This document shows positions 1-64,000 of a stretch of 64,000 nucleotides of DNA, in pieces. Source of the DNA: Escherichia coli. Its GTDB lineage: Bacteria > Pseudomonadota > Gammaproteobacteria > Enterobacterales > Enterobacteriaceae. Every line of letters starts with the position of its first letter. Within the stretch, counting starts at the first letter, position 1. Made by a program: the position numbers and the translations under genes. The DNA lies in NCBI RefSeq assembly GCF_003334305.1, contig NZ_QOWS01000017.1. One strand, written 5' to 3'. A model generated the notes under the pieces. It had not been told where the DNA came from and searched no databases. It worked only from the letters and a program-made list of their open reading frames with translations.

Positions 1-477
1 GACAGTTACGCAATCAGTGAAAAGAGTCACGGCAGAGAAGAAATCCGTCTTCATATTGTTTGCGATGTCCCTGATGAACTTATTGATTTCACGTTTGAAT
101 GGAAAGGTCTGAAGAAATTATGCGTGGCAGTCTCCTTTCGGTCAATAATAGCAGAACAAAAGAAAGAGCCCGAAATGACGGTCAGATATTATATCAGTTC
201 TGCTGATTTAACCGCAGAGAAGTTCGCCACAGCAATCCGAAACCACTGGCACGTGGAGAATAAGCTGCACTGGCGTCTGGACGTGGTAATGAATGAAGAC
301 GACTGCAAAATAAGAAGAGGAAACGCCGCAGAATTATTTTCAGGGATACGGCACATCGCTATTAATATTTTGACGAATGATAAGGTATTCAAGGCAGGGT
401 TAAGACGTAAGATGCGAAAAGCAGCTATGGACAGAAACTATCTGGCGTCAGTCCTTGCGGAGAGCGGGCTTTCGTAG
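1..477 (+). mobile_element. ISAs1-family / H-repeat-associated transposase, C-terminal part (open at window edge)
   Basis: Reading frame is open from base 1. C-terminal motif [30 protein letters not shown] is typical of ISAs1/H-rpt proteins. It lies where K-12 has the H-repeat pseudogene yafF next to yafV (recalled). Confidence 0.6.
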
Positions 478-518
478 TCTTACCCCGACTCTCCCCCAGC
501 CTTAAACACAACCCCCAC

Positions 519-1289
519 TCACCGCAACCTAAACTCATCCGCATCCTGCCATGCCGGAAACTTTTCTCTATATTCCCGCAATGCCACCATCGACAGCTCC
601 GCATCAATGCGCGTTGCCTGATGCGCGTCGGCAGTAGCGATAATCTCGCCCTGCGGGTTAATCACCCGGCTGTCACCGCGATAATGGCAGCCGTTGCCAT
701 CGCTGCCGACGCGATTGCATCCCGCCACATACGCCTGATTCTCAATCGCGCGGGCCGTCAGCAATGCCTGCCAGTGCAGAGAGCGCGGAGCAGGCCAGTT
801 GGCAACGTAGATGGCGAGGTCATAATCGTTGAGATTGCGCGACCACACCGGAAAACGTAAGTCGTAGCACACCAACGGCAAAATACGCCAGCCGCGCCAT
901 TCCACAATCACTCGCGCATTGCCCGCTTTATAATGTAGATGCTCATCTGCCATGCGGAACAGATGACGCTTATCATAAAAATGTACCGTGCCGCCCGGCT
1001 CAACCAGCAAAAAGCGGTTAACCGAACCAGACTCCGTTTGTAATGCAACACTGCCTGCAATCAGCGCATTGCACTGCTGCGCCTTAGCTGTCATCCAGTT
1101 CACTACGTCATCTTGTGCTAGCGACGAAGCTGCCGCTTCCATGGCAAAGCCGCTGGTAAACATCTCCGGTAGAACGATCACATCGCGCCCGGTAATACCT
1201 TCCAGTTGACGATCAAAATGACGCAGGTTGGCAGGGCCATCCATCCACACCAGTGGTTGCTGCAAAAGCGTAATCTTCAAACCAGGCAC
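519..1289 (-). CDS. yafV: C-N hydrolase / 2-oxoglutaramate amidase YafV
   Basis: ORF product (V)PGLKITLLQQPLVWMDGPANLRHFDRQLEG matches recalled YafV. It is 256 aa if the GTG at 1289 is the start. Confidence 0.85.
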   Translation of the reverse strand: MPGLKITLLQQPLVWMDGPANLRHFDRQLEGITGRDVIVLPEMFTSGFAMEAAASSLAQDDVVNWMTAKAQQCNALIAGSVALQTESGSVNRFLLVEPGGTVHFYDKRHLFRMADEHLHYKAGNARVIVEWRGWRILPLVCYDLRFPVWSRNLNDYDLAIYVANWPAPRSLHWQALLTARAIENQAYVAGCNRVGSDGNGCHYRGDSRVINPQGEIIATADAHQATRIDAELSMVALREYREKFPAWQDADEFRLR

Positions 1290-1442
1290 GGTGTACAACT
1301 CCTTTATGCGAAGGGTTTTATAACTTTAACACCTTATCAGGCAGTTGCCTTAGCGCAGAATAAATTGATAACAAATGCTGATATTGGAAATATCTGATTT
1401 GCAAATTATCGTGTTATCGCCAGGCTTTAGAAGGTTAATAAC

Positions 1443-1916
1443 ATGGGCAGGATAAGCTCGGGAGGAATGATGTTTAAGGCAATAACGACAGTCGCCGCTC
1501 TGGTCATCGCCACCAGTGCAATGGCGCAGGATGATTTAACCATTAGCAGCCTTGCAAAGGGCGAAACCACCAAAGCTGCATTTAATCAGATGGTACAAGG
1601 GCATAAGCTGCCTGCCTGGGTGATGAAAGGCGGTACTTATACTCCCGCACAAACCGTAACGTTGGGAGATGAGACGTATCAGGTGATGAGCGCGTGCAAA
1701 CCGCATGACTGTGGCTCGCAACGTATCGCTGTGATGTGGTCCGAGAAATCTAATCAGATGACGGGGCTGTTCTCGACTATTGATGAGAAAACGTCGCAAG
1801 AGAAACTCACCTGGCTGAATGTGAACGATGCGCTTTCGATTGATGGTAAAACGGTGTTGTTCGCGGCGTTGACCGGCAGCCTGGAAAACCATCCGGATGG
1901 CTTTAATTTTAAATAA
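1443..1916 (+). CDS. ivy: inhibitor of vertebrate C-type lysozyme
   Basis: 157 aa with a signal peptide ending SAMAQ and the CKPHDCG inhibitory loop. Expected neighbour of fadE. Confidence 0.9.
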   Translation: MGRISSGGMMFKAITTVAALVIATSAMAQDDLTISSLAKGETTKAAFNQMVQGHKLPAWVMKGGTYTPAQTVTLGDETYQVMSACKPHDCGSQRIAVMWSEKSNQMTGLFSTIDEKTSQEKLTWLNVNDALSIDGKTVLFAALTGSLENHPDGFNFK

Positions 1917-1931
1917 TTAGCGGATAAAGAA

Positions 1932-1951
1932 ACGGAGCCTTTCGGCTCCGT
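1932..1951. terminator. hairpin between convergent ivy and fadE
   Basis: acggagcc-tttc-ggctccgt, a perfect 8-bp stem located between two convergent stop codons. Confidence 0.5.
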
Positions 1952-1958
1952 TATTCAT

Positions 1959-4403
1959 TTACGCGGCTTCAACTTTCCGCACTTTCTCCGGCAACTTTAC
2001 CGGCTTCGTCGCCAGCTCTTCCGGATCAAAGTCATCAACGTTAATACTGCGCAGACGGCTTTCTTCAGCTTTCACCAGAATAGCGGCTTCATCTTTATCA
2101 ATCAGCCCCTTCGCCAGCGCGTTGTGCGCCAGTTCATCCAGACGGGTAAACGGCAGGTTTTTACCCAGCTCTTTACAGATCCGCTGATGAATTGGGTCGG
2201 CGGCAATCACATCCACCAGCGCCTCTTCCAGCAAGCCAACCGGATTATGCTCGCTCGGCGTCAGGTACTGACCGCGACCAATGCGGGAACGGGTGGCGTT
2301 CGGCACTTGTAAAATCTTCGCCACTTTATGATCCAGCTTGTCAGAAGGTGCCAGATAATGACGTCCGGTCGGGAAGATCACCACATTCAGCAGCCCGGCA
2401 ACCACGCGGTTCGGGAAGTTTTGCAGTAAATCATCCATCGCCTGTTCAGCCTGATACAGCGCATCTTGTACGCCCCAGTGCACCAGCGGCAGGTCGGCTT
2501 CATTACGGCCTTCGTCGTCATAACGCTTCAGCACGGCAGAGGCGAGGTAGAGCTGGCTTAAAATATCCCCCAGACGGGCCGAGATGCGCTCGCGACGTTT
2601 CAGGCTGCCGCCCAGCACTGCCATCGAGACATCAGAAAGCAGGGCGAGGTTGGCGCTCAGGCGGTTCAGGTGCTGATAGTAGCGTTTAGTGGCATCGCCG
2701 GTTGGCGTGCTGCTGGTTAAACCGCGCGTCAGGCCCAGCCAGAAGCTGCGAACTTTGTTGCTACCGACGTGACCGATATGTTTGAACAACAGTTTATCGA
2801 ACGCGTTGACGTCATTGTTCTTCGCCGCTTCCATCTCTTCCAGCACGTACGGATGGCAACGAATCGCTCCTTGTCCGAAGATCATCATGCTGCGGGTCAG
2901 AATGTTAGCCCCTTCAACGGTGATGGCAATCGGTGCGCCCTGGTAAGCACGCGCCAGGAAGTTGCTTTGCCCGAGCATAATGCCTTTGCCACCAGTGATA
3001 TCCATCGCATCAATAATCGACTGCTGCCCGCGGTGGGTACAGTGATACTTAACGATAGCCGACAGCACGGCAGGTTTTTCGCCGAGCATAATGCCGTAGG
3101 TAATCAGCGATGCCGCAGCATCCATCACGTAGGCATTACCGGCAATACGCGCCAGCGGCTCTTCAATCCCTTCCATCTTACCGATAGAGATTTTGAACTG
3201 ACGGCGAATGTGAGCATACGCGCCCGTTGCCAGCGCTACCGATTTCACGCCGCCGGTTGAGTTGGAAGGCAGGGTGATGCCGCGGCCTACCGAGAGGCAC
3301 TCCACCAGCATCCGCCAGCCTTGCCCGGCCATTTTCGGCCCCCCGATGATGTAATCGATCGGTACGAAGACATCTTTACCGCGCGTCGGTCCGTTCTGGA
3401 ACGGTACGTTCAGCGGGAAGTGGCGACGACCAATTTCCACGCCCGGCGTGGTGGTCGGGATCAGCGCACAGGTAATACCTAAATCTTCTGCGCCACCCAG
3501 CAGCTTTTCCGGGTCGGAGAGTTTAAACGCCAGCCCAAGCACAGTCGCAATCGGTGCCAGCGTAATATAGCGTTTGTTCCAGGTCAGACGCATCCCCAGC
3601 ACCTGCTGGCCCTGCCATTCGCCCATGCAGACAATCCCGGTGTCCGGAATCGCGCCCGCATCGGAACCCGCTTCCGGGCTTGTCAGTGCAAAGCAAGGGA
3701 TCTCCTGACCACGCGCCAGACGCGGCAGATAGTGATCTTTCTGCTCGTCAGTGCCGTAATGTTGCAGCAGCTCGCCCGGGCCTAATGAGTTCGGCACGCC
3801 GACGGTAATCGCCAGGATCCCGCTCACGCCGGAGAGTTTTTGCAGCACGCGAGACTGGGCATAAGCTGAGAACTCCAGTCCGCCGTACTCTTTTTTGATA
3901 ATCATCGCGAAGAAGCGATGCTCTTTAAGGTACGCCCACAACTCCGGCGGCAGATCCGCCAGCTCATGAGTAATCTGGAAATCATTCGCCATCCGGCAGG
4001 CTTCTTCTACCGGGCCGTCGAGAAACGCTTGCTCTTCGGCGGTCAGGCGCGGCTGCGGATAGTTATGCAGCTTTTTCCAGTCCGGCTTGCCCTGGAACAA
4101 GTCGCCCTCCCACCAGGTGGTGCCCGCATCAATCGCTTCTTTCTCAGTGCGCGACATCGGCGGCATCACCTTACGGAAACCGCGAAATACCGGCGCGGAA
4201 ATCATCGACTTACGCATAGGCGCAAAGTTAAATGGCACGAGGATAATGGCCAGAGGCACCAGTACCCACGCCGACCACAGACCAGCAACGCCGAGGGCGG
4301 CTGTCCAGGCGAGCAAAATCAGACTGCTGATAAATAAGCTCACGCGGTGATAGAACAACGCGCCGAGCAGGACAACCGTAGCGAGAATACTCAAAATCAT
4401 CAT
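1959..4403 (-). CDS. fadE: acyl-CoA dehydrogenase FadE
   Basis: The ORF is 840 codons. Recalled FadE is 814 aa starting [14 protein letters not shown], which places the start at 4403. N-terminal TM helices are followed by acyl-CoA dehydrogenase domains. Confidence 0.9.
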
Positions 4404-4642
4404 AACGAAAAGCCCCTTACTTGTAGGAGGTCTGACCACTTGTGATGATATGGTTGTAGTGGATGTAAAAACATTTAGCAATGTGTTTACAATATAATTA
4501 CAACAAAGCTCACATTGTTGCTGTTTTTATCCGCACTTCAGGTCAAAAAGTCCTGGTCATAGCACCTGCCCGTACTTCTCGCTTTTGGCGGTATCCGGTA
4601 CACTGCATTTTGTCTATTACATTTATGCTGAAGGATATCCTC

Positions 4643-5221
4643 ATGTACCAGGATCTTATTCGTAACGAACTGAACGAAGCGGCGGAAACGCTGGCTAACT
4701 TTTTAAAAGATGACGCCAATATTCACGCCATTCAGCGCGCGGCGGTCCTGTTAGCAGACAGCTTTAAAGCCGGTGGCAAAGTGCTTTCCTGCGGCAACGG
4801 CGGTTCCCATTGCGACGCTATGCACTTTGCCGAAGAGTTGACCGGTCGCTACCGTGAAAACCGTCCGGGCTACCCGGCGATTGCTATTTCTGACGTTAGT
4901 CATATTTCCTGCGTCGGTAATGATTTCGGTTTCAATGATATTTTCTCCCGCTACGTTGAAGCGGTAGGTCGCGAAGGCGATGTACTGCTGGGGATCTCCA
5001 CCTCCGGTAACTCTGCAAACGTGATCAAAGCGATCGCAGCGGCGCGTGAGAAGGGGATGAAAGTGATCACCCTGACCGGTAAAGACGGCGGTAAAATGGC
5101 TGGCACGGCGGATATCGAAATTCGCGTTCCGCACTTTGGTTATGCCGACCGCATTCAGGAGATTCACATTAAAGTGATCCATATCCTGATCCAGTTAATT
5201 GAAAAAGAGATGGTTAAGTAA
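4643..5221 (+). CDS. gmhA: sedoheptulose-7-phosphate isomerase (SIS domain)
   Basis: 192 aa from the internal [24 protein letters not shown]...[16 protein letters not shown] matches recalled GmhA/LpcA. Confidence 0.9.
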
Positions 5222-5223
5222 GT

Positions 5224-5365
<142 letters not shown>

Positions 5366-5426
5366 GAAAATTCTTAAATCAATCTTCGCCGGGGGCCATG
5401 CGCTCCCGCTGTTGTGGAGGTTACCC

Positions 5427-6194
5427 ATGTGCGAATTGCTCGGGATGAGCGCCAACGTCCCTACCGATATCTGCTTTAGTTTCACCGGACTTGTACAGCG
5501 TGGTGGTGGAACCGGGCCACATAAAGATGGCTGGGGCATTACCTTTTACGAAGGTAAAGGCTGTCGCACATTTAAAGATCCACAACCCAGCTTTAATTCC
5601 CCCATCGCCAAACTTGTCCAGGACTACCCGATAAAATCCTGTTCGGTGGTGGCTCATATTCGCCAGGCTAATCGGGGCGAGGTGGCGCTGGAAAATACTC
5701 ACCCATTTACCCGCGAGTTATGGGGGCGTAACTGGACTTATGCCCATAACGGACAACTGACGGGCTACAAATCACTGGAAACCGGCAACTTCCGCCCGGT
5801 CGGTGAAACCGATAGCGAAAAAGCCTTCTGCTGGCTCCTGCATAAATTAACGCAGCGTTACCCGCGCACACCGGGCAACATGGCGGCAGTGTTTAAATAT
5901 ATCGCCTCACTGGCGGATGAACTGCGGCAGAAGGGCGTTTTCAACATGCTGCTTTCTGACGGGCGCTATGTGATGGCGTATTGCTCGACTAATTTACACT
6001 GGATCACCCGCCGCGCGCCGTTTGGCGTGGCAACGCTGCTGGATCAGGATGTGGAAATCGACTTCAGCTCGCAGACCACACCGAATGATGTGGTCACGGT
6101 GATTGCAACACAGCCGCTGACGGGCAATGAAACCTGGCAAAAGATTATGCCAGGCGAATGGCGCTTATTTTGCCTCGGGGAGCGTGTAGTTTGA
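5427..6194 (+). CDS. yafJ: class-II (N-terminal Cys) glutamine amidotransferase-like protein YafJ
   Basis: [20 protein letters not shown]-terminus, 255 aa, expected position. Confidence 0.85.
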
Positions 6195-6905
6195 TGCCAG
6201 TTGTGGCTGCACAACTTCGTGGCTTAACGGCTTGCTGACCACGTAACGACCATTGACCACAGAAACGGTCGGTGGCTTACGGGTTTGCTCAAAGTAGTCG
6301 TAACCCGGCTTCAGTTGCTCCCAGAAGTCCTTAAAGTTGGAATATTTATGGCGCTTCATATTGGCGTCGGTCATGCGGAACGGGTAAATACTCACTTGCA
6401 CGCTCGGCTGACCAAACACCAGCGCACCAGTAACGAACTGGAAGATCTCATCAATACCCTGATTGGTCATTGCGTAGCAGCCGATGGAAACACAATCGCC
6501 GTGGATCATCAGGTATTTCCCTTCATAACCATGCGCACGGTCATAGGCATTGGGGAAACCAATATTAATCGCTTTGTAGTAACGGCTGTCTGGTTTTAAC
6601 TGATTACGCTGGACGCTATAAAACCCTTCCGGGCTTTTGAAATCGCCCTGACGCTGTTTTGGCCCTAAGCCGCCGGAATATTTACAGATTTTATAACTGT
6701 CGAGCAGCTGATATTGCTCGCCCATTTTGACGTAGAGATCGAGCGTACGTTCTTCCTTGAAGATCTGGATGTAGACAGGGGATCCCATCAACTGCTGCTT
6801 ATACTCTTTGCTCACTGGCGTGGTCGAGCTACTGCTGCCCAGCAAACCGGCAAACGAAACGCACGGGATCAACAACATCGCAAGAATTAATGCGATTTTA
6901 CGCAT
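6165..6905 (-). CDS. yafK: YkuD-fold L,D-transpeptidase-like periplasmic protein YafK
   Basis: Signal peptide plus the active-site-like motif [13 protein letters not shown]. 246 aa. Confidence 0.85.
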
Positions 6906-7060
6906 ACTGCTTATTCCTTGATAAAACGGTTACACACGCCAGGACGGCAAAATAGATCCCAAATCGGAATAGTCTGGATTTGGAAGGCTCACATTATCAC
7001 CAAAAGAGTTTTACGCAAGCCTGTCGGCGCAGGGTTTACAAATTTCATCGGCAGCGTGCT

Positions 7061-7339
7061 TTACCCAAAGAGCGCCGCGTGAGTTCCAGTTCTCTCAAAT
7101 CGTAAAAGTTTATCGGTAAGTTTGTAAATCAGGATCCAGTCCGGTTCGACATGAGCATCGCGATAACCTTTCCATGAACCTTGCAGCGGGTGGTCTTTAT
7201 AAACAGCTGGAAGCGGTAAAGTATTATTGATAAGAAGCGTCATAAGATATTTCAATTTATTCATATCCTTATGACGCTTTTGTGCAAGTTTTACATCCTT
7301 TGAAAATTGTCCCGAGTATTCAATATCCCTTTGAATCAT
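7061..7339 (-). CDS. yafQ: YafQ ribosome-dependent mRNA interferase toxin
   Basis: 92 aa RelE/ParE-like product, 3 nt downstream of dinJ. Sequence MIQRDIEYSGQFSKDVKLAQKRHKD is recalled. Confidence 0.9.
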   Translation of the reverse strand: MIQRDIEYSGQFSKDVKLAQKRHKDMNKLKYLMTLLINNTLPLPAVYKDHPLQGSWKGYRDAHVEPDWILIYKLTDKLLRFERTGTHAALFG

Positions 7340-7341
7340 AT

Positions 7342-7602
7342 TTAAATTCCTAATTTATCAAATAAATCATCGGCGTCTTTGGCCTTATGAACATCAACGC
7401 CAGCTTCGCTGTTTTTGATTGATTGAATGGTTAATTGATTAGGCTCGCGTAAATCAAACGGCAATGCCTTTTCACGCGCGACCTTTGTGAGGGTTATGCG
7501 AACCAGGTCAGAGATGGTCAGCCCCATCCCGGCCAGTACGTCCGCCGCCTGATTCTTCAGATCTTCATCGATTCGGGCGCGAACAAATGCGTTAGCAGCC
7601 AT
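7342..7602 (-). CDS. dinJ: DinJ antitoxin (RHH)
   Basis: 86 aa, MAANAFVRARIDEDLKNQAADVLAGMGLTISD. Sits upstream of yafQ. Confidence 0.9.
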   Translation of the reverse strand: MAANAFVRARIDEDLKNQAADVLAGMGLTISDLVRITLTKVAREKALPFDLREPNQLTIQSIKNSEAGVDVHKAKDADDLFDKLGI

Positions 7603-7618
7603 TGGGGTATCTCCTGTG

Positions 7619-7634
7619 CTGTATATTTATTCAG
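7619..7634. promoter_or_regulatory. LexA box upstream of dinJ-yafQ
   Basis: CTGTATATTTATTCAG fits CTGT-N8-ACAG and lies 17 nt upstream of the dinJ start. Confidence 0.6.
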
Positions 7635-7811
7635 CTTGAATTGTAGCTCAAATGAGCAACAGCGACAATCCATGAGTAATTTAATAAACGGATGTTTTTA
7701 CATAATTAACTGAAATATATTTATTAATTTTATAATAATGGTTTATTAAGTTTGTTCAGGTACGGGCCGGGATACACTGCAACATCAATGCATGATCAGC
7801 CATTATTGAGT

Positions 7812-8561
7812 ATGTCCTTGCCGTCGATTCCCTCTTTTGTGTTGTCGGGATTACTGTTGCTTTGCTTGCCGTTTTCTTCATTTGCCAGCGCCACCACATC
7901 ACATATCACTTTCAGCTACGCCGCCCGCCAGCGGATGCAAAATCGTGCGCGTTTATTAAAACAGTACCAAACCCATCTGAAAAAACAGGCCAGCTATATT
8001 GTGGAAGGCAATGCCGAAAGCAGAAGGGCGCTACGCCAGCACAACCGCGAACAGATAAAACAGCATCCAGAATGGTTTCCTGCGCCGCTCAAGGCGAGTG
8101 ACAGACGCTGGCAGGCGCTGGCGGAAAACAACCATTTCTTAAGCAGCGACCATCTGCATAACATCACCGAAGTAGCGATTCACCGTCTGGAGCAACAGCT
8201 TGGCAAGCCTTACGTCTGGGGCGGTACGCGGCCCGATCAAGGCTTCGACTGTAGCGGGTTAGTTTTTTATGCCTACAACAAGATCCTTGAGGCGAAACTC
8301 CCACGCACGGCTAATGAGATGTATCACTATCGCCGGGCAACCATTGTGGCGAATAACGACCTGCGCCGGGGAGATTTGCTATTTTTCCATATCCACAGCC
8401 GCGAGATTGCCGACCATATGGGGGTGTATCTGGGCGACGGTCAGTTTATTGAGTCACCGCGCACCGGGGAAACCATTCGGGTAAGTCGGTTAGCTGAACC
8501 TTTCTGGCAGGATCACTTTTTAGGCGCGCGGCGGATTTTGACGGAGGAGACGATTTTGTAA
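7812..8561 (+). CDS. yafL: NlpC/P60-family lipoprotein YafL
   Basis: Signal/lipobox-like N-terminus. Catalytic Cys motif GFDCSGLVFYAY and His motif ADHMGVYLGDG. 249 aa from the internal ATG. Confidence 0.8.
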   Translation: MSLPSIPSFVLSGLLLLCLPFSSFASATTSHITFSYAARQRMQNRARLLKQYQTHLKKQASYIVEGNAESRRALRQHNREQIKQHPEWFPAPLKASDRRWQALAENNHFLSSDHLHNITEVAIHRLEQQLGKPYVWGGTRPDQGFDCSGLVFYAYNKILEAKLPRTANEMYHYRRATIVANNDLRRGDLLFFHIHSREIADHMGVYLGDGQFIESPRTGETIRVSRLAEPFWQDHFLGARRILTEETIL

Positions 8562-8617
8562 ATGGGTAATATTGACGAACTGACAAAAGGTCGGATGCCA
8601 CGCGGCATCCGACCTGT

Positions 8618-8974
8618 TTACATCTGGGCTGAAAACTCACGTTCTAAGACATCAACAATGAGCTGGTTTTTTGAAATGGAATGTTGTCTGGCGACGATGG
8701 TCAGCCGCGAATCAATGTGATGAGGAACACGAAGCGTCAGGCGTTTTTGCTCTTCTTCTTCACGAAAAGGGGCAATACCGTCCTCTTCACAATCCGCCAT
8801 CCACTCATCCAGCGCGCTTTCGCCTTCACGATATAATGCCTCAATACTTGTGGCTACAAAGTCACAATAACCGTTTACATTGAGGAACTTGCCGCGAAAT
8901 GCGTTGATATCGGCTTCAAATGTTACTGCGGCTGGTTGACCTTTAATTGTGATAATGTTCGATGCTTTATTCAT
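8618..8974 (-). CDS. HicB-family antitoxin (HicB fold plus C-terminal RHH)
   Basis: The N-terminal half resembles HicB (FEADINAFRGKFLNVNGYCDFVATSIEALYREGESALDEWM). The C-terminal LTLRVPHHIDSRLTIVARQHSISKNQLIVDVL is RHH-like. Overlaps the upstream toxin ORF by 8 nt. Confidence 0.6.
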   Translation of the reverse strand: MNKASNIITIKGQPAAVTFEADINAFRGKFLNVNGYCDFVATSIEALYREGESALDEWMADCEEDGIAPFREEEEQKRLTLRVPHHIDSRLTIVARQHSISKNQLIVDVLEREFSAQM

Positions 8975-9266
8975 AATCTACCCCTACACAGTTAACAAAC
9001 CACTCCTTAAGACCTGCTACTGCGCCTTTATCCATCACATTCTTTGGATGTGGCTCATGTGTGCTGAATTTGGTCGTTCCAATCTGAAATTTTCGTCTGG
9101 AGCCGTTGTTATTTTTTATTGTTCCACCCACAGCTTTAATGAGTGCAACAACATCATCCCATTTAATTCCAGATTTTGGCGGCTCCGTCATTACATCGTC
9201 GAATGTTTTTCTATGACGAGAACCTAGCGCGCTGACCTTAATCATACTATCAATCCATGACGTCAT
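8967..9266 (-). CDS. HicA-family toxin-like protein
   Basis: IKWDDVVALIKAVGG...GSRRKFQIGTTKFSTHEPHPKNVMDKGAVAGLKEWF fits the HicA/YcfA pattern (GSH-like, PHP...). Toxin-first order is typical of hicAB. The exact start is uncertain. Confidence 0.5.
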   Translation of the reverse strand: MTSWIDSMIKVSALGSRHRKTFDDVMTEPPKSGIKWDDVVALIKAVGGTIKNNNGSRRKFQIGTTKFSTHEPHPKNVMDKGAVAGLKEWFVNCVGVDYE

Positions 9267-9349
9267 TGTATGGTGTCATCGTAGTCTCTTTGCAGTGTGA
9301 CGTCAATTAATGGTGTCAGGTGCTGCAAAGCATGGAAAAGAATCCCCCA

Positions 9350-11089
<1,740 letters not shown>

Positions 11090-11819
11090 TATCGCCGCGC
11101 TGCACGGGCAGTCGATTTTTAACGGTGGTGGGCTGTCGCCGTTAAATAAAATCAGCCCGTCTCATCCGCCAAAACCTGCCACCGTGGCGGTGCCGGAAGA
11201 GACGGAGAAAAAAGCGCGTGACGTCAATGAGAAAACGGTGCTGCTGAAGAAGAAATCCGCCACCGAGCTTGGCGAGCTGGCAACCAGTATCAACACCATT
11301 GCCCGTGATGCGCATATGGAAGCGAATCTGGAGATGGAGATTGTCCCGCAGGGATTACGCGTGCTGATTAAAGACGACCAGAATCGCAATATGTTCGAAC
11401 GCGGCAGCGCGCAGATTATGCCGTTCTTTAAAAGGCTGCTGGTGGAGCTCGCGCCAGTTTTCGACTCGCTCGATAACAAAATTATTATTACCGGGCATAC
11501 CGATGCGATGGCCTACAAAAACAATATCTACAACAACTGGAACCTTTCGGGCGATCGCGCGCTTTCAGCTCGTCGGGTGCTGGAAGAGGCCGGAATGCCG
11601 GAAGATAAAGTGATGCAGGTAAGCGCAATGGCGGACCAGATGCTGCTGGATTCCAAAAATCCGCAAAGCGCGGGCAACCGGCGCATTGAGATTATGGTGC
11701 TGACCAAAAGTGCGTCCGATACGCTGTATCAATACTTTGGTCAGCATGGGGATAAAGTGGTGCAGCCGCTGGTGCAAAAGCTGGATAAGCAGCAGGTGCT
11801 TTCGCAGCGAACGCGTTAA
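11090..11819 (+). pseudogene. lafU: MotB-like C-terminal fragment, Flag-2 remnant (lafU/mbhA)
   Basis: OmpA/MotB C-terminal domain (IIITGHTDAMAYKNN...NWNLSGDRALSARRVLEE...NRRIEIMVL) with no N-terminal TM segment. The upstream part of the track ORF is antisense to lfhA. Confidence 0.7.
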
Positions 11820-11857
11820 ATGCTGAATCTTTACGCATTTCTCAAACCCTGAAATCA

Positions 11858-11873
11858 CTGTATACTTTACCAG
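11858..11873. promoter_or_regulatory. LexA box of dinB
   Basis: CTGTATACTTTACCAG lies 17 nt upstream of the dinB ATG. Confidence 0.7.
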
Positions 11874-11889
11874 TGTTGAGAGGTGAGTA

Positions 11890-12945
11890 ATGCGTAAAAT
11901 CATTCATGTGGATATGGACTGCTTTTTCGCAGCGGTGGAGATGCGCGACAATCCCGCCCTGCGCGATATCCCTATTGCTATTGGCGGCAGCCGCGAACGT
12001 CGGGGGGTGATCAGCACCGCCAATTATCCCGCGCGTAAATTTGGCGTACGTAGCGCTATGCCGACAGGGATGGCGCTCAAATTATGCCCGCATCTCACCT
12101 TGCTTCCGGGGCGCTTTGACGCCTACAAAGAAGCCTCAAATCATATCCGTGAAATCTTCTCGCGCTACACCTCGCGTATTGAACCGTTGTCACTGGATGA
12201 GGCTTATCTCGACGTCACCGATAGCGTCCATTGCCACGGTTCTGCGACCCTCATCGCCCAGGAAATCCGCCAGACGATTTTCAGCGAGCTGCAACTGACG
12301 GCGTCTGCGGGCGTGGCACCAGTAAAGTTTCTCGCCAAAATCGCCTCCGACATGAATAAACCCAACGGTCAGTTTGTGATTACGCCGGCAGAAGTTCCGG
12401 CATTTTTACAAACCTTACCGCTGGCAAAAATCCCCGGCGTCGGCAAAGTCTCGGCGGCAAAACTGGAAGCGATGGGGCTGCGGACCTGCGGTGATGTACA
12501 AAAGTGTGATCTGGTGATGCTGCTTAAACGCTTTGGCAAATTTGGCCGCATTTTGTGGGAGCGTAGTCAGGGGATTGACGAGCGCGACGTTAACAGCGAA
12601 CGGTTGCGAAAATCCGTCGGCGTGGAACGCACGATGGCGGAAGATATCCACCACTGGTCTGAATGTGAAGCGATTATCGAGCGGCTGTATCCGGAACTTG
12701 AACGCCGTCTGGCAAAGGTAAAACCTGATTTACTGATTGCCCGCCAGGGGGTGAAATTAAAGTTCGACGATTTTCAGCAAACCACTCAGGAGCACGTCTG
12801 GCCGCGGCTGAATAAAGCTGACTTAATCGCCACCGCGCGTAAAACCTGGGATGAACGCCGCGGCGGGCGCGGTGTGCGACTGGTGGGGCTGCATGTGACG
12901 TTGCTTGACCCGCAAATGGAAAGACAACTGGTGCTGGGATTATGA
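11890..12945 (+). CDS. dinB: DNA polymerase IV
   Basis: 351 aa, [34 protein letters not shown]-family polymerase. Confidence 0.95.
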
Positions 12946-13394
12946 ATAACATACAAATAAGAGACTATCAGCCTGGCGATTTTCAGCAACTATGCGCTAT
13001 TTTCATTAGAGCGGTTACGATGACTGCCAGTCAGCATTATTCACCACAACAAATTGCCGCCTGGGCGCAGATTGACGAATCTCGCTGGAAGGAGAAACTC
13101 GCGAAATCACAAGTGCGGGTTGCAGTCATTAATGCAAAACTGGTCGGCTTTATTACCTGCGTTGAACACTATATCGATATGTTATTTGTTGACCCTGAAT
13201 ACACCCGCCGTGGGGTTGCCAGCGCTTTGTTAAAACCTTTGATTAAGTCTGAATCCGAACTTACGGTGGACGCAAGCATAACCGCAAAACCCTTTTTTGA
13301 ACGTTATGGTTTTCAGACAGTTAAGCAGCAACGCGTTGAATGTCGGGGAGAGTGGTTTATTAATTTTTATATGCGTTATAAACAGCAACATTAA
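12942..13394 (+). CDS. yafP: GNAT-family acetyltransferase YafP
   Basis: 150 aa, [21 protein letters not shown]. The start overlaps the dinB stop (ATGA). Confidence 0.8.
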
Positions 13395-13612
13395 ATCCAG
13401 CTTGCAATGAAAATAACGCAAGCCTAGTATGTGCGCGTTTTCTTATTCCACAAACTGCAAGGAGGTAAATCATGACAAATCCTTTATCAATGACTCTTTG
13501 CAGACCTTTCCAGGATTAATTCTTTTTTTCTTGCCCTGGATTCGTCTGCCATTTCCTGATTTTTTAATTGTTACTCTCAATAATTCAAGTCGCAACACAT
13601 GCAACTTGAAGT

Positions 13613-14779
13613 ATGACGAGTCTATTTACGGAATGGTATATGGGCAATTATATTCGTCCCTTATCCGATGCGGTATTTACCATCGCATCTGATGACCTGT
13701 GGATCGAGAGTTTAGCGATCCAACAATTACACACCACGGCAAATTTACCCAACATGCAGCGCGTAGTGGGGATGCCAGATTTACATCCCGGACGCGGCTA
13801 TCCGATTGGCGCAGCGTTCTTCTCTGTTGGTCGTTTTTATCCGGCACTGGTCGGCAATGATATCGGCTGCGGTATGGCGCTATGGCAAACAGATATTCTC
13901 ACTCGCAAATACAACGCCGATAAGTTTGAAAAGCGATTATCAGATCTGGATGACGTTGCTGAAGAAAGCTGGCTGGAGGAAAACCTGCCGTCAGCATTTG
14001 CACAGCATCCGTGGCGCAGCTCGCTTGGCTCTATCGGTGGCGGCAATCATTTCGCTGAACTGCAACAAGTTGATCAAATCATCAACGCTGAACTGTTTGC
14101 ACTGGCAGGTCTGGATGCACAACATCTGCAACTGTTGGTTCATAGCGGCTCGCGGGGGGTGGGGCAGTCTATTTTACAGCGGCATATTGCCTCGTTCTCG
14201 CATCATGGTTTGCCTCAAGGCAGTGACGACGCGCTACGGTATATTGCGGAACATGACGATGCGCTGGCGTTTGCGTGTATTAATCGCCAGATGATCGCTT
14301 TGCGCATAATGCAACAAGTTAAGGCCACGGGAAGTCCGGTTCTGGATGTGGCGCATAACTTTGTTAGCGCGTGTCAAATCGGCGATCAACAGGGCTGGTT
14401 GCATCGTAAAGGTGCCACGCCGGATGACAACGGTCTGGTGATTATTCCCGGTTCACGTGGTGATTACTCCTGGATTGTACAGCCTGTTGCGAACGAAAAA
14501 ACGCTCCACTCGCTGGCGCATGGGGCAGGGCGTAAATGGGGGCGCACCGAGTGTAAAGGGCGTCTGGCAGCGAAATACACGGCGACGCAACTCTCGCGTA
14601 CTGAACTTGGCAGTCGGGTAATTTGTCGCGATAAACAACTCATCTTTGAAGAAGCGCCACAAGCCTATAAATCGGCTGAAAGCGTGGTGCAATGTCTGGT
14701 GCAGGCCGGTTTAATTATTCCTGTCGCGCGGCTGCGTCCGGTGCTAACGCTCAAAAACAGTGGAGGGAAAAAAGGATGA
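13613..14779 (+). CDS. RtcB-family RNA ligase paralogue (intact version of the K-12 ykfJ locus)
   Basis: RtcB motifs [21 protein letters not shown] and PGSRG. The stop overlaps the prfH start. The start could be 13640 instead. Confidence 0.8.
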
Positions 14780-15390
14780 TCTTGCTACAACTCTCCTCAG
14801 CGCAGGGGCCGGAAGAATGTTGTCTCGCAGTGAAAAAGGCGCTGGACAGGCTAATTAAAGAAGCTGCCCGACAAGACGTCGCGGTAACGGTGTTGGAAAC
14901 AGAAACGGGCCGCTACTCTGACACGCTGCGTTCAGCTCTGGTTTCTCTGGATGGCGATAACGCATGGGCATTAAGCGAAAGCTGGTGCGGCACTATTCAG
15001 TGGATTTGTCCGAGTCCGTATCGGCCTCATCATGGGCGCAAAAACTGGTTTCTGGGCATTGGGCGTTTTACCGCTGATGAGCAGGAACAATCGGATGCAA
15101 TCCGTTATGAGACGTTGCGTTCGTCGGGGCCGGGCGGTCAACATGTCAATAAAACCGACTCGGCGGTACGCGCCACGCATTTGGCATCCGGTATTAGCGT
15201 GAAGGTTCAGTCAGAGCGTAGTCAGCATGCTAACAAGCGGCTGGCACGATTGCTGATTGCCTGGAAGCTGGAGCAGCAGCAACAGGAAAATAGCGCGGTG
15301 CTGAAATCGCAGCGGCGAATGTTCCATCACCAGATTGAACGTGGCAACCCGAGACGGACATTTACAGGGATGGCTTTTATCGAAGGATAA
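14776..15390 (+). CDS. prfH: peptide chain release factor H
   Basis: 204 aa from the ATG overlapping the rtcB stop. GGQ motif [16 protein letters not shown]. Confidence 0.85.
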
Positions 15391-15446
15391 TGAAGGATGA
15401 AACTGCCGGAAGGCGATTAAACGCCATCCGGCAGCAAATCAAATAA

Positions 15447-16904
15447 TTACTTCGCCGGAATTTCTTTCAGCAGTTCAGTCAGCAGTGTCCAGTAATGACC
15501 TACGCTTTCGATGTGAACTTGCTCATCCGGAGAGTGTGGACCGGTGATAGTTGGCCCGATAGAAACCATGTCCATTTCCGGATACGGTTTTTTGAACAGA
15601 CCACATTCCAGGCCCGCGTGGATAATCTGGATGTTCGGTGTTTTGTTGAACAGACGCTGATAGGTTTCACGTACCAGATGCATCACCGGAGAATTAGCGT
15701 CCGGCTGCCAGCCAGGATATGCGCCTTTCGCTTCGGTTTTCGCGCCAGCTAGTTTACCCAGCGAATCCAGCATGCTCACCACGTAGTCTTTACCGCTGTC
15801 GATCAGTGAACGGATCAGGCAGTGAATTTCTACGTTATTGTCAGTCATGGTCACCACACCGACGTTCAGGGAGGTTTCGACCACACCTTTTGCCACGTCG
15901 GAATTGCGGATCACACCGTTCGGGGTGGCGTTCAGCAGACGAATAAAGGTATCGCGAGATTTCGCAATCAGGGCAGCTTTATCGTTCGCTACAGAGTCCA
16001 GCAACAAGGCCAGATTTTTCTCTTTCTCTGCCAGCTCGTTTTTCAGGATCTCCTGATAGGTATTCACCAGAGATTTCAGGACGTCGACTTTATCAGCTGC
16101 GACAGCAATGGTCGCAAAGGCTTCACGCGGGATGGCGTTACGCAGTGTGCCGCCGTTGAAATCGATAAGGCGCAGATCCAGTTCTTCCGCATGACCCGCC
16201 AGGAAGCGCACCAGTAGTTTGTTGGCATTACCCAGGCCAACGTGGATTTCACCGCCGGAGTGACCGCCTTTCAGACCTTTTAAGGTTAACTTGAAGGTTT
16301 CAAAACCAGCTGGAACCGCTTCACGATCTAAATGCAGGTTGGAGGTGAAGTCGATACCCCCCGCACAACCCATGTAGATTTCACCTTCTTCTTCGGAGTC
16401 GGTGTTAATCAGAATATCAGCCTGCAACCAGTTGCTCTGTAAGCCGAACGCACCGTCCATACCGGCTTCTTCGGTCATGGTCAGCAGCACTTCCAGCGGG
16501 CCGTGAACCACGTTTTCGTCAGCCAGAACCGCCAGCGCAGACGCCATACCAATGCCGTTATCTGCACCCAGCGTGGTGCCGCGCGCTTTAACCCATTCGC
16601 CATCAATATAAGGCTGGATAGGATCTTTCGTGAAGTCATGCACGGTGTCGTTATTTTTCTGCGGCACCATATCGAGGTGGGCCTGTAAGACGACCGGTTT
16701 ACGATTTTCCATACCTGCGGTAGCAGGTTTACGAATCAGGATATTACCTACCTGATCGCGTTCGACATGGAAACCTTTCTCTTTTGCCCAACCAACAATG
16801 TATTCAGCGAGTTGCTCTTCATGATAGGACGGGTGAGGAATAGAACAGATTTTGGCAAAAATATCCCACAGCGGCTGTGGAGATAATTGAGACAGTTCAG
16901 ACAC
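15447..16904 (-). CDS. pepD: aminoacyl-histidine dipeptidase (peptidase D)
   Basis: 485 aa, MSELSQLSPQPLWDIFAKICSIPHPSYHEE. Confidence 0.95.
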   Translation of the reverse strand: MSELSQLSPQPLWDIFAKICSIPHPSYHEEQLAEYIVGWAKEKGFHVERDQVGNILIRKPATAGMENRKPVVLQAHLDMVPQKNNDTVHDFTKDPIQPYIDGEWVKARGTTLGADNGIGMASALAVLADENVVHGPLEVLLTMTEEAGMDGAFGLQSNWLQADILINTDSEEEGEIYMGCAGGIDFTSNLHLDREAVPAGFETFKLTLKGLKGGHSGGEIHVGLGNANKLLVRFLAGHAEELDLRLIDFNGGTLRNAIPREAFATIAVAADKVDVLKSLVNTYQEILKNELAEKEKNLALLLDSVANDKAALIAKSRDTFIRLLNATPNGVIRNSDVAKGVVETSLNVGVVTMTDNNVEIHCLIRSLIDSGKDYVVSMLDSLGKLAGAKTEAKGAYPGWQPDANSPVMHLVRETYQRLFNKTPNIQIIHAGLECGLFKKPYPEMDMVSIGPTITGPHSPDEQVHIESVGHYWTLLTELLKEIPAK

Positions 16905-17164
16905 GTTAAGTCTCCTTGTCGATCACCCGCAAAACAGTATTGCAGGTCACAGGGTTAGCAGAAAATGTTGTCAACACAAGACAGGCTTGCGAGATATGTT
17001 TGAGAATACCACTTTATCCCGCGTCAGGGAGAGGCAGTGCGTAAAAAGACGCGGACTCATGTGAAATACTGGTTTTTAGTGCGCCAGATCTCTATAATCT
17101 CGCGCAACCTATTTTCCCCTCGAACACTTTTTAAGCCGTAGATAAACAGGCTGGGACACTTCAC

Positions 17165-17623
17165 ATGAGCGAAAAATACATCGTCACCTGGGACATGTTG
17201 CAGATCCATGCACGTAAACTCGCAAGCCGACTGATGCCTTCTGAACAATGGAAAGGCATTATTGCCGTAAGCCGTGGCGGTCTGGTACCGGGTGCGTTAC
17301 TGGCGCGTGAACTGGGTATTCGTCATGTCGATACCGTTTGTATTTCCAGCTACGATCACGACAACCAGCGCGAGCTTAAAGTGCTAAAACGCGCAGAAGG
17401 CGATGGCGAAGGCTTCATCGTTATTGATGACCTGGTGGATACCGGTGGTACTGCGGTTGCGATTCGTGAAATGTATCCAAAAGCACATTTTGTGACTATC
17501 TTCGCAAAACCGGCTGGTCGTCCGCTGGTTGATGACTATGTTGTTGATATCCCGCAAGATACCTGGATCGAACAGCCGTGGGATATGGGCGTCGTATTCG
17601 TCCCGCCAATCTCCGGTCGCTAA
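17165..17623 (+). CDS. gpt: xanthine-guanine phosphoribosyltransferase
   Basis: 152 aa, [27 protein letters not shown] motif [11 protein letters not shown]. Confidence 0.95.
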
Positions 17624-17714
17624 TCTTTTCAACGCCTGGCACTGCCGGGCGTTGTTCTTTTTAACTTCAGGCGGGTTACAATAGTTTCCAGTAAGTATTC
17701 TGGAGGCTGCATCC

Positions 17715-18959
17715 ATGACACAGGCAAACCTGAGCGAAACCCTGTTCAAACCCCGCTTTAAACATCCTGAAACCTCGACGCTAGTCCGCCGCTTTAATCA
17801 CGGCGCACAACCGCCTGTGCAGTCGGCTCTTGATGGTAAAACCATCCCTCACTGGTATCGCATGATTAACCGTCTGATGTGGATCTGGCGCGGCATTGAC
17901 CCACGTGAAATCCTCGACGTCCAGGCACGTATTGTGATGAGCGATGCTGAACGTACCGATGATGATTTATACGATACCGTGATTGGCTACCGTGGTGGCA
18001 ACTGGATTTATGAGTGGGCCACCCAGGCGATGGTGTGGCAACAAAAAGCCTGTGCGGAAGAAGATCCGCAACTCAGTGGTCGACACTGGCTGCATGCGGC
18101 TACGTTGTACAACATTGCCGCCTATCCTCATCTGAAAGGAGATGACCTGGCCGAGCAAGCGCAGGCTTTATCAAACCGCGCCTATGAAGAGGCCGCCCAG
18201 CGTCTGCCGGGCACGATGCGGCAGATGGAGTTTACCGTACCCGGCGGTGCGCCCATCACCGGCTTTTTGCATATGCCGAAAGGCGATGGCCCGTTCCCGA
18301 CAGTATTAATGTGTGGTGGTCTGGATGCGATGCAGACGGACTATTACAGCCTGTATGAACGTTATTTTGCGCCGCGCGGCATTGCGATGCTGACTATTGA
18401 TATGCCGTCGGTGGGCTTTTCTTCAAAATGGAAGCTCACCCAGGACTCCAGCCTGTTGCATCAGCACGTCTTAAAGGCGCTGCCTAACGTACCGTGGGTG
18501 GATCACACTCGCGTCGCGGCCTTTGGTTTCCGTTTCGGCGCTAACGTTGCCGTGCGTCTGGCATACCTTGAATCGCCGCGTCTGAAAGCGGTTGCCTGTC
18601 TTGGTCCGGTAGTTCATACCCTGTTGAGTGATTTTAAGTGCCAGCAACAGGTGCCGGAAATGTATCTTGACGTTCTGGCGAGTCGTTTGGGGATGCATGA
18701 TGCTTCCGATGACGCGTTGCGCGTGGAGCTGAATCGCTATTCATTAAAAGTGCAAGGATTGCTGGGACGTCGCTGCCCAACGCCAATGTTATCAGGCTAC
18801 TGGAAGAACGATCCGTTCAGCCCGGAAGAGGACTCACGCTTAATCACCTCATCATCTGCTGACGGTAAATTATTAGAGATCCCATTTAACCCGGTGTATC
18901 GGAATTTTGACAAAGGTCTTCAGGAAATCACCGGCTGGATCGAAAAACGCTTGTGTTAA
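17715..18959 (+). CDS. frsA: fermentation/respiration switch esterase FrsA
   Basis: 414 aa alpha/beta hydrolase, [24 protein letters not shown]. Confidence 0.9.
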
Positions 18960-19418
<459 letters not shown>

Positions 19419-19456
19419 GTGAAATGTGCCGGATGCATCACATCCGGCAATAATCA

Positions 19457-20512
19457 TTAAAACTGATAGGTCATGCCAACCGCGACAATATCATCATTAT
19501 TAATATTCAATTTGTTATCGCTATCCAGTTGGTTGATTTTATAATCAACAAACGCTGACATATTTTTGTTGAAATAATATGTAGCCCCGACATCGATATA
19601 ATTGACCAGATCTTCATCACCGATACCTTCAATATCTTTCCCTTTCGATAAGACATAACCCAGCGATGGACGCAGACCAAAGTCAAACTGGTATTGAGCG
19701 ACCGCTTCAAAGTTCTGTGTCTTATTGGCAAAGCCGCCAGTTATTGGCGTCATTTTGCGTGTTTCAGAATAAAAAGTTGCCAGATAAATATTATTGGCAT
19801 CGTATTTCAGACCTGTTGCCCATGCTTCTGCACGCTTGCCAGTGCCACGGCTTTGCAGGTTCTGCTCGTTGGTGCGATCTGAGTTGGTATAGGCACCACT
19901 AATGGCGAAATCGCTGCCGCCAAAGTCATATGTCAATGACGTGCCGAAGCCATCGCCGTTTTGCTTTTTAACGTCGCGGTTTTCGTTTTTCCCTTGATAT
20001 TGCAGGGTTAAGTTCAGGCCATCGATAACGCCGAAGAAGTCGGTGTTCCGATACGTCGCCAGACCGCTGGCGCGTTTGGTCATAAAGTTGTCGGTCTGCG
20101 CCGAGGAGTCGCCACCAAATTCCGGGAACATATCGGTCCAGGCTTCCACGTCATACAACGCGCCCAGGTTACGGCCATAGTCGAAAGAACCCAAATCTTT
20201 ATACTTCAATCCGGCAAAAGCGAGACGCGTTTTTTGCTGTGCAGTATCACTCTCCGCTTTATTTCCGGCAAACTCCGCTTCCCAACGGCCATAGCCAGTC
20301 AGTTGATCGTTAATTTGTGTTTCGCCTTTAAAACCAAAACGGATATAACTCTGGTCGCCATCTTTACTGTCGTTATCACTCATATAATGCATGGCTTTAA
20401 CTTTGCCATAGACATCCAGTTTATTACCGTCTTTGTTATATATTTCTGCGGCCTGTACGGATGCAGATGCCACAATGCCCATCACCACTAATGCCAGAGT
20501 GCTCTTTTTCAT
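19457..20512 (-). CDS. phoE: phosphoporin PhoE
   Basis: General porin with C-terminal ...VAVGMTYQF. 351 aa from [21 protein letters not shown]. Confidence 0.9.
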
Positions 20513-20799
20513 TTTCATTCCTGATTTTAATTAACGCGCGAATATTCAGCGGGAGAGCCCCGTTGAAAACAGGAAAGTTTTTAACCTGAGATTGTTAAAG
20601 ATATATTACAGATTAATAATATTCTTAAAATGTGGTAATTTATTAAATCTGTAATAAAAGCGTAAACAACTGCCGCTAGGCTTGCTGATCCCGCGCAACA
20701 AAACGCCATGCTTTGCTTGCAGATGGTTGGCAACCGACGACAGTCCTGCTAAAACGTTCGTTTGATATCATTTTTCCTAAAATTGAATGGCAGAGAATC

Positions 20800-21903
20800 A
20801 TGAGTGACAGCCAGACGCTGGTGGTAAAACTCGGCACCAGTGTGCTAACAGGCGGATCGCGCCGTCTGAACCGTGCCCATATCGTTGAACTTGTTCGCCA
20901 GTGCGCGCAGTTACATGCCGCCGGGCATCGGATTGTTATTGTGACGTCGGGCGCGATCGCCGCCGGACGTGAGCACCTGGGGTACCCGGAACTGCCAGCG
21001 ACTATCGCCTCGAAACAACTGCTGGCGGCGGTAGGGCAGAGTCGACTGATTCAACTGTGGGAACAGCTGTTTTCGATTTATGGCATTCACGTCGGGCAGA
21101 TGCTGCTGACCCGTGCTGATATGGAAGACCGTGAACGCTTCCTGAACGCCCGCGACACCCTGCGTGCGTTGCTCGATAACAATATCGTTCCGGTAATCAA
21201 TGAGAACGATGCTGTCGCTACGGCAGAGATTAAGGTCGGCGATAACGATAACCTTTCTGCGCTGGCGGCGATTCTGGCGGGTGCCGATAAACTGTTGCTG
21301 CTGACCGATCAAAAAGGTTTGTATACCGCTGATCCGCGCAGCAATCCGCAGGCAGAACTGATTAAAGATGTTTACGGCATTGATGACGCACTGCGCGCGA
21401 TTGCCGGTGACAGCGTTTCAGGCCTCGGAACTGGCGGCATGAGTACCAAATTGCAGGCCGCTGACGTGGCTTGCCGTGCGGGTATCGACACCATTATTGC
21501 CGCGGGCAGCAAGCCGGGCGTTATTGGTGATGTGATGGAAGGCATTTCCGTCGGTACGCTGTTCCATGCCCAGGCGACTCCGCTTGAAAACCGTAAACGC
21601 TGGATTTTCGGTGCGCCGCCGGCGGGTGAAATCACGGTAGATGAAGGGGCAACTGCCGCCATTCTTGAACGCGGCAGCTCCCTGTTGCCGAAAGGCATTA
21701 AAAGCGTGACTGGCAATTTCTCGCGTGGTGAAGTCATCCGCATTTGCAACCTCGAAGGTCGCGATATCGCCCACGGCGTCAGTCGTTACAACAGCGATGC
21801 ATTACGCCGTATTGCCGGGCACCACTCGCAAGAAATTGATGCAATACTGGGATATGAATACGGCCCGGTTGCCGTTCACCGTGATGACATGATTACCCGT
21901 TAA
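20800..21903 (+). CDS. proB: glutamate 5-kinase
   Basis: 367 aa from [20 protein letters not shown]-terminal PUA domain. Confidence 0.95.
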
Positions 21904-21914
21904 GGAGCAGGCTG

Positions 21915-23168
21915 ATGCTGGAACAAATGGGCATTGCCGCGAAGCAAGCCTCGTATAAATTAGCGCAACTCTCCAGCCGCGAAAAAAATCGCGTGCTGGA
22001 AAAAATCGCCGATGAACTGGAAGCACAAAGCGAAATCATCCTCAACGCTAACGCCCAGGATGTTGCTGACGCGCGTGCCAATGGCCTTGGCGAAGCGATG
22101 CTTGACCGTCTGGCACTGACGCCCGCACGGCTGAAAGGCATTGCCGATGATGTGCGCCAGGTGTGTAACCTCGCCGATCCGGTGGGGCAGGTAATCGATG
22201 GCAGCGTACTGGACAGCGGCCTGCGTCTTGAGCGTCGTCGCGTGCCGCTGGGGGTGATTGGCGTGATTTATGAAGCGCGCCCGAACGTGACGGTTGATGT
22301 CGCTTCGCTGTGCCTGAAAACCGGTAATGCGGTGATCCTGCGTGGTGGCAAAGAAACCTGTCGCACTAACGCGGCAACGGTGGCGGTGATTCAGGACGCC
22401 CTGAAATCCTGTGGCTTACCGGCGGGTGCCGTGCAGGCGATTGATAATCCTGACCGTGCGCTGGTCAGTGAAATGCTGCGTATGGATAAATACATCGACA
22501 TGCTGATCCCGCGTGGTGGCGCTGGTTTGCATAAACTGTGCCGTGAACAGTCGACAATCCCGGTGATCACAGGTGGTATAGGCGTATGCCATATTTACGT
22601 TGATGAAAGTGTAGAGATCGCTGAAGCATTAAAAGTGATCGTCAACGCGAAAACTCAGCGTCCGAGCACATGTAATACGGTTGAAACGTTGCTGGTGAAT
22701 AAAAACATCGCCGATAGCTTCCTGCCCGCATTAAGCAAACAAATGGCGGAAAGCGGCGTGACATTACACGCAGATGCAGCTGCACTGGCGCAGTTGCAGG
22801 CAGGCCCTGCGAAGGTGGTTGCTGTTAAAGCCGAAGAGTATGACGATGAGTTTCTGTCATTAGATTTGAACGTCAAAATCGTCAGCGATCTTGACGATGC
22901 CATCGCCCATATTCGTGAACACGGCACACAACACTCCGATGCGATCCTGACCCGCGATATGCGCAACGCCCAGCGTTTTGTTAACGAAGTGGATTCGTCC
23001 GCTGTTTACGTTAACGCCTCTACGCGTTTTACCGACGGCGGCCAGTTTGGTCTGGGTGCGGAAGTGGCGGTAAGCACACAAAAACTCCACGCGCGTGGCC
23101 CAATGGGGCTGGAAGCACTGACCACTTACAAGTGGATCGGCATTGGTGATTACACCATTCGTGCGTAA
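21915..23168 (+). CDS. proA: gamma-glutamyl phosphate reductase
   Basis: 417 aa, [25 protein letters not shown]. Confidence 0.95.
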
Positions 23169-23282
23169 ATAAAACCGGGTGATGCAAAAGTAGCCATTTG
23201 ATTCACAAGGCCATTGACGCATCGCCCGGTTAGTTTTAACCTTGTCCACCGTGATTCACGTTCGTGAACATGTCCTTTCAGG

Positions 23283-23358
23283 GCCGATATAGCTCAGTTG
23301 GTAGAGCAGCGCATTCGTAATGCGAAGGTCGTAGGTTCGACTCCTATTATCGGCACCA
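23283..23358 (+). tRNA. thrW: tRNA-Thr (anticodon CGU)
   Basis: 76-nt cloverleaf GCCGATA/TATCGGC acceptor stem, anticodon loop TTCGTAA, T-arm GTAGGTTCGACTCCTAT, encoded CCA. Lies downstream of proA as in K-12. Confidence 0.95.
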
Positions 23359-23360
23359 TC
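23340..23360. repeat. att core copy 1 (thrW 3' end; attL of the P4-like element)
   Basis: actcctattatcggcaccatc is repeated exactly at 35185-35205 and imperfectly at 47262-47280. Confidence 0.85.
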
Positions 23361-23522
23361 CCCACTTCTTCAAACGTCCGTATTTGTCCGTAACCATACT
23401 GTTTTATAAAAGATTTTTTGTTCTTGTTGTCCGTATTAGTCCATAACCTTCCAGTAGAATCCAGTACTAAATGTGTATAGGATTATGTATATGTTCCTGT
23501 TCGACTTTGGAATTCTATACAC

Positions 23523-24692
23523 ATGCCCCTAAATGATATGCAGATTCGTCGTGCTAAACCTGAAGCTAAAGCCTATACACTTGGGGATGGGCAAGGGCTG
23601 TCTTTACTTGTAGAGCCAAATGGAAGTAAAAGCTGGCGATTTCGTTATCGCTATGCAGGTAAACCTAAAATGATCTCGCTTGGTGTCTATCCAACGATCA
23701 CACTTGCTGAAGCTCGTTCCCGTCGTGATGAGGCCCGAAAAATAGTGGCTGAGGGAAAAAACCCTAGTGAGGTACGAAAAGAACAAAAACTAGCATTAAG
23801 AATTCAATCTGAGAATGCATTCGAAAAGATTGCTAGAGAGTGGCATCGGATGAAGTCGTTAAAATGGTCTGCTGGGTACGCCTCGGATATTATGGAAGCG
23901 TTCCAGAATGATATTTTTCCGTATGTGGGAACGAGGCCTATAGGAGAAATTAAACCGCTAGAGCTGTTAAATGTACTGCGTAAAATTGAGAAGCGTGGCG
24001 CATTGGAGAAAATGCGAAAAGTACGGCAACGTTGCTCAGAAGTTTTTCGATATGCCATTGCTACCGGAAGAGCAGAGTTTAATCCTGCCGCAGATCTATC
24101 CAGTGCTCTCGAAGTACATAAATCAAATCATTTTCCATTCTTAAAATCAGATGAGATACCTGATTTTCTGCGTGCTTTAGATCGCTATACAGGGAGTCAA
24201 CTTGTCGTTATTGCTACGAAGTTATTGATGATCACGGGAGTAAGAACCATCGAATTACGTACCGCATTATGGTCAGAATTTGATTTGGATAACGCTATTT
24301 GGGAAATTCCTGCTGAAAGAATGAAAATGCGCAGGTCACATCTTGTTCCATTGTCGACTCAAGCGTTAGATTTACTTAATGAACTCAAGATAATGACAGG
24401 GAACTATCGTTATGTTTTTCCGGGGCGGAACGACCCGAACAAGCCTATGAGTGAGGCGAGTATAAATCAGGTTATCAAAAGGATTGGTTATGGCGGAAAA
24501 CTTACTGGACACGGATTTAGGCATATGATGTCTACATTGTTGCATGAACAAGGGTTTGATTCATTTTGGATTGAGATTCAATTAGCCCATGTAGATAAAA
24601 ATAGTATTCGTGGAACTTATAATCATGCGCTGTATTTAGAAAAGCGAAGAGATATGCTTCAGTGGTACTCTTCTTTTATAATGGAGCACTAA
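23523..24692 (+). CDS. int: P4-type tyrosine integrase
   Basis: 389 aa. N-terminal arm-binding domain (AKAYTLGDGQGLSLLVEPNGSKSWRFRYRYAGKPK). Catalytic R (TGVRTIELR), HxxR (GHGFRHMMST) and Y (IRGTYNH). Adjacent to the tRNA. Confidence 0.9.
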   Translation: MPLNDMQIRRAKPEAKAYTLGDGQGLSLLVEPNGSKSWRFRYRYAGKPKMISLGVYPTITLAEARSRRDEARKIVAEGKNPSEVRKEQKLALRIQSENAFEKIAREWHRMKSLKWSAGYASDIMEAFQNDIFPYVGTRPIGEIKPLELLNVLRKIEKRGALEKMRKVRQRCSEVFRYAIATGRAEFNPAADLSSALEVHKSNHFPFLKSDEIPDFLRALDRYTGSQLVVIATKLLMITGVRTIELRTALWSEFDLDNAIWEIPAERMKMRRSHLVPLSTQALDLLNELKIMTGNYRYVFPGRNDPNKPMSEASINQVIKRIGYGGKLTGHGFRHMMSTLLHEQGFDSFWIEIQLAHVDKNSIRGTYNHALYLEKRRDMLQWYSSFIMEH

Positions 24693-24693
24693 A

Positions 24694-26397
24694 ATGTATA
24701 TTGATAATGTGTATTTAAAAGGATTTAGGAACTATTCTGATAGTTTTGTAAAATTTAATTATTCAACTCTTATAATTGGTGGTAATGATGTTGGTAAGAC
24801 CAACTTATTGTATTCATTAAGGATTTTGTTGGATAAAAGCTTTTCGGATTTAGATTTAGAACCTAAAAATAGCGATTTTCATATTGATGCGAAAGGAAAT
24901 CAGTGTGAAGAGTTAGAAATAATAATTAATTTTCGTGAAGTAAAAGAGGATGCTGTTCTCTCTAAGTTAGCGGGGTATGTTAGTGATGATGCACAAACAT
25001 ACATCAAATATAAAGCATACAGAGCTACTCTTGATTACAAGTTATATATAGGCCACAAAGAATCTGAAATGGATGAGATTAGTGGCAGATTTTATCTTAA
25101 ATATTTAAATTTACGCTATGTGAATTCACAGCGAGACCTTGCTAAATATATATCTACAGAGAAAAAACATTTACTTCGGCTTGCTCAGGAAATGAGAAAC
25201 GAGGAGCAAGTGCGGAAGGATGAAAATACTTTGAATGAATTAACTAATTTATTAAATGATGTCAATGATAAGGTAAAAGAAATAAGCTACGTCTCGACCG
25301 CTACGGAAGAATTGAATGATGAGTTAAAGAAATTATCATATAACAATGAAAAGATTTCTGTAATGCTCGATTCTGGAGCAATTGGTGTTGATCAGTTTAT
25401 TGAAAAATTAGAGTTAAGTTCAAATACAAATGGAAAAAAGGTAATGCTTGGAGGGGACGGATTTAATAACCAAGTATTACTTGCATTATGGAAAGCCAAG
25501 AGTGTACGCGAGCACGATACTGAAAATGAAGTGGTTATATATTGTGTTGAAGAACCTGAATCACATCTTTATCCGCACCAACAGAGAAAATTATCTGAGT
25601 ATTTAATTAGTAAATTGCCGGGGCAGTCTCTAGTAACTACGCATTCTCCGCAAATTGCCATTAATTACTCACCAGATTCAATAATTAAAATTTGCTCTTA
25701 TAACGGTGAGTCTTACGCAGCAAGTGAAGGGTGTTCAGATTGCATAAGTAATGCCTGGAGTGGAATGGGATACAGGATGAGTATACTTCCTGCAGAGGCA
25801 TTCTTCGCTAATGTCGTATTCTTGGTCGAAGGGCCTTCTGAAATGTTATTTTATCAGGCCCTTGCAAAAGAGTGCCAAATTGATCTGGATTTCTTTAATA
25901 TAAGTATATTATCAGTTGATGGCGTTCAATTTGAAGTTTATAGAAAAATTCTTGATGCACTTGAGATTAAATGGGTTGCTCGTACAGATAATGATTCGTC
26001 TAAAGTTCCAAGGAAAAAAGAGTGGCAATATTCAGGTTTAAATCGAGCTTTGGCTCTATGTGGAATGGAGCCACTAAAGAATGAATTAACGGAAATATCT
26101 CAAGCTCAAAGAATAGAGAAACACAAAATTTATAAAGATAAGCTTAAACATCATAATATATTTGTTTCAATTAATGATCTCGAGGGTGATATTGGCGTTG
26201 AGTTAAGTACACAGCTGAAAGAATATGTAGGTGTTGATAATGAGGAAATTGCTGCTGATTATTTAAGAGGAAAGAAAGCAATAAGGATGCAAGAGTTCTT
26301 AGGTGAATACTCTTATGCACTGAAAAATATTTCAGACGGTGAATTAATTCAACCCCTTTTAACTGCTGTAAAATTGGCTACGGAAGAGTTGAGATGA
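24694..26397 (+). CDS. gajA: OLD-family ATPase-TOPRIM nuclease (Gabija GajA-like, class 2 OLD)
   Basis: 567 aa. Walker A GGNDVGKTN, VEEPESHLYPHQQRKL (Walker B/D-loop). C-terminal TOPRIM-like VFLVEGPSE ... SVDG ... ARTDNDS. AT-rich compared with its flanks. Overlaps the following helicase gene. Confidence 0.75.
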   Translation: MYIDNVYLKGFRNYSDSFVKFNYSTLIIGGNDVGKTNLLYSLRILLDKSFSDLDLEPKNSDFHIDAKGNQCEELEIIINFREVKEDAVLSKLAGYVSDDAQTYIKYKAYRATLDYKLYIGHKESEMDEISGRFYLKYLNLRYVNSQRDLAKYISTEKKHLLRLAQEMRNEEQVRKDENTLNELTNLLNDVNDKVKEISYVSTATEELNDELKKLSYNNEKISVMLDSGAIGVDQFIEKLELSSNTNGKKVMLGGDGFNNQVLLALWKAKSVREHDTENEVVIYCVEEPESHLYPHQQRKLSEYLISKLPGQSLVTTHSPQIAINYSPDSIIKICSYNGESYAASEGCSDCISNAWSGMGYRMSILPAEAFFANVVFLVEGPSEMLFYQALAKECQIDLDFFNISILSVDGVQFEVYRKILDALEIKWVARTDNDSSKVPRKKEWQYSGLNRALALCGMEPLKNELTEISQAQRIEKHKIYKDKLKHHNIFVSINDLEGDIGVELSTQLKEYVGVDNEEIAADYLRGKKAIRMQEFLGEYSYALKNISDGELIQPLLTAVKLATEELR

Positions 26398-28016
26398 TAG
26401 ATTTTACCCATGAGCAAAAAGCAGCAATAGATTACCCATCTAGTATGGTATTGACGGCTTGTCCTGGAAGTGGGAAAACAGCAGTAATCGTAGAGAAGAT
26501 TGTCCGTGACTTGGTGGAATGCAAGGAATATCAGGGTGTTATTGCCATATCGTATACTAACAAAGCAAGCGATGAACTGAAAAAGAGATGTTTAAAGGCT
26601 ACTCCAAATTCAAAATCAAGCTTTTTTGGGACAATAGATAAATTTTATTTGACTGAAGTTATTTTACCATTCATTAAGCAATTATGGGGAAGAGTTGATG
26701 ACTTACATGTAGTTAAGCTTAATGAGTTAGCTTCTTCTGAAAAAGATAGGCTTTCTGCTTTTTTTAATGTCGAATTCATTTGTGAAAAAATTAATGAGTA
26801 TGATTTTAAGGATATAAAGGAACTATACGCCAATGGTATTCTAATACTGGAGTTTATACCATTGCTTGCATTTTATATATTGCGTAACTCGTTAGCATGT
26901 CGCCGATATATCGCTAAAAAATACACATCTATATATATTGATGAGTATCAAGATGCTGGATGTGTTCAGCATCTTCTTTTTCTTTATCTTTTCGAACTTG
27001 GAGTAAAAGCGGTTGCAGTTGGTGATGCTGACCAATCCATATATTCATATGCGGGTAAAAGTTCGAAATACTTAATGTCTTTACTGGATGAAAAAAGTGG
27101 CTTTGCCCCTTTTAAAATAACTATAAATCATCGTTCTCATTCATCTATAGTTAATTATGCTTCTCGATTGTTGAATGAAAACTGTGACTTGTTAATAACA
27201 GATGAAATTCGTGTCTACAGAAAAACTGTTAATGGTACTCAATGTGAAATAGCTAAGTGGATTGATGCTAATATTAACAATATTAAACGAAAGTTCAATA
27301 TTTCAAAAGAAAAAGAGATAGCGATACTTACTGCAACGAATAGTTCTGTCGCTTTAGTATCCGGCCTTATAAACTCCAAAGCAAGAGCATATCTTGATGA
27401 TGAGCTGTCTGTACTCGGTGGAGATGTGTCTCTCTTATTAAAGAACCTTTTGAATTATCGATTTAATAAAACGATTACAGCACAGGCTATCATTGAAAGT
27501 TTAAATTACAAGGTGCTAGAGAGGAATGCAATAAGAAAGATGAGGGGGGTTATTAGAGATGTGAGAGATTCTAATGACAACCAACTTATTCCTGATTTAC
27601 GTAAGGCAGTAAAATTATTAATCAACGCTGATATTTCTGCTAACCATATTGATGCCATTAACTCAATCTTACACAATAAAATGATGCTAAATAATTATTT
27701 ACCAGTTAGTGATGATGAGTTACAAATAATGACTTTACATAAAGCAAAAGGACTAGAGTTCGACTTTGTTTTTCATTTGGATCTTTATGATTGGATATTA
27801 CCGCGAAGGGAATATATAAAACATTGTTTTGATGAGGTTTTTTCACATTATGAGCAATGTCTGAATCTTCATTATGTTGGAGTTACTAGGGCCAAAAAAG
27901 CCGTGGTATTAATAAATTCTACTGAGCGTTTAAATTATCAGAGTGAATTAAAAAAAGCGAAACCATCTCAGTTCTTGTCACTAAAAGGACTTGAAAGTCT
28001 GTATAAAAAAATTTAA
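26394..28016 (+). CDS. gajB: UvrD/PcrA/Rep-like SF1 helicase (Gabija GajB-like)
   Basis: 540 aa. Motif I ACPGSGKT, II IYIDEYQD, III VGDADQSIY, IV NHRS, V/VI TLHKAKGLEFDFVF and YVGVTRAKK. 4-nt overlap with the upstream OLD-like gene. Confidence 0.75.
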   Translation: MIDFTHEQKAAIDYPSSMVLTACPGSGKTAVIVEKIVRDLVECKEYQGVIAISYTNKASDELKKRCLKATPNSKSSFFGTIDKFYLTEVILPFIKQLWGRVDDLHVVKLNELASSEKDRLSAFFNVEFICEKINEYDFKDIKELYANGILILEFIPLLAFYILRNSLACRRYIAKKYTSIYIDEYQDAGCVQHLLFLYLFELGVKAVAVGDADQSIYSYAGKSSKYLMSLLDEKSGFAPFKITINHRSHSSIVNYASRLLNENCDLLITDEIRVYRKTVNGTQCEIAKWIDANINNIKRKFNISKEKEIAILTATNSSVALVSGLINSKARAYLDDELSVLGGDVSLLLKNLLNYRFNKTITAQAIIESLNYKVLERNAIRKMRGVIRDVRDSNDNQLIPDLRKAVKLLINADISANHIDAINSILHNKMMLNNYLPVSDDELQIMTLHKAKGLEFDFVFHLDLYDWILPRREYIKHCFDEVFSHYEQCLNLHYVGVTRAKKAVVLINSTERLNYQSELKKAKPSQFLSLKGLESLYKKI

Positions 28017-28035
28017 TTACGTATCTTGGCGCGCA

Positions 28036-28054
28036 GTGCTCTCCCCGCCTCGCC
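28036..28054. other. P2/P4-type cos cohesive-end sequence
   Basis: The reverse complement reads GGCGAGGCGGGGAGAGCAC, one mismatch from the recalled 19-nt P2/P4 cos end GGCGAGGCGGGGAAAGCAC. Positioned next to psu as in P4. Confidence 0.7.
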
Positions 28055-28219
28055 CGCCCGCTTTGCGGGGCGGTTTTAATGCAGTTGCACTGACACGCTC
28101 AGACCGCGCCGGGAATGGCGCGGTCTGCAGAAAATGAGTCAGGAAAACGCATGCAAAGCCATGCACCTTATCGATGCATGGCTTTTTTCAGTAAAAACAG
28201 GCGGATTTTTCGGGGAGTT

Positions 28220-28792
28220 TTACACAGACTGACGTGATGCCAGTTCTGCACTTTTACGCGAAAAAATCATGTTCTGCGCAGGGGTGAATTTTTCACGGCT
28301 GTCATCCACCGAAGCCGCGTCAGGCCTGAATCCGATGGTCGTTAAAATGTCGCTATCCTGTGCGGAATAATTAATTTTTTCCCCCTTCGCAAGCCAGGAC
28401 AGAAGGGCTTCACGCAGGGCATCTGTGGCACGCTGTATGGCACAGTTTCGGGCAATGGCCGTCAGCTCACTGTAGCCCATCAGCTCCGGTGCCAGTGCGG
28501 CCGCCAGTGCTGTGCCGTGCTGCTGCATAAAATCATTCAGCCGCTCGCGGATGCTGATGTGCTGAACGGCTTCATGCGAACGAACATAACGACCGGCGGC
28601 CTGATTCACCTGCCATTTTCTGACTTCGATAATATTGCGTAATTCGTCCAGGCGACTGACGTTTCTGCCTTCCCCGGACAGAAGCCGCAGATATTCCTGT
28701 TCGGCTGCCGCCAGTTCATTTTTGCGCTGAAGCCATGCCGCTTTGTTATTCTGGCAGACCTCAAAAGCCTGCTGTAATGACATTGTGGTCAC
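28220..28792 (-). CDS. psu: Psu (polarity suppression / capsid decoration protein)
   Basis: 190 aa, MTTMSLQQAFEVCQNNKAAWLQRKNELAAAEQEYLRLL. Position and length match P4 Psu. Confidence 0.85.
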   Translation of the reverse strand: MTTMSLQQAFEVCQNNKAAWLQRKNELAAAEQEYLRLLSGEGRNVSRLDELRNIIEVRKWQVNQAAGRYVRSHEAVQHISIRERLNDFMQQHGTALAAALAPELMGYSELTAIARNCAIQRATDALREALLSWLAKGEKINYSAQDSDILTTIGFRPDAASVDDSREKFTPAQNMIFSRKSAELASRQSV

Positions 28793-28806
28793 ACCCCGTC
28801 TCCTGA

Positions 28807-29052
28807 TTAATGGTTGAATGGTGAGCTGTAACAGCCTTTAACTTTTCGGACAACAGCCGGTGCTGTGCTTGCCGGTGCTGGTTTTTCCTCCGTGACCGGA
28901 GAACGAATCACGGCACAAATTGACTCATGCGTTTTAAATGTCGCCGAACAGTAAATATTCTGGCACTGCAGATAACTTTCTTTGACATTGTCACTCACAT
29001 ACCGGCTGGTGCGGGTATGCGCTGAATGACGACAGAAAGGGCAGCGCATCAT
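28807..29052 (-). CDS. delta: Ogr/Delta-family zinc-finger late transcription activator
   Basis: 81 aa with CPFC...CQNIYC, the four-Cys arrangement typical of Ogr/Delta. Lies between sid and psu. Confidence 0.8.
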   Translation of the reverse strand: MMRCPFCRHSAHTRTSRYVSDNVKESYLQCQNIYCSATFKTHESICAVIRSPVTEEKPAPASTAPAVVRKVKGCYSSPFNH

Positions 29053-29783
29053 GACAGCAGTCCTCTGGCCTTAAGCACTGCTCCCTGCTGGTCTATTTTG
29101 TCCTGCCACACCTTGCGCTGTGCCGGTGTGCCTGCCACCTCATAATCCATGTGCGGGAGTGTTGCCGCTGACAGTCCGGTCAGCCGGAGAACCGGCTCGC
29201 CGGTGAGGCTGATTTGCATCTGTTTTATTTTCTGTTCCAGCGATGATTTCACCTGCTGCATGACAGCTTTATCGGGTGCGACGTAGCCCTGATGGCCGGT
29301 GGTGTTGGCGAGCGGATTTTCCTGTACCAGGATACTCAGATGCATTGCCCGGACAAGCGCCTCACAGGTTTCATTCAGGGCGTGTTCCAGCTCATGCTCT
29401 GCATACAGACTCAGAAGGTGATGATGTGCCTTCCGGTAGGCGGTGGCCGTGCTGTCACACGCCCCTTTCAGGCGTTCACGTTCAAAATTCAGCACCACGG
29501 CCAGATTGTCATATTCCTGTACCAGCTCCCGGCGTGCCACGCGCTCAATGTGGCGCTGTTTCAGCTCATCGCTCAGGACACCACCGGCTGCACGAAAGGC
29601 CGTGCGCCAGTCGTCAGCGTCGTTTCCGTCGGCCTGCGCCAGCGCATTTTTTTCCTGCTCTGCCCGTTCAATGGCCGTAACGGTCTCATCCATCAGGCGG
29701 GCGTTCTCAAGATGGGCGGCTCTGGACTTTTCCAGTTGTGCCAGTGCGGGTTGCAGATATTCAGGGATAGTGTGGTCAGACAT
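29049..29783 (-). CDS. sid: Sid capsid size-determination (external scaffold) protein
   Basis: 244 aa from MSDHTIPEYLQPALAQLEK, coiled-coil rich. The longer 266-codon ORF start is unlikely because the Ogr/Delta box fits a TSS near 29810. Confidence 0.8.
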   Translation of the reverse strand: MSDHTIPEYLQPALAQLEKSRAAHLENARLMDETVTAIERAEQEKNALAQADGNDADDWRTAFRAAGGVLSDELKQRHIERVARRELVQEYDNLAVVLNFERERLKGACDSTATAYRKAHHHLLSLYAEHELEHALNETCEALVRAMHLSILVQENPLANTTGHQGYVAPDKAVMQQVKSSLEQKIKQMQISLTGEPVLRLTGLSAATLPHMDYEVAGTPAQRKVWQDKIDQQGAVLKARGLLS

Positions 29784-29855
29784 TTTCCGGCTCCTCGTCA
29801 CTTCAGGTTGAGAAAATTGTGACGTACACCGGACAACAACACGACGCATTGCAGA

Positions 29856-29873
29856 TGTGCCAGCCCTGACACA
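29856..29873. promoter_or_regulatory. TGT-N12-ACA activator box (Psid-like late promoter)
   Basis: tgtgccagccctgacaca. Its centre is about 55 bp upstream of a TSS that would lie ~27 nt before the sid ATG. This fits recalled P2/P4 late promoter architecture. Confidence 0.55.
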
Positions 29874-29952
29874 GGAGACTCATCCTCAGACCGGCAAGCC
29901 AGGAAAAGGTCGCAGGAAAAACCGGCTTACTGTTTGTTTTTTTATATTTTAC

Positions 29953-30056
29953 TGTTCACCTCTGTTCACCATAAGAAAAAAGATAAGTAATACAGTAAGT
30001 TAAAGGGTGAACAATCGCAGTAATGACTGTTCACCGTCTGTTCACCACTGTTCACC
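29953..30056. repeat. P4 ori-like iteron cluster (TGTTCACC octamers)
   Basis: Six copies: 29953, 29963, 30028, 30039 and 30049 direct, and 30006 inverted. Recalled alpha-protein type I repeats. Confidence 0.75.
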
Positions 30057-30215
30057 CGTTGATGGGCTTTTTGTGCTGTTTATTACTGTTTGTTTTTATT
30101 AATTCGCCGGGAATGAATAAGAAAAAACGATTTGTATTTCACTATAAAAATTACGAATTGCTTTAAGTGGCTTTAAATGACTTTAAGTGGAGATGAACAA
30201 AAAACACACAAGCAT

Positions 30216-30233
30216 TGTAAGGCTGCCGGAACA
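30216..30233. promoter_or_regulatory. TGT-N12-ACA activator box (PLL-like late promoter toward vis)
   Basis: tgtaaggctgccggaaca, centred ~110 bp upstream of the vis ATG and divergent from Psid. Confidence 0.5.
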
Positions 30234-30335
30234 AATCCCCCCTGTTGCGTCTGCTGAAAATATTCACAAAATAAAACGCTACCCGAAGCCGGACGGACTT
30301 ATCCGGTGCTGTATGGACATTAACGAGGTAGCCCG

Positions 30336-30602
30336 ATGCAAGCTGTTTTTTCTTCCCCGTCTCCTGCCCCTGTGACGCCACTGATGCCGCTGCCGGACAT
30401 CACACAGGAGCGTTTTTTACGTCTGCCGGAAGTGATGCACCTGTGCGGCCTGTCACGCTCGACCATCTATGAACTTATCCGTAAGGGGGAATTTCCGCCG
30501 CAGGTGAGTCTTGGCGGTAAAAATGTGGCCTGGCTGCACTCTGAAGTCACCGCATGGATGGCCGGGCGCATTGCCGGACGCAAACGGGGGTACGACGCAT
30601 GA
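30336..30602 (+). CDS. vis: Vis / AlpA-family excisionase-regulator
   Basis: 88 aa. MerR-like w[49 protein letters not shown]. Same length as P4 orf88 (Vis). Confidence 0.8.
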
Positions 30603-30637
30603 TGATGCCCGCTCTGCAAAAAGTCCCTTTTTCTGGC

Positions 30638-30667
30638 TTGCCTTTTTCCGGCATTTGCGGATATAGT
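30638..30667 (+). promoter_or_regulatory. candidate PLE-like sigma70 promoter
   Basis: TTGCCT - 18 nt - TATAGT immediately downstream of vis, where P4 places its early/immunity promoter (recalled). Confidence 0.35.
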
Positions 30668-30991
30668 TTTTCCGTTGCCGCAAAATCGGCAGCCGGGCGT
30701 GAGAACCCGTGTAACTCGAAGGCGACATATGACGCGCCATGCGTCTTTTTTTGTGTCGCAATCAACGCCACAGAGCGCCAGATTATGGTGTGGCGTGTGG
30801 TTTGCCGTGCAGGTATGATCCTGTTCGCAATCGCATGTTATGCCACTGAGTCAATGGTAGCTCAGGCGGGGCAGCCTCCGGGCTGGCCGGTATTCTTCGA
30901 GGCCGGTATTCTCACCCCCGTCTGGGCTATCGCCATCGAGCGTGAGAACTCCGGCGATAGCAGTTATTTGCTACTCGAAGGAGGCTGCCTT

Positions 30992-31189
30992 ATGGCTACA
31001 ACCCTTACCCCCTCACACCCTGAATTTGTCTTTGTGTTTGCGGCTGTCCGTCGCGCAGACCGTCATCCCCGTATCTGCATGCTTCGCACCGTCGCCGGTG
31101 ATGAACGCAGCGCCCGCCGTTCCCTTGTCCGTGACTATGTGCTCTCCCTTGCTGCCCGTCTGCCGGTGGTGGAGGTGTCCCGTGCGTAA
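30992..31189 (+). CDS. Icd-like / P4 kil-region small protein
   Basis: 65 aa [45 protein letters not shown]... with a strong RBS gaaggagg 6 nt upstream. Resembles proteins annotated as Icd-like cell-division inhibitors in P4-like elements (recalled). Confidence 0.5.
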
Positions 31190-31469
31190 TAAAAAAGCCC
31201 CTCAGACCGTCTCAGCACGTCATGACGCCCGTGAACACCTCAGCATTGAGGCTTACCATAAGCTCAACCGCGCCAGCTCCGTATCCCAGTTTGTTGGGGG
31301 TGATTTGATTCACCGTGAACTCTCCGGCCTGCATCAGCTCTACATTCCGCATATTTTCAGCTACCTGAATGAAGATATTGATTTTGTGCTGAATGAGCTG
31401 AAAGCCAAAGGCCTGTGCCGCGATTTTCTCGCCCAGCAGAAAGACCGGGGAGACAGGACGCATGTTTGA
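31182..31469 (+). CDS. eps: Epsilon-like antirepressor (derepresses P2-type helper)
   Basis: 95 aa from a GTG preceded by ggaggtg. Position directly upstream of orf151 as in P4. Confidence 0.6.
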
Positions 31470-31917
31470 TTTTCCCCAGCCCGGTGAGATTTACCGTTCT
31501 GCCGGTTTTCCCGATGTGGCCGTGGTCGGCATTCTGGAAGACGGTATTCCGTGGGAAATGCCGTACCGCTGCCCGGACATTGTCTGGAACCCGTACCGCC
31601 GTAAATTCAGTATCCTTGTGCGTATCCTCGCTGACGGACGCACCACAGACATCCCGCTGGGGCGTTTTCTGCGGGAATTTACCTGTGACCGTCCTGACCT
31701 GTTTAAACGCAGCCCCGTAAACCGGCATGCGGTACTGAAAGAAATGGCCGGAGACCCGGAATTACAGAAATGGCGGGAAAAATATCTGGATATTTACCCG
31801 CAGGCCCCTGTTCCGGTCAGCCGGGCGGCACCGGTGGCGCGGGAATGGCGGGAAATTCCCCGCACGGAGCCTGACCCGGAAATCACCCCGGATAACAGTT
31901 ACCGCAATTATCTGTAA
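31462..31917 (+). CDS. P4 orf151-like protein
   Basis: 151 aa. The start overlaps the epsilon stop. Same length and position as P4 orf151. Confidence 0.65.
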   Translation: MFDFPQPGEIYRSAGFPDVAVVGILEDGIPWEMPYRCPDIVWNPYRRKFSILVRILADGRTTDIPLGRFLREFTCDRPDLFKRSPVNRHAVLKEMAGDPELQKWREKYLDIYPQAPVPVSRAAPVAREWREIPRTEPDPEITPDNSYRNYL

Positions 31918-32052
31918 TTAAAAAACGACACCCGAAAAATTAAATGTGCGTATTCGCGCAGGGATACGCACGTCTTCAGGAGACGCAGATATGCCTTATC
32001 AGTTAATGCAACCGGCACGGAATGCAGTCATCTGTCACAGGGAGGAAAGCAA

Positions 32053-32373
32053 ATGAAAACCCCCTTACCGCCCGTCTTACGCGCAGCCCTTTACCGTCGC
32101 GCTGTCGCCTGTGCCTGGCTGACCGTGTGCGAACGTCAGCACCGCTACCCGCATCTCACCCTTGAATCACTGGAGGCGGCCATCGCCGCTGAGCTGGAAG
32201 GCTTTTATCTGCGCCAGCACGGTGAGGAAAAAGGGCGTCAGATAGCCTGTGCCCTGCTGGAAGATTTAATGGAATCCGGCCCCCTGAAGGCCGCGCCGTC
32301 GCTGTCCTTTCTCGGGCTGGTTGTGATGGATGAACTCTGTGCCCGTCACATAAAAGCGCCGGTACTGCACTGA
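32053..32373 (+). CDS. conserved P4-family hypothetical protein upstream of alpha
   Basis: 106 aa with RBS gggagga. Same position, and as far as I recall the same length, as a P4 left-operon ORF. Confidence 0.55.
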
Positions 32374-32387
32374 AGGAGAACAACACC

Positions 32388-34721
32388 ATGAAAATGAACG
32401 TAACCGCCACCGTCAGCCATGCACTCGGCCACTGGCCGCGTATTCTCCCGGCGCTGGGGATTCAGGTGCTGAAAAACCGTCATCAGCCCTGTCCGGTCTG
32501 TGGCGGGAGTGACCGCTTCCGTTTTGATGACAGGGAGGGGCGCGGCACCTGGTACTGCAATCAGTGTGGTGCCGGTGACGGCCTGAAACTGGTTGAAAAG
32601 GTGTTTGGTGTTTCCCCGTCCGACGCGGCCGCAAAGGTGGCTGCCGTGACCGGCAGCCTGCCACCGGCTGACCCGGCAGTGACGGCCGCCGCCGTTGCTG
32701 AAACAGACGCTGCCCGGAAGAACGCCGCCACACTGGCACAAACCCTGATGGCGAAAACCCGTACCGGAACCGGTAACGCCTACCTGACCCGCAAGGGCTT
32801 TCCCGGCCGGGAATGCCGGATGCTGACCGGCACACACAGAGCCGGTGGCGTGAGCTGGCGCGCCGGTGACCTTGTGGTGCCACTGTATGACGACAGCGGC
32901 GAACTGGTTAACCTTCAGTTAATCAGTGCTGACGGCCGTAAGCGCACCCTGAAAGGCGGACAGGTCAGGGGCACCTGTCACACCCTTGAAGGACAGAATC
33001 AGGCCGGAAAACGTCTGTGGATAGCGGAGGGATACGCGACCGCACTTACCGTACATCACCTGACCGGTGAAACGGTGATGGTGGCGCTTTCTTCCGTGAA
33101 CCTCCTTTCTCTGGCCAGCCTTGCCCGGCAGAAGCATCCGGCCTGTCAGATTGTCCTTGCCGCAGACCGTGACCTCAGCGGTGACGGCCAGAAAAAAGCC
33201 GCCGCAGCCGCAGATGCGTGTGAGGGCGTTGTTGCCCTGCCGCCGGTCTTCGGTGACTGGAATGATGCCTTCACGCAGTACGGCGGGGAGGCCACCCGTA
33301 AGGCCATTTACGATGCCATCCGGCCACCGGCTGAAAGCCCGTTCGACACCATGAGCGAAGCAGAGTTTTCCGCCATGAGTACCAGCGAAAAGGCCATGCG
33401 TATCTATGAGCATTACGGTGAGGCGCTCGCGGTCGATGCCAACGGCCAGCTTCTGTCTCGCTATGAAAATGGTGTCTGGAAGGTGCTGCCGCCACAGGAC
33501 TTTGCCCGGGATGTGGCCGGGCTGTTTCAGCGTCTGCGCGCGCCGTTCTCCTCCGGGAAGGTGGCCTCCGTGGTGGACACCCTGAAGCTGATTATTCCGC
33601 AGCAGGAAGCCCCCTCCCGCCGCCTGATTGGCTTTCGTAACGGTGTGCTCGACACACAGAACGGCACGTTCCACCCGCACAGTCCGTCACACTGGATGCG
33701 CACCCTGTGCGATGTGGATTTCACCCCGCCGGTGGACGGTGAAACGCTGGAGACCCACGCCCCCGCGTTCTGGCGCTGGCTTGACCGTGCCGCCGGTGGC
33801 CGTGCGGAAAAACGCGACGTGATTCTGGCCGCACTGTTTATGGTGCTGGCAAACCGCTATGACTGGCAGCTCTTTCTGGAGGTGACCGGTCCCGGCGGCA
33901 GCGGCAAAAGTATCATGGCCGAAATAGCCACCCTGCTGGCCGGGGAGGATAACGCCACGTCGGCCACCATTGAGACGCTGGAATCCCCGCGTGAACGTGC
34001 CGCGTTAACTGGCTTCTCACTGATACGCCTGCCGGACCAGGAAAAATGGAGCGGCGACGGTGCCGGACTCAAGGCCATCACCGGCGGCGATGCGGTGTCC
34101 GTTGACCCGAAATACCGGGATGCATACTCCACGCATATCCCGGCGGTGATTCTGGCCGTGAACAATAACCCGATGCGCTTCACCGACCGCAGCGGCGGCG
34201 TGTCACGCCGGCGGGTGATTATTCACTTCCCGGAACAGATAGCCCCGCAGGAGCGCGACCCGCAGCTTAAGGACAAAATCACCCGCGAGCTGGCGGTCAT
34301 CGTGCGTCACCTGATGCAGAAGTTCAGCGACCCGATGCTCGCCCGGTCACTGCTTCAGTCCCAGCAGAACTCAGACGAGGCGCTGAACATCAAACGGGAT
34401 GCCGACCCGACGTTTGATTTTATCGGCTATCTGGAAACCCTGCCGCAGACCAGCGGCATGTATATGGGGAACGCCAGTATCATCCCGCGTAATTACCGTA
34501 AATACCTCTATCACGCCTATCTGGCCTACATGGAGGCAAACGGCTACCGGAATGTACTCAGTCTGAAAATGTTCGGGCTGGGGCTGCCGGTGATGCTGAA
34601 GGAATACGGACTGAATTACGAGAAGCGCCATACCAAACAGGGGATACAGACCAACCTGACGCTGAAAGAGGAAAGCTACGGCGACTGGCTGCCAAAATGT
34701 GACGACCCTGCAACAACCTGA
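32388..34721 (+). CDS. alpha: Alpha primase-helicase-origin binding protein
   Basis: 777 aa. Zinc-ribbon CPVCGGSDRFRFDD...WYCNQCG, TOPRIM primase region, Walker A GPGGSGKS helicase domain. Confidence 0.9.
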   Translation: MKMNVTATVSHALGHWPRILPALGIQVLKNRHQPCPVCGGSDRFRFDDREGRGTWYCNQCGAGDGLKLVEKVFGVSPSDAAAKVAAVTGSLPPADPAVTAAAVAETDAARKNAATLAQTLMAKTRTGTGNAYLTRKGFPGRECRMLTGTHRAGGVSWRAGDLVVPLYDDSGELVNLQLISADGRKRTLKGGQVRGTCHTLEGQNQAGKRLWIAEGYATALTVHHLTGETVMVALSSVNLLSLASLARQKHPACQIVLAADRDLSGDGQKKAAAAADACEGVVALPPVFGDWNDAFTQYGGEATRKAIYDAIRPPAESPFDTMSEAEFSAMSTSEKAMRIYEHYGEALAVDANGQLLSRYENGVWKVLPPQDFARDVAGLFQRLRAPFSSGKVASVVDTLKLIIPQQEAPSRRLIGFRNGVLDTQNGTFHPHSPSHWMRTLCDVDFTPPVDGETLETHAPAFWRWLDRAAGGRAEKRDVILAALFMVLANRYDWQLFLEVTGPGGSGKSIMAEIATLLAGEDNATSATIETLESPRERAALTGFSLIRLPDQEKWSGDGAGLKAITGGDAVSVDPKYRDAYSTHIPAVILAVNNNPMRFTDRSGGVSRRRVIIHFPEQIAPQERDPQLKDKITRELAVIVRHLMQKFSDPMLARSLLQSQQNSDEALNIKRDADPTFDFIGYLETLPQTSGMYMGNASIIPRNYRKYLYHAYLAYMEANGYRNVLSLKMFGLGLPVMLKEYGLNYEKRHTKQGIQTNLTLKEESYGDWLPKCDDPATT

Positions 34722-34728
34722 CCCACCT

Positions 34729-34753
34729 GACCGGCATCTGCCGGTCTTTTTTT
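34729..34753 (+). terminator. intrinsic terminator after alpha
   Basis: gaccggca-tc-tgccggtc followed by T7. Confidence 0.7.
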
Positions 34754-34767
34754 ATCCCTGAATTCCC

Positions 34768-35070
34768 CGAAGGTGAACAATCCACTGTTCACCCTTCACC
34801 GTATATTCACCCGTTATCACACTGAAATTAAAAGAGAAAAACGAAAGGTGAACAGTGTGAACAATCAAATCAAAAAAAACTTTTTTCTTCCTGAGTGATT
34901 TCAGCACGGGAAATTAATCCCCTGCACAAGTCACACCGGCAGAATGCCGGAGGTGAAGAATCGAATGTTCACCCTTCACCCATTATTCACCACCTATCCA
35001 ACTGAAATAAAAGGAGAAAACAGAAAGGTGAACAGTGTGAACAGTTCTTTCGAAAAAAAATTTTTTTCTT
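34768..35070. repeat. crr-like cis replication region: two ~120-bp direct repeats with TGTTCACC/GGTGAACA octamers
   Basis: 34768-34885 and 34948-35065 align nearly base for base (ggtgaa[c/g]aatc..tgttcacccttcacc..attcacc..gaaaggtgaacagtgtgaaca). About 4.8 kb from the ori cluster, as in P4. Confidence 0.75.
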
Positions 35071-35184
35071 ATTTTTAATTGTGCGAAAAACAAGCGACAC
35101 ACGCAGTGTGTATAGATATGTGTATAGTTATATTTTTTGAATATTATAATGTATTACAAATCAATGTGTTAGCTTGTAATATTC

Positions 35185-35205
35185 ACTCCTATTATCGGCA
35201 CCATC
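35185..35205. repeat. att core copy 2 (attR of P4-like element = attL of second island)
   Basis: Exact 21-bp copy of the thrW 3' end. Confidence 0.85.
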
Positions 35206-35270
35206 AAGAAAATCAATAACTTAGCTTAACTTCTCTAAGAAATTGTATCTTCTGTTATCACTTACAAACG

Positions 35271-35675
35271 CCTATACGTTGTTATGGGCTTTGGTAGTGT
35301 AACACGTATGGGCGAGTAGTTCCCAGGCTCAACCTCGTAACAAGTTCCTTTGAAGCTGGAAGACGTGCCACCGTCTCTAAACCTTCTACCAAAACTCTTA
35401 GCAAGATGTTCCACACCTGGCGCGGTGTCCAATGATGCTACACGTCGTGAGACGTTGCAGAGGATAAACAGGCTAAATGATGGGAAGAGTTTTAAGTGCA
35501 ATAGTGGATTAAAGCCCACCTCTTCAAAACCTAACTTGATCGGGAAAGAATCAAGCTCTAGCACGGTTTCGTCCACCGGAGTACAACGGGTGCCTGATAA
35601 GAGAAGAACTGCTAAGACTTCATAGCTTTTGTGAAAAAGCCCTTTTTAGTGGATACGCCTACGGCGCTTATTTTT
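35271..35675 (+). ncRNA. candidate structured non-coding RNA (class unknown)
   Basis: GC-enriched patch in AT-rich DNA. Contains a 13-bp hairpin (35271-35311), GUGA-capped hairpins (35442-35455 and 35625-35640), 6-bp helices (35484-35525 and 35535-35555), and a weak stem plus T6 at 35656-35676. The only ORFs here are two mutually antisense ones without RBS. Confidence 0.3.
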
Positions 35676-35808
35676 TGGTATAACCATCAAAGGCGCTTTA
35701 TGGCTCCTATTGTCTTGAAAATGTATCTTTACTTGTATTGTGTTTTATGCGTAGTCTCCCTGTGTAGTATGTAACTTGTTAATTTTCATATGAATACAGA
35801 GGCACACG

Positions 35809-35967
35809 ATGAAAAACATTGCAGCTATCAAACGGAATAACCGCAAGATTCACGCTCGTAAGTTCCTGTCTACGCCAGAAGGAAAAGCCTGGCTAGAGCG
35901 TAAACAGAGAGAAAACGAAGAAAGAAAACTCCTTAGTGAGTTGAAATGGCTTAGAGAGGATTTCTGA
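35809..35967 (+). CDS. small basic hypothetical protein (52 aa)
   Basis: MKNIAAIKRNNRKIHARKFLSTPEGKAWLERKQRENEERKLLSELKWLREDF. Weak RBS (gagg). Below the size cutoff of the ORF track. Confidence 0.3.
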   Translation: MKNIAAIKRNNRKIHARKFLSTPEGKAWLERKQRENEERKLLSELKWLREDF

Positions 35968-36310
35968 AAATCTCCAGAACGCAACAGGACGCATTCTAAC
36001 GCTGTTTTCATTACTCGGTATAGGGATTATAGGTGATGTGTGTTTAATGCGTCTGTGAGCTTGTTTTGTGCCTTATTTTGCATTTTCATAATGCAGGAGA
36101 GAACACGGAAAGCCTTAAAATTAATTATTGGGGTATTTAAGGCTATTTTTAGGTTATTTAAGGGTATTAAACTTGATTTAATTGATTGAAATATAAACAG
36201 ATAATTATGTATCTTATTGATTTATAAGGTTATTTTTAAATAAAGGTAAATAAAAAATAAATAGCCATAAATAGCTATAAATACATCTAAATACCTATAT
36301 CCCTTCCCTT

Positions 36311-36694
36311 ATGGCTAGATTGCGAGAAGTGCTTAACGCGATTTTCAGCGCCCCCCGATCTGGAAAATCCAGAATCCCCAAATATCAGCAAGGAATTTTC
36401 TTGCGTAATCAACATCGTTTTTACCTATTAAATCATTACACAGAAAGCCTTTCTGTAATGTCTCTCACTAAACTTTCACTAAACACGAGAATGATCGGTT
36501 TTATGTCGGATCAGATGCTAGAAATAGCACCACGTCTCACAAGGGCTGTAAGCGATGAAACCAGTGTTTATGCGGGTGCAGGTCAAAATATAGGCCAAAA
36601 TACATTTAACATAATAAACGTAATATGCACTAAGGAACACATAGAACGCCTTGAGTTGATGTATCAGGGGAAAAGTGGTGGATTTTTTACGTAG
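36311..36694 (+). CDS. hypothetical protein
   Basis: 127-codon ORF with no recognisable domain and no clear RBS. An internal start at MSLTKLSLNTR is possible. Confidence 0.3.
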   Translation: MARLREVLNAIFSAPRSGKSRIPKYQQGIFLRNQHRFYLLNHYTESLSVMSLTKLSLNTRMIGFMSDQMLEIAPRLTRAVSDETSVYAGAGQNIGQNTFNIINVICTKEHIERLELMYQGKSGGFFT

Positions 36695-36713
36695 GAGCAC
36701 GAGAGGGCTTCTA

Positions 36714-36741
36714 TTGACTTTTGTATGCTATGAAATATAAT
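36714..36741 (+). promoter_or_regulatory. candidate sigma70 promoter
   Basis: TTGACT - 16 nt - TATAAT. It overlaps the putative start of the 36730 ORF, so one of the two calls is probably wrong. Confidence 0.35.
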
Positions 36742-36999
36742 AGAAGGTTTTTTTATGTTGATAGTGATTGCACATTAAAGATTGAAAGCAAATTTAAACA
36801 TAAATTTTCAACACGTGAAAGAGAACTTGTTCGACAAATGATAAAACGTTTATTGAGCAACAATTTTGCAGTGATGCGCTATATGCCGAATTACACAAGG
36901 CTTTGCGAAAGTGATGTAAAAGTGAAGAAAGTAAGAATTGCAACTTTAAGCTACTTTTCATTGAATTTTTTAGTATGGAATTACACAGGAATAAGTTAG
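36730..36999 (+). CDS. hypothetical protein (doubtful)
   Basis: 89-codon ORF from ATG 36730. No domain recognised. The 3' end runs into the TTACAC motif field. Confidence 0.2.
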   Translation: MKYNRRFFYVDSDCTLKIESKFKHKFSTRERELVRQMIKRLLSNNFAVMRYMPNYTRLCESDVKVKKVRIATLSYFSLNFLVWNYTGIS

Positions 37000-37084
37000 G
37001 GATATTCTATGATTTACACAGGGAATATAGGGGGATTATGGCACACACATAGAAAGACATTACACAAAGTGCTATGTGACAAAT

Positions 37085-37305
37085 GGATGTAACGAGAGGT
37101 TACATTCAGCTATCTGAAATGCTCTCTGTAAGAAAGTTGGTAGTAACGATATGTTACATAGACTAATTATTGAATGTAACGATATTACACATCGGTAGTA
37201 ACGATACGTTACATCGACTAATTATTGAATGTAACGATATTACACATCGGTAGTAACGATACGTTACATCGACAGATGATTGGATGTAACGAAAGGTTAC
37301 ACAAT
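37085..37305. repeat. iteron array: 55-bp tandem repeats carrying GTAAC-N5-GTTAC palindromes
   Basis: Units at 37139-37193 and 37194-37248 differ at 2 positions. A third partial unit runs 37249-37302, with a further palindrome atgtaacgagaggttacat at 37087-37105. That makes about 7 palindromic or half-palindromic sites. Confidence 0.85.
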
Positions 37306-37500
37306 AAGACTATATTATTTATAATACTAAATAAAACTATATTAGATTATTAATTAGATCATAATAATATTCTTTATATCTATATATATGATCTTTTGCC
37401 TTCCGGCGTTAGCTTCACTCCCTGGCAAGCAGCCTTACTCCGCTACCTTTCGGGCTACGTTGGCTGGCCCGTTCCGCTCACACCGAAAGCAAAGCGTTAC

Positions 37501-37542
37501 TTTCTTCGTGTAACTATCGTGGCGGTAACGCCCACGAAGAAA
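37501..37542. other. long hairpin with GNRA-capped inner helix inside a GC-rich patch
   Basis: tttcttcgtg (37501-37510) pairs perfectly with cacgaagaaa (37533-37542). Inner ggcg-GTAA-cgcc at 37521-37532. Confidence 0.5.
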
Positions 37543-37624
37543 TACTATTGCGCTGTGCGCAGAAGAGTAATCACCTAACCAATCATAGATTGCTTATGTG
37601 TTAACTCTCTCTACCTCTTAATTC

Positions 37625-37776
37625 CACTTCCTACATTTAATAACTCTGTTATTCTCTGTAGTTGTGTAATTACTCGAAGAGAGAGCGGCTAAAGCTCAAT
37701 TACACTCTGCTTTCCTCGTGTAAGTTCACTAAGCCTCAATACAATTTCACTTCCTACATTCTGTAGTCGTGTAATT
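37625..37776. repeat. dispersed direct repeats (cacttcctacatt and ctgtagtYgtgtaatt)
   Basis: cacttcctacatt at 37625 and 37748. ctgtagttgtgtaatt at 37656 and ctgtagtcgtgtaatt at 37761. The modules are adjacent in copy B and 18 bp apart in copy A. Confidence 0.75.
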
Positions 37777-38398
37777 GTTTTCGGTGGAAAAGCCAGAGGC
37801 GACACCGAAAGAGAATTCTGATCTTATTAATCTTATCTATCTTAGTTAATCTTCTTACTTTATCTACTTTATTATTAATAATAGCTTTATAAGCTCTGTG
37901 TAGCTCTCTGACGCAAGAAACAGCATTCAGGAAGGGAATCACCTTAGAAAAGGTGTTCTTTGCGTCATAATGTGTTTTATGAAGGATTCAGAGGTGTTTC
38001 ATAACAGGAATGTATAGAGGATATTTTAATTAATTAAAAATAAGGGGTCTAAATGCTTCTCTAACAACATTAAGCAGGGTAGGGAATGGAAACGCATTGC
38101 CTACATATAATAAGCTCACTACAGGGCTTTACAGAGCGTTTTATAAAGTGACTCTCTGTTTTATATTTACCATTACCTTTTCATATACCTAACAAATACA
38201 AAATAAGCCCCTTCAATAAGCCTCTGGCGAGCGAAACAGCCATTAGATAAGGGAATGTATTGCTTTTATCAAAATCTCGTCAGAATGCGATTGAGAGTGT
38301 TTTAGCGGATAATGAAGAATAGCACTACATAGAAGAGCACGAATTGTTAAGCAAAATCATAACATACTGAAAAAGATCAGTTTTTTTGTGAAAAGGTA

Positions 38399-38427
38399 TT
38401 GACAAACGTCTCTTTCTGTGCAATAAT
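38399..38427 (+). promoter_or_regulatory. strong sigma70 promoter P1 (extended -10)
   Basis: TTGACA - 17 nt - TGcAATAAT, followed by agg-TATTAG-aGGGG. Paralogous to the promoter at 40928. Confidence 0.65.
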
Positions 38428-38486
38428 AGGTATTAGAGGGGACAGGAATAGATTCTTATCCTCTAAATAATTAAACCAATGCACCG

Positions 38487-38526
38487 CACTTTGAAGCCCA
38501 AGAGGCTTGCAAGGTGTTTTTTCTTT
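38487..38526 (+). terminator. intrinsic terminator ending the P1 leader
   Basis: Interrupted stem (acttt-g-aagcc / ggctt-gc-aaggt) followed by gTTTTTTCTTTT. Ends 29 nt before the first ATG of the operon. Confidence 0.6.
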
Positions 38527-38554
38527 TAACCAAATCGAATAAGGAGGCTAATTA

Positions 38555-38731
38555 ATGAAATATTTCACTCCACAGGATGTAGTAGAAGCCTGGAAACGTG
38601 GTGAGATCAACCGCTTTAAAGTAAGGATGTATAGAAACACCGCTCGCCGTTGTGGTTATCCAGAGCGTGAAAAATGTTTTGACGATGCACTGAAAATTAT
38701 TGATGAACTGCGTAAAGCTGAGAAAGAATAA
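38555..38731 (+). CDS. small hypothetical protein (58 aa)
   Basis: ATG preceded by aaggagg at optimal spacing. MKYFTPQDVVEAWKRGEINRFKVRMYRNTARRCGYPEREKCFDDALKIIDELRKAEKE. Missed by the 60-aa ORF cutoff. Confidence 0.55.
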   Translation: MKYFTPQDVVEAWKRGEINRFKVRMYRNTARRCGYPEREKCFDDALKIIDELRKAEKE

Positions 38732-38753
38732 TAGACAAGAGAAGGAGAAAACT

Positions 38754-38921
38754 ATGAGCGAAACTAAGAAACCAATTCCGCGCACTTACCTTCACGTTGA
38801 CCCTGAAATCTTCAAGGTTTTATTTGCTGAAGCCAAGAAAAGGCAAATTATGGTCAGTGATTTGATGTTAGAAATCATTACTGAAGCAGCAGAGAACATC
38901 AAACAAAAAAAGGGTAAGTGA
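38754..38921 (+). CDS. ribbon-helix-helix (Arc/CopG-like) DNA-binding protein
   Basis: 55 aa from the ATG after gaaggag. The pattern PRTYLHVDPEIFKVLFAEAKKRQIMVSDLMLEIITEAAENI fits strand-helix-helix. Confidence 0.5.
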   Translation: MSETKKPIPRTYLHVDPEIFKVLFAEAKKRQIMVSDLMLEIITEAAENIKQKKGK

Positions 38922-38974
38922 TCCTCATTCACTTTAGTAGCGCATTAAGCGTGATTTATAAGGAGATGATTCTA

Positions 38975-39718
38975 ATGTCTAAAATTAAATTGATTCGTGA
39001 AAAATACCAGTATGTTGATAAACAAACAGGAGAAATTAAAGACCGAACTTTGAATATACCGCATTACTTTTGTGAGATTGAATTTATCTACTCCTCAAGT
39101 GTTGATGGTGGAAAAGTTAAGTTTAGTGCAGAAATGCAAAAATTATATTGCTATGTTTCAGATTGGGAGAAATCAGGGGGGATATGTTTTGAAACACAAA
39201 CGAAGTTAAGTAAAGTTTGTGGCTGTAGCCGTAAGACAGTTAATGAACTGATTGGTCTTATGATTAAAATCGGTCTTTTAGAAGAGGTCGGAGAACGAAT
39301 TCCAAAACGTCCTTTAAAATTACGTGCGCTACCTCTCACAGATGCACATATTACTCCCCCAGGAGAATCATCACTCTCTGATCTTTCTGAGGCAGAAGAA
39401 GCACAGGAACAACCTAAAGGCCATAAACAGCCTTCTTTTGATGTTCTTGATGATTGGGATGCGCCTTTACCGTGGGAGACGGAAGAAACACCTGTTTCAT
39501 CAAGTGAAAAGGTAGCTAATGATAATGAGGAGGATGTATTAGAGAATTTTGCCTCTCTTATCATCCAGGAGAAACACACAAGAACAGGAGGAGCATCATT
39601 TATTGAGTTTGCAAATTCACTAGCTTATAGATACGGGCTAAAACGACCAAATGGTATTGAGGCATATTTTTCTAAGAATTACCCAAATGTATATGATGAA
39701 TTTGATATTCCCTTTTAA
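38975..39718 (+). CDS. wHTH replication-initiator-like protein with acidic linker
   Basis: Start after taaggag. The segment LYCYVSDWEKSGGICFETQTKLSKVCGCSRKTVNELIGLMIKIGLLEE resembles HTH_36-type plasmid/phage Rep N-domains (recalled pattern). Has an acidic D/E/S-rich middle. Confidence 0.45.
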   Translation: MSKIKLIREKYQYVDKQTGEIKDRTLNIPHYFCEIEFIYSSSVDGGKVKFSAEMQKLYCYVSDWEKSGGICFETQTKLSKVCGCSRKTVNELIGLMIKIGLLEEVGERIPKRPLKLRALPLTDAHITPPGESSLSDLSEAEEAQEQPKGHKQPSFDVLDDWDAPLPWETEETPVSSSEKVANDNEEDVLENFASLIIQEKHTRTGGASFIEFANSLAYRYGLKRPNGIEAYFSKNYPNVYDEFDIPF

Positions 39719-39729
39719 TAAGGAGGACT

Positions 39730-40009
39730 ATGATTCAATATTTAGTAAAAAAATCAAGTAGACAGAATTCAGTGTAATGACACAGGAAAACGCATCTACG
39801 AAACACTTGCTTACCTCTATAAAGGAAAGCCAACACCGCTAAAATATAGCGATGTGTTACATCGAGCAGGGTGCTCTGAAGCTGGTTTAAAATTCTGGCT
39901 GAAACAGCTATCAAATTTCGGTGTTATTGAAATGAAAGAGCTGTCTTTTTCTACATTCAATCTCAAAAGATTAGATAAAGAAATAGAATTCATCTATTCC
40001 ACTCTCTAA
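39730..40009 (+). pseudogene. wHTH protein gene interrupted by a frameshift in an A7 run (or using programmed slippage)
   Basis: Strong RBS taaggagg then ATG 39730. The frame closes at 39777. The +1 frame stays open to 40009 and encodes ...GKRIYETLAYLYKGKPTPLKYSDVLHRAGCSEAGLKFWLKQLSNFGVIEMKE. The switch point is A7 at 39747-39753. One fewer A gives a continuous 92-aa ORF. Confidence 0.5.
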
Positions 40010-40050
40010 AATCTCTCTATGTAATTAAAATATAAAAGGAAAACATTATT

Positions 40051-40170
40051 ATGATAGTAGCTATGTATTGGTTATTGTTCTTTCTCACGTTAGAAGCATA
40101 CTTTGGGGTGTTTTCCTTTAAAAGAAAAGGAAAAGTAAATAATGGCAAAAAGAAAAAACAACGTTGTTAA
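40051..40170 (+). CDS. small hydrophobic peptide with polybasic tail (39 aa)
   Basis: MIVAMYWLLFFLTLEAYFGVFSFKRKGKVNNGKKKKQRC: one TM helix plus a K-rich tail. RBS-like aagga 10 nt upstream. Overlaps the next ORF by 29 nt. Confidence 0.3.
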   Translation: MIVAMYWLLFFLTLEAYFGVFSFKRKGKVNNGKKKKQRC

Positions 40171-40558
40171 GAAAATCGGTGATTCAGCTTCTCTTCTAAG
40201 TAAACCTAAACCTAAATCTATTCTAAGACGTAAAGACTTTAAAGAGCTAGTTACGCTCACCAAGCAAAATAGCGCCCCTGGCGAATGGAAAACAGAGATC
40301 ATAGAACATTCTCCCTCTGTGCCTTGTGGAGATGAATTTAACGCCTTGCAAGAAATCTTATCTTCAACACCTGGCGTATTCTGGAAACCTAGAAAAAGAA
40401 AAGAGTATATCGTTGATAGCTCTGATTTACGCAAATACCAGATTTTAGGATTTGAAGATTATAACCACTACGTCGGTTATCTCGCCACCAATGGCCTAAA
40501 TAATTTAGTTCCTGAATTCCAAATTTTAGATAATGCTGATCACTATGGAGACTTTTAA
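40142..40558 (+). CDS. hypothetical protein with basic N-terminus
   Basis: 138 aa in the same orientation as the operon. No domain recognised. Confidence 0.5.
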   Translation: MAKRKNNVVKKIGDSASLLSKPKPKSILRRKDFKELVTLTKQNSAPGEWKTEIIEHSPSVPCGDEFNALQEILSSTPGVFWKPRKRKEYIVDSSDLRKYQILGFEDYNHYVGYLATNGLNNLVPEFQILDNADHYGDF

Positions 40559-40559
40559 T

Positions 40560-40898
40560 ATGAACAAAAACACGTATGACACAATTTATTCACTAATTAA
40601 TTATTATGAGGATGATTACCTCCTGCCTTTAAACCGCGCTGAACTTGAAGCATACAAAGAAAACACGCCAGGGGCGCTAAATGAGGCGTTTAAACACTGG
40701 GATTTAGCTGTGAATGCCTTTGAGCACCTTTCTAAAAGAGTAGAGATGCTCTGTAAGCGTGAAAACGCATACCTGACAGCCGATCAGATATGGGAGCTAT
40801 CAAACTGGATAGAAGATATTGAATCTGATGTTCGCTATGTAGGGGATGGCCTGGTTGAATTAGCTCAACGCTTAGGCGCTACTATCACAGAAGAATAA
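40560..40898 (+). CDS. hypothetical protein
   Basis: 112 aa from an ATG 2 nt after the upstream stop. Helical and acidic. No domain recognised. Confidence 0.5.
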   Translation: MNKNTYDTIYSLINYYEDDYLLPLNRAELEAYKENTPGALNEAFKHWDLAVNAFEHLSKRVEMLCKRENAYLTADQIWELSNWIEDIESDVRYVGDGLVELAQRLGATITEE

Positions 40899-40927
40899 AA
40901 AAAGCAACAAAAAAGTTGTAAAATATC

Positions 40928-40956
40928 TTGACATTCCATCTATTGTATGTTAATAT
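40928..40956 (+). promoter_or_regulatory. strong sigma70 promoter P2 (extended -10)
   Basis: TTGACA - 17 nt - TGtTAATAT, followed by aat-TATATA-GGGG. Same layout as P1. Confidence 0.65.
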
Positions 40957-41094
40957 AATTATATAGGGGTGATTATTTTTCCTTTATTGGTTCGATATTA
41001 AAAATTCTTCCTGTCATTAAAGGGGAGTAAAATCTCCGCTCCCCGCTTCTCCTCCTTAAGTAAATACTGTGTCATTATACCTCTTTTTTCCTTT

Positions 41095-41124
41095 GTTATG
41101 CATACATCTTGGAGTATGCATAAC
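41095..41124. other. perfect 10-bp inverted repeat in the P2 leader
   Basis: gttatgcata-catcttggag-tatgcataac. Confidence 0.6.
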
Positions 41125-41153
41125 ATAGGGTAATTACATAGGTATGAGTTAAT

Positions 41154-41185
41154 AAAAGGCGGCTCTAAATGCTGCCTTTTATTTT
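41154..41185 (+). terminator. intrinsic terminator ending the P2 leader
   Basis: aaaaggcggc-tctaaat-gctgcctttt (10 bp including one G-U) followed by ATTTT. Ends 63 nt before ATG 41248. Confidence 0.65.
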
Positions 41186-41247
41186 GCCCGTTATGCAACT
41201 TAAAAGTTGTATTTCTTACTTTAAAAAAGGTAACAAGGTTTATATAA

Positions 41248-41460
41248 ATGTTGTTTTTAAACGATAAAGAGCAAATCATCAAGTATAAAGATGAAATGCT
41301 GAAAATTAATCCACAAATTACCGAAATGGTAGCTAAATACGCTGGGTGTTCTGTCGAGGAAGTAGAAAGATGTGTTGAAAAATATTTTTCTCCTTCTACT
41401 CCGTCTACACCTTCCCTTAATGAATTAATCAAATTAAAAGCTAAGGAGATTACTAAATGA
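41248..41460 (+). CDS. small hypothetical protein
   Basis: 70 aa. First gene after the P2 leader. The stop overlaps the next start (ATGA). Confidence 0.5.
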   Translation: MLFLNDKEQIIKYKDEMLKINPQITEMVAKYAGCSVEEVERCVEKYFSPSTPSTPSLNELIKLKAKEITK

Positions 41461-41819
41461 TTATTGATTTAGACACTCTGTTTCCAGTTAGAAAGACTTT
41501 CACAGATATTGTAAGTTATTGTACTGATCCGTTTGCCTCTGTAGAAAGCAAGGTTTTTGCTTCTCTTCCTGCTGATGTTGAGTGCGGCGACTTGATCACC
41601 AGTACTGGCGCTAAATATGAATCAGGAGATGATATCTATGTTGTTATGAGTGAATTTGTAACGGCTGGAGAAAACAAGCCTGTAGATGTGCTACGTAGTA
41701 ATGCTGGTCTTGTCTGCATCAAAGCTGATGCGCTGAATGCTGTAAGTGAAGCAGCAAAAACAGCATTAATTAAAAAAGGCTTCCAGCTTGAAGGGTTCCA
41801 TTCTGTTTTCACTTCTTAA
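41457..41819 (+). CDS. head-decoration-like protein (lambda D-like position and size)
   Basis: 120 aa directly upstream of the capsid-like gene. The size and G-rich beta-type pattern loosely resemble lambda gpD-type decoration proteins. The call is based on synteny. Confidence 0.4.
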   Translation: MIIDLDTLFPVRKTFTDIVSYCTDPFASVESKVFASLPADVECGDLITSTGAKYESGDDIYVVMSEFVTAGENKPVDVLRSNAGLVCIKADALNAVSEAAKTALIKKGFQLEGFHSVFTS

Positions 41820-41837
41820 TAAAAGGAATAATAATAA

Positions 41838-42869
41838 ATGATTCTAGGTAATGATTACGTTGATTTAGCTCCGCTTTTCCAGGCACACAGCACTAGAAAC
41901 TTTCTGCTCTCTACCCTCGACTTCACTGATCCGGTGGGCGTTAGTTCTCATAAAGTAGCTGTTTCTCAGCTTGTCGAAAGCAACGAATCTCTGTTCAACA
42001 AAGAAACCTCTCGTTTCTCTTCTGAACACAATGTTACTAAGCGTGAACAAGGTAAAGAATGGCTGATTGAAATCCCGTATTTTCTTCGTGAAGATGTGAT
42101 CCGTCCTTCTGATGTTCAAGGCAAGCGTAAGCCTGGCACTGATTTTCAGGAAACACTCACTGATATCTATGCGGAATATATCGCTAAACACCACGTAGCG
42201 TATCAGCGTACAAAAGAGAGCGTGTTGGCTGCATCTCTGTTTAGCGGTAAAACTTACACGCCTAAAACTGATGATGTTCTTATCGAGTGGGGCAAGCTGT
42301 TTAACGTGGCACCTATGAAAGCCACCTTGAACGCTTCCAGCACTGACACAATGACCGTTTTCAAGCAATTTGACCAGCTTGCTACGGATATGATTGCTAA
42401 GGCACAAAACCAGGCTGCAACCATTGAGCGTGTTGTTGTGTTCTGTAAACCTGCGGCATTCAACGCTATTCGTTACAGTGTTGGTATGGTCAATGCTTTC
42501 CAATATGCAAGCCCTGTAGACGATGCCAACGTGGTGTTTAATGTGCGTTCCCTGCTACCAGGTGTAACTACTTTCACCATTCCAGGAACTAACATTGACC
42601 TGATCAAAGTGACTGATCCGCTACACCTTGCACATATGGCTTCTGATGCGGTTGCTGTGCCTAAATTCGCTAAGGGGGCAGGTGTTTACCAATCTATCTA
42701 TGGGGCAGCTTCCAGCACCTTTGAACTGATCAATGCCGCTCCTGCTGAGGTGTATAGCTATAGCTATGAATCTTCTTCTCGTGGTGATGCTGTTAACGTT
42801 GTTACAGAGAATAGCCAGATGGTGGTAAACCACGGCGTTGGTTTCTCCGTTCAAATCACTGTTAAATAA
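41838..42869 (+). CDS. major capsid protein, lambda gpE-like family (putative)
   Basis: 343 aa (lambda gpE is 341 aa). N-terminal LAPLFQAHSTRNFLLSTLDF resembles the P.TFLLDTFF motif I recall from Phage_cap_E proteins. RBS aaaggaa. Followed by a strong terminator. Confidence 0.5.
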   Translation: MILGNDYVDLAPLFQAHSTRNFLLSTLDFTDPVGVSSHKVAVSQLVESNESLFNKETSRFSSEHNVTKREQGKEWLIEIPYFLREDVIRPSDVQGKRKPGTDFQETLTDIYAEYIAKHHVAYQRTKESVLAASLFSGKTYTPKTDDVLIEWGKLFNVAPMKATLNASSTDTMTVFKQFDQLATDMIAKAQNQAATIERVVVFCKPAAFNAIRYSVGMVNAFQYASPVDDANVVFNVRSLLPGVTTFTIPGTNIDLIKVTDPLHLAHMASDAVAVPKFAKGAGVYQSIYGAASSTFELINAAPAEVYSYSYESSSRGDAVNVVTENSQMVVNHGVGFSVQITVK

Positions 42870-42887
42870 TATTTTAACGTGTAATAG

Positions 42888-42922
42888 AGGCGTGGCGTGA
42901 ATAACACGCTTCGCCTTTTTTT
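42888..42922 (+). terminator. intrinsic terminator after the capsid-like gene
   Basis: aggcg-tg-gcgtg aataa cacgc-tt-cgcct followed by T6. Confidence 0.7.
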
Positions 42923-42955
42923 ATTTATTTTTAAATTTTGAGAGGTGATTAAAAT

Positions 42956-43159
42956 ATGGAAGTGATTCTGAAATCAAAAAATGGTGTACACGTTTATTTA
43001 GATGCTAATGATTCAAGAGGCTTGTTAAATCTGAAATATCTATGTTCTCTCTTGGATGTTCCATATGAAGGCGTAAAAGCCCGAATGTTCAGATTAAACG
43101 AGAGTATTGATCAAGCTCTACACCATTTCTTAAGCAAAGAAGGTGGTAAAAATGATTAA
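42956..43159 (+). CDS. small hypothetical protein (possible HTH)
   Basis: 67 aa with RBS gagagg. The segment LKYLCSLLDVPYEGVKARMFRLNESIDQAL looks HTH-like. Confidence 0.45.
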   Translation: MEVILKSKNGVHVYLDANDSRGLLNLKYLCSLLDVPYEGVKARMFRLNESIDQALHHFLSKEGGKND

Positions 43160-43173
43160 TAAGGGGATTTTAA

Positions 43174-45012
43174 ATGTTAGAAATTAACACTTCTAAAATT
43201 AAGAACACAGTAACATTTAGTGTAGATAAAGACAGCTTGAAAAAAGCGAAAGACTCTATTACAGGCTTAAAGGAATTCACAGAAAACATCAAGCCAGCTA
43301 AATTAAGGTTTGATAGTGTCACTAAAGGCTATAAGAAAGCACAAAGCGAAGTAGACAAGATTGCTCAACAGAAAGCTAAAACAGAAAAGCAGAATCAAAG
43401 AGCACAAGCTGCCGCAGCAAGAGCACAGGCAAGGCAACAGACACAAATAGCAGCACGTAAAGAGAAAGCAGAATTAAAGCTCCTCGATGTGTCAAGCTCT
43501 ATCAGTGCAATGCACCGCCTCTCTGTAGCGGAACAATACAAAGCTATTGCACAGGCTAGAGAGATAGCAAAACAATATGAGCAAGGGGCTATCTCGCTTG
43601 CACGTATGAATAGTCAGATGAAACGCCTACAACAGCAACAACGTAAGATTAATGGCAACAGAAAAGCTCAATTAGCCCCCGTTAAGGGAGGAGGATCAGG
43701 GAATTCCGCCACGATGGGTGCTCTGTTATTTGGAGGCGCTACAGCGGCTGCTGGCGTGATGGCTGTTAGTAAAGCGTCGGAGTTTGTTAGTAACAGTTTC
43801 GCTAACGCAGAGACACAAGGTGAGCTAATTCAACGTGCAAGGCTTGGCGGTGTAGACGTTAACCAGATGTACAACATTACAGAATGGGCCTATAGAAACG
43901 GCGTTGACTCTATGATGGGTGATCAAGGGGCTAGGAAATACCTGGATCAGATGAAAGATGTTAGGGAACGTGCCGCAAAATCCTATAGTGAAGCTGAATA
44001 TGTAGTCGATAAAAAAACTGGTAAAGGCGGCGAATGGAAAGGCGGTGATAACGCTATTAATGAACTTCTAAACATCGGTGTTATTAACAAGAGCGACCTT
44101 AAAAAATTTGCTGATAATCCAGCCGGATTAATTTCTAAGGCTGTTAATGGAATGATGAAAAAAGGGTTTTCAGACTCCCAAATTGGACAACGTTTAGAAG
44201 ACCTGGGTGATGATTTGATGCTTACATCAAAATATTGGCAACGTTCCGTTAAAGATGTACAAACAAGCATCGAGCAGCAAAAAGCCTCTGGAAAATGGCT
44301 AACAGAAACACAGCAAGATTCTATTGTTAAATTCAGAGAACTAAACAGACAGCTTTCACAGCTTTCTGATGCAAGACAAGTAGCATTTGTAGACGGCTTT
44401 ATGAAATCTCTCGATCCAAAAGTAACGGAAGAGTTTATGAAAAACCTTTCTAATCTCACTCCGTATTTTACAAAGCTGGGAGAAGCTACAGGAAGTCTCT
44501 TTGAAGCTATTATGAAGATTGTAAACTGGTTTAATCGTAATGATGATAAGACAGATGCTATTCAGAAAAATTTAGGTGATGCACCGCCATTAAGCAATGA
44601 AGGAATGAAACAGAATCTTTCTAATCTCGTTCCTGATCAATATAAAGGCGCTGGCACCGGAACAACTAAGCCAGATAACAGCAATTCCCTGTTTAACACT
44701 ATTAAGGGATTGCTTTTCGATGATAAGTCTTCTTCTGTGTCAGATGTAAAAATGTCAGTCAGCGAAGCACCGATAACCAATCTCAAACAGGGCGCTTTAA
44801 ATAATCTTGCAATGACAACTCCGGCTTATAATTTATCTCCTGTGTTTAATCTGAATCCTACATTTGAAGTGGTAACAGAGGTTCCTCTTACTATTAATTC
44901 TGACACATCAAGATTAAGCGATTATGTGGATTTTACAGCGAGATCAAGTCGGGATAGCTTCTTGAAATCATTAACATTAACCAGCTTATCAGGACAATCT
45001 AACGGCGGGTAA
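43174..45012 (+). CDS. tape-measure-like protein
   Basis: 612 aa. N-terminal Q/A/K-rich coiled coil, Gly-rich hydrophobic segment GGGSGNSATMGALLFGGATAAAGVMAV, then a long helical region. This composition is typical of tail tape measure proteins. Confidence 0.45.
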   Translation: MLEINTSKIKNTVTFSVDKDSLKKAKDSITGLKEFTENIKPAKLRFDSVTKGYKKAQSEVDKIAQQKAKTEKQNQRAQAAAARAQARQQTQIAARKEKAELKLLDVSSSISAMHRLSVAEQYKAIAQAREIAKQYEQGAISLARMNSQMKRLQQQQRKINGNRKAQLAPVKGGGSGNSATMGALLFGGATAAAGVMAVSKASEFVSNSFANAETQGELIQRARLGGVDVNQMYNITEWAYRNGVDSMMGDQGARKYLDQMKDVRERAAKSYSEAEYVVDKKTGKGGEWKGGDNAINELLNIGVINKSDLKKFADNPAGLISKAVNGMMKKGFSDSQIGQRLEDLGDDLMLTSKYWQRSVKDVQTSIEQQKASGKWLTETQQDSIVKFRELNRQLSQLSDARQVAFVDGFMKSLDPKVTEEFMKNLSNLTPYFTKLGEATGSLFEAIMKIVNWFNRNDDKTDAIQKNLGDAPPLSNEGMKQNLSNLVPDQYKGAGTGTTKPDNSNSLFNTIKGLLFDDKSSSVSDVKMSVSEAPITNLKQGALNNLAMTTPAYNLSPVFNLNPTFEVVTEVPLTINSDTSRLSDYVDFTARSSRDSFLKSLTLTSLSGQSNGG

Positions 45013-45046
45013 TTCCCGCCATAACATTACAAGGAAAATTATTATT

Positions 45047-45760
45047 ATGGCGACCGCCGGGATTTTAACCATACGTGCAGCAAATACTCCAGAACAACAC
45101 GTTCAGGCTGTTTACAAAGCAGAACAAGATATAAATTCTACAAAAAACGAAAATAGCAAAGCTAATAAAACAAAAGGAGAGAACGGATTTGCTATTGTTA
45201 CCAGTGGCTTGGCATCTTCTGGCAATGACGTTTATGAAAATTATATGGCCCTGGCCTTTGACAGTGTAGACGATGTGAACGTGAGACGTTCGGCAGATGT
45301 CACAAGCTACCCCGTAGAAAATGGTGCTACTGTGTCTGATCACGTTCAAATTAAAAACAATAAGTTTTCTCTTAAAGGAAGGATCACTGAAACACCGATT
45401 AAAAGCGATCCTGGCTTGTTAAAGAGTGCAGGGGTGAACGGGAACAGAAGATCATTAGCCATAGACTACTTGAATCAGATTATGGACAGTAGACAGCCTT
45501 TTCTTCTTGTTACAGAAAATAAAACTTTTGAGAACGTTGTTTTAACAGGCATCGAATACACAGAAGAGGCAAGCGAATCCCTGGTATTTGATCTTAGCTT
45601 TGAGCAGATCAGATTAGTTTCTTATGGCACTGTATCCACTATTGCACTTAAAACACAACCATCTAAGAACATCGGGGCGAATATGAAAAAACGTGTTAAC
45701 ACTGAAAAATCAAGTAGTGAAGGTGAAGACACTATTACTCCTGCCTTTAAGCAGAAATAG
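45047..45760 (+). CDS. putative virion (tail-lumen / tube-initiator-like) protein
   Basis: 237 aa directly after the TMP-like gene. The motif VTSYPVENGATVSDHVQIKNNKFSLKGRITE recalls the (H)EYPGRD..VEDLG...S..G pattern of Mu gp43-type tail proteins. The resemblance is weak. Confidence 0.3.
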   Translation: MATAGILTIRAANTPEQHVQAVYKAEQDINSTKNENSKANKTKGENGFAIVTSGLASSGNDVYENYMALAFDSVDDVNVRRSADVTSYPVENGATVSDHVQIKNNKFSLKGRITETPIKSDPGLLKSAGVNGNRRSLAIDYLNQIMDSRQPFLLVTENKTFENVVLTGIEYTEEASESLVFDLSFEQIRLVSYGTVSTIALKTQPSKNIGANMKKRVNTEKSSSEGEDTITPAFKQK

Positions 45761-45801
45761 CCGTAAACGCCTCTAAAACGCTCTGTAACGATGTAATTAT
45801 A

Positions 45802-45834
45802 AAAGAGGCTGCCAATCTATGTTGAAGCCTCTTT
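45802..45834. terminator. bidirectional hairpin between convergent genes
   Basis: aaagaggct - 15 nt - agcctcttt, a 9-bp perfect stem between the 45760 stop and the integrase stop. Confidence 0.55.
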
Positions 45835-45841
45835 ATTGTGT

Positions 45842-47206
45842 TTATGGCGTTGTTTTACGCCTTAAATTTGATTTTTTATTGATTGATAAGCCTTTCTCTA
45901 TTTCAGGGTAGCGTAGAAGCTCAATATAGTTTTTAAGCTCTACTGGAGAAGCTGCATTCTTGCTATATGTGCGGAATGTCTCTGTATTGCCGCGTGTATG
46001 GCCCAGGAGAAGGGCGATCCTGTCTTCTGGAATTTGATTTCGATCAAGAAGCTGTGCTACTCCGTGTCTCAGAGAATGAAACACTTTCCTTTCTGTTCCC
46101 TTTTCCCCTAAAGCCTTTCGTTTAGCTCTTGTAAATCTCTGCGTGTGCCACGTGGAACGTTTACCATCAGCACGCTCTGTAATGCTGGCGTGATAGAACA
46201 AAAAGCCATTATGAGGCTTTTCACGCAGCGACAACACCAACGGAGTGATAAGGCTATGTACAGGCACAACACGTGCCGCAGCTTTCGTTTTTCCCTGTGT
46301 GATTTCAAAACACAGCACACCTTCGATCTCTTTCACATCGTCTATTGTGAGACTTGCTATCTCATTGATCCGCATACCTGTATATAAACCGATAAGACAC
46401 AAAGCCATCATTTCTTTGTTTTCTGCTGAATTACCGGAAAATACTTGCAACACCTGCAATAGCTCTTTGTTAGAAAATGCCTCGTAGCTCTCTCTACTTT
46501 GTGCCACATCAAGCCTATGCCCTCGCCAGGGGGAGAGCGCCCTTTCTGGCGCATCGTGGTAACGTGATGAAGCTAACTCCCATAGCTGGGCTATTGGGCT
46601 GATATAATTTGCAATTGATTGTTGTGAAAGAGTTTTTTGCATGTGTTCTATCCAGCCTGTAACAGTGGTGCGGCTCACATCTTGCAATGCAATATCAGGC
46701 TTTTTACGGTAGGAGAGAAACATCTCTACCGCTTTTCTTGCCTTAGCTAAAGTGGCTGGCTTCTTCTTCGTGCTGTTAATTGTCAGGTAGATTTCAAGAA
46801 TTTTAAGCAATGACGGACACGAAGACGCTGTATCTTGCATTCTGGTAGCTGTTTTGGCGTATTTAGCCTTACTGCGTAACAGCTCCAGCGTGTTCTCTAT
46901 TGTGCTGTTTACAGGGGCGACACTCTCCCGTAGGCAATGGTATTCATCTGCAATCTGATCACGCTTTCTACGTGCAACACGAAGATTATTTGTGTGTAGA
47001 CTTCTGACAAACGTCCTTTTTCCTTCAAAAAAGGGCTGCATATACACAGGCAGCGTGATCCTTAAATAGTAGTTACCGTAAGAATCACAGATTAAGTATT
47101 GGTTAGGCTTGTATCTCATAAAATCTCCGGCTAAAGTGTCGGAGCGTTTGTAATGTGAAAATTGATTGTAACGCATAGAAAATGATAATTTTTCTATAAG
47201 ATTCAA
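45842..47206 (-). CDS. tyrosine recombinase/integrase of the second island (K-12 IntF-like position)
   Basis: 454 aa. Catalytic R (TGMRINEIASL), HxLRH (FHSLRHGVAQLL) and HTRGNTETFRTYSK (H...Y). N-terminal YYLRITLPVYMQPFFEGKRTFVRSLHT arm-type domain. Adjacent to the thrW-like fragment, as intF-ptwF is in K-12 (recalled). Confidence 0.85.
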   Translation of the reverse strand: MNLIEKLSFSMRYNQFSHYKRSDTLAGDFMRYKPNQYLICDSYGNYYLRITLPVYMQPFFEGKRTFVRSLHTNNLRVARRKRDQIADEYHCLRESVAPVNSTIENTLELLRSKAKYAKTATRMQDTASSCPSLLKILEIYLTINSTKKKPATLAKARKAVEMFLSYRKKPDIALQDVSRTTVTGWIEHMQKTLSQQSIANYISPIAQLWELASSRYHDAPERALSPWRGHRLDVAQSRESYEAFSNKELLQVLQVFSGNSAENKEMMALCLIGLYTGMRINEIASLTIDDVKEIEGVLCFEITQGKTKAAARVVPVHSLITPLVLSLREKPHNGFLFYHASITERADGKRSTWHTQRFTRAKRKALGEKGTERKVFHSLRHGVAQLLDRNQIPEDRIALLLGHTRGNTETFRTYSKNAASPVELKNYIELLRYPEIEKGLSINKKSNLRRKTTP

Positions 47207-47217
47207 TCAATTAGTAA

Positions 47218-47280
47218 TGGTCGTAGGTGATGGCATTAACACGAGATTAATCGAGTGTTTTACTCCTATTATCGCACCAT
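47218..47280 (+). pseudogene. thrW-like tRNA 3' fragment / degenerate att core copy 3 (ptwF-like)
   Basis: ggtcgtaggt (as thrW 23328-23337), then 34 nt of unrelated sequence (47228-47261), then actcctattatcg-caccat (thrW 3' end with a 1-nt deletion). Confidence 0.65.
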
Positions 47281-47405
47281 TAAAATCAAAGAGTTACCCC
47301 ATATTTAAATACACCACGTTTCCTCCTGTGCCGCATTTGTGCCATTGTAACCTTGGCAATTCATCAAAATACTGTTCTGACATCAGGCAGTGCAGGTGCA
47401 GCTAT

Positions 47406-47790
47406 TTAAACCAATTGCTGCCGCCATTCTTTGACGTAGTCAATCAGGGCGCGGAGCTTTGGTGCAATATTGCGACGCTGTGGGAAATACAGATAGAAGC
47501 CCGGAAATTGTGGAAGAAAGTCATCAAGCAGCGATACAAGCTTACCGCTTTCAATATATGGCCTGAAAGTTTCCTGAGTGGCAATTGTTATTCCTCCGCC
47601 GGCAAGAGCCAGCCTCAACATCAGACGCAGATCATTAGTCGTAATCTGCGGTTCAATCGCAAGGTCGAAAGTTCTCCCGTTTTCTTCAAATGGCCAGCGA
47701 TAAGGCGCAACCTCCGGGGACTGACGCCAGCCGATACACTTATGGGTATTTCCCCCGGAGGCGAGAAAGCGCTCTCCACGCCCGGCCGCA
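47406..47790 (-). pseudogene. yagP: LysR-family regulator C-terminal fragment (yagP-like)
   Basis: Only the effector-binding C-terminal half is present (ITTNDLRLMLRLALAGGGITIATQETFRPYIESGKLVSLLDDFLPQFPGFYLYFPQRR). There is no HTH. The upstream part of the track ORF overlaps paoD out of frame. Confidence 0.6.
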
Positions 47791-47794
47791 AGGA

Positions 47795-48751
47795 TCAGGA
47801 CGACGGGGGCAGGCATGAATCCTCCTCCTGATGGAGACGTACAGAGGCGACTTCTGCCAGCACGGAGAGTGCCAGAGTATGCGCATCCCGGGCTTTGGGG
47901 AATATCCCGACGGGTGCCCGGATTTGCGTTGTTTCCTCCCTGGACCATCCCAGCTCGTGGAGCTTTTGCAGACGTAACGTGTGGGTTCGATAGCTGCCCA
48001 ATGCGCCGAGATAAAAGGGTTTTGCTTCTCGCGCGGCCTGCAACACTGGCAGCTCCCGGTTGAGATCATGGCACAGCAAAATGACCGCCGTATCGGTATC
48101 GATCTGAGCGCTGGCTGAGGCCGGAAAAAGATCGAAGATATGGCTGTCATAGCCTGTGGCTGCTGCAAGACTCGCAGTTGCCTGCGCCTCAAGAGAACGT
48201 CCGTAAATCATCAGCCTGACGCATGGCCTGAACCCCACCTCAAAGCCATTGAGATTCCAGCCCGTTCGGGTTTGCGTGGGCAGGCACACCAGCGATTGTG
48301 CTTGCGGATCGTAGCGCAGCCCCGCCGGTTTTCTCTGTTCCAGACGGTTCAGCACGGCGAGCAGAGGCTGTGCCGAGCGTAGTTTATGGAGCGTCAGCGT
48401 GATCCCACCGCCGCAGGGCAGAACGATGTCAAACCACGGCGAACCTTCGCCATAGCGAATTTCGCGATCGCGGCCTGAGCCCATCATCTCCAGCGCTTCA
48501 AAAGCGGCAGCGGCCTCCACGCAGCCGCCAGAGACAAAACCGCAGTAACGACCATCTTCGCGAACCACCATCTGCGCCCCGAGCGGGCGCGCTGCGCCGC
48601 CGCGTATCTCCACCAGCGTCACCAGCACCGCTCCTTTACCGGACATTAGCGCCTCTACGGCGAAGCGCAGAATGGTCCGGTGGTCATCGGTGAGAAACGC
48701 CTGCTCTGGCTTATGCCAGTGTTCGTCTTTATCAAAAAGCGGGTATGACAT
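47795..48751 (-). CDS. paoD: molybdenum cofactor insertion chaperone PaoD (XdhC-like)
   Basis: 318 aa, MSYPLFDKDEHWHKPEQAFLTDDHRTILRFAVEAL. Sits downstream of paoC. Confidence 0.85.
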   Translation of the reverse strand: MSYPLFDKDEHWHKPEQAFLTDDHRTILRFAVEALMSGKGAVLVTLVEIRGGAARPLGAQMVVREDGRYCGFVSGGCVEAAAAFEALEMMGSGRDREIRYGEGSPWFDIVLPCGGGITLTLHKLRSAQPLLAVLNRLEQRKPAGLRYDPQAQSLVCLPTQTRTGWNLNGFEVGFRPCVRLMIYGRSLEAQATASLAAATGYDSHIFDLFPASASAQIDTDTAVILLCHDLNRELPVLQAAREAKPFYLGALGSYRTHTLRLQKLHELGWSREETTQIRAPVGIFPKARDAHTLALSVLAEVASVRLHQEEDSCLPPSS

Positions 48752-48760
48752 TGTTTCTCC

Positions 48761-50959
48761 TTAAACCACATCCGGCAGCTTATCGAGCAGCTTATCCAGA
48801 GTGATGGGATAATCCCGTACCCGAATACCGGTGGCGTTATACACCGCGTTGGCGATAGCCGCGCTCACGCCGCACAGGCCCAGCTCACCGACACCTTTGG
48901 CCTTCATCGGGGAGGATATGGGGTCGGTATCATCCAGGAAAATCACCTCCTGTTTTGGGATATCCGCATGGACCGGCACCTCATACCCCGCCATATCGTG
49001 ATTAACGAAGTAGCCCAAACGGTCATCCACCGCCAGCTCCTCCATCAGTGCCGCGCCCATGCCCATAGTCATTGCGCCAATGACCTGGCTGCGCGCAGTT
49101 TTCGGATTCAGGATGCGTCCTGCAGCACACACAGCGAGCATACGCCGGACCCGAACTTCTCCCGTCGCGCTATGCACGCCGACCTCCACAAAATGCCCGG
49201 CAAAGGTCGACTGCTGGTACTCTTTGCTCAGTGTTCCGAATTCAATGCTCTCTTCCGCTGTCAGTCTGCCGCCTGCGGTGGCTTCATGTAGCGTGGCGCT
49301 TCGGGTACCGTTGGTAATCTTGCCGTCGGCAAACTGCGACTGCTCAGGATCAAACCCGACTGCCGAGGCAATCATTTCGCGAAGCTTCATACAGGCGGCG
49401 TAAACGCCGGAGGTGGAGGTATTCGCGCCCCATTGTCCACCAGAACCCGCAGAAACCGGGAAACTGGAATCGCCGAGGTGAACCGCAACCTGCTCCAGCG
49501 GTACGCCAAGCATTTCCGCTGCCGTCTGGGCCAGAATGGTGTAGCTGCCGGTGCCAATGTCGGTCATGTCCGTTTCTACGGTAACGGTGCCGTTTTGTTC
49601 GAGGTGAACCCGAGCACCCGATTTTTCCAGCAGATTATTGCGAAAGCCCGCCGCAACACCGTGGCCGACTAGCCACTCCCCGTCGCGCACCTGTCCGGGT
49701 GTGGCGTTGCGCTGCTTCCAGCCAAATTTATCCGCTCCGGTGCGCAAGCACTCGATAAGCTGACGGCGAGAGAAGCAGCGCGTCGGGTCGGCGGGGTCAA
49801 CCTGAGTGTCATTCAGGATGCGAAACTCGACGGGATCGATGCCCGCTTTTTCCGCCAGTTCGTCGATCGCGATTTCGAGCGCCATCAGACCGGGGGCTTC
49901 GCCGGGCGCACGCATGGCGTTCCCTTCCGGCAAATCAAGCGTGGCGAGCCGCAGGCCGGTATGACGATTCGCCCCGGCGTAGAGTAATTCGCTTTGCTGT
50001 ACCGCCGTTTCCGGCGTGCCGCCGGGCAGGTTTCCAGACCAGCTTTCATGTGAGATAGCGGTGATTTTCCCGCTCTGGTCGGCACCGATACGCAAGTGCT
50101 GAAGGGTGGCGGGGCGGTGCGTGGTGTTATTGGGAATAGAGGGGCGGGGGAGCATCACTTTAACCGGACGTTTCACCGCTCGGGCGGCGAGGGCCGCCAG
50201 CAGCGCATCGCTTCTCAGGAACAGCTTGCCGCCAAACCCTCCGCCGATATACGGGGAGATAATACGCACATTCTCCACGGGAACTTTCAGCGTTTTTGCC
50301 AGATCGGTGCGGCACCAGTCAATCATCTGATTTGAGGTCCAGAGGGTAAGCTTATTTCCATCCCAGACGGCCATCGAGGCATGCGGCTCCATCGCCATAT
50401 GGCTCTGGTCCGGGGTCGTGTAGGTAGCATCAATCTTCACCGCAGCGGAGGTGAAAGCCCCGTCAAAGTCACCGACGTTTTTGTCGGGCGTGTCTTCCGG
50501 CGGCTGATTGACGGCCTGTTTTTCGTCCGCCAGGGGGTAAGCTCCTTTATTACGGCGATAGTGTGCCTGCACCAGCGAGGCCGCCGCTCGCGCCTGTTCG
50601 AAGGTCTCGGCCACTACCAGCGCAATGGCCTGATGATAGTGCTCAATAGTGGGGCCGCCTAACAGCCTGGCGGTGTTTTTGTCGCCTTTGCCGAGTGCCC
50701 CGGCGTTACTGGCGGTAATGACAGCCAGTACGCCCGGCGCTTTTTGCGCGGCGTCCGTATCAAGGGCGGTGAGGCGTCCTTTGGCAATGGCGGAACCGAC
50801 GATATAGCCATAGGCGGCGTTGGGGGCCTCTTCATGCCATTCGTAGGCGTAGCGTGCCGTGCCGGTAGTTTTCAGCGGTCCGTCGATGCGGTCATGGGGA
50901 CGACCGACAACCTTCAGCTGATCGATCGGGTTTTCCCCTGCGGGTTTATCAAATTTCAT
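48761..50959 (-). CDS. paoC: periplasmic aldehyde oxidoreductase, molybdopterin subunit
   Basis: 732 aa xanthine-dehydrogenase-family MoCo subunit. Confidence 0.9.
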
Positions 50960-51912
50960 GCCTGTGCCCTCGCTTCAGCCAGTACGGAGGCAAGCGTTCG
51001 CTTCGCCAACAGGAGTTTAAAGGTGTTTTCAGCGGTGGGATGGGCGCTGGCGAACAGCGTGTCATATACGGCCTGCGCCCCCTGGGATAGCTGAGCATCC
51101 GCAGCCTCAATGCGCCAGGGCTTATGTGCTACTCCGCCCAGCGCGACGCGCCCGCTGCCGTCAGGCTGAATAATCGCCGCGACCGATACCAGGGCAAAGG
51201 CGTAGGAGGCGCGATCGCGCACCTTACGGTAGATATGTTTTCCGCCGAGCGGTGGAGGTAACGTCACCGCAACGATAAGCTCACCGGGAAGCAGGGCGGT
51301 TTCAATGTGCGGCGTTTTCCCCGGTGGGTGATAAAAATCAGCCAGTGTGATACTGCGAGTCTTTCCCTCCGGCGTGATGGTTTCCACCACCGCATCCAGC
51401 AACCGCATTGCGACCGCCATATCGCTCGGATGGGTGGCTATGCAGGCTTCACTTACGCCTACCACCGCGTGCTGACGGCTAAAGCCTTCAAGCGCCGCGC
51501 AGCCGCTCCCGGGCAGGCGCTTATTGCAGGGCTGATTGGTGTCGTAAAAATAGGGGCAGCGCGTGCGCTGGAGCAGATTACCTGCGGTGGTTGCCTGATT
51601 ACGTAACTGACCAGATGCGCCAGCGAGCAGGGCGCGGGAGAGTACCGCGTAATCACGACGCACGCGCTCGTGAGCCGCCAGGTCGGTGTTCCGTACCAGT
51701 GCGCCGATGCGCAGCCCACCCGCGTCGGTCACTTCAATCTTATCGAGCCCGAGGCCGTTCACATCGATAAGGTGGGTGGGCGTTTCAATTTCCAGCTTCA
51801 TCAGGTCCAGCAGATTGGTCCCGCCCGCGATAAATTTTGCGCCGGGTACGCGCTGAGCGCTAAGTGCCGCCTCGGCTGGGGTGTTCACTCGTTCATAGGT
51901 AAACGCCTTCAT
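50956..51912 (-). CDS. paoB: aldehyde oxidoreductase FAD-binding subunit
   Basis: 318 aa CO-dehydrogenase-flavoprotein-like product with overlapping stops/starts with paoA and paoC. Confidence 0.9.
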
Positions 51913-52598
51913 GATTTTATCTCCCCCGCAGCATCTTCAATGGCGGCAAGGATGTTAGCGTATGCACCACAGCGACAGATGTTGCCGCTCATACGTTCAC
52001 GGATCTCATCGGCAGTTGTTTCTGGAGCGGAAACCAAATCGACCGTGACGTGACTGGGAATGCCGTCCTGAATCTCTTTTAGCACCGCTACTGATGAGCA
52101 AATTTGCCCGGAGGTGCAGTAGCCGCACTGGAAGCCATCATGCTTGATAAAGGCCGCCTGCATGGGGTGAAGATTATCTGGCGAACCCAGGCCTTCAATG
52201 GTGGTGATCTCGGCCCCCTGATGCATGACTGCAAGCGTCAGGCAGGCATTAAGCCTGCGACCATTGACCAGCACGGTACAGGCTCCGCACTGTCCGTGAT
52301 CGCAACCTTTCTTGGTACCGATCAAATGCAGATTTTCACGCAAAGCGTCCAGTAGCGTGGTTCGGGTATCCACCTCAAGCTGCTCGGTTTTGCCGTTCAC
52401 CTTCAGTGTCAGGGGCATTATCTCTGGCGCGGGTGTAGCTGCCGGAACGCTTGCCGCCAGCGTAGAATGAGGATAAACCACGGCGGTCGCCGCTGTTGCG
52501 GCGCTCACTTTAATCAGATCGCGACGGGTCAAACTTAAATCGTGCGGCTCGTGCTTCCCAACCCGATTATCTTCGGGGTATTCGCCTTGGTTGCTCAT
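51909..52598 (-). CDS. paoA: aldehyde oxidoreductase 2Fe-2S subunit with Tat signal
   Basis: 229 aa. Twin-arginine motif LTRRDLIKV. Two [2Fe-2S] Cys clusters ([19 protein letters not shown]). Confidence 0.9.
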
Positions 52599-53015
52599 AC
52601 CAGGCCTCCGGTATTCTAAAGGGGAAAATAAGAGTGCGTTGCGAGAGTGCTGATGCTTTTTTAAATGTTAAGCATAGTCGGCGACAGCAGGAGGATTATT
52701 CTTAAAACGCGAATGCAGCTATGAGCCCGGCTAATAAATTCATGTTCGCCGGGATGTTGATGATGATGGGAGCTGGTTTATTGCTTTAGTTGTACGATGC
52801 AAAAACCAATAAGGAAACCTGTGATTTTCAGCTCTGCATCACCCTGCAAATCTCTGTCACTTCTAATATAAAAATAGGGAGAAATGATGGAGCTTATATT
52901 CATTGGCGATTAGGAAACCATCTTGTTATACAAAACAATACAGTTCTTTACATTTGCCTTGTTTTATGAATACTCCTGAAGAGGTGTATAACATAATGGT
53001 ACAAGCAGGGTAGAT

Positions 53016-53630
53016 ATGAATATATTTGAACAAACTCCACCGAACCGCAGACGTTATGGTCTTGCTGCATTCATTGGGCTGATTGCTGGCGTTGTTTCCG
53101 CATTCGTGAAGTGGGGGGCTGAAGTTCCATTGCCGCCACGTAGCCCGGTGGATATGTTTAATGCAGCGTGTGGCCCGGAATCATTAATCAGGGCTGCAGG
53201 CCAAATTGATTGCTCGCGTAATTTTCTCAATCCACCGTATATTTTTCTTCGAGACTGGTTGGGGCTGACAGATCCCAATGCGGCTGTTTATACCTTTGCC
53301 GGGCATGTCTTTAACTGGGTTGGTGTTACGCACATTATCTTTTCGATAGTGTTTGCTGTCGGTTATTGTGTGGTCGCTGAAGTATTTCCAAAAATTAAAC
53401 TCTGGCAGGGCTTACTGGCAGGTGCTTTAGCCCAACTTTTTGTTCATATGATTTCATTCCCTCTCATGGGACTGACGCCACCTCTGTTTGATCTCCCGTG
53501 GTATGAGAATGTTTCTGAAATTTTTGGACATTTAGTCTGGTTCTGGTCTATTGAAATTATTCGCAGAGATTTACGAAACAGAATTACTCATGAGCCAGAC
53601 CCTGAGATCCCTTTAGGCTCAAACAGATAA
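53016..53630 (+). CDS. yagU: inner membrane protein YagU (DUF1440)
   Basis: 204 aa, multi-[36 protein letters not shown]. Confidence 0.85.
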
Positions 53631-53877
53631 TGCATTGAATGATAAAAATGGCGCAAATACAGCGCCATTTTTATAGGTTAAAAACATTGCTTTTTATATT
53701 CTGATGCAGATAGTCAGTGAGTATATCGCGCTACTTCAGGATGATGTAGATCCGAAGAACGCTACAGAAGAGAGGCATTGTTGCTGGCAAATAGAAGAAG
53801 TATCGGGTTTTGTTACCCCTGAAAAACGAAGCCCCGCTATTATCGCTGGCGGGGCATTGCAATTAATTATTGTATGT

Positions 53878-54207
53878 TTATAACGGTGTCAGCCCGTATT
53901 TAGCCCTTGCACGATTGCAAGCCTCATTGACGACTCCGTTCTCACCAGACATGGCGAATTCTCTGCATGTGGACGATCGATTTTTATATATCGTGCAGCA
54001 GGCATTTTTGCCCGGGGTTCCTGCAAGGGCAATACATCGGGGGTTTTTCTGATTGGTACCGCTCATGCATCGGTGAAAAGGGGATATTTGTTCAGTGAGC
54101 CTGGCGGGAATAGTACCGCCAGCATCGTCGGCTTCGGCCCAGTAAAAAGAGACGCGGAAAAATGCACAACAGGCACCACACGTCATGCATGGATTCAGAT
54201 TGCTCAT
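53878..54207 (-). CDS. ykgJ: YkgJ zinc/iron-chelating Cys-rich protein
   Basis: 109 aa, [15 protein letters not shown]... CxxCxxCC motif. Confidence 0.85.
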
Positions 54208-54519
54208 AATTCACCAGTACAGCTAAAAATCGTAAAGAGAACAGCGGTACATCGTATGTAAGAACGTACCGCGGTTGGCTGGGGAACTTTCGATAGTGTG
54301 AGTATTGAATGATTTCCAGCCGTTACCGATTTTACGTACTAATTCGTGATTAAACCACTCGTTAGCAGGCTGCCTGATACCTTTCCGTGTCTCCTGAACA
54401 CTATGGTGTGCATATGAGAAAGCCCATCGTTACAGGTGATATTGACGATCGCTTCCACATCATTTAAACGATTTTTGGGGCTCTGAGGTGGAATTCTTCC
54501 CTCGACCGATGGATAAGTC

Positions 54520-55230
54520 TTAGTCCGCCGAAGGGGGCTTAGCCGGACAGGAATCGCTAATCTTAATGAATTTGTCGTTATAGACCAGATAATGATTCCC
54601 CGGCTGACGTAACTCAGGCTGATGAACCACGTCTCCCGGACGTAGATACCAGGCATCGCCTTCCTCTTCGGTCGAATCACATCCTGGCTTAATCAGTAGC
54701 TTAAACCATGTGTTGCCAGTGTTACTTACCGTTCCTGTCACCTTGTCGAAGGACCATTTAAACTGAACCTGACGTGGTCGTACTACCAGAATGGTATCCA
54801 TCACCACCACCGGCTCCGTGCTGACCTCGCCGCCGGTTGGGCTACGTCTTGTCTGGTTACGAGTGGGGACTTCGCGAAATGAGACCCGGTAGTAGCGCTC
54901 GCGGTTATCCCGTGGACCATGATAGTAAAATTTAAAATACTCGCTCTCACCAGCCTGCAACGCCAGTTGGCGGGGGGCGAAAAGCAGTTCACCATCCACC
55001 GGTCGGGTGCGCAATTCACTGCTGCCCGGGCTATCAATAGCACTGATGGCAATACGGTATATCCGTGCGCTTTTGTTGTTATTCACTACACGTTTGCTGA
55101 CAAAGTCAGTCTCGGACGGCAGCGAAAATGTCAGATTGCCGACCGAAATCGCCTGTGTCAAAGGTGCCGCCAGCATACAGACCGCTGTCAGCAGGGCTTT
55201 AGTTAATGTTACGCCACGTCGCCTGAACAT
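54520..55230 (-). CDS. ecpE: E. coli common pilus chaperone EcpE
   Basis: 236 aa from [27 protein letters not shown]. Last gene of the ecp operon. Confidence 0.85.
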
Positions 55231-56842
55231 GAATCTCTCCTGAAGCGCTGACTTCGCCAAACCAGCCGTTATCATCTACCGTACGCAGCGAAATGGCGTT
55301 ATCCATTGGAATCGAAAATTTGACTGTGGTCTTATCCATCTGCCCCACTTCGCCAGAGATATCAGTCCACGGTGTGGTCAACCACAGCGCATCGGTCATA
55401 TCCCGCCAGCTATCATCGCACCCGGCATCGTAGGTTTTTGTAGCTCCGTTGCGGGTAATAAAGGAAAGTGTCGCCGGGAACGGTACTTTCGCCTTACCGT
55501 CATCGGAGCTGAAGACACAATAGGAGCGCCCGCCAATCACCTGCGCGGGTCCGGTCACCTTGATCAGCACTTCGTCGGCAGCTGTTTTACCGCTGGTGGT
55601 TACGATATAGCCGAAATCGAGTGCCGACTCGCCGCTGCCAACATATCCCTCCCGCGACGGTGTCTGAGTATATTCATCGGAGATAATACTGATGCTGAAA
55701 TCACGGGGTTTGATAATCAGCGTGTTGGAGGTAGAAAATTCATACCAGCCAGACTCCGGTGATGTGGTGTTCTGAAAGCGAAAGTTGAATAGATCTTTGG
55801 TGTTGATATCGCTGATCCCGAGGTTCACCATCTGCTTAAAGAAGTTGCTCGAGAAGAAAACATAGATCGAGTCTGCGCTCTTCATCTCGTTGAAGGTGTA
55901 GTAATAGGCGGTATTGCTCACCGGTTTCCATGAACTGCCATTCAGACTGAACTGCATATCGTACGCCCCGACGGCCGAGGCTAACGACGAGTTGGCGATC
56001 GCCGGGAATATATGGATTGAGGTGTTGCTGAGTCCGTTTGTTTGCAGGGTATAGTTGACCATCTTACAACTTAATCCTGAAAGGCTGCCGATGGTCTGTG
56101 TCCGGCAGTCGGCGTTCCCTTCGCCCAGAGTCGGTACTCCGTCGCTGTTGATAAATACCTCCGCCAGCGAGTGGGTATTTATTAACCGCAGATTTGCTGC
56201 TTTCGTATGGGTGACGTTGCGAACATACCAGTTGCCGGTGGCCTGATCCTTACAGCGTGCGCCGCTGCTGGCGTCATAGTTCACAGAGGTCTGGCAGGCA
56301 TTGATGGTCATTGTAAAGCTGCTGCCGACGGGCATTTGTTGCAGATACTGGTAAAACGCGTCTGACAACATGCCGTGCATCCACTTCGCGCCGCCGCTGG
56401 TCACCGTCGCGCCATAAAATCCACTGGCGTCGGTGGTTTGCGGCAGGATAAGACTGGTGGTCATATTACACCCAGCGTACCAGTTGATGCAGCGCAAGCC
56501 AGTTAAAGGAGATGAAACTGGTGAATTTTCCAGCCACATATCAAACTTCCAGTTGGTATAAAGGCCGGTGTTGTAACCGTTATCAATGTAGCCGAGGCTT
56601 TGCTGATAGATGGTTCCTGAACCAGTGTATTTTAAACCGGTCCAGCGGTTGGCACCGGTCAGGCGCGGATCCAGCGCCCCGCCAGGAGTGACGAAAAAGT
56701 TGTCGTCTGAGTTGTTTTCGACAAACACAAACTCGCGTGCCGGTGCATCCGCCCAGGTTGTTTTGCTCACTGCCGCTCTGAGCTCAGTTACTGGCCAGAT
56801 TAGCGCGAAAATTATCATCGTTATTAGTAGGTTAACTCTCAT
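55199..56842 (-). CDS. ecpD: ECP tip adhesin/polymerised fibre subunit EcpD
   Basis: 547 aa with signal peptide. Position within ecpRABCDE. Confidence 0.85.
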
Positions 56843-59357
56843 TCTCTTCTCCTGTCTGCGTCACCGCCGCCCACGATGAGAGGCCGCTGCAGACCACATC
56901 ACCGACCCAGACGGCACCGCGCGCCTGGTTGAGTTCCAGTGCCACTTCGCAGGTTTTATTGCCACTGTAGCGAAAATCGATAGTGGGATATTTCTTATCC
57001 ACGTCCATGACAAACTCGCCGTTTTCATCGGTTCGGGTTCGGCCGATATGGTTGTTAATCCGTGCGTTAGCCAGCAGTGTGCCGTCTTCCGCACGGATAC
57101 GACCGGAGACGGTAACCATCTGCTTCACCTCTGGCTCAATGACAGCGACATTGCCTGGATAGAGAGTCAGATGGCTTTTGCGGCCGCTGACGATATCGTA
57201 GCTGTCGAGTGAGTTTTTGCTGTTCTGTAACTCCACCTCATATCTTCCATAGGGAGAGAGCGGGAGATAGTTACGCTTGCCGTTAAGCGGGAAAATCCGC
57301 CCGTTGATTTTGGCGCTGATCTGACCGTCGTCCTCCAGCCCGGTGTTGAATATCACCCCAGCGTTGCCATCAGTCCGCCCGCTGGCAGCGATGTTTTTAC
57401 CCTGCCAGCCGACGCTGCCATTGGCGGTCAAGTTGGTATTGATGTAGCCGTCCGCCGCGCTATTGACGTTCAGCGTTCCGCTGGCGTAACGAGCGTCGAA
57501 CTGTGCATACGCCCCACCGCTGAGGGTTTTGTCATCACCGGTATCGCCGGAGATGGCACGTGACAGATTGGCACCAACAGTGCGAATGGTTCCTTCATCA
57601 AACTGTTTGCGTGCTGACAGGTTTGCCATGGTGTAGCCGTTTTGATGGGTCATCCCTGCGCTAAACCAGTTGCCCAGTGGTAGCGAGAGATCGAGAGCGA
57701 TATATTTCCCTGTATTGGCGTTGCTGTCGCCGTTGTTATAGCGCTGAATACCGGCCCGCAGGCCAAGCGAACCAAAGGTACCGCTGTAGACATTTTGATA
57801 GTAATCTGCCGTGTAATAATGGCTGTTGTAACGGCGGTCATCATTGTAGCTGATGCTGAATGTGCCCAGCTTCGACCACAGTGAGTTCAGGTTGAGTGTG
57901 CCGCCGATTGCACGGTTGTCGGCATCGCTACGTCGCAATTGATTGCCAATGCGGGTTTTTTCCTGGTTAACCCACAGCGAACTAAAGCCTCCCGGTAGAG
58001 TGGCGCTGATGCTGCCGATGCTGCTCCATGAGCTGTCACTGGCCAGCATATTTTGCAGGTTAACGTTGATCGCCCCCCCAAGCGGCAGCGTCAGACGGGT
58101 TTCACCCACCGCCTGATTATCGTATCCATATCCCGTTGCCGCCCAGCTAAGCGTACTCAATGAGCCGGAGGTCGAGGCACCTGCTAGCCAACTCTCTTTA
58201 GCTGGTCGCGTCTTTTTCCCGTTTTCCGACCAGCGATCCATATGAAAGCTACCGCCCCATACCTGCCACGCCAGTGGTGCACCGACGCCGCGCCCCCGGC
58301 TAAACAGCTTATTGACCCGCTGGGGGCGTTTGCTGATCACGCGACCGTTAACGATCACCTCAACTTCCACATCGTAAATCCCGTACGGTAGACCCCGGGT
58401 ATCCACTTCATGATTGCCCATAGTGAAGTTCTGAACGCTTAGTAGCCGCCCATCACGGGTGAGATGTACTTCGCCCGCCGCCGGTAAAAAGGCGATCACT
58501 GGCGTGGCTGACTGGCTGCTGTCGAAGATGGTGGAGCTGGCCTGGTTTCCCCAGGAAAGGCCGTAAATCTTCCCTGCTGAAATGGCGGTCATCGGCCCTA
58601 AGGACTGCAAGTTCCAGGTGTCGAGCATTCCACCGGCAAATCGGTGACCGGCAAAATCGCGTTCATACATCGCTTTATATAATTCACTGTCCTGTTGACC
58701 GCTACCGATCCCGTACAGCGAGCCGTCGAGCACCACATGATGTTCGCGCAGCGCAGTAACGTTATTCAGCGACAGATAGCTGGATGTGTTGCTCCCGCCG
58801 TTACGCAACTGGTTGTTATAGACGCCCAAGTTATAGCTCAGATTACTGCTGAGGGTGTTAACACTGGACTGCCCGATGTCTTCGCTACGTGAGCGTAGTA
58901 CGGTGCCCAGCGCTTCGCGCTTGACCACCAGCTGCAGCAGCAGTTGGCGCAAGCTGAGATCCAGCTGCGCGTTGTCAGTCAGGGGGATGGTAAGGGCCTC
59001 ATTGAACGGGGCGTTGGCCAGAGCCATCAGCTGCTGTCGAGTTTGTTCGCTGACACTGGCGTTATCTTCACTCTCTTCCAGCTGTATTTTCCGGATGCGT
59101 AGCTGTCCATCATCCAGCCAGATAAAAGCGCTGCCGATTCGCTGATCGTCCTGGCGACCCTGGCTACCGGCGAGATGAATATAGAGCGGGACGCTCATGC
59201 CGTCCTGAAGCGCCTGACTGAAGGCCTGCGGAATAATCACCCCACCTATTTGCTGCGCACTTATGTCAGCAGCGCTGGCATCGGGTTGAACGAACAAAAA
59301 GACCATGCCGAAGGCAAACTGGGCTTTCAGTCCTGGGGAGAACCGTCGTAAAGGCAT
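56832..59357 (-). CDS. ecpC: ECP outer-membrane usher EcpC
   Basis: 841 aa usher-sized beta-barrel protein. Confidence 0.85.
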
Positions 59358-59382
59358 TGTCGTTATCCATCTGCACAGCTAT

Positions 59383-60051
59383 CTATTTCACGGGAATGAA
59401 CTTATCACCCTGCCAAAGTGCAACCCGTCCTTTGTTATCCGCAGTGTCCACACGGGTAAAACGACGCGACTTGCCCGGCATCAGGTAGTAATTCTCTTTA
59501 CACTCCTTACCGTTGGCGGCTTTCAGGCAAGGGCCGTAGGCGAGGATCCGCAGCGTCGCATTTCCTGTATTTGTCAGGGAGCCGTTGGCGTACTGAAAGT
59601 GGTAGTTCGCCTGGCGAGGGGCGACGACCAGAATGGTGCCGATGCGGGCGGAAGCAGTGGCCACAGCGCTGCGGTTGGCATTATCGCGCTGCGCATCACT
59701 GAGGGCCTGATCAAACCAGACAATGCGGTAGTAGCGCTCTTTTTCATCTGCGGGTCCCTTATAGAAGAAGCGGATCACTTCGCTGGCTTGGGCGGGTAGC
59801 AGCAAGCTGGCGGGAGTGAGTAGCAACTCATCCGGCTTGTCCATTGAGATAACCTGCCCGTCGTCAAGCGGTGAAGAGAGCCGTTCGAGACGGATATTGA
59901 TAAGGCGACCACTGTCGGTACTGTTTTTGATCGTTTTGCTCAGCGTGCTGCTGTCACTGTTCATAAACGATGATATATCGCCGACATCCAGCGCCTGGGC
60001 CGGAGGTATTCCGGAAAACAGCAGAGCGAGAGGCAGAAGGTGCTTTTTCAT
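59383..60051 (-). CDS. ecpB: ECP periplasmic chaperone EcpB
   Basis: 222 aa with signal peptide. Confidence 0.85.
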
Positions 60052-60108
60052 AACAATTCCGTCCAGGAATAAAGCAGGGGGGCTACCCCTGCTGGTACAT
60101 CAGAGAGA

Positions 60109-60696
60109 TTAACTGGTCCAGGTCGCGTCGAACTGTACGCTAACGTCGCCGCTCCAGATGCCTTCCGGTAGAGTGCTGTAATCGGTTACTGCGGTGGTAC
60201 CATTGGTGGTGCCGCTGATGATGGTGAAGGTGAAACCATCCTGTGCGGTGGTACGATTGCTGGCATTGTAACCGTTAGCCAGCGGGCTAAGGTTGCCGCC
60301 CAGTACGCCGTTGGCGGTATCGATCATCACGGTATCGCCAGTTTTTTCGACTGCCGCGCCGTTATAATCCACGCCCACATTCAGTGTGGAACCTGAGGTA
60401 TCCAACTGGGTTAATGTGTTGGTGATAAGACGTGAGGTCAGTTTAAAGGCGGTAGCCGTTGAGTCACCCTCGATAGCCACGTCAAATAGACCTTTCTGTG
60501 AGTTAAAACCTTTAATGCCTTCGGCATACTGGAACGCCAGGCTACCGAGTGGCGTCACAACCAGCTTACTGGTGGTGTCTTTTTTGGCTGTTGCCGACCA
60601 GGTCGCTACAGCCTGAGCTGTTACGTCAGCAGCCTGCGCCACACCCATGCCGGTAAACACCGTTACCAGAGCTATTGCCAGAACCTTTTTTTTCAT
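60109..60696 (-). CDS. ecpA: ECP major pilin EcpA (MatB)
   Basis: 195 aa, [35 protein letters not shown]. Confidence 0.9.
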
Positions 60697-60770
60697 TGCA
60701 TTTCTTCCCGAGTTGAATTGAGGACGTGATGTCCCAGTGAGTCATTTTTTAAAACTAACTTGCCTGGAGT

Positions 60771-61382
<612 letters not shown>

Positions 61383-62131
61383 TTACAGGTGCATTCAGTT
61401 TCCTTAGTAAACCGGAAGTAAATAAGATACGTAGTACATATCAATAAAGGTTAAACGAGATTAAGTTTAATTATTTTCGATTGGGCTTAAATTTATGTTT
61501 TTTTCCCGATGAGTGTCAATATGTGAACGGAAAAGGAATTCAATGGTTAAGTCAATATTTAGAAAAACTGAAAATATTGCTTTTTTGATAAGAAGAAAAA
61601 GACATTTGGTTTCATAAGGTTATTGGCAATATAACGTTCAATTCTTACTTGCATTTTATATTGGTCAGGAACTTTGCCCTGAAGTGTTAGGAATAGTCTT
61701 AATGCGCTGTGTGATGGACTAGTAAAAAAAACAAGTTTTAAGGGTAAGGGATAGAATATAAAACTATAATGAGCTGTCATTGAAGATGATTTGCCAATCA
61801 GTAAGAAATTTTAATGGATTAACATGCCGCACAAAATGGTTATAGGTGTTCATTACAATAAGTGATGGAAAATTGAACGGGCGTATGTACGTCATCTGTT
61901 CGGTAAGACCCCCAAGAGCCAGATTAAGTGAAGTTAAACGAAGGCTGCCAGCTGTCACAGGAACGATGGCCTCTTTGTCAGGGCACTGAGTGCAGTTATC
62001 TGTGCGCGTTACTCTAACTGGCACTCGAACGTCGGCGATGGGCTTACCGGTGGATCAAACTGTTCCTGTGGCGTAAACGTTTTTATGTTAGTACCAACAG
62101 ATTTACCACATTTATCATCTTAACAGTTTGA

Positions 62132-62365
62132 GTGAAAACGCAGGCTGCGCCGCAAAGGGAGGAGACTGAGTGGCGTGTTCAGTCTAAAAGAGGGTTGATG
62201 CCAGCATACAGGGGCGAAGCTGGTCAACAAGTCAACATTAAGATAATGGAATATTCGGAGAGAAACGTCAGGCAGTTGGCCTCAAATGAACAGGAAGAAT
62301 ATATCCCCAGGAAAATTAATGTTGGTGTTATAAACACACCAACATTAATCCGATCTGATTATTAA
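62132..62365 (+). CDS. ykgL: YkgL-like small protein
   Basis: 77-codon ORF at the position of K-12 ykgL (recalled). No domain recognised. Confidence 0.45.
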   Translation: MKTQAAPQREETEWRVQSKRGLMPAYRGEAGQQVNIKIMEYSERNVRQLASNEQEEYIPRKINVGVINTPTLIRSDY

Positions 62366-62399
62366 TCAGACAAATATCGTTAATTCGTCGAATTTTGAA

Positions 62400-62540
62400 T
62401 CAACGTTTTTTCTTACGACCCTGAACGGCCTTAAAACGTGGATTAGATTTACAAATCACATACAACCGTCCTTTTCGCTTCACAATCTGACAGTCTTGAT
62501 GGCGTTCTTTTGCGGTACGCAGAGAGTTAAGAACTTTCAT
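62400..62540 (-). CDS. ykgO: zinc-independent ribosomal protein L36 paralogue
   Basis: 46 aa [46 protein letters not shown] on the minus strand. The start overlaps the ykgM stop by 1 nt. Too short for the ORF track. Confidence 0.85.
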
Positions 62541-62806
62541 TACGCCCCCTTTTTCGTGCTAACAAAACGACCAAAACGTTGGGTGAACCGTGCAACATTT
62601 CCTTCTGATGCCACTGTTCTCAGCTTCCCTGTATAGAACGGGTGCGATTTCGAAGAGACATCAATTGTTACGTACGGATACGTTACGCCATCCAGCTCAA
62701 TCTCACGGTCTGTTTTGATAGTCGAGCCGATTTTAAAGTACTCATCAACACTGGTGTCGTGGAACACCACAGTACGATACTCAGGATGGATATTGGGCTT
62801 CATCAT
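62540..62806 (-). CDS. ykgM: zinc-independent ribosomal protein L31 paralogue
   Basis: 88 aa, [29 protein letters not shown]. Lacks the CxxC zinc ribbon. Confidence 0.9.
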
Positions 62807-62814
62807 TTTTACCT

Positions 62815-62832
62815 GTTATGTTATAACATAAC
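62815..62832. promoter_or_regulatory. Zur box upstream of ykgM-ykgO
   Basis: Perfect palindrome GTTATGTTATAACATAAC 9 nt upstream of the ykgM start. ykgMO is a known Zur target. Confidence 0.7.
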
Positions 62833-63165
62833 CATAAAGATACATGCTCATCCGGATCATTTCAACACCCAATCCCTGTGACTCTTTGTGGATGTGGAAT
62901 TTTCGCAACGGGGAACTCTGGCATTGTTAGCAGCCATTGGTGACGCTCCCATAAACGCCTGGATGAGTGATTGATGATGGTTTTGCTGAGAGTATGGATT
63001 TTTCGACAATGGAGGTTATCTCCACTTTACTGGCCGATGATTTATCGCAGTATGATTGATTACCTGACAGCGTGTATTCCTCTCCCACGGATATAATAAT
63101 TACTTACAAAAAGGGAGAGGATGCATATTTTAAATATCACTGAAGTGAACAGTTTATTGCCGTTA

Positions 63166-63267
63166 TTAATAGAAATGGAGAAATAAATAGGCGTATTCTA
63201 CAATTGCGACAAAAACAACGATATTAATCAGTTTATGACTGATTTGTTGTACTTTATTCTCTTTCAT
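63166..63267 (-). CDS. ykgR: small membrane protein YkgR
   Basis: 33 aa MKENKVQQISHKLINIVVFVAIVEYAYLFLHFY on the minus strand. Matches the recalled K-12 small protein. Confidence 0.6.
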   Translation of the reverse strand: MKENKVQQISHKLINIVVFVAIVEYAYLFLHFY

Positions 63268-64000
63268 TGGTACTTCCTCGCTTTAAAAAAGAGCGCACTT
63301 CGTAAGTGCCCTTATATAAATAACGAGTTTGGTCAACCAATTTTTTGACATGTATCACAAATTTGAATAGATGTATTACATCGGCTATCTTTTATTGCAC
63401 CAACGTCATTGATATATGTCGCCTGAAGTCAGTTCCGGGAATGAGTCTGATCTCAAGACTGGCCCAGTCCGGGCGTTGATTGGCGCTGAGGAGCATATCG
63501 CATCTCATCATAATGTCGTATCTCCTGGGGTGTTATACAAGATATCGTTGTTGGTGACCTGGGAGAGGAATTGAGTTCTATTAAACCGTCAACTATGCCG
63601 GATACATACTGGATTACACTGCAGGCACGCCTTACGAGAGAACGTGCCGCAGTGACGGGTTAATTATCTGAAAGAATTTGTGAGGCTGTATCGGTTACTC
63701 ATTGATTTGATAGTTTTACTCTCGGGAGAGTAATAGATATTTAATCTATTAACGGAAACCAGCCAGTTCCTTTCGATGCCTGAATTTGATTCCATAGTTT
63801 ATCCGGAATGGTTAATTCATGAATAAGTTGTGTTCTCGTTCATGAGAAGCATAACGTAAAGGGAAAAGCTCGATTAGACGGCAGGATTTGTCAGGGGTTA
63901 TGAACGAAATTCATAAATCTGTTTGAGTGTTGCGATGGGTAGTGCAAGTTCGAAATCTCCGCAATTTACAGTCCGATGAAGGAAAATGAATATCCATAAA

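Follow-up and report, generated by a model that had tools for sequence, protein, structure and literature searches.

A probable satellite of large virulent myophages in Escherichia coli with its own tape measure and tail tube initiator proteins

The window analysed here, a stretch of 64,000 nucleotides from an Escherichia coli contig (NZ_QOWS01000017.1), contains a 12.07-kb island at positions 35185-47274. With a probability of roughly 65%, this island is an integrative satellite of large virulent myophages of the Stephanstirmvirinae that brings its own tape measure protein (TMP) and tail tube initiator. It combines genes for a capsid, a TMP and a tube initiator with a copy of a genome-end sequence resembling that of phage phi92, which makes an undescribed satellite the most likely explanation. 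The helpers appear to differ between islands: the copy found here points to phi92-like Justusliebigvirus, those of sister islands to phAPEC8-like Phapecoctavirus. From these features we infer induction, packaging, incorporation into tails and any interference with the helper. A full-text literature search, which leaves many subscription papers outside so that an earlier description is possible, did not reveal any account of this island family.

Results

Boundaries and replication module of the island

The island lies between two repeats, at 35185 and 47262, which are derived from the tRNA-Thr gene thrW (23283-23358). The attL site (35185-35205, plus strand; ACTCCTATTATCGGCACCATC) is a copy of the thrW 3' end and attR (47262-47274, plus strand) has the sequence ACTCCTATTATCG. 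In the direct-repeat search, families D4 and D7 have copies at 23340, 35185 and 47262. A tyrosine integrase with DUF6538, SAM-like and catalytic domains (Pfam Phage_integrase, E = 1.4e-17) is encoded by a RefSeq CDS on the minus strand at 45842-47119. The island has the features by which satellites are recognized: an integrase, attachment repeats, small size and an incomplete set of virion genes.

Pfam, PHROGs, NCBIfam and RefSeq revealed no portal, terminase, tube, sheath or baseplate genes within 35185-47274. The original prediction, which was based on the two genes at 43174-45760, had placed these on an element without tail tube, chaperone, terminator or baseplate genes, and the carrier is indeed a small integrative element lacking other tail genes. 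Its view that the island supplies only proteins of the tail lumen was too narrow, as capsid proteins are encoded too. An Rfam scan of the island gave nothing meaningful, and a PADLOC scan of the island ORFs without assignment gave no match.

On the plus strand, a small ORF of 52 aa (35809-35967) is near-identical across all island types. An iteron array at 37084-37303 (plus strand) is composed of 55-nt units with internal 21-nt repeats (TGTAACGA...GTTACA) in three to five copies (repeat families D2 and D3), and is the probable replication origin. A strong sigma-70-like promoter (TTGACA-17-TG-AATAAT; 38399-38427, plus strand), assigned by consensus match only, precedes an operon of small ORFs and a rep-like gene. 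The product of the latter (38975-39718, plus strand, with the start codon as in RefSeq) is a winged-helix/HTH protein which resembles replication initiator O/DnaD-like PHROGs (phrog_270, E = 9e-7; phrog_391, E = 2.5e-5; HTH_36, E = 1.5e-4). Two ORFs of 138 aa and about 112-121 aa are located at 40142-40898 (plus strand); neither has a family match in Pfam, PHROGs, NCBIfam or PADLOC.

The structural operon resembles that of phi92 in gene order

A second strong sigma-70-like promoter (TTGACA-17-TG-TAATAT; 40928-40956, plus strand), again a consensus match only, lies upstream of the structural operon. The same promoter type precedes the structural genes of phi92. A late-promoter motif common to island and phage was considered and dismissed, only generic strong sigma-70-type promoters being present; because of this generic nature, the likeness to phi92 is not discriminating. 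Promoters of this strength could permit island expression without a helper, which counts against the satellite interpretation.

All genes of the operon are on the plus strand. The gene order is shared with phi92: cement-like protein, major capsid protein (MCP) and terminator, then small ORF, TMP and tube initiator. The operon opens with an ORF of 70 aa (41248-41460), which is highly variable in sequence among island types. The 120-aa protein encoded next (41457-41819) corresponds in position and size to phi92 gp123, and is probably the counterpart of this capsid cement or decoration protein. Both have the same C-terminus (VFTS*), and 17 identical nucleotides immediately precede the MCP start. 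Pairwise similarity to gp123 is not significant and a sequence search of the PDB gave no match; homologues were found in six other enterobacterial genera. Its AlphaFold2 model, computed from a 25-sequence alignment, has a pLDDT of 57 and is not usable.

The MCP (343 aa; 41838-42869) is of the lambda gpE/HK97 type (Pfam Phage_cap_E, E = 2.8e-14; phrog_29, E = 9e-14) and a distant relative of phi92 gp124 (20% identity, pairwise E = 1e-7). The original prediction made no mention of this gene, which is located just upstream of its two genes in the same operon. A terminator-like hairpin with a T-run (42894-42922) follows the MCP gene, and an equivalent is present after phi92 gp124.

A gene for a protein of 67 aa (42956-43159) immediately precedes the TMP gene and thus occupies the place that gp133 has in phi92. 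Homologues occur only in islands; Pfam and PHROGs gave no family match, and pairwise comparison revealed no similarity to gp133. The AlphaFold2 model (pLDDT 80) has a hairpin and three helices and gave no Foldseek match below E = 0.1 in PDB or BFVD. The protein may possibly act as a chaperone or regulator. No tail assembly chaperone was recognized in the island, which also counts against the satellite interpretation.

The 612-aa protein is a shortened homologue of the phi92 tape measure protein

Both genes of the original prediction are present on the plus strand, and the peptides which it had quoted are at residues 172-198 of the 612-aa protein and 85-115 of the 237-aa protein. It had called the 612-aa product (43174-45012) tape-measure-like because of a Q/A/K-rich region and a hydrophobic stretch. 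Residues 46-170 contain 18% Ala, 16% Gln and 12% Lys, and hydrophobicity is highest in a single window at 178-198 (KD19 = 1.6). Homology searches bear out the assignment: the protein matches phrog_16051 'tail length tape measure protein' (E = 4e-54) and phi92 gp134 in PDB entry 21vq (E = 2e-38), with which it aligns end to end. Identity to gp134 is 26-30% and is low outside the termini. The N-terminal 66 residues are 56% identical, and a C-terminal motif, SD..RLSDY.DF...SLTL..SGQS, aligns with gp134 at about 620-658. Residues 631-656 of gp134 are resolved within the phi92 hub (PMC13450770). Both terminal motifs are kept across islands.

The island TMP is without the Pro/Gly-rich insert and a charged coil of about 40 aa present in gp134 (612 versus 659 aa). 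These deletions are derived; they are common to the island TMPs and not seen in phage TMPs. Lengths in the family are bimodally distributed: 610-616 aa across more than 100 E. coli island variants and 623 aa in islands of Klebsiella, Cronobacter and Citrobacter, versus 651-659 aa in phages. The separation into 610-623 and 651-659 aa is indirect evidence that the length of these proteins may set that of the tail. A reset of tail length, as originally suggested, would be consistent with the conserved shortening by 30-47 residues relative to helper TMPs, and has an experimental precedent in the PLE satellites of Vibrio (PMC12987554). The two other original suggestions, an adaptation of DNA entry and a poisoning of helper assembly, are possible as well. 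The gap between island and helper TMPs is modest, a point which counts against the satellite interpretation.

An own TMP could serve a purpose other than setting length, namely to evade an island-encoded, Rta-like inhibitor of the helper TMP, or host or prophage defences directed at TMPs. We regard this as quite unlikely. The model exists in Vibrio PLE satellites, where Rta of PLE11 blocks the TMP of phage ICP1 and the PLE TMP is immune; yet the TMP is universal in PLEs and Rta is present in one variant only (PMC12987554). No function could be assigned to at least five small ORFs of the island, and outside the termini its TMP shares just 26-30% identity with that of the helper, both of which would suit such an escape. 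However, PADLOC, which involves no direct comparison with the Rta sequence, detected no known defence protein or Rta homologue in the island.

The 237-aa protein is a homologue of the phi92 tail tube initiator

The gene for the 237-aa protein (45047-45760, plus strand) starts 35 nt downstream of the TMP gene. The protein matches Pfam Dit_like (PF21821) with E = 4e-29 and 101.6 bits, the gathering cut-off being 24.2 bits. It is 61% identical to phi92 gp135 (solved chain 21vq_N, E = 3e-78), with further matches to 9cuy_K 'Tube initiator protein' (E = 2e-13) and Pam3 gp17 (E = 1e-6). In phi92, gp135 is the hexameric tube initiator, the genes for gp134 and gp135 are adjacent, and the virion positions of both proteins, which for gp134 are in baseplate and tube, are known from cryo-EM (PMC13450770); both are contained in the solved entry 21vq. 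With 61% identity to gp135, the island protein would be expected to assemble on the hub as a tube-like ring of six subunits.

The original prediction had compared this protein to Mu gp43-like and tube-initiator-type proteins. The second part of the comparison holds. The first does not, because a Pfam scan at E <= 1 gave Dit_like and a sub-threshold DUF4369 only, and no DNA_circ_N (PF07157). Nor does the description as an ejected lumen protein apply: the tube initiator belongs to the tube structure, as one of its rings, and is not known to be ejected.

IS elements disrupt the tube-initiator gene in some E. coli islands, and the islands of Klebsiella and Citrobacter have no such gene. The tube initiator may thus be dispensable, which counts against the satellite interpretation. 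Over their first 70 nt, the TMP and tube-initiator genes have 90-91% nucleotide identity to phi92, implying recent DNA exchange with the helper.

The island contains a copy of a phage genome-end junction

On the minus strand, positions 36314-36359 match phi92 318-363 in 43 of 46 nt (blastn-short, E about 1e-13 to 1e-14). This segment, which falls in non-coding island DNA, comprises the final 26 nt of the 343-bp direct terminal repeat of phi92 and 20 nt of the adjacent unique DNA. Other island copies match in 44 of 46 nt. Conservation of the junction motif extends to 56 Justusliebigvirus records; in those deposited from the repeat, it is located at 318-363. A junction of the phi92 type was found in 409 of 5426 E. 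coli genomes. Islands of a second type (157 E. coli genomes) have instead about 80 nt across the equivalent junction of Phapecoctavirus, of which phage Mt1B1_P17 has a terminal repeat of 328 bp. In the Klebsiella, Cronobacter and Citrobacter islands, no phi92 junction core was found within three errors.

We propose that the helper terminase may recognize or cleave the island at 36314-36359. The match to a helper genome end suggests a function as packaging site. The island contains no mimic of the outer boundary of the terminal repeat; that only a single boundary is copied counts against the satellite interpretation.

The junction copies also bear on whether the island might act purely in defence, the diverged TMP, tube initiator and MCP being dominant-negative decoys which abort the assembly of phi92-like phages without any transduction. 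Conservation of both TMP termini would permit docking into helper hubs, the island has neither portal nor terminase, and islands have often lost the tube initiator but kept the remainder. Interference of mobile elements with tail assembly is documented (PMC11364771; for Rta, PMC12987554). Decoys would leave unexplained, however, why there are two helper-matched types of junction mimic, a replication module with iterons, a complete MCP under purifying selection and a tightly conserved TMP length. Transfer and interference can also coexist in known satellites. We consider the defence-only explanation unlikely.

The island family is widespread and under purifying selection

The RefSeq labels of the TMP and tube-initiator genes, 'hypothetical' and 'phage baseplate protein', and the IS insertions in some copies would suit a decaying prophage remnant or captured phage DNA, in which the two genes have no present function. 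This is very improbable. The related phages are virulent, with genomes of about 148 kb, and have no integrases of the island type. Four genera at least share the compact gene order, and the island is present in about 10% of E. coli genomes. The deletions shared by the island TMPs are derived and missing from phage TMPs. Purifying selection is evident from dN/dS values of 0.15 for the MCP gene and 0.16-0.20 for the TMP gene; the value for the gene of the 120-aa protein is 0.20. A search of IMG/VR for packaged copies yielded only provirus calls from isolate genomes and no virome particles, which counts against the satellite interpretation.

Discussion

A proposed mechanism

If the island is a satellite, infection by a helper would trigger its excision via the integrase and the thrW att repeats, and the excised DNA would be replicated by the Rep-like protein from the iterons. 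The helper terminase would recognize the island at its copy of the junction between terminal repeat and unique DNA, and package it into capsids made of the island MCP and cement-like protein on a helper portal. With its helper-type N-terminus and C-terminal hub-docking motif, the island TMP, about 40 residues shorter, would dock in the helper hub. The island tube initiator would provide the first ring, around which helper tube and sheath would polymerize. The product, a chimeric tail for delivery of the island DNA, would be shorter than the 24-ring tail of phi92 by about 4-7 nm, the height of one to two rings.

Comparison with Vibrio PLE satellites

A partly self-built chimeric tail has been demonstrated experimentally only in the PLE satellites, which swap the TMP and hub protein of ICP1 (PMC12987554, Nature 2026), and for the island such a tail is suggested by analogy. 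In PLE, a TMP difference of 95 aa goes with a tail shortened by 10 nm (PMC12987554). PLE are integrative satellites of a virulent myophage, as the island would be; the function is proven by experiment for PLE and inferred for the island. In both, the TMP is shorter than and distant from that of the helper (20% identity in PLE, 26-30% in the island) and a hub-proximal tail protein is more conserved (BhuB, 41%; tube initiator, 61%). The remaining tail parts are supplied by the helper in PLE, as they would be for the island. In contrast, PLE remodels the helper coat with the scaffold TcaP whereas the island has its own MCP, and PLE encodes a recognizable tail assembly chaperone, none of which was found in the island. 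Hosts and helper lineages differ, and the comparison is one of gene content, not of sequence.

It is an even question whether these islands are the first recognized satellite family of large virulent direct-terminal-repeat myophages of Enterobacteriaceae. Such a family would combine junction mimicry with a small capsid of its own and a tail of chimeric make-up, and would owe its specificity to reassorting junction mimic, TMP termini and MCP allele; the chimeric tail would be a second, independent origin. About one in ten E. coli strains, including O104:H4, O26, O103 and O157 lineages, would then host a parasite of phi92-like or phAPEC8-like phages. As collections for therapy and biocontrol often include these phages, which are also in wide use in therapy cocktails, the island could cut phage yield and spread genes through lysates. 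Two ideas, satellites that build part of a tail and satellites of strictly virulent phages, would reach beyond Vibrio, and mimicry of a direct-terminal-repeat junction would be a new packaging trick. The naturally reassorted island modules would bear on which TMP enters which tail, a question left by the PLE work.

Comparison with further known satellites and phi92

The cf-PICIs of Enterobacteriaceae, like the island, are integrative and have their own HK97-type MCP and helper tails (the latter predicted for the island). According to Alqurainy et al. in 2023, they reportedly possess a full head module with portal, protease, head-tail connectors and small terminase. This module is absent from the island, in which Pfam, PHROGs and NCBIfam revealed only the MCP and the cement-like protein. 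The helpers of cf-PICIs are temperate, those predicted for the island large virulent phages with direct terminal repeats. Some cf-PICIs have putative tmp genes (PMC12987554, Extended Data Fig. 10 legend).

The EPIPs of Mycolicibacterium aichiense are reported to encode MCP and TMP and to alter capsid size and tail length (preprint, PMC12822802). In contrast to the island, they have genes for a scaffold, a small terminase and a head-to-tail adaptor and stopper, and their integrase is of the serine type. A siphovirus prophage serves as their helper, and EPIP tails are of variable and greater length (PMC12822802). The direct homologues gp134 and gp135 of phi92 occur in the same order as in the island, in a virulent phage of 148 kb as opposed to a chromosomal island of 12 kb.

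P4-like satellites share with the island the tRNA association, the size of 11-12 kb, the integrative nature and the host E. coli. P4 is packaged via a copy of the helper cos site, the counterpart of which would be the island's copy of the helper genome-end junction. P4 differs in that Psu and Sid act on helper capsids, with no other virion genes encoded, and in having the alpha primase and the temperate helper P2. Sid, Psu, Delta and alpha primase-helicase genes are not in the island; they are located in a separate P4-like satellite, which is arranged in tandem with the island at 23.4-35.2 kb. The repeat at 35185-35205 doubles as the right end of this adjoining element.

The two tail proteins of the island

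The 12.07-kb integrative element termed the island contains two open reading frames, 43174–45012 (612 aa) and 45047–45760 (237 aa), which had been predicted from the sequence alone to encode a tape measure protein (TMP) and a following tail protein. Both are real, and the peptides quoted for them lie at the places given. The proposed TMP architecture was found as well: residues 46–170 are A/Q/K-rich, and the sole strongly hydrophobic stretch is 178–198. The 612-aa protein matched PHROG 16051 (‘tail length tape measure protein’, E = 4e-54), whereas Pfam and NCBIfam gave no family. Its alignment with gp134 of phage phi92 covers the full length of both proteins, with 56% identity in the first 66 residues and about 26% in the remainder. 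Among phages, its relatives are proteins annotated as TMPs in two genera of Stephanstirmvirinae, Justusliebigvirus (phi92-like) and Phapecoctavirus. The 237-aa protein matched the Pfam family Dit_like with 101.6 bits (cut-off 24.2 bits) instead of the suggested PF07157, for which no match was obtained, and is 61% identical to gp135 of phi92. Both phi92 homologues are among the chains of PDB entry 21vq. In the cryo-EM analysis of phi92, gp134 is the trimeric TMP, its C-terminal residues 631–656 lying inside the baseplate hub, and gp135 is the hexameric tube initiator of a tail with 24 tube/sheath rings (PMC13450770). Because of the family matches and of these structural roles, both protein assignments are right.

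The TMP family is small. An exhaustive search of 1.84 billion proteins revealed only 73 representatives, which split into proteins without an N-terminal offset (596–636 aa) and proteins with an offset of +45–60 residues (634–668 aa). In the aligned set, island TMPs have 612–623 residues as compared with 651–659 for phage TMPs. Two features of the phage proteins, the Pro/Gly-rich insert and the greater part of a charged coiled-coil segment, are absent from all aligned island TMPs. Three others are retained: the MLxIN..VTFxVD motif at the N-terminus, the NGVDS..KDxRE..WKGG..DD domain in the centre and the hub-docking motif at the C-terminus. Tail length reportedly amounts to about 1.5 Å per TMP residue, a rule ascribed to Katsura in 1987. 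In PLEs, the satellites of Vibrio cholerae, a TMP difference of 95 aa corresponds to 10 nm of tail (PMC12987554). On the basis of both calibrations, the deficit of 30–47 residues predicts tails shorter by about 4–7 nm, or one to two rings.

Over about 70 nt at their starts (43175–43244 and 45077–45147), the genes for TMP and tube initiator are 90–91% identical to phi92 DNA, whereas the rest of both genes is much more diverged (26% and 61% amino acid identity respectively). This suggests either recent gene conversion with the proposed helper phage or a constraint at the nucleotide level. The conserved gene starts point to recent exchange with the helper and thus to island and helper being co-resident in cells.

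Gene content and genomic location

The tyrosine integrase is encoded on the strand opposite to the other island genes. The plus strand contains a conserved 52-aa ORF, a mostly non-coding stretch of 2.5 kb with an iteron array (37084–37303), a Rep-like HTH protein (matches in Pfam and PHROGs), several small ORFs which could not be assigned to any family, and a structural operon in the order 70 aa, 120 aa, major capsid protein (MCP), terminator-like hairpin, 67 aa, TMP and tube initiator. This parallels phi92, where gp123 (cement protein), gp124 (MCP) and a terminator precede gp133, gp134 and gp135. Both island operons are preceded by strong sigma-70-type promoters; phi92 has such promoters too, and they do not favour one model over another. 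The MCP (41838–42869) matched Pfam Phage_cap_E (E = 2.8e-14) and is 20% identical to gp124 (pairwise E = 1e-7); by these alignments it is a distant relative of the phi92 protein. Its best solved-structure match is not gp124 but 9zbi_A (‘Capsid protein’, 344 aa, E = 1e-9). The 120-aa protein shares the C-terminus VFTS* with gp123, and 17 identical nucleotides directly precede the MCP start; by these two features it is a putative cement protein.

Gene and family searches of the island revealed no portal, terminase, protease, tube, sheath, hub or fibre gene. A tail assembly chaperone was not found in the island, and the candidate 67-aa protein gave no fold match when its predicted structure was searched with Foldseek. 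A PADLOC scan of the unassigned ORFs detected no defence gene. The original observation is confirmed, and its interpretation as a TMP and a following tail protein on an element devoid of other tail genes is supported.

In this Escherichia coli window, the region is flanked by proA/tRNA-Thr thrW on one side and by the pao operon on the other, and the island sequence is 100% identical to that of E. coli strain A7 (NZ_CP028767). Two elements are arranged in tandem at thrW: a repeat search located the tRNA 3' end (23340) again at 35185 and partly at 47262. The first, at ~23.4–35.2 kb (23283–35205), is a complete-looking P4-like satellite with integrase, nuclease/UvrD hotspot, psu, an ogr/delta-like gene, a sid-like ‘glycoprotein 3’ and alpha primase (32388–34721). 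Its low-GC hotspot at 24–28 kb contains an ATP-dependent nuclease and a UvrD-family helicase. The second is the island (35185–47274; 12.07 kb), with 35–43% G+C as compared with ~50% in the surroundings. A single att site is common to two unrelated satellites. Adjoining attR is a truncated LysR-family gene (47406–47744, a pseudogene in RefSeq), the N-terminus of which was removed by island insertion or a neighbouring event.

A copy of the genome-end junction of a proposed helper

When the island was compared in full with the complete phi92 genome, a 46-nt non-coding segment (36314–36359, minus strand) was found to match phi92 318–363 with 43 of 46 positions identical (44 of 46 in other island copies). 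Since phi92 has direct terminal repeats of 343 bp, the match straddles a repeat boundary: 26 nt belong to the end of the repeat and 20 nt to the start of the adjoining unique DNA. Conservation of the motif extends over 56 Justusliebigvirus records, with the position 318–363 where the record starts from the repeat. A single boundary is mimicked, no copy of the other repeat boundary being present in the island.

A second island type, for example that of O104:H4 strain 2009EL-2050, is devoid of the phi92-type motif. It has instead a segment of ~80 nt that matches Phapecoctavirus (phAPEC8-like) genomes close to the termini, with two matching sites in each record. For phage Mt1B1_P17 (repeat 328 bp), 52 nt of the match fall in the repeat and 29 nt in unique DNA; this is the same junction, the genome having been deposited in the opposite orientation. 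Both phage genera share a core across the boundary, GAAAAT(T)CGCGTTAAGCAC(C/T)TCT. Of 5426 complete E. coli genomes, 409 have the phi92-type mimic and 157 the phAPEC8-type one, which comes near the 542 genomes that contain the structural module. It is difficult to account for two independent, helper-matched junction copies unless they serve the helper packaging machinery as sites. Such mimicry would be an apparently new packaging trick for satellites.

In type-2 E. coli islands, a 183-aa serine resolvase/invertase adjoins the junction mimic (L003 2983–3534; L004, the 2009EL-2050 island, 1175–1726). Islands of other genera (L025–L029) carry a short Phage_integrase-family ORF (181–192 aa) at the equivalent place. 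A DNA invertase (gp053) is also encoded by phi92 itself.

Relation to known satellites

The island is most likely a satellite of virulent Stephanstirmvirinae phages; its induction, packaging and incorporation we infer from sequence. From the island would come a capsid shell that fits 12 kb as well as TMP and tube initiator, which would lie at the core and base of the tail tube; all other parts of the particle would be taken from the helper. Experimental proof that satellite TMPs enter chimeric tails exists only for PLEs, in which TMP, a chaperone and BhuB, the hub protein, take the place of the corresponding proteins of phage ICP1 and deletion of tmp reduces transduction by 96–99.9%; putative tmp genes have been listed for other putative satellites (PMC12987554). 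TMPs are also reported in mycobacterial EPIPs (preprint, PMC12822802). A satellite may need its own TMP for one of several candidate reasons: to be immune to an inhibitor of the helper TMP which the satellite itself makes, to fit a small capsid or neck, or to interfere with the helper.

The island belongs neither to the P4-like elements nor to the cf-PICIs. It resembles PLEs in strategy but differs from them in capsid handling and lineage. Full-text literature searches retrieved no account of the island, nor of a satellite for any phi92-, rV5- or phAPEC8-like phage. We rate the island as a new family within the known phage satellites.

Distribution and module reassortment

Gene order is kept in diverged islands, and dN/dS between island types is 0.16–0.20 for TMP and 0.15 for MCP. 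Alignments indicate that the island modules reassort. In the 2009EL-2050 island, a TMP 65% identical to that of the window is paired with an MCP allele (L004 7310–8341, 343 aa) which is just 19–20% identical to the window MCP, although aligning with it full-length. This allele gave no Pfam or phage match; in its N-arm motif, TLI..L.LFDVQYH, it shares 60% identity with gp124. An IMG/VR island (IMGVR_UViG_2651869781_000017), like the other copies from there a provirus prediction, has a TMP of the window type (96% identity) together with the Phapecoctavirus-type mimic. Another island (L015) has the conserved anchor ORF and neither junction type, and may represent a third helper specificity.

Via the 120-aa protein, the family reaches Citrobacter, Klebsiella, Kluyvera, Leclercia, Cronobacter and Enterobacter. 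Islands of Klebsiella variicola, Cronobacter sakazakii and Citrobacter freundii have the same layout with a 623-aa TMP. The tube initiator is intact in C. sakazakii and missing from the K. variicola and C. freundii examples (L025, L029); its gene is split by IS5 in the 2009EL-2050 island (L004 10614–12490) and truncated by IS1 in another E. coli copy (L003 12369–13645). Because of these absences and interruptions, the TMP is regarded as core, the tube initiator less so.

The sole non-Escherichia match to the TMP pattern in species-representative genomes (25% identity, full length) is on a 43.5-kb contig of the MAG Proteobacteria bacterium OH_PFB_59 (JAEZZU010000064.1), possibly a phage contig binned into the MAG. 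Five ‘Campylobacter phage’ records with the host Campylobacter jejuni (MG065639, MG065645, MG065656, MG065689 and MG065650) gave matches identical to those of phi92-like/phAPEC8-like coliphages and are probably mislabelled or contaminant genomes.
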